A stretch of DNA of 64,000 bases from Nageia nagi (taxonomy: Eukaryota; Plantae; Pinophyta), in the NCBI GenBank assembly GCA_050084985.1, contig JBITNC010000001.1:184636001-184700000 (forward strand), in the 5' to 3' direction. Numbering within the stretch: position 1 is the first letter of the stretch; the number at the start of each line of letters is the position of its first letter. The notes under the pieces are model-generated. The model made no database searches. It saw only the letters and a program-made list of their open reading frames with translations, and had not been told where the DNA came from. The position numbers and the translations under genes were made by a program. Shown piece by piece: positions 1-64,000 of this stretch.

Positions 1-814
1 ATTATACAATTATGGCAAAATTATTATTGTTTACTTAGTTAAAATTATCTTAAAGTTGCAAGATAATTTTAAGTGGACATTTATAGCTAGGCATTATTTT
101 AGAGGAATATTTATGCTAAGAAGCATTTTTTTTGCTTTAATATAATTCTTAGCATTTTTTTTCTTCTTCCTTAGTTTTTTTTTAATCTATTGAAAGGATA
201 GAATCTTTCTTAAGATCAATTTTTTAAGGAAAAATGGGAGAAATCTTATGAATTTTTTACTTAAATCCTTTATGCAAATGATGCATGTTCATTACTTAGA
301 ATATTTTATCTCTCTAAATATTTATCTCTTTGGATAAATTCCTTATGCAAAGTTATGAATGGACTTGTATGGAAATAAAGCATGTTTATTACTTAGAAAC
401 TTTTATGATAAAATCCTTATACAAAGTTATGAAGTTGTGCAAAATATGGAATTATGTAAATATATCCTTTAGGGGTTAGTAAACAAAACCCATTGGACTC
501 TTAGGTTTCAAGTTATGAATGGATGATATTTTATTTTTACACACTTTACTTTATGGTTTGCATGTTTACTTTATTTATGCAAAAATTGCAAACATTGAAT
601 GTGCAACCCTTTAAAATGAACACATCTACATGTACATTCCACAACATGACTTGTTTAGGAAGCCATGAGGTGAGGAAAAGGTAGATTGGAGCCTTCAATA
701 TAATGATCCAAATGATGAAAAGTTTGTACTTCTTAATTTCCCCTAAGTACTCTATAGGTCTCGACATAACTCCAATAGGTGGACAGGCATGTGTGTAGTG
801 ATACCACATGTTTG
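1..814 (+). mobile_element. Fragment of the 5' leader of an older Copia element, target of the insertion at 815
   Basis: 420-810 aligns with 3835-4225 inside the leader of the adjacent Copia (shared ggggttagtaaacaaaacccattgga ... gtgtgtagtgataccacat). Degenerate ~75-bp repeats at 262-440. Confidence 0.65.
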
Positions 815-1307
815 TGTTGGAATGTATAATGCATTATTGTAAAGGTTTGTATTAATATTCTATGTAAGTTCACTAATACTTAAGGGTATCATTTGATACC
901 TTAAGTATTTAAATGAATATGATAATGTAGCTTATCCTACACTCCATGTCATGAGCATGCCCCTTGGGTAAAAGGATGTGCATGTCATGCTTTTGTACAT
1001 TGGATAATATGGTGATCCAAAGAGAAATTTTGGCTTGTAAATAGAAGACTCCCTCTTTGTGATCACTCACCAATTATGGAGTAAAGTTATGCTATAGGAT
1101 AGAAGTGTAGGAGATGAGATTAGGAGGATTGTAAGAAAGTTGTATTTGTGATTGAAGTAAAGATCTAGTTAGTGGATGTACTCCTAATTGGAGGAACCAC
1201 TTACATATTGTGTTGTGAGATTGCTTTGTGAGTTTGTTAGATGTAATTATGAGTTTTCATGTGATCTTGGTTGCTTAGAAATTATATTGTTAGTGTTAGT
1301 TCCTTCA
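815..1307 (+). repeat. Copia 5' LTR (493 bp)
   Basis: Begins tgttggaatgtataat, ends ttccttca, followed by PBS; matches 9330-9536. Confidence 0.85.
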
Positions 1308-1755
1308 AATTGGTATTAGATCTTGGTGTGAAAGCTCTTATTCAACATATTAGAGGTACTATTTCTTCAACTTGGAGGTATTATTGAGGTAAAATCAAGA
1401 ATAGGTATAAATCTCTCCCTTTTTTTTGGATTATCTCATTATGTTTCTATTTTTTTATATGAGCTAATTTATTTTTTTATATAAAAAAAGGGAAATGTAT
1501 TTACATATTATTGCTATGATTTTTTTTAAATATCTTTTAGTTATAATTTTTTGATAAATTGTTGATTATAGCAATAACATGTTATATTGTTTTTCTCCTT
1601 CAAAAAAAAAACTTGTATTTTTTTACAAAGATTATGTATCTTGATAGATTTAAAAAAAGGGATGGGGGGAGTATCAAGTGTAATTTGTTTTATATACTAT
1701 TGGGGTGGATGCTCTATCATATAGACATATTTTAATTTTTTTTTATAATTTTTTT

Positions 1756-1758
<3 letters not shown>

Positions 1759-1791
<33 letters not shown>

Positions 1792-1825
1792 AAAAGAGAT
1801 ATAATATATATATATATATATATAT
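1759..1825. repeat. (TA)n microsatellites
   Basis: Two TA runs at about 1759-1788 and 1801-1825. Confidence 0.9.
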
Positions 1826-4699
1826 GAAAACCTTTTAAAAAAAATCAATATATAATTCAAGCCATTAGGGTTAGCCTAATCTGTTAGGTTTCAAGTTATC
1901 AACCTAAAGCCATGTAAAGAGTGGTGACATCTCCACTTTGTATTATCTCTATCTCGACACCCTTATGGTGGCCAAATCCCTTTAGTTTGATCCACTCCTA
2001 GTTTGGTTCCTACTTTGAGGATGGTGGGAAAGGTACATTGATTTGATTTGCCTACCAAGCTATGGCCCCTTTCACCTTATGCAACTCTCTCCACCTTCAT
2101 AATACTCTCTACACCTTCAACCACTCCTACACTCAGCCTCTCCTCTCCACTCAAAGCTCACGATTGTGCCACTAGGTGCTAGTCCCCTCTCACCTTATGG
2201 CTATCCATATGACTAAGCCTATCACCTCATGTTCCTCACAGATGCTAGGTCCTTCAAAAAATGAAAGGTGAAAAGTGGATCTCTTTGGTGTCCTCTCGCA
2301 GTCATAGTTCCACCCTTTACTCCACCAACTATGGCACCTCTTGTTCTTTTCCTATGTAACTCTCACTCGCTGCTAGGACTTAACCTATCTCACCTCTTCA
2401 TCTTGAGCTCCTAGGCTGTCCTCTCCCTCATGTGCTACTATATTTTGTAAAAATTTTGCATCCCCCTCATGCATTGCAATCTCCTCCCATTTTCCACTGT
2501 AGACCCCACACATGCTGTATTCACCCCCTTGGCCCTTAAGAGTCCACTTGTGATCATTGAGAGTCCCTCACCTCTATGTATGATTGGTCACATATTTGCC
2601 TTCTTAGATGGCTTCCCTCTTGCTTTCATGTCTCGATTAATAAAGAATAATTTTATGCTAAGTTTGGGGGCACAATAGAAAGGGCCACATGCAAGAGGGC
2701 TGTGAGTAGAAAGGAAAGAATTCTTTGTAAATTGCTTGAGCTTACATACATGCTCATGTGTGCCTCCCTTCCCTTGTGGCCACTTTGAGACACATTCTTG
2801 CTCAACACTGTTAGGGCTCTCCTCCTGTGCATCCCTTCCCTCTCCTTCGTGTAACCCCCTCTCCTCTGTGAACTTCCTTCCCTCATTGTGTAATTGTTTT
2901 TTGCTAATTCAATTCAACCTTTGTCCTTCTACTCGGCCCCCTAACTCCTCTTTTTTTTTTACTACTTTCACTCTGCTTTCTCCTCACTTACCCTTCATTT
3001 GGTTGGTCAAAATATTTAATTTTTTTTCCAACAAGTACAATGTTACACTTTTTTTTTGGGGTCTCTTGCAAGAAACTTAGTGTCTTAATTTTTTTTCTAC
3101 CTTCCATTTAATTCATTTGACTAAGAGTGAAGTAAAAAATAATTTTTTTTTACATTCTTGCAAGTAATTAGGTAATCATTATCAACTTTTAAATGAGGAG
3201 GTAATGCATAGAAGCACTTTATTTAGTCAAATTGCAATGGAAGATATTATTTTTTTTGCAATTTAAGGTACCTTCATTGGAATATGTCTTATAAACAACA
3301 TTTTTTAAAGTAATTTTTACCTTAATAAACATATAGTGTTTATTTTTTAGAGGGAATATGCCTAGTCATTAAGAAAAATATAGAACTCTTTTTTGCTAAA
3401 GAGTATCATTTTTTTCCTTGATAATACTTCTAAGGGGGAATGCCATTTTAAATTAGCAATGTTATTTTTTAAGTAAAAGGGGGGATTTTTTGTATTTACA
3501 TAAAAATATTGCATGAATGGATGAATGTCTATAACTTAATTTTTTTTTTTGATACCTCTAAAGTGTCTACCTTAAAGTTCCTTTTCAATGCAACTTTGGA
3601 AATAATTACATATTAGAATTAACAAATTTTTTTTGCAAAGTAATAATATAATGCATACTTATGTGTGATTATGCTTAAATGATGCATGCTTAAGATTAGG
3701 ACTTAATTTTTAAGTTAAGAATGATACATGCTTAGGACTTAATTTTTTAAATTAAATGCTTAAAACTTAAATTTTTAAGTCAAATAATGTATACGTATTA
3801 CTTAAAATATTAAGTTATGATGCAATCTACTTCCTTATGCATGAATAGACTTGTGCAAAATTAGGATTGATGTAAAGATGTTCTTAGGGGTTAGTAAACA
3901 AAACCCATTGGACACTCAGGTTTCAAATTGAATAGATGATGTTTTATTTATTCTCTTTACTTCATGTTTAATTTTTTACTTTATTAGCTTATGCAAAAAT
4001 GCAAACATTGATATGAACAACCCCCTAAAATGAACACATCCGCACATACATTCTACAAAATGACTTGTTTGGAGAGCCATGAGGTGAGGATAGGTGGATT
4101 GGAGCCTTTAAGTTTGATGATCTAAATGGTGAAAAATACATACTTTTCAATTTCCCCTAAGTCCTCTATTAGTCTAGATTTAACTCCAATAAGTGGATAG
4201 GTATGTGTGTAGTGATACCACATATCCGCATGTCCATTCAAGGATTATCTTGATAATTTAGGAGAATAACTTGAAATCTAATCAAGATTAATACTTTGGC
4301 CAATCCAATAAATGTTAGAACTTTAGAAAATAGCTAGTACTTCTTCTTATGAAAGTATATTGCTATCCAAGGGGAACTGGTTGAGGATTAGTATCACCTA
4401 GGTTCCTCTTGTGTGGGCATCCAAGTGAAGGCTTAATTTTAGAATAGAAAATAAACTTCGATAATGTCAATCTACATCTACTGTTCTTGAGATGAGAAAT
4501 ATATTTGGATACATGGGTTATTATTTGAATTGTAAAACATTTGCACTTGTGAATCAAATTAAGCATGTCTTTAGTGTTAAATGTAATATGTATTATTTAC
4601 TTGGTCAAAAATTAACATTTAATATTATTTATTAAAACTTCATGCTTATTATTTCACATTCTTGTATAGCAAATAAAAGAATTCATTTTACCCAAACAC

Positions 4700-7600
4700 A
4701 TTCTTGATGGTTCCAACTATGAGATTTGAGAACCTTAGATGAGAGCTAAATTACAAACAAGAAAGCTTTGGCAAATAGTGAATGAGAACCTTATACCTTC
4801 TATAGATGATAAGGCACTAGAGACTTACAACATGAAAAATGAATTAGCAACCTTTATTATTTACCATGTAGTTTCAAATGATGTGCTTCTAATAATTTCC
4901 TCTTCAACCATGATAAAGGAAGCATGGGATAAGCTTAAGAAAATCTACTTTGGTTCAAAATTTTTAAGAAGGTTTACCATTCTCCAAAAGTTACTTCAAT
5001 TTTATTAAGGGAAAGATGAAAATATGGCTATCTACTTGAATAAAATCATTGACCTAAGGACCTAACTTGTTGCTTGTGGGTGCAATTGGATCAATGATGA
5101 GTTCATGGTCTTCATCATTCTTTAAAATTTGAAAACTTTATGATGGTTATGGAAATAAGGCTTAATGATGAAGAAGAAGTCTTCTCCTTCCAAAATCTTT
5201 TAAAGCACCTATTTAAGCATGAGAAAGCCTTTAACAATAAGGTGTTGATTTCTTCTCCTAAGGATAATAATGTTGCTCTTAGAGAAATCAAAATTATTTT
5301 CAAGAATAAGTTCAACCATCAAAAGAAATTTTATCCTTCTTCCTCCAAAAGGTTTGAGAAAAGAGGCAATGGTTATAATAGTAGTAAAAATAATGGGAAC
5401 AATGGCAACAATAACCACTTCAAGTAAAGAGATTGAAAAGGTAAAGCAAATAATCCATATCCTAAGGAAAAATTTGATAGTAATTGTAACTATTATGGCA
5501 TTCAAGGTCAGAAAGAAGTTGATTGCTACAAAAAGAAAAAAAAAGAACAAAAGTAATAGAAATGTAAAAAAATTTAAAGGAAAGAAGAATATTTATACTA
5601 GTTTTGCTATAGTGCTTTAGTCCATGTCTCGCTCTTTTTCATCTGAATGGATTATTGATTATGGTTGCACTAATCACCATTAAGTTGTTGGGCTCTACTC
5701 TATGACTCACTCTTTCTCATCTAATTGGATTGTTGACTCTAGTTGCACTAATCACTTATGCTTTGAAAATGATAAGTTTGAAAATTTTCATAGCTATAGA
5801 AAATATGTAGTTATAATAGGTGATAATTCTATCCTTGAAGTTCAAGAAATTGGGAGTGTGTTGATTCATGGGAAGGTTCTTGAGAATGTGCTCTATGTTC
5901 CTAAGCTCAATATGAACCTTCTCTCCATTATTAAAGTTGCAAAGAAAAGATACTCATTTGAGTTTGACTCACACATTTGATGCATTAAGAAGGGACTTAC
6001 CATGTTGATTAAAGAATTAGTGAAAGATGATCTTTACATTATGGATCAAGTTCTAATGAAGATGTGTCTTGCTACAAATATATGATCTAGAGGTAATCTA
6101 TGGCATCAATATTTGGAGAACCTTAACCATAAAAGTATTAAAATCATGAAAGATCAAGAACTTATGGAAGGTTTTCTTTTAATTTCACCTTCAATTGGTT
6201 TGTGTGAGAAGTGCTTCTTAGGTAACATGAATAGATAAAGGTTTGAAAAAGATAAGGTAATAATGGCATCTCAACCTCTTCAACTTGTGCATTCATATTT
6301 GATGGGTTTATTTTAGACTTTATCATTTAAGGGCTAATCTTATGTCTTGACCTTAATTAATGAATTTAGTAGGATGAATTTTGGCTATCTACTTGAGCAC
6401 AAAGATCAAAATTTTGAGAGTTTCAAAAATTTTAAGGCCTTAGATGAAGATCAAACTAACCTTAAAACTAAAATGTTGAGAATAGACAATGGGGGAGAAT
6501 GTAACAATAATATGTTTAATATCTTTTGTGCTAAGTTTAAAATCAAAAAGTAGTTTACAATTCCTTACACTCCTTAGCAAAATGGTGTTGTTGAAAGGAA
6601 AAATAAGATAATTATGAAGATAGCTATATGCATATTGGATAATCTTCCTAATTTCTTATGAGATGAAACTATGAGCATAGCTATTTACACCTTGAATATG
6701 TGTGCCATAAAAAACATTCAAGGAAAAACTCCTTTTGAGATATGGTCAAGAATAAAACCTAACTTTTCATACCTTAGGGTGTTTGGTTGTGAAACATTCT
6801 CATACATTATTTTAGAGAAAATAAAAAAAATTAGATAAAAGAGTTGAAAAATGTATCTTTGTTGGTTATGATAGTCAACATAGAGGCTACAAGATTTACT
6901 TTCCATCCTATAGAGTAGTGTTCAAATTAAAGGAAGTAAATTTAAATGAACTTCTTAAAGAATCTAATTCTAATGAGGATTTTGATGATCTAGATGACTT
7001 GTTAGTTGAACTTAACTAGTTGGATATTAATATAGATAAGTCATTCTAGGAGCAAAATTCTTCAACACAAAAAATAACTAGGAGCATGCCCTTGAATAAA
7101 TCTTCATTTTTCCAAATTGATAATAAGAATGAGCCCTCATCATTCAAAGAAGCTTCAAAGCACGAGTGTTAGAAGGAAGCCATGAAAGTGGAGTATGAGG
7201 TGCTTATAAAAAATGAACCTTAGAACTTAGTTTCTTATCCCAATGAAAAAAATATGATAGGCAATAATTGGATCTACAAGATTAAGTTCAATTCTATTAG
7301 GGATATTAAGAAATACAAGGCAAGGTTAGTAGCCAAAGGTTTTGCTTAAAAATATGAAGTAAATTATAAAGAAACCTTTGCTCCCATGGTAAAGATGCCC
7401 ACTTTGAAATAATCCTTACTCTTTTAGAAGCTCAAAAATGGAAAGTTTTTTAACTTAATGTCAAGAATGTATTTCTCAATGGTGAATTATATTTGAAAAT
7501 ATACATGAATCAACCAAAAAGATTTATTATGGAAGGAAAAAAGTCATTTATGTGCATGTTAAAGAAGTCATTGTATAGACTTAGGCAAGCACCTAGAGAT

Positions 7601-8560
7601 TGGTACAAGAAGATTTTAGAATACTTTATAGATATTGGATTCTCCACGTACTTCTTTGACTCTGATCTATATGTACTCAATCAAGGAATAGATGTGGTAT
7701 TGATTCTTCTTTACATGGATGATCTTTTGATAACTATGAATAATGATGAAATCATTCAAGATTGCATATCCAAATTTAAGGCAACATTTGAAATGATTGA
7801 TCTTGATCTCTTGTACTACTACCTTGGAATACAAGTATACCAATACAAGGATTGTACTTATCTTAATCAATCCAAGTATATATCATATATATTGCAAAAG
7901 TTTAGAATGGATGAGTGCAAACATGTTATGATCCTAGAGTCTCTTGGAATCACTATTTCGCTTAGCTCCAACTCTTAGTTGGTAGATGCTACAACTTACA
8001 GGTAATTAATTTGTAGTCTTCTTTATTTGACTATTTTTAAGCTAGATATTACTTTTGTAGTGAATTTGATGGAATGATTCATGAAAAAATTATATGTTGA
8101 GCATCTTAATATTGTTCAATGAATCTTGAGGCATGTTGCAGGGATAAAAGATCTTACTCTCAAGTATTTCAAGTTACCCTCGCTTGTTCTCTCAAGGTTC
8201 TCAGATTATGACTATGGAGGAGATAGAGATGATAGAAAATCAACCTTTGCATATGTGTTCAACATTGATGTAGGTGCTATCTCTTGGGGTTTCAAGAAAT
8301 AGCATACTATTTTTCTTTCCACCATAGAAGCCAAATACTAAGCCATGTCTGTTGCAACCCAAGAAGCTATTTGATTTAGGCATATTTTGAAAGAAATTAG
8401 GTATGAGAAAGCTGGCCCATATCTAATTTTTATAGATAATAAATTAGTTATTTCTTTGGCTAAAGATCTTATATTACATTAGAGAATAAAACATGTGGAA
8501 ATCGAAGCCCATTTCATCAGAAAAAAGGTTCTTGATGGCATTATACACTTAGAGTATTAT
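4700..8560 (+). pseudogene. Copia gag-pol polyprotein, many stops and frameshifts
   Basis: Gag (KEAWDKLKKIY), decayed zinc knuckle ~5484-5527, protease WIVDSSCTNHLC, integrase LRIDNGGE and QNGVVERKN-like, RT (LKKSLYRLRQAP, LLYMDDLLI), RNase H (DRKST, KHVEIEAHFIR). Confidence 0.9.
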
Positions 8561-9329
8561 TCGTGAAGTTACCTTCAAGGGGGAGTGAAGTTTGAATTCT
8601 TATGTTGAATTCATGTTTATGATAAAAATGTCACCTTTATGAGGATTTTATGCTATATAGTGTTGATTTTATTGTACACCTTCATGGTAAGTTTGCTCTA
8701 TATGAGAAAGTTTTTATATAATTTTTGAACAAATGATTGGCCAATCTAGCACTATTTTGTTATCCATATGTGAGGAATGCGTATGTGTCTTTTAGCATTG
8801 TTCAGTTATCCATATGTGAGGAACTCATATGTGCATTTTGTTATGCTCTATTTTGTAATGGTAATCAACACATATTTTCTATATAGTAAGTGACTATGAG
8901 TATTGGCTTGGCATCTTTGTGATGAATTATAAAGCACCATTGATCAATCTATGATGGCACTATTTGATTCATCTATCCTTATTGATATGAATGTGTTGCA
9001 TTTAATTGATCTTATTGTTTGACCTGCTTATAACTTGCAAGTTTCTTTTGAGATTGTAGGTTCTTCAGATGTACAAGCTCATGGAGACTCATCATGACTT
9101 CCAATTGGATGACTAATTTATGTATATTAAAATTAGTTATGGTTAATGATTGTATTGTAAATTATTTGTTAAAATGATAAAGTAGTGAGTATTAAACTAA
9201 GATCTTGCTTACTTCATAAAGATGTAAAAAGTTCTCATCTTTGATTGTATCTATATGGAGGAGAACTCTCTTACTCTCTCTCTTTATTCTCTCTTCGTCA
9301 CTCTATACTAATATTGCATTAAGGAGGAG

Positions 9330-9536
9330 TGTTGGAATGTATAATACATTATTGTAAGGTTTTGTAATGTTCCTCTTTGTAAATTCATTAATACTTAAAG
9401 GTATTTCTGAATACCTTAAGTATTTAAGTGAATATGATAATGTTACTTGTCTTACACTTCATCTCATGAGCATACCCCTTAGGTAAAAGGGAGTAGCATG
9501 TCATGCCTTTGTACAATGGTTAAAAAGGTGATCCAA
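9330..9536 (+). repeat. Copia 3' LTR, truncated
   Basis: Follows the PPT and is homologous to 815-1020; breaks off abruptly into L1 ORF1 sequence. Confidence 0.85.
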
Positions 9537-10330
9537 GTGTTTGAGAGGTTGATATAGACTACCCTTTGACAAAGAATCAATTATCCAATATGCGCATCAA
9601 TAAACTCTTGGAGATCCTTAGTGAGGTCAACTTTCACACAAACTCTTTGAGAGGATCAAGCATAGAAGAACCTTTTTGGTTCAAAGAAAACAAAAGTCCA
9701 TAAGGTTTCAGCTAGGGTACATAAATATTTCTAACATGGAATAGGTAACCCAAGAAACTCAACCCACATTGGGACTTCAATGGCAACCTCATTATCAATT
9801 GTAAAGTCTTTATGGTAACTTTGCAGGATTAACATAGAATTTTTGACCATCCACAGTCCTTTGTTCAGCACTTTTTGAGCATGCATAAAGTCAAAAAATG
9901 AAATAAAAAGTAATCCTTGGTGAGGTTCTAGACATTTTCTACCTTAATACCCTATGAGGTTCAAACTTGGCTAACCCAAGAATGTAACAAGGAGTCATTG
10001 GGGATCCTACCTAGAAAATATCCCACCATGGTATGTGATTCAAACCATTGATAAGTAGCACTAAACTCTTCTACAAGAATAAAATCTTGAGGAATAGATC
10101 CTTTACCTCATGTTCCACTTCCGATAGAAACTTATGGGGATGCTTCCCTAGTGCCATTGATCCCTCTAAGTGAAGAGTTGGCAAGAGTGGCAACCATAAT
10201 AAAGGGGGGGAGGGGGAATCACCCAAGGTAGACATTAATACGATGTCAAATCAAATTAAAATCTTGTAGAATCTCTATAAGAGAAAAAGTGGTGTGACGG
10301 GGAAACCAAAACCCTAAACTCAAAAACATG
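9537..10330 (-). mobile_element. L1 LINE 5' fragment (ORF1, DUF4283-type), cut just before the zinc knuckle
   Basis: Minus-strand translation gives KGLWMVKN, VPMWVEFLGLP, RVCVKVDLTKDL and QRVVYINL, typical of plant L1 ORF1. Right boundary approximate. Confidence 0.75.
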
Positions 10331-11186
10331 TAGATAGTTCGACTCTCAAAACCACATTATTTTGTATTTTAGAACCTTGAATGTTTCATTGCATATCCTC
10401 CAAATTGATTCACATCTTATTTTTCAATTTTTATTAGGAAAGGTGTCAAAGAAAATAGCTATCAAAAATTACTTTTATGTTGTCAAGAGATTAAGGGGAT
10501 ACAACATTGATATTGAGCAAATTTTTTTCATCGATTAATGTATAATAAAATTTGTTGGTTTGATAATATAAATATGTTTATAAAACTCGATGAATAATAA
10601 TGCATGAAAATACAAAACATAACATGCAATAAAATGAAATATATATTGAATATGTAATGCCAACAATGCTAAAATATCAAAAGCACAAAATAACAAAATA
10701 ATACAAATGATGAAAAGATTGAAAAGAAAAACTTTATATGAAAGAATTTAATTAAGGAAAAAGTTTCATATGAAAAAACTCATTAAAGAGAAAGTAATAA
10801 TAAACAACACAAATGGCCTACTACAGCTCTTCGTTCCATAGATACATTAATATAATTTACCTTTACCTTTATATGGGTGTGTGTAGAGGTTGTTCTTAAA
10901 TAGCCAAAGATAAGTATAACTCTCAACTCTACAAAAATCATAAGTAGATAAGGATGCCAATCCAACATGTTGATTCTCCACACATAATTCATTACCTGAA
11001 ACTAATATATGATTATCTATAATTATAGCTCTAACAAAATATATATAATTATATCTTTAAAAACATATATAACCAACCTTTTAAATAGCTAATAAAATTT
11101 AATATATAATAAACTTAAATAAGATGTAAGTTACTTTCTTTTTAAAGATGTTAACCTACATGGACCAATTAACATATTTAATAATA

Positions 11187-11800
11187 GGAAAAATATCCAA
11201 AATACCTCTACTTTTTTTGAAATATCGAAAATACCTCTGAAGATAAAAATAAAAAGAAAACAAACACATAAATAAATATGGAATAAGAAAACCACTATTA
11301 AATTACAAATACTATAGTTTATATGATATAATATATATAAAATATTAATAAAACATAAATATATACAATTTAAATTAATAAAAATAAAATATAATAAAAT
11401 ATTTAATACATTTTCATGTACATAATTTGTAAAATACACTTATAGTTTAATAAAGTATTTCCTAAATTTAATAATTTCACATAATGTTTACAAATTGTAT
11501 TTTATAAAGCTATTTTTATAAATTGTATTTACAAGCATATTTTTTAAAAATAGTTTAACTATTTTTCATGTATTTTGAAAAGATAATATAAAAATACCCT
11601 TGTAAATTACCTTCATAATTTTGTGTAATATCGAAAATACCCTTCTAATTTTATAGTTTAATAGAATTTTTCTTATTGTATATTTATTTGTGTATTTTTT
11701 TCTCTTTATTTTTATTTCTATAAGTATTTTAGATATTTCAAAAAAAAAAGAATATTTTTAATATTATGTGAAATTATATATGTGTTTTAGATATTTTTCT
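11187..11800. mobile_element. Mutator-like (MULE) non-autonomous MITE
   Basis: Imperfect TIRs of about 125-150 bp (GGAAAAATATCCAAAA... / ...TTTTAGATATTTTTCT) and a perfect 9-bp TSD TTAATAATA at 11178-11186 and 11801-11809. Confidence 0.8.
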
Positions 11801-12028
11801 TTAATAATAACATACTTTTAGACTTGGAATTAACGAAACTATAATATAACACCTTGTGCATAAACATACAAAGCTACCTGATCATGTACAAGTAGATCTT
11901 CAACCTTATTCAACAATAAATATAGATTCTGCAGGGAAGAAATTACCGAGAAGAAAGTCATCTGAAACAAAGATGCTTACAGTTTGTAAGCACACCCTGA
12001 TTTGATCCAGCAACAGATGAACTCTTTG

Positions 12029-15000
12029 TCAAGCATTTTGGTCCGCAAATAGGAGCTCCAAATACAATTGGTGCAATTGATGAGCTACCTGTATCATAGA
12101 GGGCCTCTCTTCTGGGTTTTCCTTGGTACATTCCACTGCAATCCGCACAAACTGATGCACAGCATTCTTCCTTACAATGGAAGCACGAAAGTTTTCGCTC
12201 TTCTTAGCTCCAATCCATTCCTTGACAACAGGATCAGTGATATCTTCTATTGTTCTATTCTCAGATGCCATTCTTGCCCACTCCACCATTCCTCCACAGT
12301 ATGTATCAACCATGTTGGTGAAATCATCCAAGGGTCTTTTCCCAGTCGCAAGCTCCAACAGCACAACCCCAAAGCTATAAACATCGCCTTTAGACGAAGC
12401 TCGCCCGGATTGAGAATACTCGGGCGGAACATACCCCAAAGTCCCTACCAACATTGTGCTGACATGAGAATCGTTATACGAAATTGTGCGCGCAAGACCA
12501 AAGTCTGTAAGGAAGGCATTACAATTCTCATCCAGAAGGACATTGCTGGCCTTGATATCACGGTGGAGAATGACGGGAAGACATTCATGGTGGAGAAATC
12601 TGAGTCCCCTGGCGGCCCCTACAGCTACCTTGAGCCTCACAGAAAAATCTCTCAGCTTATCAAAAATTAAACTTGGGGGATTCATGTGAAGTCGATCATC
12701 GAGACTGCCATTTGACATGATTTTGTATATAAGAAATCTGTCTTTCCCGGAGACGCAGCACCCGAGCAGAGGCGTGAGATTTTCGTGTCGGACGCGGCCC
12801 AGAGTTTGCATTTCCGCCAAGAATCCTCGTTCCAGTCGCGGATCGTTGTCGTTGAGGTTGAGGCGTTTAACCGCTACGGTTAAAGAGCCTTCACCCATGA
12901 GTTCTATCTCAGCTCTGTACACTATTCCGAATCCTCCTCTTCCAATAATGTGGGCCTCGGAGAAATTATGGGTTGCTGTTTTCATGAGCTGGTGAGTCAG
13001 CCGGTTCTTAAGACACTTATGGAATGTAGACTCGAATATCATCACCTGTCCCCTGGAATCTTCTTCCGAGGCCTTGAAAAATGTTAAGACTCGACGATGC
13101 AGAATAATGAAGACCCAGTAGCCGAGGGCGAAAAGAAGTATCAGTAAAATTGTGCACAGGATTATCATCATCACCCTCCATTTTGATTTTGATGATGATA
13201 TTATGGTTGCATAAGCGCAGGATTGGACGTCCGAAACGGTGCACCTGGGAGGGATTTGAATCGCTGTGGATGATCCAGAACAGGAATTTTGTTTATAGTA
13301 TTCCTGAGTAGGTACCATGCATAGATTGGGATTACCCATACAGGATGTCTCGTTGAATGTAAGGATAATGCCTCCAGGCAACGGTCCCCGCAGTCCCACA
13401 TTATATGAAATGTTGAAGAAGCTGAGTCGATAGAGTTTTACAAAAGTGGAGGGTATTTCTCCTTCCAAAGAGTTGTTGCTGAGATCGAGAGACGACAAAC
13501 ATTGTAGGTTGCCGAGTGCCGAGGGAATCGGACCAAAGAATTTGTTTTGGGCGAGATTGATAACGAACAGGTTCAGGTCTCCAATGAAGTCAGGGATGGT
13601 GGCCGAGAACATATTGTTCTCAAGAAGTAGGGTGGTCAGTGTGGTGAGATTGAGGAATGATTGTGGTATACCGCCCGTAAGCCTGTTTCCCCCGAGTACG
13701 ATGAACCCGGGAACGTTTCTGTATTTGGGACAGAATCCTGGAGGATACTGAACACCACGCAGCATACTCTGCAAGAAATGCCTACATTCCTCAGAATTCT
13801 GGGAATTGAATATGTGAGGATAGTAATGATATAAGGGAATGAATTGAAGCACAGCCTTGCATGTGTTGATTTCTTTTGGGAAGAGGGATTCGTTCTGGGT
13901 ATTTAGTCTGAAGGTCTGTTGGACATTGCGGCCCATGAAACCCAAGGACGCAGGAATCTCGCCGGAGAAACGGTTGTAGCCGGCATTGAAATAGACGAGA
14001 CTGCCGCAATTACCAATTTCCGGCGGCAGCTGCCCTTGTAGATTGTTTCTTGCTACCGAAAGCCATATCAGACGCTGCAATTTTCTAATGGACGATGGTA
14101 TTTTTCCATGGAGATTATTGCTGGACAAATCCAGGCCTTGCAGTTGAGTAAGGTTGCCAATGAGGGGAGGAATTGTTCCCTCTAGAGAATTGGATGCCAG
14201 AAACATGAATTGCAGAGACTGGAGATTGCAGAGCTGATTCGGAATCTTACCTGTCAACCTGTTGAAATTCAGGTTCAGATATTTAAGCTTATGCAGATTG
14301 CCAATCTCCGGCGGAATAAAACCCGTCAGATTGTTTAACTCCATTGTAACATATTCCAAACGAATCAACTTTCCCAGCGCGACAGGAATGGTAGAAGAGA
14401 GCATGTTGCGTGACATTGTTAAGAGTTTTAGGTTTATCAACTTACCTAACTCACAGGGGATTTCTCCAGTGAGGCTAGAATTGTCCATCGCCAAACTTTT
14501 CAAATGTATTAGCATCGACAGCTCCTTAGGAACTTGTCCCCTGAGAGGATTGGAAGAAAGATGGAGAATTTTAAGCGAACTGCAACTTACACGAACCAGG
14601 GGAATACCTCCTGAAAACGAATTATCACGGACATTGAATTCTGTGAGACTTCCGCAGGTATTAAAAAAGCCCTCAGGAATCTTCCCGCTGAACTGATTCT
14701 GGGCCACGTTAAAAATCTTCAATTTTTTCATCAGGGCCAACTCAGGTGCCAAAGAACCCATGAATTTATTCCTTTCCAAATCCAAAACCCTTAAATTCTT
14801 ACAGTTTTGTAACGATGAGGGCAACCTGCCCTCGAATGCGTTATACGACAGATTCAAAACGTGAAGCCTTGGACAGCTAGAAAACAGAGATTCAGGAATC
14901 TCTCCTGATATATTATTGCAGGAAAGATCTAAATATTTTACAGTATTCATAAAGCTACCAAATAATGGAAGGATGTGTCCATGGAGTTGATGGTTTGAAA

Positions 15001-15241
15001 AATTGATGGACACGACATGCTTTTTGGAATGAATAGAACTACACCTGATTCCGTTCCAGAGGCAGGGCTTCAACAGGCTTGAAGGTTTGTAAAGGCCTTT
15101 AATTGATAGCAAAATGTGAACATTCTCCTCGTGCTGTGATTCTGTACTTTGGGAAAAACAAGTATTGAATGTAATGAGAAACAATGCACAGCAGACCACT
15201 AGAAATTTAGGGGCAAGATCATTACTCTGTGCAGTCTCCAT
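12029..15241 (-). CDS. NILR1: Intronless island-domain LRR receptor-like Ser/Thr kinase (LRR-X group, NILR1/At1g74360-like), 1070 aa
   Basis: Open frame; first ATG at 15241 (METAQSND) precedes a hydrophobic signal peptide; N-cap PCLWNGIRC; ~20 LRRs; island ~13710-13945; TM ~13095-13180; RD kinase (GRGGFG, VAVKRL, HRDIKASNVLLD, DFG, GTLGYVPPEY). Island and flanking LRRs (MGRNVQQTFRLN..C..C..C, FNISYN) resemble NILR1 as recalled; orthology untested. Confidence 0.9.
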   Translation of the reverse strand: METAQSNDLAPKFLVVCCALFLITFNTCFSQSTESQHEENVHILLSIKGLYKPSSLLKPCLWNGIRCSSIHSKKHVVSINFSNHQLHGHILPLFGSFMNTVKYLDLSCNNISGEIPESLFSSCPRLHVLNLSYNAFEGRLPSSLQNCKNLRVLDLERNKFMGSLAPELALMKKLKIFNVAQNQFSGKIPEGFFNTCGSLTEFNVRDNSFSGGIPLVRVSCSSLKILHLSSNPLRGQVPKELSMLIHLKSLAMDNSSLTGEIPCELGKLINLKLLTMSRNMLSSTIPVALGKLIRLEYVTMELNNLTGFIPPEIGNLHKLKYLNLNFNRLTGKIPNQLCNLQSLQFMFLASNSLEGTIPPLIGNLTQLQGLDLSSNNLHGKIPSSIRKLQRLIWLSVARNNLQGQLPPEIGNCGSLVYFNAGYNRFSGEIPASLGFMGRNVQQTFRLNTQNESLFPKEINTCKAVLQFIPLYHYYPHIFNSQNSEECRHFLQSMLRGVQYPPGFCPKYRNVPGFIVLGGNRLTGGIPQSFLNLTTLTTLLLENNMFSATIPDFIGDLNLFVINLAQNKFFGPIPSALGNLQCLSSLDLSNNSLEGEIPSTFVKLYRLSFFNISYNVGLRGPLPGGIILTFNETSCMGNPNLCMVPTQEYYKQNSCSGSSTAIQIPPRCTVSDVQSCAYATIISSSKSKWRVMMIILCTILLILLFALGYWVFIILHRRVLTFFKASEEDSRGQVMIFESTFHKCLKNRLTHQLMKTATHNFSEAHIIGRGGFGIVYRAEIELMGEGSLTVAVKRLNLNDNDPRLERGFLAEMQTLGRVRHENLTPLLGCCVSGKDRFLIYKIMSNGSLDDRLHMNPPSLIFDKLRDFSVRLKVAVGAARGLRFLHHECLPVILHRDIKASNVLLDENCNAFLTDFGLARTISYNDSHVSTMLVGTLGYVPPEYSQSGRASSKGDVYSFGVVLLELATGKRPLDDFTNMVDTYCGGMVEWARMASENRTIEDITDPVVKEWIGAKKSENFRASIVRKNAVHQFVRIAVECTKENPEERPSMIQVAHQLHQLYLELLFADQNA

Positions 15242-16039
15242 GGATATAGTATTAACATGCAGGAGGAGGAGCAAGGGAATGTTAAAGTCTAAGCGAATTG
15301 AGGGATAGGTGAGATGGAGATGGGTAGTTGAAATTCTTGAAAAATAAGAGACCAGGTTCAAATCTCCTTACTACATTGAAACATACCCAAAATTCTATGG
15401 AGTTGATGGTATCCCGGATGGATCACAAGGATTCCGAACATCATATTGATTGCATTCCCGCGTTTAAGCAGGGGAGCTATGCGCAGGAAATGCCGTAAGA
15501 GTCTGAGGGGATATGGTCTAAATTCGAGAAAAGCGGTGATACAACAAGTCGATTTGTTATATTTTACTAAACTCTATACACCGAAGTCATTGAGAGCGGA
15601 AAGAATGATCTTGGACCGAATCCGTGTGGTGGCAGATGGATTCGAAAATAGTCGCATAGTCGAATCGTAAGCAAATATGAAGATGGGCTAAGATCTTTTT
15701 CGAGAGTTTACCAAAAATCACACGATGAGGAGTATGGGGACGCCATTGTAGATATGTGAAGATTCGTTTTAGCATTCATTGACCACAAATCAACTTCATT
15801 AGATCTGAACATGATAAATTTAATTTATTTGTTGTTTGTTTATTTAATGTTTTGATCTTAAATACTTTATATTTTTTATTTCAAATATTTTGGTAAATGA
15901 TAAAGTTATTATTAAATGTATAAATGTTTAGTCATACAAAGAGGTAGCGGATAGATACATCACATTTCATACTTAAAAGTAATGATTATTGAATAGTTAA
16001 TAACAATAGTAACGTATAAAATTGTCATAAAAAAATTTG

Positions 16040-19000
16040 ATGGCAGGAATCACAAGTTCATTAATACTCCACTACCATAAAAGAACAAGTATATATAAGA
16101 TCATGCTATTAAATCATTGGAGAGGTATCTTTGGGAGTATCTATTGTCTCATCATTATGCATCCACACATTCTTGGAAATCACAACCCATCTAGTATTCA
16201 GGAGGCTATCATACACCTCTTGCCAAACTGGCTAGTAGTGGTTTCATTAACTACAACCCCATTGACCATATTCCATCCATCGCTCACTGTTATACCATCA
16301 TTACCACCTTTATCAATACATGCGCTCTAGCTATTGCCTCCTTCATCAATGCCAACACTCGAGCCATCAATTTGGTGAGAAGAGCTTAAGCGAGTTCTCT
16401 AGCAATCAACTTAGTAGGGTGAGCTTGGGCAAGCTTCCCATCCATCAAAGTAGCAAGTGGAACTAAGGTTTGGTAACCACAGACTACTGTTTATGTGCGA
16501 ATGCATTCTAGCATGACCTGGAGTTTGGTACTTCCCTTGAGGGGGAAGGAAACGATGTTGTCTGGACCTTGATCTCTCTCAACAATTTGACTCACTTGAC
16601 ACTTTACTAATAGTGTAAGGAATGTTGCCCCAATGTTTGATAAACTTCTATAAATGGCCAACCTCCAAGTTGACTTTGGCAACTTGAGCTGAGATTTGTA
16701 ACTAAGTATCATGAAACATATAATCTTATCAAAAAGGGGGTAATCTATAGATGGAACTTTCTCTACAAACATGATCTTCTTTATGGAAGTTCAAATATAG
16801 AATAAAATGTTGATTTTAAAAATATATAAGAATTCTAAAAGAGGTAGAGAAAATTTAGGAGGGTCTCTTAAGAGATTATGAAACCAAGTTGATGGATGAT
16901 GCAAAAAAATATAATTTACATATACTTTTCTTTTGGAAATATAGTTTGAGACCAAATTTTAAAATTCAACAAAACTTTTAAAAAAGTTTAGGAAAAACTA
17001 AAAAAGGCCAAAAATACTATACAAGGAAAGAACTTCTAAAATTTAGTAAAATTCATTAGGAAGGAAAAATTCAAAGAATTTGGTGCATATATAGATTATT
17101 TGTAAATATGGAAAAAAGGGCCTATAAAGGATCTCATCTAATCCCATGCCTTAATATCTTTGTTGTAAATCTAGAACAAATGTGTAATTAATTCTTCATT
17201 CCCACATAAGGGGTAAGTGGGATTGTCAACCCCTAGATGCTTAAGTCTATGGCCAAAGGAAAGACCATAAAAAATCATGCTCTACACAAAAAAAAAGCAT
17301 TCTTTAGATCAATATACTTTGCCTAGACCAACTTAAACCAAGCTCTCTGCCTTATCTTAAAGGAGAACAAGTCTCATTGCTCATTGAATATCTCTAAACC
17401 ATTTCCATTCTAACCCTCATGAATTTTCTCTAAACCATTTCCATTCTCACCTAAACATTTCCATTGCAAAAAGAGGCCAAGAAAATATTGTTACCTCTCA
17501 CCTAACCATTTCCATTGCTTAGCTTTTTAATTAAATAAAGGAATATCTTTGAACCATTTCCATTTTGACCACCAAGGATGTTGGGCTTTATTCTCAAGGT
17601 TGGGCTAAAGAGAAAATAGTATACAACAAGTCATCATGTCATAAGTAATTTTATCTTTTGGTTTCACCACATGAAGTTTTTAAAATCATCCTAGGGGATC
17701 CAATCTTTGGAATACAAGAAAAAAAAATTGAAAATAGAAAAATTCCTTTTTTAGAAAAACTCTTGGCATGTATCCATTGGATTTTCATTAAAGGCTAGTT
17801 TTGAAACTGAATCACAAGGGACCACCAAATATAGAGAAAAGCTACAAAAGCTCCTTTGTGTGTCCAAATCCTTTCCACTAAAGTCACAACATAATTGCCT
17901 CCCAAGCCATCCATATTCTTTTAATAATGTATCCCATAATTTTGATAGGAATTGAGGCCACAACAATGGAAGGTAAGTCCAAGCCTTTACAGGATTTCCT
18001 TCCATAAGGTAGGATTTGGGAAACATAGTATTTGATTAACACCTTCCATGCTTTAGATCCTTTTAGTACTCTGATAATGCACTTAGAACTCAAGGCTAGT
18101 CCCTAGCACTAGTAGTCAAAAAGCTCTAAGCCCCTAAAATCCTTAAGAAAGTAACAAAATTCCTAGGATACCTTATGAAATCCTTTTGTTTGCTTGGATT
18201 GGCCCAAAGAAAGTATCTAAGAAGCTTTTCTAGTTTCTTGTAATAGGACTAAGAGGGAACCCATTTTGAAGAATAGTAGATATGCATTAATGCTAAAACC
18301 TTTGAGCAAATTTGAAACTTACCAATAAGAAAGAGCTTTTTGGTAATTCAATAAGATAACTTTTTCTCAACTCTATGTATTACATAGTCCCACAATTAGG
18401 AGGAGTGCTCTAAAAAGAAAAAGAGATGTCCAAAAACTTAAAAATCTACTCAGGTTGAATCCACTATCACTAAAATTGGTCGAGCTAGTATGACATCTCC
18501 TTGGGAGAGTGTCTATATTAAGAAGTCTTTCTCCATTGAATTATAGAACCATAAGTTTTACAAAAAGTGTTCAAATAAGAAAGGGCTTGATATACTAACT
18601 AGCTATCTTCCTTAAGAGTAACTAGAAAAGAGTCATCATAAAAGTGATCATATATCAATTTCTCATGGTTACCTAGAACAGAGATTCCATGAACCAACCT
18701 CAGAGAAGCTTTCCTGGCTAACAAATAGTCAAAAGGTTCAACAACAAGCACATATAGAGAAGAGATTAGTAGACACTCCTATCTCATAGACCTAAAAAGG
18801 TTGATAATTTTAATTTGGATTCCATTTAAGGTGAGCATCATTGATGCATTACTAAAGACCATCCAAACTAAACTTAAAAAATATGGGCCAAAACCAAGAG
18901 CTTTGAGCATGTCTAGGATGAAGTTCTATTCAATTCTATCATAGGATTTTTCAAATTTAATCTTTATGAAAAGAACCTCTTGCTAAGAGGCTCTATCCCA

Positions 19001-19560
19001 TTCCATACCTTCCCAAACAACAATGTCATTATCAAGAATATATATGTTACAAATAAAACCTATTTACTTTTGTTTGATAATCAATATGAGCAAAGGTTGA
19101 AGCTACAAAGCAAACAATTTAGCAATAATTTTATACCTCACATTGATCATACTAATCAGATATCAATTAGTGATAAGATTAGGATCCCCAAGATTAGTAA
19201 TAAATTTGATGTTACCTTTTGTTTTATCATAGAGGATAACAATATTGAGGCTAGGGTCTCTTGGTAGACATAGATGAGATCGAGGTGAACCAAATCTTAA
19301 AGCTCCTTGTAAAAATCAAAAGGAAATTCATCTAGGCCAAGGGCTTTCTCATTAGCCATATAAGTATGAGCTTATGACAAGTCTTCAAGAGAAATAGGGT
19401 GCTCATAATCCTCCCTTTAAGAATATGAAAGCTTTTCTATACCACTCTACAATATTTTACAAGAGTAGTTTGTCTATCCGAAGAAAATTATTTCACATTA
19501 AAGACCTACTGATAGTGTTTGACAAAAATATTGAGTTTGGGGATGGAAAATCAGTAGGGA
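16040..19560 (-). mobile_element. Decayed 5'-truncated L1 LINE ORF2 (reverse transcriptase and C-terminal region)
   Basis: Minus-strand motifs KALGLDEFPFDFYK (~19310-19350), KFEKSYDRIE (~18930-18960), HFYDDSFL (YADD equivalent, ~18625-18650), post-RT LSSKCIIR, and LFYI*TSIKKIMF (LWxIWxxRN-like, ~16770-16810). Ends approximate. Confidence 0.8.
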
Positions 19561-20531
19561 GTTATGTATATATGAAGGGCTAAGATCACATATTACCTTT
19601 GAATTCTCTTCATTGGGAAAACAAAATAAAATAAACCTTCAGTCAAATTTTGAATCCCCTCAACTTTAATGTCATAAGATGTACAATAATTATGATTCTA
19701 GCTATATTATAGAATGAATGGGAATGTGACCCATAAAATATCCAATGAGGTTGTGGCTCTCCAACTAGCTGCAAATGCAGTTAAACTCATCAACAAGAAT
19801 GATAACATAAAGAATAGGGGATTACCTCATGAGACACCTTTGGGATTAACTTCCTTGGTTTGTTACCTGATACTATTACTTCTTCTAGTAGCTTCAATGC
19901 AGTTTGAAGCTACCAAAATGATATTTTCCATAATATAAAGCAAAACACCTCCTAAATAGTGAAAAAGGCTATTACATGGTGGTCAAAGCAAATTGTATTG
20001 TACTCCATAAAAACCAATGTGGTATGAAACCCTACATGAACAATCACTTTAATTTCAAATATTTTTTTAAAATTTTATTATTAATTTTACATCAATTTAT
20101 TATATAATATTCATTTTCTTCTATTATTAATAAGGTTGAGGTTTGATGATTATCATCACATTCATCAATGTAGATGCTTTTAACTATCAATTTTTTTGCC
20201 ATATTTGAGCCACTATCTCCCAAATCCAAATAAGATAAAGTTGTATAAAGGTTAAAAAAGTTAAAGTTTAGTCTTGGTAGAGACATTCCAATGGTGGGGA
20301 TACTCAACTTGCAACAACATGTTATGGATTCCATTGGCTAGAGGGGTGCATTAATAAAAGGCTAAGGGTCCTTTTCAAAACCTTCAATGTACTAAGTAAA
20401 ACAAAATTTATGTTTACATCCCAATGAAAAAAATAATTACAATGATTTTGATCTTGAAGATCATCATAATAATTTTTAGTATATAAATATTATTATAACA
20501 ATATACTAGTAAGATGTTAATAGGTTAATCA

Positions 20532-21418
20532 TGACCCGTAAATAGGAGTGGACTACCCCCTCTCTTAATGAATCAATTCACACTTAGAAAATTTGAAACT
20601 AAGTGCTTATGGAATTGAAAAGAGTAAAGGCAAAAAATAAACAATCACAAAAAATTTAAAGGACTCAGCAAGATACCTTGGTTTGGCACTCTCTAACCTA
20701 CATATAGAAAAATGCTCCTCTTATTCAATGGTATTTTTGGTGATTAATAGCAAGACTCAAAGGGATATTCTATCCTTCAACTCTTCTCTTAACCTTTTGA
20801 CACTTCTAAGCAGTTTAAAACCTTCATACTCATCTCTTGGCTGAAACAAAGGAAACACTAGCCTTTTTTAAATTTTAGGTTTAAACTATATCATCAAAAC
20901 AAATTTAGAATTATATGTAAAGTAATCATAGACTTCCACAATCCATATTTCTGATCTCTTATTCAATAGACTACCAAAAAATTTGAACCCACCTCATGCT
21001 AATAGCCTGCCTCTTTATATTTTACAAAGGTCTTCTTTTAAGTGACATTATAACAATAATATCCCTTGACTCTATTTGGCGAATAACAATTAAATATTGT
21101 TATTATCTATCTTAAATCACTATAGATCATGTTGTTTGAATATTCTCATCTTATAGATATTCTTAGCATAAACAGTTTTGAGGTTTTATCTTCAAATTTT
21201 GCACAAAGCCTTTACAATAATCAACTTCAAAATAGATAGTTACCTCCATGCATTGTATCACACAATCTTGAACTAATCCTTTTAGGGATAACAAGTTGAA
21301 ACAAATTCTATGAACTTGTCATCATGCTTAATATGGGATGTCAACTAAAATTAGAACCATATGAATATGAGATGGATGTTTACCATAAAATAGATTAATA
21401 GCCTCAAATAGATGTCTA
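20532..21418 (-). repeat. 3' LTR, left segment (U5-R-part of U3)
   Basis: Aligns to 29645-30536; 20728-21418 is repeated again at 25998-26669. Confidence 0.85.
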
Positions 21419-24400
21419 TCGCTATTTCTACCCAATGATAAATCAATTTGTGTAAAAGGTCATTAGTGAGTTATGCATCAGTCAGAGAGCCACTAAAGTA
21501 ATCACAACTCATGATTTTGGTATTACACCTTCTATATGCCATAAATAATTATTTCTCGATTATGGTTGTAAGATAAAAAAAACTTATATGAATAAACCAA
21601 GAAAGCCATATAGATCTTATGTAAAGAAGCCCAACCAAAGGATACCAAAACCATGTTCTTGTTACCCCAAAAAGAGATTTTCCAAAATATCTCATAAATT
21701 CAAAAAGAGAGATCAAGGAATTGGTGGGAAAACATGTTTTAATTATGGTGAGAAAGGTCACTTTAATTCGAGTTGTACCAAGCCCAAAAAGAAACAAATC
21801 AAAGCAATGATGAATAAGTTAAAAGCAATGAGAGAAAATAAGCCTACAAACTTTGATGAATTGGATTTGTATTCTAAGTATTTTGAAGAAGAAGAATCTG
21901 ATACATAGTCATATTCTAGTGAGTACACAATGGATAGTGACTCTAATGAGTCCTATCAGTCTTACTCTAAAAAAGAGTATTAATTAGCCTCAGATGATGA
22001 GTGTTGCATTCACTATGGGTATATGATGAGAAGGTCGAATCTCACTGATCCAAAAGAAATTGCAAGGCCACCCCAAGATACCATTCAAAATCTTATTAGT
22101 CAATGGGCTAGAGCTCTTGTTAGTGATTATACCACAAAATGCTTGAATCTCACATAAAGAGATTAAAGCTACATGACAATCCTCCTCAACCAATAAGAGC
22201 TACTCCTCTTCCATCATACACAAAGATCATGGAAAAAGCAAAGTCAAAGATACTTACTATCCCTTAAGAAATTCAAAATCTTAAAAGAGAATTAAAGAGG
22301 ATAGATAAGTTAGAATAAAGAGTAGATCAATTAGAGAAGGATAAGTATAAGCTTTATTAGGAAATGTAGCCAGGAACACATTAGATCCAAGGACCATCCA
22401 AGAATTATAGTGAATTAGATTTGGATTTAGATTTTGCTGAGGAAGCAGAACCAAGCATAAGATTTACTGATAATGTAGGACCAAGCAAAATCCTCATCAA
22501 AGAATAAGATAAAGCAACTATTTATGATGATCCACTACCATCACCAGAAGAACTAGTAAATCTTGAAGTACTAAAAGTAAAACTTATGATAGCAAACCTT
22601 AAATAAATCAAGGTAGATGTGTTTCTCACTCCTATTTTAACCTAAGAGTTCACTACTTTCTTAGATACTGGAGCTACTGGTAGTATTATTCATCCTCATA
22701 TTGTTCATCCTAGATATGTTATTCCCTACTCTGGTATATTCAGTTTCATTGATGGTTCTATGGTCTCTACTAAAGGTCAAGTTGAAAATTTGAGATTTAT
22801 CTTTAATAGAAAATATTTTTTCCATGATTTCTTAGTTTTAGATTCAAGGACTAGAATGCTGTTAGGATTTGATTTATTTGAGAAATATATCCCTATATCT
22901 TTCACAAAAACCACTTTTCAAATTACTATGAAATATGGTATATTAGAAAGCCCTTATACTACATTTAGCAAAAAGAGTTAGATTTCATTCCTTTAAAAAA
23001 AGTAGAAAATAGACTAGCAGTCCTAAGCCTAGAAAAAAGAAGGGTTACTGCATAGTCTCAAATCCAAAAAGAAAGAATGAAATTAGTCAGTTTCTACAGT
23101 CTTTAGTAAAGGATTATTGTTTAGAAGATCCTCAAGCTTTTTGGAGCTGAGAATATTATGAAGTTAGCCTCCCTCTAAAACATGAAAAAATAAAAGTCCC
23201 TACAAAGGCTAACTATATTGCTATGTCTACTAAAGATAGGAAAGTTATGATAGAAGAAATAAAAGAACTCTTGAAGAAAAAACTAATCAAAAAATCTTCT
23301 TCTAGTTGGGCTTGTTCTACATTTTATGTGGAAAAATATTCTAATATTGTTAGAGGTAAAAAATGACTTGTCATTAATTATAAACCTTTGAATAAATCCT
23401 TACAGGATATTAGACATCCAATTCCTAACAAGGTTGATCCGATTAGAAGGTTAAAGGATTGTGTTATTTTTTAGAAAAAGATGGGTACAATACTGGCTTT
23501 GTAGTACCAGTCTTAAATAGACACTATGAGTAGAATGTCATGCCCTTCAGCCTAAAAAATGCTCCATTAGAGTTTCAAAAAAAGCATGGACAATATCTTC
23601 TTAGAAAAGGTACAAGAATTTGCTATTAGGTATATATATGATATTCTTATTGCTTCACTATCTTTAGATGAGCATTTCAAACATTTAATGATTTTCAAAG
23701 AACTAGTTATTGCTCATGGCTTAGTCCTTTCTGCCAAAAAGGTGATTCTATTACAAACTGACATTAAGTTCTTGGGGCATAAGATTAGTAATGGCTCTAT
23801 TTAGCTACAACCACATGTACTTTCCTTTGTACATAATTTTCCTGATAAAATTATTAATAAAAAAACAACTACAAAGGTTTCTTGGTTGCTATAATTATAT
23901 CTCTCCATTATATGAGAAATTTGCATTTGACAGAAAGTTGCTTAATGAGAGACTTCAAAATGATCCTCCAACATGGACTGAAAAACATATTGTTGCAGTA
24001 TGAAGAATTAAAGAAAGATGTGTTAATCTTCCTCCAATGTAGATTCTAGATAATCCAATCCAAAGGTGTTAGAAATTGATGCATCTAATGAAGGATGTGA
24101 TGTTGTCTTAAAATAATGTCAATAAGATGCAAGTGGTAAGGTTGTAGAATCCATCTATTCTTATGCTTCGGGTTGTTGGAAAGGTGCACGGTTAAAGTAT
24201 CATTCTACAAGACAAGAGATATTAACTTCCAACATGGGCATTAAGAAAGTTTAGTTATATATTTGTAATGTTCTATTTGTTCTTAGATCTGATTTCATTA
24301 ACATGAAAGGATCTCTTCAAGGTAAACTTGTCGAAGATTCTACTTCAGCACTTATGGTAAGAATTTAGTCTTTCTTTTCCTATTTCAATATTACATTCAA

Positions 24401-25997
24401 ATATTATAAAGGAAGCAAAAATGTAGTTGCTAATTTTTTGTCTAGAGAAGCCCTTCTCAGCTCTAAACTAGTTTCTCAACAAGGATCCAAAGTGTTGTAT
24501 ATACATTCTTGTAAATTTTTGTATGAAGAAACACATACCAAATAACTTTATCATGTTAATTTTGTTGAAAGTCATCAGATATGGTCTATCATAAATAGAC
24601 TAAAGCATACCAGAATGTAAGAATATTATATTGCTCAATGATGGGTTATGGATAATATGTTCATAAATATCACAAGACCTTCCATGACATATGATAGAAA
24701 TCTAGAATATCCTCATCTTCCTTATCTCATGCCTTTTATTTATGTGGAGAATAGAGGTCATAAATATATGTCTTCAAACACACTGTGTAAAGAAGAATAT
24801 TTTATCAAACAAAGAGCTCTAAATCATTTAATGAATTTATTTTGGCAATTTTTGGATCCACATGCAAACATTAGTGATCATTTCCCATTTCATTTGTGAC
24901 ATAGGGCACATAGTACAATTCCAAAATTCTACTCCAAGTACTTTAGGGTTTCCAAGAGATCTTGATGAATTCACTAGTGGATATCGAGAGCGGTTAGCCA
25001 CATGGCTTCCCAGTAGAATTACTTGGGATAATAAGATTTATTCTGATGATGGCCCTGATTATACATTTTCTCAAGAAGACATTGTTAGATTTTTTATTGA
25101 AAATCATATCCCTTGGGAAATCCATAACAAAATTGAGTTCACCAGATCTTTCTATTATCCACATAAAACTGACATTTATGCTAAGACTATTATTTGGTGG
25201 GATAATACATTCTCTAGAAAAAAACATTCATGATTGGTTTTATCATGGTGCCTCTATTCCATCTTGGTCTATTCCTGAATTCCATCCTGCACAAGTTCAC
25301 ACATGCAAATTCAGATGCCACCCAGTTATGGTGGTCAATGAACATCATGGAAACCATACACATGTCCAAGTTTGGACACTTGGATCTTCTCCCATTTCTA
25401 GAAGTTCAAATTATCCTCCACCATCTCTTGATAGTGATATTAACATACACTCAGAATAAAGGAAGACGTCATGGGCCCATAACCCATGTGTTCATATTCC
25501 TATTTTATCGAGGTGTGATAAGATGGTGGAGCCCATAATAGCTTCCCAAAGATGCTATGGGTGTTGGCATCCGCTAGTGGTATTTATCTTCCATGTGGAT
25601 AAAGTTACTTTATGTCACCTCCATCTACTGTTATTCTTATGGAGTATCTTTAATGATGGAGATATAGATCTAGCTTAGAGTAGATATAAACTGTCCATAA
25701 GGTTATAAATAAGAGAATGCATGAATTATTCGACATTTAATTGGAGTTGGCATTCAATTCACTAGAGGTTTAAGAGTTCTAGAGTAGTCTTAGGTTCAGC
25801 AGCATAGTAAGACCTATGAAACTCATGTTCGTAGTACACTACTATACTTACTTATAGGGTTGAGATTAGAAGCTATGACCAACTAAATCATTTGTAGTAT
25901 GTCAAGATTTAGAACAGTCTATTTTGAATGTATGTATATGTTATGGAAAAGTTTCAATATATGAAAAGCTTTCTTGCAAAACTTGGTTTATCTACAT
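21419..25997 (+). mobile_element. Endogenous Caulimoviridae (florendovirus/petuvirus-like) partial genome: CP C-terminus, aspartic protease, RT, RNase H, C-terminal domain, intergenic region
   Basis: CP basic region and knuckle CFNYGEKGHFNSSC (~21735-21776) with acidic tail; protease FLDTGATGS (~22658); DPQAFW..VSLP..PTKA linker; RT LVINYKPLNK, NVMPFSLKNAP, YIYDILIAS; RNase H EIDASNEG, IKGSKNVVANFLSRE; no integrase; movement protein absent; all frames decayed. Confidence 0.9.
25704..25711 (+). promoter_or_regulatory. Probable TATA box of the viral pregenomic promoter
   Basis: TATAAATA in the non-coding region after the last viral ORF, about 290 bp before the TGGTAT junction, the usual position in Caulimoviridae. 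Confidence 0.5.
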
Positions 25998-27898
25998 ATG
26001 GTATTTTTGGTGATTTACAGCAAGCCTCAAAGGGATTTTCTATCCTTCAACTCTTCTCCTAACCTTTTGACACTTCTAAGTAGTCTAAAACCTTCATATT
26101 CAGCTCTCGACTAAAATAAAGGGAACACTAACCTTTTTAAAGTTCAGGTTTAAATTACATCATCAAAACAAATTCAGACTTGTCTGTAAAGTAATCATAG
26201 ACTTCCACTGTCCATCTTTTTGATTGCTTGTCTATCAAAATACCAAAAACTCTGAACCCTCCTCACGTAACTAGCCTGCCTCTTTATATTTTATAGAGGT
26301 CTTATTTTAAACAACATTACAACAGTAATATCCCTTGACTCTATTTGGCCAATAGTAATTAAAGGTTGCTATTATCTATCCTGAATCACTATAGATCATG
26401 TTGTTTGAATGTCCTCATCTTATGGAGATCCTGAGCATAAATGGTTTTGGGATTTTATCTTCAAATTTTGCGCAAAGCCTTTACAATAGTCAACTTCAAA
26501 ATAGACAATTACCTCTGCGCATTGTCTCACATGATCTTGAACCAATCCTTTAAGGGATAACGAGTTGGAACAAATTCTATGAACTTATCATCATGATTAA
26601 TATGGGATGGAGAATAAAAATAGAATCATACAAATTTAAGATGGATGTTCACCATAAAATATATAGTCTACTATTAATGAGATGGTGGGTTTTACAAGTA
26701 GGTCTGGATGTCTCTCCATTTCAACTCTATCCATATGCAAAAGACTCTGCATACATGTCAGATACATTTTACATTATTGACTTATCTTCTATTGCTGACT
26801 GTGTTGGGATTAACGTTGTTGGTGGATAGTGTATTTGTGGGGTTTCCCGTAGATAATCACCATATATGTTGGCAAAGTCTAACGACTTAAATTGCCATCC
26901 CTTTACCTCCAATGCGCAAATAATCCTATCCCTCTTTACATTGCATAGTCTTTCAAGGTTGTGATTTATACTTGGCAACAAATAGTTGTGTCACTTGTAT
27001 TCGGATAGTTTTGACTCTTTTACTCATCGAATATAACATCCTACTCATTCGCTATGATGATGTTATAGTCACAACTTATCATGGTCACATTGGATCTTAT
27101 CTTCGCTATATTGGTAGACAATAAAGTATTTATTGGCTCTATTCGGAGATAACAACAAGCCACCAAAATGCGGATTCAATATGCATAACATTAACCTCAA
27201 CGTATTCCACATTGCTCCCCTCCATATTGGCATCAAATGATATTCCTTTAACTACTCTCGACATTGGCTAGGTTCCATTCTGCATAGCTGGAAATAGGTT
27301 TTGATTTTCCCATGTTTCTTGCATCCATTTTGATAAGGGATGAAGATTCCCTTGGTGCAGCATTTTTATTTCAAAAATAATAACTCATTCACTTAAATGA
27401 TCTTTACAATAATCATGCCCTTTCCCTCTCAGCTAGATAACTCCCTTCATGTGGAATCCGCTAGTAGTTTTACTGCCAATTCATATATTATACACCACTA
27501 ACAACTTCCAACTAGACATTGATGATTTTTATCTCATGGCGTACATGACTTAGGATGGATTGGCATATAATGGATGACTTCAATACACCCATTCAATGTC
27601 AATATAACACGGCTTGCATATATCATATTATTTAAACCCATATTTCTTTTGATCTCCATTAATAAAATATGAGACCATAATTAATTACCATGAAAAATAA
27701 TTTATTTTGATAATTTAAATAACAATCTTTAATTATTATTTTATGAAAATATGACTTCAAATCATAAAACTTTCTCATAATTAATTACTTTCATCATCAC
27801 CATGGAATCTTAGAGAAAATACCTTCGATTTCAGAAGAGATATTTTATTGAAGAGAGAGATTAACTTTCACTATTGAATGGATCCAAATTTTGAATCA
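25998..27898 (-). repeat. 3' LTR, right segment (R-U3)
   Basis: Aligns to 29843-31723; ends ccaaattttgaatca next to the PPT. Confidence 0.85.
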
Positions 27899-28099
27899 TA
27901 CCTCCCAAAGGAGAAATAGCTTTCATCTTGAAAGCATTCATACTTTAACACCATTTCTATAGGAGCATTATTGGTTCCATATTGCTACTCAAAAATGAGG
28001 TGAGGAGACTCTCCTCCTACCAAATTTGGCTGCCAAACCTTCTTCCCTCTACCACACGAAAGAAGCTTCAACCAAGGAACCTCCATATCTAACTTCCTA

Positions 28100-29560
28100 G
28101 AATTAATGTTTGTCTTCATCCACTACTCGGAGTGGAACTCTATCATAAAGTTGTACCTTGCCACTATAGTTCATCTTGAACCAATCACTAATCTCACATA
28201 ATATAACACATAATATTATGAATAGAAATATGAGGAATTCATATCCTTTATCAATCATGCTCAGGGAGTAACTTACCACTTTCAAGCACATATGACCCAT
28301 ATTGAAGGATCCTTGATTATCTGCAACCTTCTCCTTGCCCACCTTCTTCTGGATGAGGCTCTCAAGAAGAGGAATTTTATTCCAAATCTTATAGCATATT
28401 AAGAAACAAATATCATCCTTCATTAGTTCATAAATATTTCTTCATCAATGATACACAACATTGTGATCCCACAAATATAGATTCCCAAGAAGTAAACAAC
28501 CAACTTGAAGTGGAAGGACATCTACAATGACTTCATCAACAAAATCATTACTGATGAAAAACTTCACTTTACACTTTTGTGTAACCATAATCTCTCCCAT
28601 ACCCATAAAACATGAGTAGGATGTAGGATGTAGAGTTAGCTCTAATCCTAAGTCCTTGATAAGAATTACGACAATAAGGTTCGATTATGATCCAATATCG
28701 AATAAGGCAATGATTTTTATCTTATTCATATTCACTACTAGATGAAAAAGTTTCTCTCACTTGTTGGAAGACACTGGAGCTCTCACACCCATGAATGCAA
28801 GCTTCTTTGCACTCTTACCATCATTATTAGATGAAATCAAATGCTTCTCCATTGCTCTTCATTGGATATTATGACATGCTCTCAACACATTTCCCTTTTG
28901 TCTACATTACACATTGACTACTCTTTGCATATCAGGTTCTCTTTTTGATGTATCTCCCTCAACACCATGAGTAACAATAGATTCTAAACTCTTCTTTTCT
29001 TTGAGGTAAAACACACTCAAATCTTTGAGTTTAGACGATGTAGGAGATGAAAAGGGTGAAGTAGAAGGTGAAGTTGGTATAACACTCTTCTCCCTTCGAC
29101 GGTAAACATGCCCAACAAATCTATAAGATTTCCCTTTCAAAGAAGATGGCAATGAAAAAGGAGTCTCTTCTACATCCCTCAAATCATACATTTTCTTGGC
29201 TGGCTTACACCTCTGTTTGCAACACCTCTAGCAATTACACTTATGATGATCTTCTTTGCCACATAACTCATACACCAATCTTAATGTGGGTTTCTCTATA
29301 GAAGTACCATGAATAGGAGATGTCATCTCCATAGGCACAACAACATTCTTCCCTTTGGAATAAATCTCCATCATTTTGGGTGACACTAATGCAAATTGCT
29401 CACTCAAAACTGATTGGTTGATTTGAGCTTTAGCCATTGAAGATGTCCCCCCTTGAGTACTCGGCATGAACCTTATTTGAAGTTTACCAACAACCTTAAT
29501 CAAATCTATCACTTGGTTTTCCAACCATGTGATACGAGAATTATGATCATCAAAAGCCAT
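28100..29560 (-). pseudogene. Reduced gag (coiled N-terminus + zinc knuckle) and Gypsy aspartic protease
   Basis: YELCGKEDHHKCNC knuckle; protease ALFDIGS*SNLI ... FVDEVIVDVLPLQVGCLLLGNLYLWD (~28460-28710). Confidence 0.75.
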
Positions 29561-29644
29561 TAAGCAAGAATGGGTAAGCTACACAACTATCTTATAGAAA
29601 ATTCAGTTCCCTAACTGACGAAACTGTGCTCAGATACCAAAAAT

Positions 29645-31723
29645 TGATCCATAAACAAGAGTGGACTACCCCCTCTCTTAACAAATCAATTCACACTTAG
29701 ATAATTTGAAAATAAGTACTTACAAAATTGAAAAGTGTAAAGATTAAAAAAAATAATAATCACACAAAATTGAAAGAACTAAGCAAGATATCCTAGTTTG
29801 ACCCTCTTCAACCTACATCTAGAAAAATATTCCTTTTATTCAATGGTATTTTTGGTGATTTACAACAAGCCTCAAAGGACCCTTCTCTCCTTCAACTCTT
29901 CTGCTAACCTTTTGACACTTCTAAGCAATTTAAATCCTTCATACTCAACTCTCAGCTGAAATAAAGTAAACACTAGCCTTTTTAAAGTTCAAGTTTAAAC
30001 TACAGCATCAAGATAAATTCAGACTTGTCTGTAAAGTAATCACAGACTTCCATAGTCTATCTTTCTGATCACTTATCTGGCATAATAGCAAAAAAATCTG
30101 AACCCCCCTCATGCCAATAGCCTGCCTCTTTATTATATTTTACAGAGGTCTTCTTTTATGCGATGTTACAACAACAATATCCCTTGACTCTATTTGACCA
30201 ATAGCAATCAAAGATTGATATTGCCTATATTGAATCACTATAGATCATGTTGTTTGAATGTCCTCATCTTGTGGAGATTCTAGCATAAATGGTTCTGGGA
30301 TTTTATCTTCAAATTTTGCGCAAAGCCTTTACAACATTCAGCTTCAAAATAGACAGTTACCTCCGCACATTGTATCACACGATGTTGAACCAATCCTTTC
30401 AGGGATAATGAGTTGGAATAAATTCTACGAACCTATCATCATGATTAATATGGGATTTCGAGTAAAATTAGAACCATATGAATCTGAGATGGATGTTCAC
30501 CCCAAAATAGATTGGTAGCCTCAAATAGATGTATACTACTGATGAGATGATGGGTTTTACAACTAGGTCTGGACTTCTCTCTATTTTACCTCTATCCGGA
30601 TGTAGAAGACTCGGCATACATGTCATATATATTTTATATTATTGACTTGTCTTCCATTCCTGACTGTGCTGGGATTAACGTTGCTGGTGGCTAGTGTATT
30701 CATGGGGTTTCCCATAGATAATCAACATATATGCTGACAGAGTCTAACAACTTAAATCATCATCCCTTTACCTTCAATGCGCAGATAGTCCTCTACCCCT
30801 TCACATTACGTAGTATTTTAAGGTTGCGATCTATACTTGGTAAGAAATGATTGCCACAACTTATCATGTGCGTGCAGGATCTTATCTTCTCCACGTTGGC
30901 AGGCAAGAAAGCCTTTACTAGATCTATTCGGAGATAACAAGAAGCCTCCAAAATGTGGATTCCACATGCACATCATTAACCTCTATGTAGTCCATGTTTA
31001 TCCCCACCATATTGGAATAAAATGACGTCCCTCTAACTGCTCTCGACATTGGCTGGGTTCCATTCTACGTAGCTGGAAATAGGTTCTGATTTCCCAACTT
31101 TTCCTGCATCCATTATGAGAAGGGATGACGATTCCCTTGGCGTAACATTTTTATTCCCAAAATGACACTCGTTTACTTTAATGATCTTCAGAATAATCGT
31201 GCCTTTTATCTTTCATCTAGATAACTCCCTTCACGTGGAATCTGCTAGTAGTTTTGCTGCCAATTCACATATCCTACACCACTAACAGCTTCCAACTCGA
31301 CACTGACGACTTTTATCTCATGGCGTACATGAATTAGGATGAATTGGCATATAATGGATGCCTTCAATGCACGGGTTTAATGTCAATATAACACGGTCTG
31401 CATATATCATATTATTTAAACCCATGTTTCTTTTGACCGCCATTATTAAAATCTGAAACCATAATTAATTACCAAGAAAAAATAATTTACTTTGATAGTT
31501 TAAATAATAATATTTAATTGTTATTTTATGGAAATATGGTTTCAAATCACAAAACTTTCTTGACGATCATAATTAATTACCCTTGTCGCCACCATGTAAT
31601 CCTAGAGAAAATACATTCAATTTTCACAAGAGATAGTTTATTTAAGAGAGAGATTAACTTCACCATTAGTTTATTTAAGAGAGAGATTAACTTCACCATT
31701 AAACACATCCAAATTTTAGATCA
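29645..31723 (-). repeat. 5' LTR (2079 bp)
   Basis: TGA..TCA termini, adjacent PBS, TATA-like ~30130-30142 and AATAAA 29835-29840 on minus; small tandem duplication near 31635-31700. Confidence 0.85.
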
Positions 31724-31868
31724 AATGATAATAACTTCTTTGTGTTATTTCAATTTTAATCATATTTGTTAATACATTTATTATTTACTAATATTTATCA
31801 CTTGTTTACTTTCAATTGAACTTATAATTATCATAATATGTTTTAATAATTAATTATGTTGTATTACT

Positions 31869-33725
31869 GGGTGAGTGTATGAGGTGGTGAGAAGTCATGG
31901 GGGTGAGGGAAAAAGCTACAATAAGATACTAAGGTGTTTAGGTGTGGCCAGGATATACTGTTGTTGAAAGTCGTTACATCTCTCAGTAGGATGGGGTTTC
32001 ATTCCTAGCTCAACTCTTAGAAACTATGGGCATCAGCTATGGAGGTGCCCAAATAATCTTGGTGGAGCTTATTTTCTCAAGAAGCTATGGTTGATTTTGG
32101 ACCCCCATTGTAGGCAAAAAGACAAGAAGAAAAGATCCGCTTAAAAATCTCAAACTCTATCATCAATCAATCTATGGAAAGAGAAAAATTTATCCTAGTA
32201 GACTCCATAGAGCTCGTCCCAACATTGATTCGATTCGAAAATGGGTGAAACTAAAATGGAAAATCAAAGGACATGTTGGGGTAATCGCAAATTTCAATGA
32301 TTATTTCATGTTTATTTTTGATAATGCAAAAGATCAAGATTACATTTTGAGTGTACCCTAGTTCTTTGGAAAGAGAGGTTTATTCCTGGAGAAATGGTAA
32401 TTAGGTTTCAACCCTTCCAAGGCCAACATAATGAGAACCCCAATTTGGGTTACACTCTCACATTATCCCTTCGAGTTTTGGCACCAAAGAGTATTTGAAG
32501 CAATTGCAAGTTCCATTGGCAAATTTATTACAGTTGATGAAGTCGCAAATGCATGGACAAGATTCATAGAAGATAGATTTTGCATTTTTATTGAATTTGG
32601 AGTCAAGCTCCCAAAGACAAAAGTGCTCAAACATGATCTAAGTGAGTATATTTATGAACTACAATTTGAAAAGAATAATTTCTTATGTCCAATATGTAAC
32701 CGGGTTGGGCATAACATTAGTTCTTGTGCTACTTAAAAAATATGAAGATCAAAATTAAGGTAGGTTGAGCAGATTTTGAATATGGATAATGGCTCTCCAC
32801 AAATAGAAGTGGCCTCTAGCACCAATTAGTAGGATTCCAGTAATAAGAAGGTGGATTAGGCCCTAACTTGTATAATACAAAGACAAAGGAAAGGGCCTTT
32901 GACATAGCTTTTGCAAACCCAGGGAAATTTTAAAATCAGAATGGTTTAAATGGAAATGATATAATTAACAATAAAGAGACCAACATTGATAATGCATTGA
33001 TCTTGGATATAGGATCCCTAGTTTTGATCAATGTAGTTGATGAAAGGATCATGGGTGCATCGGATGTGGCTCCAGTGATTATGGAAAATGTCAATAATAA
33101 TGAGCCTAGTCCTAATTTAGTCACCATAAAATAAAATATTGAAAATATAGATCACATGAATGGCATCTTAGACTTGCAATCTCAGAATTATAGTTGGAAA
33201 GAGGTAAATCCCAAAAAGAGATGACAAAAGGATCAACTAGGATACTTATCTGATTATGATGATAACAAAAGCACTAGAGGTAACCATAGAATCCTAAGGA
33301 GTGCTTCAAAAAAGCTTGATGTTGGACAAAGACATGTTGGAAAACCAAGTGAAGGAGAGATTAGAGAAAAAGAAAATGCCAAAGAAGTTGCAGATGGCAA
33401 ACAATTAACAATAGATGGTTTCGAAAGGGAGTTCCTTCTAAAGCATGAAAGAAAATGAGGTTACTATAGTTGATATCTGGCTTCAACATTGCAGTTGGGG
33501 TGGTTGATTTACAATTGATTGAAAGGATTTCCATTAGCCATGTATAGAATTGGATTTAATTGTTGTAATTATGTAGGTTATTAAATGTATATCCTATTCT
33601 ATATAAAATAAATAGTGATAGGTTGTTGTCAATACTGTTAAAAATTTGTTATTACAGGTGTTAGGTACATGTATAAAAATCCCCTCAATTTACCAGGTGG
33701 TCTTTTTTGGGTCCCAACAAAAACA
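31869..33725 (+). mobile_element. ORF1-only L1-derived LINE (HAL1-like) with A-rich tail and 17-bp TSD
   Basis: DUF4283-type ORF1 (PIWVTLSHYPFEFW, IASSIGKFITVDE, knuckle CPICNRVGHNISSC) ending ~33448; no endonuclease or RT; tail aacaaaaacaa; direct repeat AATTA(T/G)GTTGTATTACT at 31852-31868 and 33726-33742. Confidence 0.75.
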
Positions 33726-35166
33726 AATTAGGTTGTATTACTTAATTAAATTTCACAATGTTCTAGTGAACTTGACTTAGTTAAGTCTTTTTGAAAGTAT
33801 AGATTAAGTTAACCCAATACATCTATAATAAATTCATCTGCAAGTCAACCCAAAATAATCAAAGAAAACTTGTTCATATTAAAAAAAAAAAAAGTGTGAA
33901 TGTAGACACTTACATTTTTTATTTATTTAAAAATTATATTTTAAGTATTTAGAAAAATAGATTAATTATTGCTATATTCTAGATATTTTTTTAAGATTTA
34001 TCATTTAAGAGTACATTACTTCATTATCTCATACATTTCTTTATTTTGTGGTGTAAGGTTCAAGGAGCATTAAGTAAGGTGCCTTGGCTAAGATAGAAGC
34101 TTACCTATAAAGAGATATAAATATGATCATGAGATACCTATTATCCCTTGATAGATCTCACTCTACATATTTTATGATTTTCATTACTAGATGTGAACCA
34201 TATCTATTAGTATTGGTGCCAAATATCATGATCCAAATTATCCATTCTTATTGTGCTTCATCACTTGATTTTTCTATTCTATTGTTAGAATAGGAATATT
34301 GGTAACCATGCCAAACTCCATGCTTTTATCAAAATTCAAATATTTAGAGACCCTTGTGCATTGGTGAACGAACTCAAAATTATAAGCCTATGCACCCACT
34401 TATAGGACTTGTTAACAACAACATCTTAAATTTCATGAGCAACTTGGTAATACTTGGTGAGATCTAATTTGAAGGTCAATTAGCTCAATAGATTTAGATT
34501 TGATAAAGAAAAGATCTTGATCTAATAGTTAAGTCATCATTGTTATATTGCTTATTTTTCTTTCCCTAGTTATTTTTATACTTAATTATCAAAATTTATA
34601 TTGCATTTTACATTATTTATTTATTATAAAAATATATGCTTTAATTGAATTAAATCAATTTAAGTATCTACAAATCGATGAACCCAACTTCTTGAGCTAG
34701 GTTACTATTATTGTATTCTATTTTTTATGACTTTTTTCTTACATAACCTAGTTTTTGGTTATTTAATTCAAGTATTTATAAATTATTATTAGATTTTTGG
34801 TTTTCATTTTTATTTCTTTTCCAAGACTTCTTATACAAAATCTAGTTATCAATTGTACTTTCATGAAAAGGAAAAAATCATTTCTAGGATTGCATTCTTT
34901 GTGCATAGTTTTTATAAAACCTTATATTTAAATCACGAGTTTTTTACTAAGCTTCATCTTAGGTATATTTTTATTAGTAGATAATATCATGGTCTAAGCT
35001 AACATGGATGAACAAAATTTATCAAATCCTAAGATGTCTTAATTTAGTAATAGAAAAAGATTAATTAAAAACTAATAAAAAATGCAAGAATGAAATAAAA
35101 ATACCAAAATGAAGGCTTAAATGAAAAAAGTGATGGACCTAACGAAGAATCATATCATGGAGATAT

Positions 35167-35874
35167 TGTAGATGCCTAAAAATGATTTATTATTTATCTA
35201 ATAAATCATATTTAGACTTCCTAAATGACTGATTACAATATTACAAATGTCAATATAAAGTTGACATTACAATGCAATTCCATGTGTTATATTAAATTTT
35301 GTATTGTTTACAATGGTTCATATTTTAAAGTATCTTGAATGCAACAAAGTTTATATTATTGCTAGAGGTCGGCCTTCACTCCTTTCTATATCTTTGCAGG
35401 CTATATATGAGAGTGGAATAGTATGACCTCTACAAATTATAACTCTTTGATATGATAAGATCTCTAATATGTGGTTGTCTATCGCAATATTCATTAAACA
35501 ATGATGTCTCTTGATGCCACCTATTATGAGAAATTGTTATAATTTGAGCTCTAAAAATTTCTATCTTTAATACACTATATAATTTTGCATATTCAATGCT
35601 GTTAACAATGTACATCTTAAGGATCGAGGGTTCCAAATTTTGATGGTCAAATTCATTAATTAATACATGTGAAGATCCATCATGAGCTCACCTCCAATCT
35701 AATCCTAATCCTATGAAGATTCATTTTTATTTGATTTTGAGGATTGCACATACACTTCATATCAAGTGCAAGCTTTTTATGTATATTTATCATATCTGAT
35801 AAATGGTACATATCTATCTCTTCTTATATTGTAGATCATTTATAAATTATATTTTACATAATTTAAGGTATTCA
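35167..35874 (+). repeat. 5' LTR
   Basis: tgtagatgcctaaaaat ... aggtattca; homologous to 50266-50984. Confidence 0.85.
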
Positions 35875-35999
35875 TTTTGGTGAACCCAACATTATTACAT
35901 ACCTAGATCTCATTTTAGGGAAACCGTTCTTAGAAATCATGAATTTATTCAAGTTGTTATCTCTTCCCTTACTCGAGGTGCTAATTAGAATAATGGTTT

Positions 36000-38220
36000 A
36001 AGAAAATGATAAAACTAGGTTTTGTTCTACCTATATTCCAAAGATACATTTGAATGGAGAACAACATAGGTTTTCTAGAAGTAAGGTCCATTTTGATGAG
36101 ATCAAGAGAACTATTAGGGTTAACCTTGATTTACATATGCAAGAGCTTGATCCTAATGATAGAATGGATACTGATGAGGGTAGTGATATTGCATCTACAA
36201 ATTCTAGCAAAAGAATGGATATTATTGGAAAAACTCCTAATAAAGTTAATATGTCTTTTATTGACCATGATTTTGATAATGTAAGTTTGGGAAGCCATAG
36301 TGATACTTCTGATAGTGATGATAAAATTAAATAATTAGATAGAATTCCTAGACATGTTATATCAGTAAAAGAATTGCTATCTAATAAGGAAAATTTGGAT
36401 TGTTATCTTACTAACAATGCTAAAGAGGTTATCAATATTATAACAAATTATGAGCTATTAGAAGTGAATTCTACAACTTCCTAATCCTTAGATAGTTTGT
36501 TTTCAATTCAAAATATAAGATCTATAAAATGGAGGGCTTTTATCATCAAGAAAAATACCATTAACGATGTAGACTTTGCGCACATTGCCAACAACATGGA
36601 AGCAAAGGATCTTGAGACTCCAAAATAGGTTATTGTTGAGGATGCTAATGAGTAGAATGAAGCATATTCTAAACTATCGGTAACTCATTCTAAAGGTCAT
36701 AATCTAAGTACAATTCTTGAGTGTTCTAATAGGGACAAAGGTAAGAGAATTATGGTTAATGATGAAAATGCAAAAGATGTTGCTCAACAAGTCTCATTTG
36801 TGATTAATAATGCTTATTTACATAATCCTACTTGGTTGAAAGAAGAGCATGGAATAAAAATTGAAGCTATTCTTGAAGCTCAAGAAACTAATTTATTTCA
36901 AAAGGCTAATAAGATGCAACAATTAGAGTTTATGTTATAATTTGTTGATAAACTTGAATATAAAAGAATACATAGGATTGCACCATTTGTGCCATTAAAA
37001 GAGGCTAAACTTTGAAATGATAAAGCAAATAAGTCAACATCTCAAAATAGCAATGCACTATCACAAACCCCACCACCAAACCTAAATATCAATATACTTA
37101 TAAGGAATACACCCATAGTGCAAAACCAAAAACCAAAATAGCCTCTAATATAGACCAATAATGGAAAAATAATGCAAGAAAGGGTTGAAAACTTAGAAAA
37201 GGATATGCATATGGATGATGAAGATGATTTCTTATGTTTTTTTAAAGCGTCCATTAAATGATAGAATTATTTCTAAATTATGTTGGTAAAAAGAGTGTGA
37301 AATTTATAAAATTTGATGGTTTACAAGATCCAAAAATGCATGTTAGAAAATTTCAAGAGGAAGCTATTAAATATTTTTATGACCAAGATATGCTTGCTAA
37401 ATTATTTTCAAGTAGCTTGAAAGATGATGCATTGAAATGATACTTTAGTCTTCTCAAAAAGAGTATTGATAAGTATGAGGATTTGATACATAAATTTTTT
37501 AAAAAATTTAGATATAATATCACAAAAAAAGTTCAATTCAAATATTTGTGCAAAATTAAGCAAGTGCCTAATCAATCTATATTTGATTTTGTGAAAGTAT
37601 GGAAATAAACTACTAATAAAATTTTTGTGTCTGAATAAGATTTAAAGAATAATTTTGCAAATGCTTTATTACCTATGTATAAATTAAGGGTTGTATCTAA
37701 TATTGGATTGAAAATAGCTGAAATGATAAACATTTTGCTTAAAAAAGAAAATTGTACCAAGCAAACTTATAAGCAACGTTATCCAAAAACTAAAATGTAT
37801 GAAAAGAAAGCTAAAAATCAAATGCATGAAAAGGAATATTAACCTCAAGTGCATGCTACAACTAATGTTGATCGAAAAAAGATTAGACCACAAAGGAAGT
37901 TTACTAAGAAAACTAATACTATTGATAATATTCTTTAAGTTTTATTAAATGAAGAGCTTATTTAGCTTCCACCTATGGTTTAACATCATATTCCTAATGG
38001 TGTTCCTAAAAATTATAGATATGAGGAATTTTGCAATTATCATAGGACACCAGGGCACCTAACAAAAAAATACAGGATCTTAAGAAATATCATTCAAGAT
38101 TTTATTAACAATAAAGTGATTCAGATGGATGATAATCATGTGGTAGAAGAAGGGCCTGTACATTTTGATAATGGATAGTTAGATATATTTACAAACCCTT
38201 TACCAAAGATAACTCAATAA
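36000..38220 (+). pseudogene. Tat/Ogre-type gag, decayed
   Basis: KFDGLQDPKMHVRKF..LAKLFSSSLKDDALK (retrotransposon gag) and EEFCNYHRTPGHLTKKYRILRNIIQDFI (decayed CxxH-type knuckle). No pol motifs recognised afterwards. Confidence 0.8.
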
Positions 38221-39188
38221 CTAAAAGGCTTCATTAGTTCAGTAAGTACTTCACATTGCATGAATTATTATTTACCTAATAAGTATGAATGTAGGGAATA
38301 TTAGAAGAAAGCAAATAAGATCTACTATGAAATAGGAATAAAACACAATGGTGAAGCTTACAGAAGGAACATTGTTAATGAAGTGCAATATTATTCACAT
38401 GCTATCAACGACATAAAATATATCACTAGAAAGGAACCTATTTTTGTACATGCATTTGCAAAATGTGTATGGGTTGCTAAAGCATCCCAAGTACACAAAT
38501 TTATTACTTAAATTGAAAATTGTAGTGTATCATTGGTAGGTTCTTTTTGCATCATCAAAGGGGTGTATTGCATTGTCTTATTGGTCATATCATGGTCTTA
38601 TCTATCATCTGGGTGGATTCTACTCAGGTCCCTCATACATTTTTCTTGCAAATTCTTTATAACCCACACTATTAACGATGTATGACTATTTTTGCACTGT
38701 TAGCAACATGCCTTTCCCATACTAGAATAAAAATAAATAGTATATTTTCTATCCTTAATAGCTATTTCAATGTTCTAAGGGCATGATGTTAGGTTTTGAG
38801 ATAGCTAAAACAAGAAAACTAATGCATGTTCAAAAGCATGTATGTCTTTCCAATAAGGGATCATATCTTAAATCCACTCATGAAGTTGAAGTAAGTAATG
38901 AAATTAGATATGAGTTATACATTGATATGAGTGTGTTCATTAGATTTATTATGTATTAGCATTCATTTCATAGGTTGGATTGGATTCTTATTTTGTGTTA
39001 CAAATGAAAATGTGAAGTGATATGCATGGTTTATTGTTTACAACTTTGAAACTTGTACTTTGAGATTCCAAATGCAAATTATGAAAGTACAACTATACAA
39101 GCAAGAAAATCATTCATTAAAAATAAACAAAGTAACAAAATGGAATATACATTCAAAAATGTACATAAAATTGGGATCCAAAAGAATC

Positions 39189-39211
39189 ATATATATATAT
39201 ATATATATATA
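39189..39211. repeat. (AT)n microsatellite
   Basis: Uninterrupted AT run. Confidence 0.9.
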
Positions 39212-41727
39212 GGGGATGGAACCATGTCTCAAAATACAACCTAGTGGGATGCATTACTACCACTAATCCTAGTATCTCTAGGCCTATAAACTCTATTAGA
39301 GTTGCTACTCTATCTAGAAATGGACATCCCACTCAAAACCTCACTAGAGCTAATCCCATAAGAGGCGAATATATCCTTGGCTCTCTCATATTTCCTACTA
39401 AGTATAATAATATCTTTGTCTCTTCTCGATTTTATCCATAAGTTGCTTGATAAAAGCCCATTGCTCATTAGGTGGAGGCATATCCATCCTCTCCTGCAAC
39501 CTCTTCATGGACTGATCCATGGATGCTACTTGTGCATCCCTAACCATAAGTGTGGACTCAAGAGTGGATAGTTGTGATTCCAAGTTAGAAACCCTAGCCT
39601 CAAAAGGCTTTAGCCTCTCAATGTGTGCCTCTAAGGTAGTAATATGAGTAACTATCTCTCTTGTAGAACACATAGAGATCATATGTTAGTTTGTTTTCTA
39701 TAAACATATTAATAAAAAGTTAAAAAATTATAAACCTAAAAGTATGTGATAGAGTTTTACTTACTAAGATAAGTGGTACAGTCTCAACAAAGGCCTCTAG
39801 TCTTGGAGTTGGTACAAATGATTATCTCTATATTAGTGTATCATGCATGGAGTTATCAATATTCTACTCTTCCTCATTAGAATATTCCTTTGAGGTAGAG
39901 AAAAAATCATCCCCTCATCCTCATCCTCATATATGCCTAATGGGGTTGGTTGATCTATCTCCCATCATGTCATATAACCCCTCACCATACCCAAGGCCAT
40001 GGAAGTGGGCTCAATGGGGTCCAAGGTTTGAGGCTCCTCCCTTATAGTCTTCCATGCAAGCATGATTTGTGTCCCTGGTGGGGTGTCTCTCTTGGCTTTC
40101 TACCAGATATAGTAAATTGGGGTAGGTGGAATGCCCTATCAAATCCTAAACTTTCTAAGTACTTGTTATGGCAAGTATTGCTCTATGAACTTCCTTATCC
40201 TATTAAGAAAGTAGGGTTGTATAACCCACACAAGCTAGTGGGCTTCCTCCTCCCACACATAGCTTGCAAAGGATACCCACACTAGGTCCTTTTAATAGAA
40301 TTTATCGATCTCCTATCTCCTTGCCTCTAGGGTGTGTGGGTACATATTGTGAGAGGGTGACCTCTCATGACCTAGGGTGTGAGTGGTTCTAGAGAAAAAC
40401 CTCTAATACATGAGGATACATTCCAAACCTAACTACTATGTAGAAGAATCATGGAAAACTTTGTGAGAGAGAGTCCATTTTGGTGGTTGTACTAATGAGA
40501 TAGTTAGGGTGAATAAAGCTCAAGGGGACCTTAGGGGTGATTCCCATATGAAGGTCCTTGGTTGGGAGGTGAGTAGAGTTCCCATTGGGTTCTCATGTGT
40601 GGTGCTTGATGATGTGAATCTTGGAGCCTGAGAGGCCAGGATGAGCCATAAAGGCCATGGCCTTTGGTAGTGTGTGACTATGGAATTAATGGATGTTGGA
40701 TAAGTCTTAGCCTAGGTAGGCCATTGAGGGTCTATACATGAGTTATCGCATGGTACCAAGCTTGGGTCATGTCCTCAAGGGTGGCTCAATCTGGTACTAT
40801 GATAGATGGTATTAGAGCACTTCTAAGGGTTTGGGTATAAGATGATACCAAAAATTGAATGCACTGTGCTAATGTGACCCACATGAGGCATGTGTATATC
40901 AGGTGATGGTTTCTCTCCCTTGACTTTGCTTAAGGAAGTAGGTTGAGAGTGTGCACTATGCCAGTTGGCCTATGCTGAGATGCATTATGACCTACCATGG
41001 TCGCATCTTACCATTTGGGTTGTGTACATGTGGAGGCATGTTGCACCTTCCCATGGTGGTACTCTATATGAGCCCATATAAAATTGAAAAGTGTTCATGT
41101 TGGGGTGTGATTCATCAATAAAGGTAGCACCTCACCATTTGTGGATTTCAACTTGGAACTTCATTTCTCAGACCTTAATTTTAGGTAGATGGGACTTGGA
41201 GTGTTTGCTTAAGGTCGCTCAGGTGGAGCTGATGTATGAGGCTGATGGGCATGCATGTGATTCCCCATAGGACATGTTGGAGTGTTGAACATTATATGGA
41301 GGCCATGCTCTACCTTTCTTATGCTCCATTAAGGAGTGGAACTTATAGTTATAAATGTTTTTCCTTTATTTTTTATTGGAACCATGCCATGGATTCTAAG
41401 CTCTCCAAGGAACATCCTGTAAAAACACACATACGTGCATTATTATAATACCAAGCCCAATAAGGAAATATTAAAAGAACTGCAATGCCGTTAGGGGTAG
41501 GGTGTGTACCAAAGTCAAGGAGTTGCCTAAGGAAGCAGCATGGGTGCATCTTGTATTTCATAATATGTAGCAATGCATCCCTCCTAGAGACCCATAAAAA
41601 CACTATAGAGAGTCAGTTGGGTGGGGGAATTATGTGTGCACTTTATGCCTATGTTGTTGATGCCTACTTGTGTATGCATGTGCTCTTTATTATGCTCAAC
41701 TTACTTTCCTTAGTAAATCTTAATATT

Positions 41728-42156
41728 TATGTCGAATGCTGATCGAACCTCATCATTAGATGTAGGTAGAAATTGGAAAGCTTGACTTGGATTAAGGTTT
41801 ATGCTAAATGTTGATCAGAACTCATCATTTGATGTAGGTAGAACTTGGAAAGCTTTACTTGGGTTGAGGTTTATGCCAAATGCTGATCGTACCTCATCAT
41901 TAGATGCAAGTAGAACTTAGAAAGCTTGACTTGAACTAAGGCCTATGCCAAATGTTGATTAGACCTCATCATTAGATGTAGGTATAACTTGGACAACTTG
42001 AATTAAATTGAGGCCTATGCCAAATGCTGATCAAATCTCATGATTGGATGTAGGTAGAACTTGGAAAGCTTGACTTGAACTAAGGCCTATGCCAAATGTT
42101 GATCAAACCTCATCATTGGATGTAGGTAGAACTTGGGAAGCTTGATTTGAATTACC
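41728..42156 (+). repeat. Tandem array, 6 x 72 bp, in the leader of the Galadriel-like element
   Basis: Unit tatgccaaatg(c/t)tgatc..cctcatcattagatgtaggtagaacttggaaagcttgacttg.. starting at 41728, 41800, 41872, 41944, 42016 and 42088. Confidence 0.9.
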
Positions 42157-42476
42157 TATGCTAGCTGGGAATCATGGTTCAATATCCTTAAGAGGAGTGT
42201 ACTTTGTGTATTTATGGGATAGAGATACCAAAATGTCATCTAAGGTTCCTCAAGTGGGTGAACAAGGTGTGGAACCTATAGTGGGGGCCCAAGAGAAAGT
42301 GCCAACTATGGAGCAAGGTATTCAATGTGGTGAAATAGCTCAAGGCCCCATAATGTGACCACCTACAATGTTGATCATCTCTCAACAGCATAAGAAGTGA
42401 TTGGTTCATTTCCATAGGATAGTAGATGGTGAGATGAAAAAGGAATTAGCTTTATTGAAGAAAGACCAACCAACCC

Positions 42477-45400
42477 TGATGCATGCGTTGCCGGGGCCGT
42501 AACTTTTGATCCGGAGGTCGTTTTGCTTCGAAATTTAAACTGTGGCTTCGTGACGAAATTCCAGTTATGGGAGTTCGCTAGAACTGCCATACCCAAAAAA
42601 TGATATTTTTAAGGCCTGATTCATCCGTCTAAGGCCTGAAAAATAGGCTTTTTTTAGAGCACTCCTGATTTTTAGGCTTTTTTTGCATGTTGCGCCTTTA
42701 GTAACTCTTGTTTTTCGTCTAGTTAAGGGTGGATATTTTAGATACTGCTTAATTAGTGTAAGAGGGATGCGCATGCAAATTTTGGGCGCAATCCGACTCA
42801 TTCTGGTTTTTTTGTTTTTTTTTGTGGCTATTTAAAGGGCATTGTATTCTCTTGGAGAGCATGTGGGTTCAGGAATAAGAAGAGTGTTTTTGGTCTGAAT
42901 TTCTTCTGTATGTTCTGTGACTGGAATTCAATTTCTGTTTTCCTGTTATAGCTGAATTCACATCATTTGGTATCAGAGCGGGTGTGATCTCGCTGGGAAA
43001 ATTGAAGAAGATGCCACCTAGGAGAGGAGGCAGAGCACCTAGAGGTGCCTATACTCAAATGAGTAGGCAGATCGAGGATCTGCAAGCCCAAATAACGCGA
43101 CTAACTGGTGCAATTGAGCGCATGGCAGAGAGAAATATGAATACCCATCCAGATCCAAGATTTGATGGTGAAAGTACAATTGATGAAGTTGGATCTGAGG
43201 TTCAGACGGATGCAGAACAAGAAGACCTAATGGGAGATGGTCAACGTTTTGAGAATCGGTTGATACGGGCTCTAGAAGGGCTTCAAAGAAATAGTGCCGG
43301 GATCAAAATTGAGATTCCTGAGTATGCTGGTGGATTAAAACCAGAGGAGTTGATCGATTGGATCAATAGCCTAGAAAAATATTTTGAATGGAGTAACCTT
43401 GCTGAAGAAAAGAAGGTAAAGCTTGCATGCACGAAGTTGAAGGGACATGCATTAATTTGGTGGGATCACCTACAGAATACACGGCAAAGGGATGGCAAGG
43501 ATAAGATCAGAGATTGGGCTAAAATGAAGAAGAAGCTAAAAGGGAAATTTATACCTGTAGACTACTCCCAGACCCTATTTCGCCAATTCCAAAATTTGCG
43601 ACAAAAGGAACGAAGCATTGAGGACTACACCAATGACTTTTATAAGCTTTCCATTCGAATAGAACCAAATGAAACAGAGGAGCAAAAGGCTGCAAGATAT
43701 GTAAATGGTCTGAACTTTGTTATTCAAGATGAAATTAACATGCATCGCACTCCTACTGTGGAGGATGCATATCAAATAGCCCTCAAGGCTGAGGAAAAAT
43801 TGAGAAGGACCAATCGAGGAGGAAAGAAGGGACTCACACCTTCGAATCGGGGACGAGGAGGATCTAATTTCTCCAAGGGAGAATCCTCCGTACCCACTAA
43901 ACAAGAAGAGGCAAACCAAAGTCAGAGAGGAAGAGGTAATGGAGGGGGTCGATCTACTACTGGCACACGGAAACCATTCATATGTTATAGATGTCATGAA
44001 GAAGGTCACAAGGCATCTGAATGTCCCACATATGATGCTGAAGAGAGGGGAAATGCTAGGGTTGCTCTAGTTGAAGAAGAAGAAGAAGAGGAGGTTGAAA
44101 CAGAAGTTTCTGCAGATATGGGTGAGAACCTGATGATAAGAAGAAACCTGATTGTTCCAAGGGAGGAGAACATGCAAGCTGAGGATAGTGGTAATTGTTG
44201 GTTACGTACCAATATCTTTCATACAAGATGCACAACAGGAGGAAAGGTATGTAACATGGTAATTGATGGTGGTAGTTGTGAAAACATGGTTTCTACTGTA
44301 ATGGTTGATAAGTTGAAACTCAAATGTCAGAAGCACCCATGTCCATATCGTGTTTCATGGATCAAGAAGGGAAATGAGGTAACTATTGATAAGAGGTGTC
44401 TAGTAAAGTTTTCCATTGGGGATACTTATAAAGATGAGGTATGGTGTGATGTAATTCCCATGGATGCATGTCATATATTATTGGGGAGACCATGGCAGTT
44501 TGACAGGAAGACTCATCATGATGGAAGTAAGAACACTTACACATTTTGGAAAGATGGTGTAAAGGTGGTTCTTTTACCCCTTAAGGAAGACGCCCAAGGA
44601 CAAAGCCTTTTGACTGCAAAAAGATTTCTCACAGGAGCACGTGAAGTTGGTTGGTGTTATGCATTACCTGCACCAAAGGTGGAAACAAGGGAGGAGGTTC
44701 GGGCACAATTGCAAGAGAATAATAGTAAGCATAAAGCAGTAGCAGATACACATAGGCGAGAAAAGATTTTTCAGGAGGGCGACTTAGTGATGGTCCGCCT
44801 TCGTCAGGAGAGGTTTCCCAAAGGCACCTATAATAAGTTGAAGCTGCAGAAGATTGGTCCATGTAGGATTCTGGAGAAAAGGATCACCAATGCATATAAG
44901 GCTACAACTCCGATACAATGGGAGCAACAAGTTCCTAAGAAAAAGAAGGAGCGCATTACACAGATTCTTGATCGGGCAGTGTTCAACACTCGACATGGGA
45001 GCTATACCAAGTACCTGGTACAATGGGAAGGGCTATCACCAGCAGATAATACATGGGTTTCAGAGGGGGTAGTAAAGAGGATTGCTACTGATAAACTTCA
45101 GGCATTCAACAGCAGAACTCGCAGGAGCAGAGTTCCTTTTAACCAGAGGAGAATGATGCATGCGTTGCCGGGGCCGTAACTTTTGATCCGGAGGTCGTTT
45201 TGCTTCGAAATTTAAACTGTGGCTTCGTGACGAAATTCCAGTTATGGGAGTTCGCTAGAACTGCCATACCCAAAAAATGATATTTTTAAGGCCTGATTCA
45301 TCCGTCTAAGGCCTGAAAAATAGGCTTTTTTTAGAGCACTCCTGATTTTTAAGCTTTTTTTGCATGTTGCGCCTTTAGTAACTCTTGTTTTTCATCTAGT

Positions 45401-45641
45401 TAAGGGTGGATATTTTAGATACTGCTTAATTAGTGTAAGAGGGATGCGCATGCAAATTTTGGGCGCAATCCGACTCATTCTGGTTTTTTGTTTTTTTTTG
45501 TGGCTATTTAAAGGGCATTGTATTCTCTTGGAGAGCATGTGGGTTCAGGAATAAGAAGAGTGTTTTTGGTCTGAATTTCTTCTGTATGTTCTGTGACTGG
45601 AATTCAATTTCTGTTTTCCTGTTATAGCTGAATTCACATCA
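42477..45641 (+). mobile_element. Very young non-autonomous CRM-like chromovirus LTR element (3165 bp)
   Basis: LTRs 42477-42965 and 45154-45641 (TGATG..CATCA) differ by 2 substitutions and 1 indel by eye; perfect PBS tggtatcagagc 42968-42979; PPT agaggagaa; perfect TSD AACCC. Confidence 0.95.
43011..45179 (+). CDS. Intact Gag - zinc knuckle - aspartic protease - integrase C-terminal tail - chromodomain fusion (722 aa), lacking RT, RNase H and integrase core
   Basis: MPPRR start; gag (LKGHALIWWD, QFQNLRQKERSIEDY); CYRCHEEGHKASEC; VIDGGSCENMVS..CHILLGRPWQFD; then directly FQEGDLVMVRLRQERFP..KIGPCRILEK and chromodomain ITQILD..KYLVQWEGLSPADNTWVSE; frame runs into the 3' LTR. Confidence 0.9.
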   Translation: MPPRRGGRAPRGAYTQMSRQIEDLQAQITRLTGAIERMAERNMNTHPDPRFDGESTIDEVGSEVQTDAEQEDLMGDGQRFENRLIRALEGLQRNSAGIKIEIPEYAGGLKPEELIDWINSLEKYFEWSNLAEEKKVKLACTKLKGHALIWWDHLQNTRQRDGKDKIRDWAKMKKKLKGKFIPVDYSQTLFRQFQNLRQKERSIEDYTNDFYKLSIRIEPNETEEQKAARYVNGLNFVIQDEINMHRTPTVEDAYQIALKAEEKLRRTNRGGKKGLTPSNRGRGGSNFSKGESSVPTKQEEANQSQRGRGNGGGRSTTGTRKPFICYRCHEEGHKASECPTYDAEERGNARVALVEEEEEEEVETEVSADMGENLMIRRNLIVPREENMQAEDSGNCWLRTNIFHTRCTTGGKVCNMVIDGGSCENMVSTVMVDKLKLKCQKHPCPYRVSWIKKGNEVTIDKRCLVKFSIGDTYKDEVWCDVIPMDACHILLGRPWQFDRKTHHDGSKNTYTFWKDGVKVVLLPLKEDAQGQSLLTAKRFLTGAREVGWCYALPAPKVETREEVRAQLQENNSKHKAVADTHRREKIFQEGDLVMVRLRQERFPKGTYNKLKLQKIGPCRILEKRITNAYKATTPIQWEQQVPKKKKERITQILDRAVFNTRHGSYTKYLVQWEGLSPADNTWVSEGVVKRIATDKLQAFNSRTRRSRVPFNQRRMMHALPGP

Positions 45642-45646
45642 AACCC

Positions 45647-46700
45647 CGAGTGTGCATTATGCCAACCTTCAAACCCAGGTTCTCAATCTTGAGGAAGAGA
45701 GCGGGTATTGGTATGATATGATAGAGTTATTGTTGAGAGAAAATAAGGAATTATCTACTCAAATATTTGATCTAGAAGGGGATATTTTTAGGGTGAACCA
45801 AGCTATGAAGATATTGCTTGAAGATGCAAGTGTTTGGAAAACATTTTATGCTTCTATAGGGCAAGCATCTGTTGGTGGGGGTAAAGAGCCCAAACCAAAG
45901 GAACTAGGGATGTTTGCAGGGGAAAGAGATGAGAAAGTGTTAGAGAACTTCATCTGGGAAGTGAATTACTACTTAGAATCAATCCCTCCTCAAGGCGAGG
46001 AAGACTAGGTGAAGATGGTCATGCACTTCTTTGAAGATGAAGCCATGCTGTGGTGGCACACCAGGGAAAGTAAAATCAAAGCAGGGTTCAATGAGATCCC
46101 ATGTGAGAATTGGGAGAAACTCAAAGAACTATTGAGAGAGAGGTTCTGACCCAAGAATACTACCATGGTGGCCCATCAAAAGTTGATTGAGTTAAAGTAG
46201 ACAAGTCTATCAAGGAGTACATAGTGGCTTATCATATGTTGATGTTGGAGATTCCTAAGATGGAGCCAGAAGATAGATTATGGCATTTCATGCAAGAGTT
46301 AAAACATTGGGCTCATAGGGAGCTTGATCGCAAGGATGTTGAAATATTGGAATAGGCTATCCTAGTGGTAGATAAGCTATTAGAGTATCCTGAAGGACAT
46401 TTTAGTGAGGATGATCAGGAAGACGCTCACAATGAAGTAGATCTATTTGGTTAATCTTCAAAGATATCATCTTCTTTAAGCAAGGGAGAAGACACATATG
46501 AGCCTGTTGAGAGTAGTGACATGGAGTATAAGGAGTAAGATCAAAGGAAGAGAGGATTTTGAGGGAAAGAGTCTCAACACTCAAGAAAGCAAAAGAGGGT
46601 GAGGTTTTCCAATCAGGTGAGATGGTGCTATGTGTGTGGTGAAGAAGATCACATCGCTAGGATGTACCCTTGTAGGAAGCAGAGGATAGAAGGTGTGTGA
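45647..46700 (+). pseudogene. Galadriel-like gag (3' part; 5' part at ~42230-42476)
   Basis: Gag motifs EAMLWWHTRE, WEKLKELLRERF, EDRLWHFMQELK, terminal zinc knuckle; internal stops. Confidence 0.8.
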
Positions 46701-49700
46701 CTCATCGAGACTTCCCATCTTGGTAGGATGGAGCTGAATGGATCATTCCTCCCATCTTGAGGATGGGAAAGGTTTGATCTAGGGAATTTGGTGATTTTAC
46801 CTACAGGTGTTTGATACTAATATGTTGATGAAGTAGTATTGGACATCGCCTTCAAGGTTGGGAAGCTAAGAGGGTCATTGATGTGGACATCAACACTCCT
46901 TTAAGTGGGGGAGAATGTGAGATGGTGACCTCTCATGACCTAAGGTGTGAGTGGTTCTAGACCAAAACCTCTAATACATGAGGATACATTTTGAACCTAA
47001 CTACTATGTAGAGGAATCATGGCAAACTTTGTGAGAGAGTCTATTCTAATGGTTGTACTAATGGGATAATCAAGGTGAATAAAGCTCAAGGGGACCTTAG
47101 GGGTGATTCCCATATGAAGTTCATTGGTTGGGAGGTGAGTAGAGTTTCCATTAGGTTCTCATTAGTGGTGCATGATGATGTGAATCTTGGAGCTCGAGAG
47201 GCCGAGATGAGCCATAAAGGTCATGGCCTTTGGCAATGTGTGACTATGGAATTGATAGATGTTAGATAAGGCTTAGCTTGGGTAGGCCATTGAGGTTCTA
47301 TACATGGGTTGCTGCATAATACCGAGCTTGGGTCATGTCCTTAGGGGTGGCTCAAGCTAGTACTATCACACCTATACCCATGAAGTCTATATATCTAGTA
47401 TGTTAATGCAATATCTATTGGGTCCTCCATAGTTTGCTGAAATCCAATCAGTCGAATCACAATTATCTTTTCATAGGCCCATACTTTTAGTAAACCAACA
47501 TGAGTAATGGTGATGTTGAATTTGTCAACACTTCCAAAATAGCATAAATCCCTATAAAGTTGAGCTAACATAATAGGAGCCTAAGAAAAATGTGTACCCT
47601 TGGCACATATATCATGTACTATACATACCATCTCTAATGAAAATTGCAAACTACTCTTGCCCAGAGATAAATATGTGCAAATAATAAAGGTAATTAAAAG
47701 TATTAAATGCTTAAAAGGAGAGGATAAACTTACACACTTCGTGCAAGTGGGAGGCACTATGTTCCTATTTATGGTCCTCCTCCCTTGTGAGCCACATAGA
47801 AAAATGTTTCCTATCATCATTGTCTAAAATATTGGCATGGTGGACTAGCCAACCTCAAATTGGAATCCCCTAAATGCAGTAAACATCCAACAAAGTAACC
47901 ATCATTTCACCTAGGGGTAAGTGGAAGCTATTGGTGTCTTGGTCCTAACATTCAACCAAGATTATGAGGAGTGTAAGGTCATGTTGGACATAACCAAAAA
48001 TAGCAAGGTCATTCAATCCTGAACACATGAGAATGTCATACCCATGGTTCATCCTGGGCCATTCCCTAGCCTTCTCCAATGCAGCCATGGACATGGCTCC
48101 AACCCTATTGTTAACTTTGCGATCCTATAAAATAAAAATACAAATTTAAATTAATAATTATGAAAATAAAAACTATATGAACATCAAATGAAACTACACA
48201 AAATTTTTATCCAAATAAAGGTAATAATGCAAATAAAGCCCAAAATAGCCTTCATAGGTGAAACAAACTTAAAAAAAAATACAAGAAAATAAAAATTCTA
48301 GGGTTTTCAAAATGAATCTAGGTAAAAAATTGTAAATAAAGAAAATGAAAAATGAAAAATAGAATGAAAAATAAATGAATCCTCACCTTATGCTCAAATA
48401 GGAGGCTTCGTAGGTACTCAACCACATGTCCCTTCTACCTAGTTAGAGGTCACTCAATCACATTGTACAAATCATTTGCCATCTCAGTAAAATAAGTTAG
48501 AAAATTCAATGGCTATGGAAAAGAACTTAAAGGAAAATTAATGAATAGGATTGAGGAGGTAAAATAGAGACACCATCTAGAAGTGCAGTACTCGTAGAGC
48601 TCCAAGGACAAGATAATGATAGGGTAAATGATAAAATTCAACACTTGAAACTATTTTTTATTTGATTTTTTACACTAACCCTATCTAAACAAGTCCATCT
48701 TGAAATTTCAACACTAATTCTTGTAGTATGATAGGTAATAGGGGAAAAATGCATGGAATTATTTTAATTAACAGTAACCTCTTTTTGAAAAACCAATTTT
48801 GCTAAATTTACACTATCAACAATGTCCAAAACATCAAATTAACGTACAATTCACCACACGATGATAAAAAATGGTAAATATGGTAAGATTGAATATTTAC
48901 ATTATGCATTGGTATTCAAATTAATTATGTTCTATTTTTCATGATTACTAATATTAAGTGGACAACGTTAACAATGTGCTTTTTGTAAAATTAGCAAACG
49001 ATTAAAGTGCTATATTCTAATTCTATTATTTTTTATTTAAAATAAGTGAAAATGTTGGATGCTACATGATGAAAAAGATGAAAATTTTAAGTTGTCAAAT
49101 CAGATTTAATTAAATTCATGTGCCAAATTTTGATTTTTGAGTGGATACATATTTTTGGAATGTTGAATATCTGAATGGGTATTTTTCAATTCCAATTGAA
49201 TAGACTCTTTTTTTGGAGGTGAAATTCTATCATTCTCACACTGTTAATGACATGATTAAAGTGAAATTATTTATTCTTTCAAATGTTAATAATGTTATCA
49301 TGGTTTTAATAGATCAAAATGATTGATATTATGCTTGTATGATTGATGCATAAACCAAAGGCATATAAGGTCAAAATGGTTCAAATCAACTCTTATGTGG
49401 AAAATACTATGATAAACTAAAATGTGATTTCATGGTTCCTATGATGCTAAACATTATTATTTACTATGAATTATTTGAAATTCAAGATTTTCAGACTTCA
49501 TATTACGGTTTTCACACTGTTAACAATGTATGTTTACTATAAATTCATTACAACTTGGTCATGTTACAAAATCCTTTAATATCTATTTGAAAATGCCATT
49601 ATTTCAAAAATATGCATTGAAATGAGAATGCTGAACAAAATTAAAAAAGATATGATTGTAAAATTCTATGAAAATGACATCATTAATAGAGTATGATTAC

Positions 49701-50265
49701 TTTCAAAATCAATAAAGTCAATAAATTCAATCTAACCAAATGTGCAAAGTTATTAAGTATGGTCAATGAATATTTAAATATTTGGTATTTTTTATGGAAT
49801 TCAAATGAAATTGTCTCAATTATGCTAAAAAATATTTTCAAGGCCATGGTCACTCCATGAGCAAAATCTCTCACAAATTACAGGTTATTCCAAGCTTGTG
49901 GCATCAAAGGACCTCATATGGTTGATAATCATGGTTCAATAGAATTGTGTCTCAGTGACCATAGTGACATAATGGATATTATATATATTTCATCCTTGCT
50001 ATTTAAATTGATTATTCTTTCATTGGATGTGATCTATGTGGGTATTATGTTAGATTGTTCTAAAATAGGTATTATCTAGGAGAGTAAGACCTAAATAAAG
50101 GTACTCTCCTCATACATGGATTTCAATTTTTGGCTTGATTCCCTAAAGAAGCTAGAGCGAGGGGAAATACAATACCAAAAGGGGGTAGAAGACTTCTCTT
50201 CTTTAAATTTCTTTGGATTATGCAATTTCAAATGATTTTCATTTCATATCCAAAGAGGGGAAAAA

Positions 50266-50984
50266 TGTATATGCCTAAAAATGATTTATTCTTTATTTAA
50301 TAAATCATATTTAGACTTCCTAAATGACTTATTACAATATTACAAATGTCAAGATAAAGTTGATATTACAATGTAATACCATGTGTTATATTGAATTCTA
50401 TATTGTTTACCTTGGTTCATATTTTAAAGTATCATGAATAGAACAAAGTTTATATTATTTCTAGAGGTCATCCTTCACTCCTTTCTATGTGTTTATAGGT
50501 TATATATGTGAGTGGAATAGGTTGACCACCACATATCAGAACTCTTTAATATGATAAGATCTTTGATAGGTGGTTATCTATTGCAACATTTATCAAGAAA
50601 CTATGTCTTTTGACACCACCTATTATGAGAAATGGTTATACTTTGAGCTATGAAACTTTCTATCTTTGGTGCATTATATAATTTTACATATTCAATGTTG
50701 TTAACGATCTGCATCTTGAGGATCGAGCATTCCAAATTTTGGTGGTCAAAGCTATTGATTCATACATGAAAAGATCCATCACAAGCTCACCTCCAATCTG
50801 ATCCCAATTCTTTGAAGATTCTTTGCTATTTTCTTTTGAGGATTGTACATACACTTCATATTAGGTGCATGCTTTTCATGTATATTTGTTGTATCTGATA
50901 TAGTGGATATATCTATCTCTTCTTATATTGTAGATTATTTTATTTATTATGTATACTTACATTTTACACAATTTAGGGTCTACA
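50266..50984 (+). repeat. 3' LTR of the Tat/Ogre-like element
   Basis: Follows the PPT; homologous to 35167-35874; ends agggtctaca. Confidence 0.85.
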
Positions 50985-52713
50985 AATATATAATATGAGG
51001 AAAATGATATGTAAGTAAAATATTTCAAGCATCAATTACAAAATCAAGAAATATTTTAAACTCCAAAGGTGAACACAAATATCTAATTGATATAAATAAA
51101 TTTTTAGATAAAGAAAACATGATTCAAGTGTTAGCTAATAATCCAAATGCATTTCAATAATTTATTTTAGATACTAAGTTTTATAAGAATATCATAAATA
51201 TTTATAAGGGTTGTGATGTTTTTAATCAACAATTCATGTTTTATCACCACAAAAAAGTAAGAAAATCAATTGACACTTCATAAATTATAGTTAAACAAAG
51301 CTCCCATTTTAGATAAAGTTAGTATAATATAATTTTTAATCAATAATCTTAATGTTATTTAGCTAGTTATCTTAAATAAAAGGTTTATAAAAATATTATT
51401 GATATTTTTAGAACATATAATGTTTCAAATCCATTATCTCATTTGGATGAGTACAAATATAATGTTGATGCTTTGATTGTGAGACCTTATCAACAAAAAA
51501 ATTGATTATAAATTAAAGTACCAATTCATTATTTTATAATAAAAATTATACTTCCCCATTCTTCTCCTCCAAAACTATCCCTCTCATCACATTATGCATC
51601 ATGTGATGATGCATGATTAGAACCATGCACCTACACATGGAAGTCAAATACTTCAATTATAGAAATCATATTGAGATTTTGGGATACAAAATAGAGATAA
51701 CTTTATATATTTAAATGGATAAATTAAAAATAGAACCATATGGAATGTAAATATAGGAAGTTATGATAAACTAATGTAAGAAACTAATCCATAATTAAAT
51801 AAAAAAAATATTTAAGAAGCAATCGAAATAGAACATGAATAGGATCAATAGTAGAGACAAGACATTGTAATTGAGGATTAAAATGAAAAATCTATAGAAA
51901 TTGTTTTACATATTGATGAATAAAAAGAAAATAATAATGATCAATAACACCAAATAGGGTCTATTTAAAGACAATTAGAAAAGATTGATGGATGGATAAA
52001 TGATGAGCATGAGGTTAAGAAAAAATAATAATTAACACATGATGATAATAGATTTCAAAAAATAAAATCTTATTGACCAATACAAAATATTGGATTCACT
52101 TATTATAAACTTAAATAATTTCTCACAAAAATGGGAATATCTTTCTAACATAAGGCCTCAAATTGATAAAGGTAGAAGAATTATTTCATAGCCTAGTATA
52201 AGTAAATCTTGAATTGATCAAATTTAGTCATAATAGTAGTTTCCACCATAATTCTTTATTTTAAAATAAAAAAAATATTAATTAAGGAACAATTACAAGA
52301 TATAAAGTACATATTTGATAATATAAATAAGATAAGATTGATGAAGATGACAACAATCGATTATACTTTAGAATACAAAAGAAGTTATACACCCACATGA
52401 GGGAAGCTTGAAATATTTGAAGTTATACACTTCCACTTGGTGGTGAGTAATACAATGGCTCAATAGGTTGATCTTTGAAATGTGGATAGTTATAAGATAC
52501 TAAATAGTTTATTAAAACCTCAATAATAAATAAATATTCCTTAAGAGGTGATTTTTAAAGATATGTATAGCCTAAATAAAAAAGAGAATTGAATATCACA
52601 TGACTTTATCAAAATATTACTATTTATCTTCCTATTAATAATAAGGACAAGATATGTGCTCTCGTGGAGCCTATATTGCAAAAGTACAAAATTGAATTTT
52701 GTATAGATGTTGA

Positions 52714-52904
52714 TTTTTTTTTTTGTATGAAGAAGACAATGTTCTTACACAATGAAGGTTTGTAGGGAATTAACACCCACCATTTATTACATTAGTTATA
52801 TCCACTTGCAAGTGAGGGGGTGAGATTTGAACATGGGGTCTCCCGTGAACAACTCAAGAGATTTCAACTACCCCTCTCACCAACTCCCCTACACTTGCTG
52901 GATT
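52714..52904 (-). mobile_element. tRNA-derived SINE (~190 bp)
   Basis: On minus: A-box-like TGGTGAGAGGGG, B-box GTTCAAATC, A11 tail (T run 52714-52724), TSD GATGTTGA(TTTT) at 52706 and 52905. Confidence 0.75.
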
Positions 52905-53297
52905 GATGTTGATTTTCCATTATATGAGTTTTTAGAAAATATGATTAAGAAAGAAAGTTTTATTTTATGTTATCAGATGAGAAAGAAAAAAAATTCACAT
53001 AAATCAATCTTAGAATTCAAGAAGGAAGAGACATAGAAAGAAGAGTCAAAAGAGAGAAAAGTTTTTATATAAGTAAACAAAAAAAATAGAAAAGACACTA
53101 AGTTCTTTTCTATAAAACATAAAATTTACATCATCAAAAGAATAAATTGATTTGGTATTAAGCAAGTTGGTTGCACATGACCTTCTTAAGTTATCTCTTG
53201 CACTTAATAGACAACATAGTTTCAAGAAGGGATTACCACTAAGGTATAAATTTGAGCACTATTGTAATTGTCATAACCAAATAGGATGATTGGAAAA

Positions 53298-53666
53298 GGA
53301 TTGTAACATATTATAACATACAAATTAATATTTAGTTGATAAAAATTATATCTCCTTTGATGTTTAAAAATAAGAAGCTAATACTACATTTAGTCCAATA
53401 CATGAGCAAAATCAACATTTGGGCATCTACACTAACCTCTTTTTGAAGTTTACAAAACCAAAAGAAGTGGAGAACGTGGTTGGATAAAATATTTGACACT
53501 TGATAAGGATGGTAACATATTATAAAATAAAACTTAATATTTAACATATTATAATATAAAATTTAATATTTAGTTAATAAAAATTTGATCTCTTTTGATG
53601 ATGAAAAAGAAGAAGCTAACACTAAATGTAGTCCTGCACATGACCAAAATCAACATTTGGGCATCT
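53298..53666. repeat. Two diverged tandem copies of a ~210-240 bp unit; second copy cut by the LTR at 53667
   Basis: Shared gtaacatattataa ... aagaagctaa ... aaaatcaacatttgggcatct at ~53300-53428 and ~53508-53666. Confidence 0.75.
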
Positions 53667-55430
53667 TGTTAACACATAAAAAATAATTTTGCTTTAATTA
53701 AAATACCATTTTAGGTATTCAAAGGCATTTATTTAATTTATTAAATAAATGCTTCTATCAATGTTCACTCTCATCTACCTTTATGTTTTATGATAACAGG
53801 TCAGCTTAGTATCACAATAAGCCTAAGGAGGAGCCTTAGCACTAGACCTGTTACTTATAAAGGTGGAAGGGTTATGCATGATCAAATATATGAAATAATC
53901 TCAAATCATTTATAGGTGACAATATACTTGTATCATTATTTGTCAATTTTTCTTAATTCCAATTATCATTTCTCAATTTTGTTATACTTTGAGCTCTGCA
54001 TTACTACAATATTTCATCCATTCATGAATGATATTTCATGCATCAAAAATGAGATGAAAATATCATATATTGGATTCCTAGCATCAACACTAGGTTAATG
54101 TTGGGTTCATGGCTCCATTCTTTGGAGAAGGTCATCGTTCATCCTATTTCAATTGGATATTGCCTTCGATCGTTATTATAGGTAAAGTACAAGTTTGTAT
54201 CTTTTGTAAATCCAATTTGATAGGACAAGGTCAATTAGATCATTATCATATTTCATATCATTATTTTTATATTATTTCATGATTAATTGGTTAAATTTAA
54301 TATTATTTAAATAATCCTAATAATTATTATTTTAGTTATAACAATTGGTGATCCAATTTCTTTTTGATACATAGTGTTATCCCTCACTAGTTGCACTAAA
54401 ATCTTAGGATTTTGGATAGGACTAATCTTTCATTTCAAGTATTTTAGAAATGAAACCAACTGAGTTTATTTCCATGTTCAATAGCTTTGATAAGGGAACC
54501 AAAGCTAATATGAAGATAATGCTATATGGAAATGAAGAAAGAAGTGAGGCCTATAATATTGGGAACAACCATTGATCTATTGGAGCTACTCCACCCATAT
54601 GTAATGAGATTCATAATACTAGGCTATCAAAATTACAAGTGGAACCTATTTTTGATACATATAATGGTGAGGGAGATCCTATGGATCATATCAAAGCTTT
54701 CAATATGTTGAATTAAAATTTGGGATAAATGATAATTTGATGGTGAATTACTTCCCTATTATATTCAAAGGTGATGCACTCAACTAGTTCTTCTCTTCAC
54801 CTTTTAAATCCATTAATTTCTATACATAACTTATCTCCAAATTTTATATCCATTTCAAATATCATGCTCCTATATAATTGATAGTTTTAGATTTAGTTAG
54901 TGCTATCCAAGGTACAAATGAGAGATTTGATAAATTTCCATATATATTCCAAAATATATGGAGCATGATTTTTGAACCCTTATCTAAGTCTTATGTTACA
55001 TCCATATTTATCCATAATATCCATCCTAAATTGAAGTTTATAGATTTAGATTATATGACACTAACATTTATAAAAATTGTGCATAGACTTACCCAAGACA
55101 AGAAGTGCTTAGTTGATATGGGTGACTTGAAATATGGAAACTAAGGAAACAAAGGGAGGTAAACATCAAAACAAGGAAGATAAAGAGGTACATGATATAG
55201 AGGAACCCCATATAAAGAGAAATAAAAGAGTCAAGAAAACCAAAATTTTAGGAAGAACAGTAGGTTACCTTTAGTTCCCACCATTATGTTCAAGGATTGC
55301 CTATAATAGGGACTAATCAAACATGAGGCATAGCAAGAACTAGGTCTTCATGATGATAAATCTAGTTGGTATAATGAAGAAAAATTTTGCAAATATAAAA
55401 AGTATTGGATGATAAAAAAATATAGTATGA
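53667..55430 (+). mobile_element. 5' portion of a Tat/Ogre-like Gypsy element (LTR, PBS, gag), interrupted on the right
   Basis: LTR tgttaac..tataaca 53667-54343; PBS-like tggtgatcc at 54346; decayed gag YNGEGDPMDHIKAF..FKGDALN*FFS and WYNEEKFCKY. Confidence 0.7.
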
Positions 55431-58400
55431 GGCATGTACAATTGAATCAGAGGAAGCTGAACCCCTCATGGTATAATGTAACCTCAAGGGTTTTGTTTGG
55501 TCATGTTCTCCATTTCCCACAATAGTAGGGTCCTTGAAAGAGAAGAATGTGGTGAGAGATGCACTTGTATTTATTTTTTGCTCAATCTTCGAGTTATAGG
55601 CTAGTTCCTTTATATTGAGAATGTTAAAGTAACATGAAAGAGATGAAAAGGGTAAGAGTAATAGGAAAGAGATAAATACATAAAACTAATAAGCAAACTA
55701 ATACTACATAGCCTGAGCATTATAGCTCAGGAAATAATCCATAGCCAAGATTAAGAATATTAAACTATCTTACCCTTGGGGTATCATAGTCATAATACAC
55801 AACCACAACTTAAGATAAAATTTCATACATAATATTTACAAAATGTAACAAATAGCCACATATTGTAGAGGGTAAAGCATTATCACACATGAAAGCATCT
55901 TACATACTTGGGTAAATTTGCTAGAATGTCCAACCATTTGGACTTACAACAGTCCACTATTTATATATTTACATTAACCATTGGGTGGTTTTTCACCATT
56001 AATACACTTAACTAATCTACTTGAATAAAAATAGTAAAAGAAATTATGCACAAATGTATAATTCCAATTACAACTATGTTAAATTACATAGTGAATAAGT
56101 ATAATTAGTGCTAAAGCATGAGAACTTGATGTCTCTGAGCTATTGTACTATTAACTTGCAATCCTTATAACTTATCATTGATTGGATTATATTGTAACTA
56201 TAGCTAATTGAAGATGCACTATCTACTAGCTTGATTGGTATGATCTGGCACTATATTCTATGGGTAGCAATCTAATTCCCTTCAACCATTAATGATGAGC
56301 ATTGTAGTTATTGATTACATGGAATAATGAGGGAAATGAATAAGGCATCAATGTAATCTTAGGAAGAATTCTACTATCATGTGGAAATGAGTCATGATCG
56401 ACACATTAATAGATCCTTGGGGGTCAAACACTTATGATCAAGTAGACTTGAGTGTTTTTTACCACTCATTATTCTTCCTCCTATTTTGTAGGCTTTATTT
56501 CTTCTTGGTAGGCTCTATTAATGGTAGGGGCTTGCTTAACACCCATCGATTTTAGGCAAAAGTTGTGATGTCATCAATCAAAATTTGTGGGCCCTATTTA
56601 GTTATCTTTCTAAAATATCTCTTACTAATTTTGGGCAAAAGGTATGATATCATCTCTCAAAATTAAGATGGTTTTTTGAAATATCTCCTGCTAATTTTTA
56701 GTGTATGGTAAAACTTTTCTCTAGGAATCCATAGGCTTTACAACATCACCCGTTGGTAACTTTAACTCAACAAAGACTCTTATTTTCAATAATTACCAAA
56801 AGAACCTATATTCTTATAATACCTAGATTTGACTTAGACACATACTTTCTTTACATATCATGATACATCAACTCTTGGATATGACTTTGACATGATTCCT
56901 ATGACCTATGACTCTTTGTTTATGTACATTTACCAAAAAAATATTAAATTAGATTGTGACTAATTTTCAAGACTTATTACAATACCTGCTACATAGCAAT
57001 TAGACTTTGAAACAAAATTGGTTAAGACTCATGCATATGAATAGTACTTGAACTATTAACAATACTTGAAACTCTTTAGACTTGACCAAAATCTTGACAA
57101 AAAGACTAAGTATAAAGAAGAGACTCCTTTTGATTATTTACAAAAATGAAAGGGAAATAAGAAGTAGGGATCAAGAATAGATTTATTTGAAATGAATTAA
57201 AGAATAAAAAATATCAAAATGTTACCCTATTCTTAGAGTATAATTATGAAAGAATAATAATCTTCTAGTGGCTCTCAAGGTCTTTTCCCACTAGAGAATA
57301 GAACCCTTCACTTGCTATTGCCACTTGCCTACTTAGATGAAGCTTTTGTAGGCAATTTAGGTGATGGAATCAACTCTACAAGGAGCAAGGACTAAATCTT
57401 TTTATTCAAATCCTTTAAGTCCTGATGATCAACTTGAGACAAAATAGGGTAAGCTTATATTTTCATTGTATCTACTCTGAACCCTACCAACACACTCTCC
57501 AACCTTCCAGCATGTAGAAATATTGCAATTGCCTCTTGAGTAAGGTCATTTATGTATTGTAAATATGAAATTTATTTCTCAAAGAAATATTGTTCTAAAA
57601 ATTGAATAGTATTTGCCACCCATCAGTTGGCACTACCCTGTACATCTTTTTCCTCCCATAATTTAGGTGCTTTTAATTCAACCAAAGAATGAAAGAATTT
57701 ATTGATAAAGCTAACTTTTATGTTGATATGGTGTTTATTAATTTCTATACTGAATACTAGCTCCTATAATTCATAGATATCTTGAGTTCTCCTTAAATAT
57801 GTCTATCTTGGCCTAGGAGTAATAGCACATAAATCCTTTTCTATAAGGGCTCTCAACAAACTCTGCATTCTTTCAAGTACCAATCTTGGTATATATAGAG
57901 CTAATTTTTGGAGAGCAGTATGAGTAATGAATTGTTGAAAAGATTATTCTATTTGATTCTTCAATAAGTGGAACTATGATAAATACACCAACCTCTCTCC
58001 TATCTATTCAACCATGGACTTCTTGAAGCCATTTATAATTAGTAGCAACTTTGTATTATCATCATTGAGCACTTTGTTAATAACTAATACTTTCTTCAAT
58101 TCTTCATCAACTTGTTTGGCCTTTTGATTATCTATTACTGCATCTTGAGCTTTGAGATCTTCTATTTGTTTATTTGCCTTATCCAACTCAACTTTGTTTT
58201 TTGTCAGGCTCTTCTTGAATTCAAACCTTTGCTTCTCTAATTTTCCTAGTAAATCTTTATTTTGGTTTTGCAACCCAAAAACTATCTTATCTTTAAGGGA
58301 GAAGTCCCTTTTATGTTGTTCTATCTTCTTATTTAGTTTATCTATCCTATTCTCCATAGCTTGGAGGCTTTTGCTAGCCACCATAGAAGTATTTATAAAG

Positions 58401-61400
58401 AACCTATACTAATATATGGTCGAGGCACTCTACATAGTTACATTTGGGATTTCTATGGGAGCAGTATCTAGTTACCCTTATTTAAAAGGCATCTAGGCAA
58501 TCTTAATGTCTCCTATTTTTCTAACTCTACTCAAAATTTTGGATTGTTTCTCTTGGAGCACAAGGGGTTTATTGACAAAAGTTTCCTAATCAATGGGCTC
58601 TACTACTTTTGTTGAAAAAATACTTTTAATCTCCTCTTATGAGGTTGTATAAAATGGAATTAAAGAATGTTGTGGTGTGCTTACTCCTAAAGTGCATGCC
58701 AAAGTTTATTTTATGGGTTGCTCTGTCTTTCTAGGAGTTAAATCCAATACTTCAACCTCACCTTATTCTTCTTCTCATGGCTTATCCTTTTTAAGATTCT
58801 TATCCATTGGATTAGATTCCTTTCTCTTATTTGGTTCATCATCTTCTTCTTTCACTTTGCCTTTGGATGCTATAGTATCACTTGTACCAAGCACATTACC
58901 CCTATGTTGTTGGAACTCATCCCCCATTTCTTCTTACACATCTTGGTAGATGATGATTTCTATGCCCTAAGGCCTTTGGGTCTCTTTAGCATCAAACATT
59001 TCTATTTCTCTGATTATTTCCTTAGGCATCTCTTGACTAACCTTTGGAGATGGAGTTTGTGTACACCTAGACACTCACTACTGTGTGGTCTAGGACTTCT
59101 TCTTGGGTTTCTTCTCTTTTTCCTTGAGGGTTTGCTTTTCTTGGGCTTACACCAAAGTTTGAATTCTTATTTTCTTTGCTAGCTATTTTGAATAGGATGA
59201 TTTTCTAAACTCTTTTATCTTTACTCCCCTTTCTGATTTCCCTTAGAAATTAGGTGGGAGAGGTTTGCCCATTTCTAGCAATGGGTCTTGTGTATACTGG
59301 GCTTTCCATTATTTATCATAGTTAAATTCATCAAATAATAAATCTTCAACATGATGGACCTTAGTGGTGTATTCTAATCTAAACTTGGTAAAATAATGGA
59401 TCTTGTTGGGCTCCCAACCCATCTCTCAACTAGGCCAACACCTTCAGGTCTAAGGAAAATTCTTTTCATTTGACATCCCAATTTTTGTACCTCTTAATAC
59501 CCTTAAGGGTTAACCATGACTTATTCAAAGTTCCAAATTCCCATGCCTCAGCTTCCTTCTCAATCTAATTTACAAAATACTCCACATGGGGCCTTGGATC
59601 ATGGGAAAAAGCTAGGTGCTTTTTATTTGACTTTATAATCTTTGTAATTTCCCTTGATGAGTCATACATCCAAGGGGAATCCACCATTTCTAACTTAAAA
59701 TTCTATGTAACAAACATAGCTATGCTATCTTTATAGCTTATTTCTAACAAAATAAATTTTTTTATAATAGTTGGTATATTTATAATGGGTTTGAAATTAC
59801 CCTCAAACCCATATTCGGTCTTTATAGTACACATTTTCCTACCCATCTCTATAGAATATAGTTGGGTAGTAACAAATTTGGGTAGGAAAAATGGCTTTTA
59901 AAAATATCCATACCTTATGATAACATTCCAATCCTTCAACAAATACTAGTCACCTATCTTATTCCCTCCTTGCAACTCACATATGGTGGTATGACATAGC
60001 CTGTTGGGTGGCTTCCCTATCAGGATCTCCACCATTGATGCTTAGAATTTATCCATAAACTCATAGTATGACCCATGAAACTTGGTTAATACAAGAACCC
60101 TTAAATCAATTGATATAGGTCATGTGGTTAGGGTAGCAGGTTCAACTTGATGTTTTGCTTCCATAAAGTTCTCAAGATTTTGATGGACCAACAACCACCA
60201 TAAATAAGAATGCCAAAAATTTTATTTCTCAATTTTGAAAATATTTTCTCTCATTCCATTTCAAATAAAGGAAAGGAAATCATAGTAGATATGTTCCTCT
60301 ATAATATTGTAAGCCATTCTCATCATGGCTTCATTTCCTTCTATTTGAGTCTTCTTTCTAAGAACGACTACTAATGCTTGCAACACCTTTATGTATTGAT
60401 CCTTATCAAATAAGGTGATGGCATAGCTCTACATGAGCTTTTTAGTTCTCCTCTCATACCTCTTATCAATCCAGTTCAACATTTCTCTATCATTCTTATA
60501 AAAATCATCCCTTTAATGCTTTAAAGCAATCTACTTTTTTATGTGAAAATTCCAATTAGCTGGGACTATAAAGGCCTATACAATATATTTAGGAGAATAA
60601 TTTAACACCAACTCAAGCTTAGACCCAAATTTACCTTCTTATTATTGATCTTTGAAAAATTTAATCTCATAACCCTATTGACCATGCTTGAGTGTGACAA
60701 CATACAACAACTCAAGATAGGTGAATGATTCAAAGGGTACATAATAGTCCAGGACCTAGTCAATCATTATATCTCTCTTAGAATCAGTAAGTGATTTTTG
60801 TTTACCTATAACCTTGAGCTTTAGGTGATACAATAGGATTTGCATGGGATTGGCATGCGAGGTATCCATATGATTAATCACCCCCATCTCTATTCAATTG
60901 ATGCTAGGAGCATTTTCTATGTATTCATTTTGAATTGCAATGACACCAACATCTACCCCCTCATGTTCAGTGTTAGTTGGTTTCTCCTCACTCAATTGCT
61001 CTGTATGCTCTAATATTAGGTTCTCTCAAATACTTAGGCTTGAAAATTTCCTAAGTGAGGAATATAATGGTAAATGAACATATTTTATTTACCTAAGGTT
61101 TGTTATCAATGTAATCAATAATGGAAATTAATTTCCAAGGAATATCAAGGTTTGCACATTGTATGAAATGGTGGATGATAGGTAGGAATAGATTAATTTG
61201 GAATGCTTCAAATTCAAATTGGGAGATAAGGCATGATAGTTGGAAGATTTGAGGAAATCTTCTCCTTAAATGTATCCTTTTAATTGATAGTTGTCAGAAG
61301 GTAAGTTCTAATTCCACACCATTCCTAGTTAATGGTTCATATTAATGGCTACCTACCTCCTTGAGGAATGTGGTTAGGCTAAAGAAATGTACAAACATAA

Positions 61401-64000
61401 ATTTTCTTTTTAGTAATATATACACTATACAATTTTAGCAGGTGTTATGAAATCACCCTATTAACTAGTAATGTTTTAAATAGATTCCATTTACTAGGAT
61501 AAGCAATTCCTAAGATCCAATGATATATTATAGTTTAAATGCATTATTTTGCATGGATTAAGTGATGATATAGGGCCCATTTCATATAGATTCAAATTTA
61601 TGATATCTCCAAGGCTTTGATCTTTCCTCCTCCTATTTAAGGACAATGTCTCCTATTTCAAACTTTACCTAAGAAGACTTCTTCTTGTCAAACCATTTCT
61701 TGAATATTTGCTATTGATGCTAAAAATATTCATATGCTTTATTTTGATCTTCTAGCTTTAAGAGCCAATTAAACCTAGCTTGTAGTGGTTCAAATTCATA
61801 GTCTTCTAGCTCTCATAGAATTTTTAATTTGGGTAACTCAAGATGAATTGACAATATTGGTATTTTGCCATATACTAATGCATAAGGGGATGTATTGATA
61901 GCAGATCTAATACTAATCCTATCCACCCATAATGCATATTCTAACTATGTATGCCACTATCTGGGATTCCATTCAATTATTTTCTTGATGATCTAGGTTA
62001 GGTTCTTATTTATTGACTCAGCTAGTCCATTCCCATATGGGTAGTAATTTAAAGAGAATAACCAATATATTTCATACTTAGCAACAAAGTTTGACAAATT
62101 AGCTCCAATGAATGCAAGACCATTATTTGATACAATAGTCTATGGGATACCAAAGAAAATAATTATCCTTTTGATCATCTCTATCACTACCTCTTGATCT
62201 ACATTCTTACATGGCATAACTTATGACCATATTGTAAAATAATCTATTGCAATTAAAATAAACTTATGGCCCATTGAGGAATTAGAGTTTATAACACCAA
62301 TGAAATCTAGAACCCATTATTGGAAGAGCTCCTCAATGACCATAGGTTTGAGAGGCACTGATGCTTATCTTCTTTTTCTCACATATTTGCTACATTTTTC
62401 ATACTCTTGAGCTATCTTGAATGAGTCATGAAATATGATAGGCTAATAGTACCCAACATGTAACACTTTTACTGTAGTAGTTAGACCATTATAATGTCCT
62501 CTAGAGAATCCATAATGAAATTCATGTAATATTCTCTAAGCTTCATCATGAGTCATACATCTTAATAGGGTTTGATCAAAATTTTTTCTATAAATATGGT
62601 CATCTATCATCACAAAATTTAAAGCTTAGAGCCTAAATATCCTCCTTTAAAACCTATCTAGGGATTCAAGACATTTACCAGTCTGAAAATTAAAAAAAAA
62701 TTATTTTATCCAATCACTTTCTTGATTAAGATGCTCTTCATCTTCAATAATAATAATCATGTGTGATACCTCTGCTATTTTTTCATAGAAAGCCCTACCC
62801 CTAATAAGCTTGGTTGGTTTAATCTCTACATCATATTCCATTATTTTTGTAATCCAACCAACTTTTCCTTCACCTAATTCTCCTTGAATGACATAATTTC
62901 TCACATCAAGGTGAACAATATATACAAGGATCTTATTATGGGACACATAATTCTTAAATTTTTAAAGTCCTTTTATTATATAAAACACTTGCTTCTCAAT
63001 AAATGAATACCTTTTTTGATGTTGGTGTAGTGTTTGGATATGAAAGGCAATTGGATGTTCTTCTTTCTGGTCATTCTTCTATGCTAAAAATGCAACAATA
63101 CTTTTCTTTGCCACATATGCATACATAATGAAATCTTTTGAAAAATCTAGGGTTTTCAATATAGAAGCTTTCGTTATAGCCTTTTTAATATCCTAAAAAA
63201 GGTCACTTTGCTTCCTCTAACTAAGAAAATACAACATCTTTCTTCAATATTGCAGTAATTAGAGATATAATTTTTAAAAAATTATTGATAAATTTTCTAA
63301 CAAAATTGATTTGATCAAGGAAAGATTGCAAGGCCTTCTTATTAGAAGGGAGTGGTAATACTTTAATAGCTTTCACTCTATCTAGATCAATTACCAATCC
63401 CTTTTATGAAATAATATATCCAAGCAATTTCCCTTGATTAACCATAAAAATAGACTTTTTGGGATTGATTGAAATCCCAAACTCTACACATTTTTCAAAC
63501 ACTTATCTAAGATGTTCCAGGTGATCCTTTCTACTCTTATAAAATACTATGATATCATATAGGTAAGCTAGAATAATTTTATTTATTAGATCACTAAATG
63601 CATGATCCATATCCCTGTGAAAAGTATCTCCAATATTAGAAAGATCAAAGGGTATCCTTTGAAAAGTAAATGTCTCCCATCTAGTTGTGAATGCAATTTT
63701 GTATTGATCTTCATCTTTTACCCAAATTTGATTGAATCCCAAGTAACCATCAATCATGGAAAAGTAGGAAGCTTTAGCTATTGTATGTAGGATTTTTTCC
63801 ATGGGAGAAAGAGTATAATTATCCTTGAGATACACTTAGTTCAAATTTCTGAAATCTATGTACATAACTTGATCTCTCTACTCTTTTTTCATACTGGAAT
63901 AAGATTAGAAACCCAAGAGGAATTCTTGATAGGGTAGATAATTTTAGAATCTAGTAGTTTAATTAATTCATAGTTCATGGCTTCTTCTATTTTTGGGTTT
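55431..64000 (-). mobile_element. Decayed Athila/Tat/Ogre-superclade Gypsy element (RT-RH-INT, extra ORF, probable 3' LTR), continuing beyond the window
   Basis: RT IDGYLGFNQI..FTTRWETF..AYLYDIIVF (63500-64000); RNase H ~62780-63200; integrase zinc finger/core (IVSNNGLAF, YYPYGNGLAES) and GPY motif ~61470-62690; long decayed same-strand ORF ~57250-61000. Left boundary and LTR limits (~55430-56745) uncertain. Confidence 0.8.
57250..61000 (-). pseudogene. Decayed extra ORF downstream of integrase, function unknown, with coiled-coil segment
   Basis: Coding-like sequence (SYLWWLLVHQN, GD*YLLKDWNVIIRYG..PFFLPKFVT), Lys/Glu-rich linker, heptad-rich ORF 58004-58384. Confidence 0.55.

What the first reader, a model, noticed from the sequence alone, without database searches (positions are those of the whole stretch)
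20532..27898. Pararetrovirus genome inside a retrotransposon LTR, joined at the viral tRNA-primer site and flanked by a ~690-bp LTR duplication
Seen: the 3' LTR runs 20532-21418, switches to 4.6 kb of opposite-sense Caulimoviridae DNA, then resumes about 690 bp back in the LTR (20728-21418 repeated at 25998-26669). The re-entry is ...tctacata-TGGTAT-ttttggtg, about 290 bp after the viral TATA box. Known: caulimovirid minus-strand DNA starts at the Met-tRNA site TGGTATCAGAGC, leaving a discontinuity there. Inference: the viral copy ends at that discontinuity and was joined through TGGTAT microhomology. The re-entry point lies a few nt from the LTR AATAAA, near the 3' end of the element RNA, and the three LTR copies look similarly diverged by eye. 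Capture may therefore date to about the time of transposition (template switch between retrotransposon and viral intermediates) rather than later break repair. The 5' LTR lacks the insert, which fits DNA repair better. The host element has no RT of its own, while the cargo encodes one.
Basis: partly seen in the sequence, partly recalled or inferred. Interest (0 to 1): 0.8.

Follow-up and report, generated by a model that had tools for sequence, protein, structure and literature searches.

The report
Plant virus fossil patched into retrotransposon
A decayed 4.6-kb piece of a plant pararetrovirus sits inside one end-repeat of an old retrotransposon, between two copies of a 690-base stretch of that repeat; it likely got there by chromosome break repair soon after the retrotransposon landed, joined at what is likely the viral primer site, which makes it an unusually legible example of a known kind of virus integration rather than a new mechanism.

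Summary
The structure is real. A non-autonomous Ty3/gypsy-type element (minus strand, 31723-20532, TG...CA ends, 4/5 target duplication, Met primer site, protease but no RT) has its 3' LTR split by 4,579 nt of opposite-sense, broken caulimovirid DNA. The LTR resumes 690 nt back, at its only TGGTAT. The three copies of the repeated segment carry 48, 40 and 41 private changes, so the duplication arose within about the first fifth of the element's age. A short-read contig bridges the left junction; nothing covered the right one. The viral primer site could not be seen in a relative, so it is inferred (about 85%); a templated-patchwork reading of that junction remains. Endogenous caulimovirids commonly end at the Met-tRNA site (77% of complete almond Flo-1 copies), the nearby AATAAA is not independent evidence, and a 17-nt deletion sits at the seam where a repaired break would close. 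Best reading: early break repair with a virus-plus-LTR filler (0.6). Capture during reverse transcription is not excluded (0.15): the timing fits, and long direct repeats are deleted during reverse transcription, which could leave a clean 5' LTR.

The parts
20527..20531 (.). target-site duplication, left copy (AATCA)
   Evidence: matches right copy at 4 of 5
20532..21418 (-). 3' LTR, distal part (copy A: putative U5, R and about 430 nt of U3), ends in CA on the element strand
   Evidence: 84% to 5' LTR 29645-30535; U3/R/U5 borders inferred from a TATAAA candidate at about 21019, no transcript data
20728..21418 (-). duplicated LTR segment, copy A (691 nt)
21419..25997 (+). partial, decayed endogenous caulimovirid (4,579 nt): end of putative coat region, protease, RT, RNase H, an unrecognised downstream coding stretch, 3' non-coding region
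21402..21905 (+). putative coat-protein C-terminal part with a decayed zinc-knuckle-like motif; its first codons overlap the junction
   Evidence: motif and position only (motif recalled); no Pfam hit
22646..22981 (+). viral aspartic protease remnant (LDTGA motif)
   Evidence: weak Pfam hits below cut-off, E about 0.07
23064..24545 (+). viral RT and RNase H remnant, with stops and frameshifts
   Evidence: RVT_1 E 2e-7; RT_RNaseH E 2.5e-6; best relatives are caulimovirid-type polyproteins incl. Pinus nigra virus 1, 31-35% identity; tree
24642..25459 (+). broken coding stretch downstream of RNase H, at the position of an ORF2-like or C-terminal region
   Evidence: open frames; no Pfam family, no Atlas match above 0.77
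25704..25709 (+). putative viral TATA box
   Evidence: TATAAA; a second TATAAA at 25685; function inferred
25998..26004 (+). right junction word ATGGTAT: LTR sequence, and likely 7-nt microhomology with the viral Met-tRNA primer site
   Evidence: only TGGTAT on this strand of the LTR; viral side not seen in any relative
25998..26669 (-). duplicated LTR segment, copy B (672 nt)
   Evidence: 85% to A, 86% to 5' LTR
26657..26669 (.). seam: 17-nt deletion private to copy B, between 8-nt direct repeats, just before the LTR position at which copy A meets the virus
26670..27898 (-). 3' LTR, proximal part (rest of U3), begins TG on the element strand
27899..29644 (-). internal region, 1.75 kb: decayed open frames and a retrotransposon-type aspartic protease (about 28448-28723); no RT, RNase H or integrase
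   Evidence: Atlas 0.96, RVP_2/Asp_protease_2 clusters; no tblastn hit from 7 gypsy-type Pol polyproteins in this interval
29628..29639 (-). element's own Met-tRNA primer site (11 of 12)
29645..31723 (-). 5' LTR, uninterrupted, 2,079 nt (copy C of the repeated segment = 29843-30536)
31724..31728 (.). target-site duplication, right copy (AATGA)

Best explanation
A broken piece of caulimovirid DNA and a second copy of 690 nt of LTR lie together inside the 3' LTR of an old non-autonomous gypsy-type element, and were likely put there as filler during repair of a chromosome break soon after the element had inserted normally. Shown: intact element ends and target duplication, insert in one LTR only, three equidistant copies, junction at the LTR's only TGGTAT, a small deletion at the seam. 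Inferred steps: the 3' LTR broke at about 21418/26665; the left end joined or copied viral DNA from the coat region to the end that open-circular or linear viral DNA offers at the minus-strand gap; the viral plus-strand 3' end, reading ATGGTAT into the primer site, annealed to the complementary word in an LTR template (sister chromatid, the 5' LTR, or its own arm); synthesis ran about 670 nt to the break position and annealed to the right end, losing 17 nt between two AAATAGAT repeats. The insert then decayed neutrally with the element.
For: Canonical TG...CA ends, primer site and 4/5 target duplication show an ordinary integrase insertion. Only the 3' LTR is interrupted. The one indel over 3 nt inside the triplicated segment is private to B and falls at the seam; 3 indels of 10 nt or more occur in 1.9 kb, so about 8% by chance, noticed after the fact (my arithmetic). 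Endogenous caulimovirid ends cluster at the Met-tRNA site (PMC13658181 section 3.2) and at the discontinuities (PMC526188 passages). Proximal repair duplications up to 619 bp with 2-9 nt microhomology and 1-15 nt deletions are documented in vertebrates (PMC2671141). Virus and element look contemporaneous: 7 listed relative contigs differ by 13-18%, and 6 stops in 639 in-frame codons match 5.1 expected at LTR-level decay (segments were partly chosen as open frames, so the count is biased low).
Against: The timing sits at or near zero: likelihood ratio 6.5-12 for 'at insertion' over a uniform later time. The viral primer site was not observed in any relative. The 25 nt before the junction resemble two blocks just upstream in the LTR (empirical p 0.012-0.015 against A, 0.14-0.25 against C, joint 0.02-0.05), so the real virus-LTR border could lie about 16 nt further left and TGGTAT could be plain LTR. 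No (TA)n run lies within 100 nt of either junction, unlike many endogenous caulimovirids. The seam deletion lies between direct repeats and could be later slippage. The right junction has no read support.
Confidence: 0.6

Rival explanations
1. Capture during the element's reverse transcription. Minus-strand synthesis on the element RNA switched at U3 onto viral minus-strand DNA, ran to its primer end, and jumped back via ATGGTAT onto R of a second element RNA; the chimera was integrated by a helper integrase, and the 5' LTR lost virus plus one repeat by direct-repeat deletion during plus-strand synthesis.
For: Star-like divergence with best fit at time zero. The re-entry lies inside the putative R, 3 nt from the 5' LTR's AATAAA. 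Direct repeats of 701 nt are deleted at over 90% and switching rates are similar on RNA and DNA templates (PMC3187697 passages), which would explain a clean 5' LTR and no amplification. The route has been proposed for pararetroviruses (PMC10377300, PMC8256270 passages).
Against: Needs two non-homologous switches (at least 1000-fold rarer than homologous ones), a viral minus-strand DNA template inside a retrotransposon particle, and a third event to clean one LTR. AATAAA proximity is forced by the single TGGTAT. It does not predict a lesion at the seam. No second locus with either junction was seen, though run X1 is shallow and its tables were cut.
Confidence: 0.15
2. A virus-LTR chimeric DNA formed outside the chromosome (viral plus-strand end priming on element RNA or cDNA at ATGGTAT) and then entered the resident 3' LTR by homology at its LTR end and by end-joining at its viral end.
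For: Explains the single interrupted LTR, the star tree (B from an active sister RNA), the primer-site junction and a seam at the end of B. Integrase-independent insertion into existing copies is described for Tf1 (PMC10377300 passage).
Against: No free or multi-copy chimera seen; needs co-location of viral and element intermediates; cannot be told from the best explanation with three sequences.
Confidence: 0.1
3. Repair as in the best explanation, but without primer-site homology: the junction is a patchwork of short LTR-templated blocks (polymerase-theta-like), or B came from another family member by ectopic exchange next to a pre-existing viral insertion.
For: LTR-like blocks left of the junction (joint p 0.02-0.05). 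A star tree is also what a same-age sister element would give.
Against: Must treat the exact landing on the only TGGTAT (about 0.3-0.5%) 295 nt after a TATA candidate as coincidence. The left junction shows no such patchwork (p about 0.2). The target duplication is kept.
Confidence: 0.12
4. Assembly artefact.
For: No contig covered the right junction; no long reads were available.
Against: Copies A and B differ by 15%, far beyond assembly error; a 563-nt contig with one mismatch bridges the left junction by 266 and 297 nt, although run X1 may be the same sample.
Confidence: 0.03

Closest known systems
Endogenous caulimovirids ending at the Met-tRNA site (almond Florendovirus-1, PMC13658181; rice eRTBV-like, PMC526188)
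   Same: Decayed chromosomal caulimovirid DNA with one end at the inferred minus-strand discontinuity.
   Different: Here the end joins an LTR through a matching TGGTAT, there is no (TA)n flank, and a 690-nt host duplication brackets the insert; the almond study reports no target duplications.
eBSGFV within a Ty3/gypsy element in Musa balbisiana (Gayral et al. 2008, seen only through the review PMC10377300)
   Same: Caulimovirid DNA inside a gypsy element; the same open question of one-step chimera versus two steps.
   Different: Here the virus interrupts one LTR, the host is non-autonomous, and a third LTR copy gives an internal clock for the capture.
Repair-mediated duplication by synthesis-dependent strand annealing (PMC2671141)
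   Same: Proximal duplication of several hundred bases with short microhomology and a small deletion at the breakpoint.
   Different: Described in vertebrates, up to 619 bp, with fillers of 1-68 nt; here a plant locus with a 4.6-kb viral filler.
TR-GAG non-autonomous LTR elements (definition in PMC6022998)
   Same: Two LTRs, primer site, short internal region with protease and no RT, RNase H or integrase.
   Different: A Gag domain was not detected by Pfam here.

Membership tests
Caulimoviridae (endogenous) | RT/RNase H grouping with caulimovirids rather than Metaviridae | tested here: met
   Tree of 16 rows: insert in the 8-row set with Pinus nigra virus 1 and two coat/movement-domain polyproteins, 100/99; caulimovirid-type hits E 1e-49 to 1e-59 vs gypsy 1e-13
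Caulimoviridae (endogenous) | order CP-AP-RT-RH with no integrase | tested here: met
   AP, RT, RH in order, no integrase hit in the insert; CP by motif only
Caulimoviridae (endogenous) | movement protein | tested here: inconclusive
   No hit; the fragment starts downstream of where it would lie
Caulimoviridae (endogenous) | Met-tRNA primer site in the intergenic region | tested here: inconclusive
   Only TGGTAT at the junction, shared with the LTR; no relative covered it
Florendovirus | RT clade membership and specific ORF2 | tested here: inconclusive
   Insert is an unresolved branch, at most 49% identical to any row; downstream stretch has no family hit; no labelled Florendovirus reference was in the tree
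Ty3/gypsy-derived non-autonomous LTR element (TR-GAG type) | paired LTRs with TG...CA, target duplication, primer site | tested here: met
Ty3/gypsy-derived non-autonomous LTR element (TR-GAG type) | Gag and/or protease without RT, RNase H, integrase | tested here: inconclusive
   Protease met, RT/RH/IN absent, Gag not detected
Retrotransposon-virus chimera integrated by integrase | chimera present at insertion (cargo as old as the LTR pair) | tested here: inconclusive
   Time zero fits; up to about 0.2 of the age also fits
Retrotransposon-virus chimera integrated by integrase | same junctions at several loci with different target duplications | not testable with these tools
   No genome held; one shallow run
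Repair-mediated (SDSA-type) templated insertion | microhomology at the switch and small deletion at the closing seam | tested here: inconclusive
   Both are present as predicted but the microhomology depends on the unseen viral side and the deletion could be slippage

The most novel reading that the evidence does not exclude
This is a fossil of a reverse-transcriptase template switch between a caulimovirid and an LTR retrotransposon: the viral primer end served as an illegitimate strand-transfer word onto the element's R region, the chimera was integrated by a helper integrase, and direct-repeat deletion cleaned the 5' LTR. It would be sequence-level evidence for the long-proposed retrotransposon route of caulimovirid endogenization.
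Probability: 0.15. Interest if true: 0.75.

Novelty: new member of a known kind. Interest (0 to 1): 0.38.

Why it matters
How caulimovirid DNA enters plant chromosomes is still described as speculative, with break repair and retrotransposon-mediated capture as the two hypotheses (PMC10377300 passage). This locus has readable junctions and a built-in three-copy clock, so it shows what to measure: junction microhomology at the primer site, seam lesions, and copy ages. As one decayed locus it cannot decide the question; a genome-wide count of such loci could.

Tried and rejected
Own genome: none held, so no genome-wide junction search. Sequencing runs: 1 run listed, 7% of words, no RNA holder listed. 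Reads on the right junction: 2 contigs laid, neither reaches 25998; uncovered places prove nothing. Related loci: 0 in viral contigs for two queries; 3 metagenome loci at 21% identity, not used. Pattern scan for a primer site after the insert's terminal motif: 0 matches in viral contigs. Earlier findings: nothing for this genome or relatives, two unrelated notes by words. Fold of 25730-26004: no better than shuffles, z +1.05; compatible with a primer site ahead of the leader stem-loop as in badnaviruses (PMC5902531) but weak in a decayed copy. A 9-nt word shared between the LTR junction site and the element's own primer region is chance-level (108 of 500 shuffles). Left-junction patchwork rejected (p 0.16-0.20). 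The free-rate fits had not converged and were replaced. Homolog search for the element's protease found nothing; the representative-protein search never left the queue. Recent duplication (A and B much closer to each other) rejected: stem fraction 0.3 is 3.6-5.8 log units worse.
Full report
Anatomy. Self-comparison of the window and alignment define an LTR element on the minus strand. The 5' LTR is 31723-29645 (2,079 nt), followed by a Met-type primer site at 29639-29628 with 11 of 12 matches, a 1.75-kb internal region, and a 3' LTR from 27898 to 20532. Both LTRs keep TG...CA ends and the flanks AATCA and AATGA form a 4/5 target duplication. The internal region holds a decayed retrotransposon-type protease (Atlas score 0.96 to RVP_2/Asp_protease_2 clusters). 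It gave no hit to seven gypsy-type Pol polyproteins, so the element has no RT, RNase H or integrase of its own. Gag was not detected.

The insert. The 3' LTR is split at 21418 by 4,579 nt of opposite-sense DNA and resumes at 25998, 690 nt further back. The insert carries, in order, a decayed zinc-knuckle-like motif (recalled motif, no tool hit), a protease motif, RT and RNase H, an unrecognised coding stretch and a non-coding region with TATAAA at 25704. Its best relatives are caulimovirid-type polyproteins, among them Pinus nigra virus 1, at 31-35% identity. In a 16-row RT tree it falls in the caulimovirid-type set with 100/99 support but on an unresolved branch, so the genus is open. It is a partial genome with stops and frameshifts.

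Is it real? Copies A and B differ by 15%, so they are not an assembly duplicate. One 563-nt contig of run X1, with one mismatch, bridges the left junction with 266 and 297 nt on either side; X1 may be the source sample. Neither of the 2 contigs laid on 25640-26240 reaches the right junction.

Timing. In 671 gap-free columns the private changes are A 48, B 40, C 41; transversions alone give 11, 11, 12. Simulation and a directional C-to-T model with equal, grouped or free lineage rates put the best fit at or next to zero shared stem. They allow a stem of up to about 0.15-0.22 of the element's age and reject 0.3. The likelihood ratio for 'at insertion' against a uniform later time is 6.5-12 (2.5-10.8 in the simpler count simulation). 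The uniform prior is probably too generous: the 7 listed relative contigs over the insert differ from it by 13-18% (the 80% cut-off truncates this and strain diversity inflates it), and the stop load is 6 in 639 codons against 5.1 expected at LTR-level decay. Virus and element therefore seem to date from one period, in which an early repair insertion is unsurprising.

The right junction. The LTR match begins at ATGGTAT (25998). TGGTAT occurs once on that strand of the LTR, so an exact landing has about 0.3% chance. It lies 295 nt after the TATA candidate. Caulimovirid primer sites read TGGTATC(A/C)GAGC (bioRxiv 2020.12.02.407783 passage) and in some genera lie shortly after the transcription start (PMC5902531 passages). 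I could not see the viral side in any relative. Against the simple reading, the 25 nt left of the junction resemble two blocks just upstream in the LTR: empirical p 0.012-0.015 against A, 0.14-0.25 against C, joint 0.02-0.05 among 400 control windows. Weighing a 2-5% coincidence against a 0.3-0.5% one, I put the primer-site junction at about 85%. The AATAAA 3 nt away is canonical only in the 5' LTR and adds nothing once the junction word is fixed.

The seam. Copy B lacks 17 nt that A and C share, between two AAATAGAT repeats, just before the LTR position where A meets the virus. It is one of 3 indels of 10 nt or more in 1.9 kb, so about 8% by chance, found after the fact. It is where a repaired break would close if B plus virus were a filler.

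Mechanism. The simplest reading is break repair with two template switches: left end to viral DNA, viral primer-site end to an LTR template by 7-nt homology, then annealing to the right end. Each ingredient is known. Breakpoints lie next to the Met-tRNA site in 77% of complete almond Flo-1 elements (PMC13658181, passages and section 3.2 read). Rice copies end at the intergenic region and discontinuities (PMC526188 passages). Proximal repair duplications up to 619 bp show 2-9 nt microhomology and 1-15 nt deletions (PMC2671141 abstract and one section). I give this 0.6. The RT-stage model has the same topology. It fits the timing, and the clean 5' LTR does not kill it, because 701-nt repeats are deleted at over 90% per cycle and switching also occurs on DNA templates (PMC3187697 passages). 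But it needs two non-homologous switches, a viral minus-strand DNA template in the element's particle and a third event; I give it 0.15. An extrachromosomal chimera recombining into the resident LTR (0.10), repair without primer-site homology or with B from a sister element (0.12) and artefact (0.03) make up the rest.

Prior art. Reviews name repair and retrotransposon chimeras as the two hypotheses and cite eBSGFV in a banana gypsy element (PMC10377300, PMC8256270 passages); Gayral 2008 and Jakowitsch 1999 were seen only second-hand. Florendovirus organisation is from PMC4241990 passages, the TR-GAG definition from PMC6022998 passages. Nine searches listed no report of a caulimovirid inside one LTR with a primer-site junction and an LTR duplication; the library lacks most subscription papers, and I did not see the Prunus paper's supplement on LTR-like loci with long direct repeats, which may bear on this.

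Verdict. Observation confirmed; interpretation partly supported. A new, unusually legible member of a known kind. Interest 0.38; novel reading 0.15 probable, 0.75 if true.

Noticed in passing
window 42477-45641 (+): Young LTR element (LTRs 42477-42965 and 45154-45641, 99.4% identical, perfect Met primer site at 42968, purine tract before the 3' LTR, about 2.2 kb internal) nested inside an older one.
   Followed up: no
window 40348-47366 (+): Older LTR element (LTRs about 89% identical, primer site at 40807) with a 72-nt tandem array at about 41656-42226 in its internal region; itself lies between LTR-like repeats 35167-35869 and 50266-50979 (84%): three levels of nesting.
   Followed up: no
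window 32095-32736 (+): DUF4283 plus zinc-knuckle remnant, typical of a plant LINE ORF1 (family link recalled), 370 nt beyond the 5' LTR.
   Followed up: no
window 61639-63898 (-) and 6107-6745 (+): Decayed gypsy-type RT/RNase H/integrase at the window's right end and an integrase-like remnant near 6.1-6.7 kb.
   Followed up: no
window 20728-21418 vs 25998-26669 vs 29843-30536: C-to-T/G-to-A decay is uneven among the three LTR copies (32, 19 and 13 private changes), highest in the copy between the flank and the virus; free lineage rates fit about 6.5 log units better than equal rates. Could reflect different methylation histories.
   Followed up: partly
window 26987-27067 and 31659-31691: An 80-nt indel between the 3' and 5' LTR and a 32-nt tandem duplication near the outer end of the 5' LTR.
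   Followed up: no
run X1 laid on window 27676-28200: Summed contig depth jumps to 24-103 over the LTR start and purine-tract region, against 0-12 elsewhere, suggesting many related elements share this stretch.
   Followed up: no
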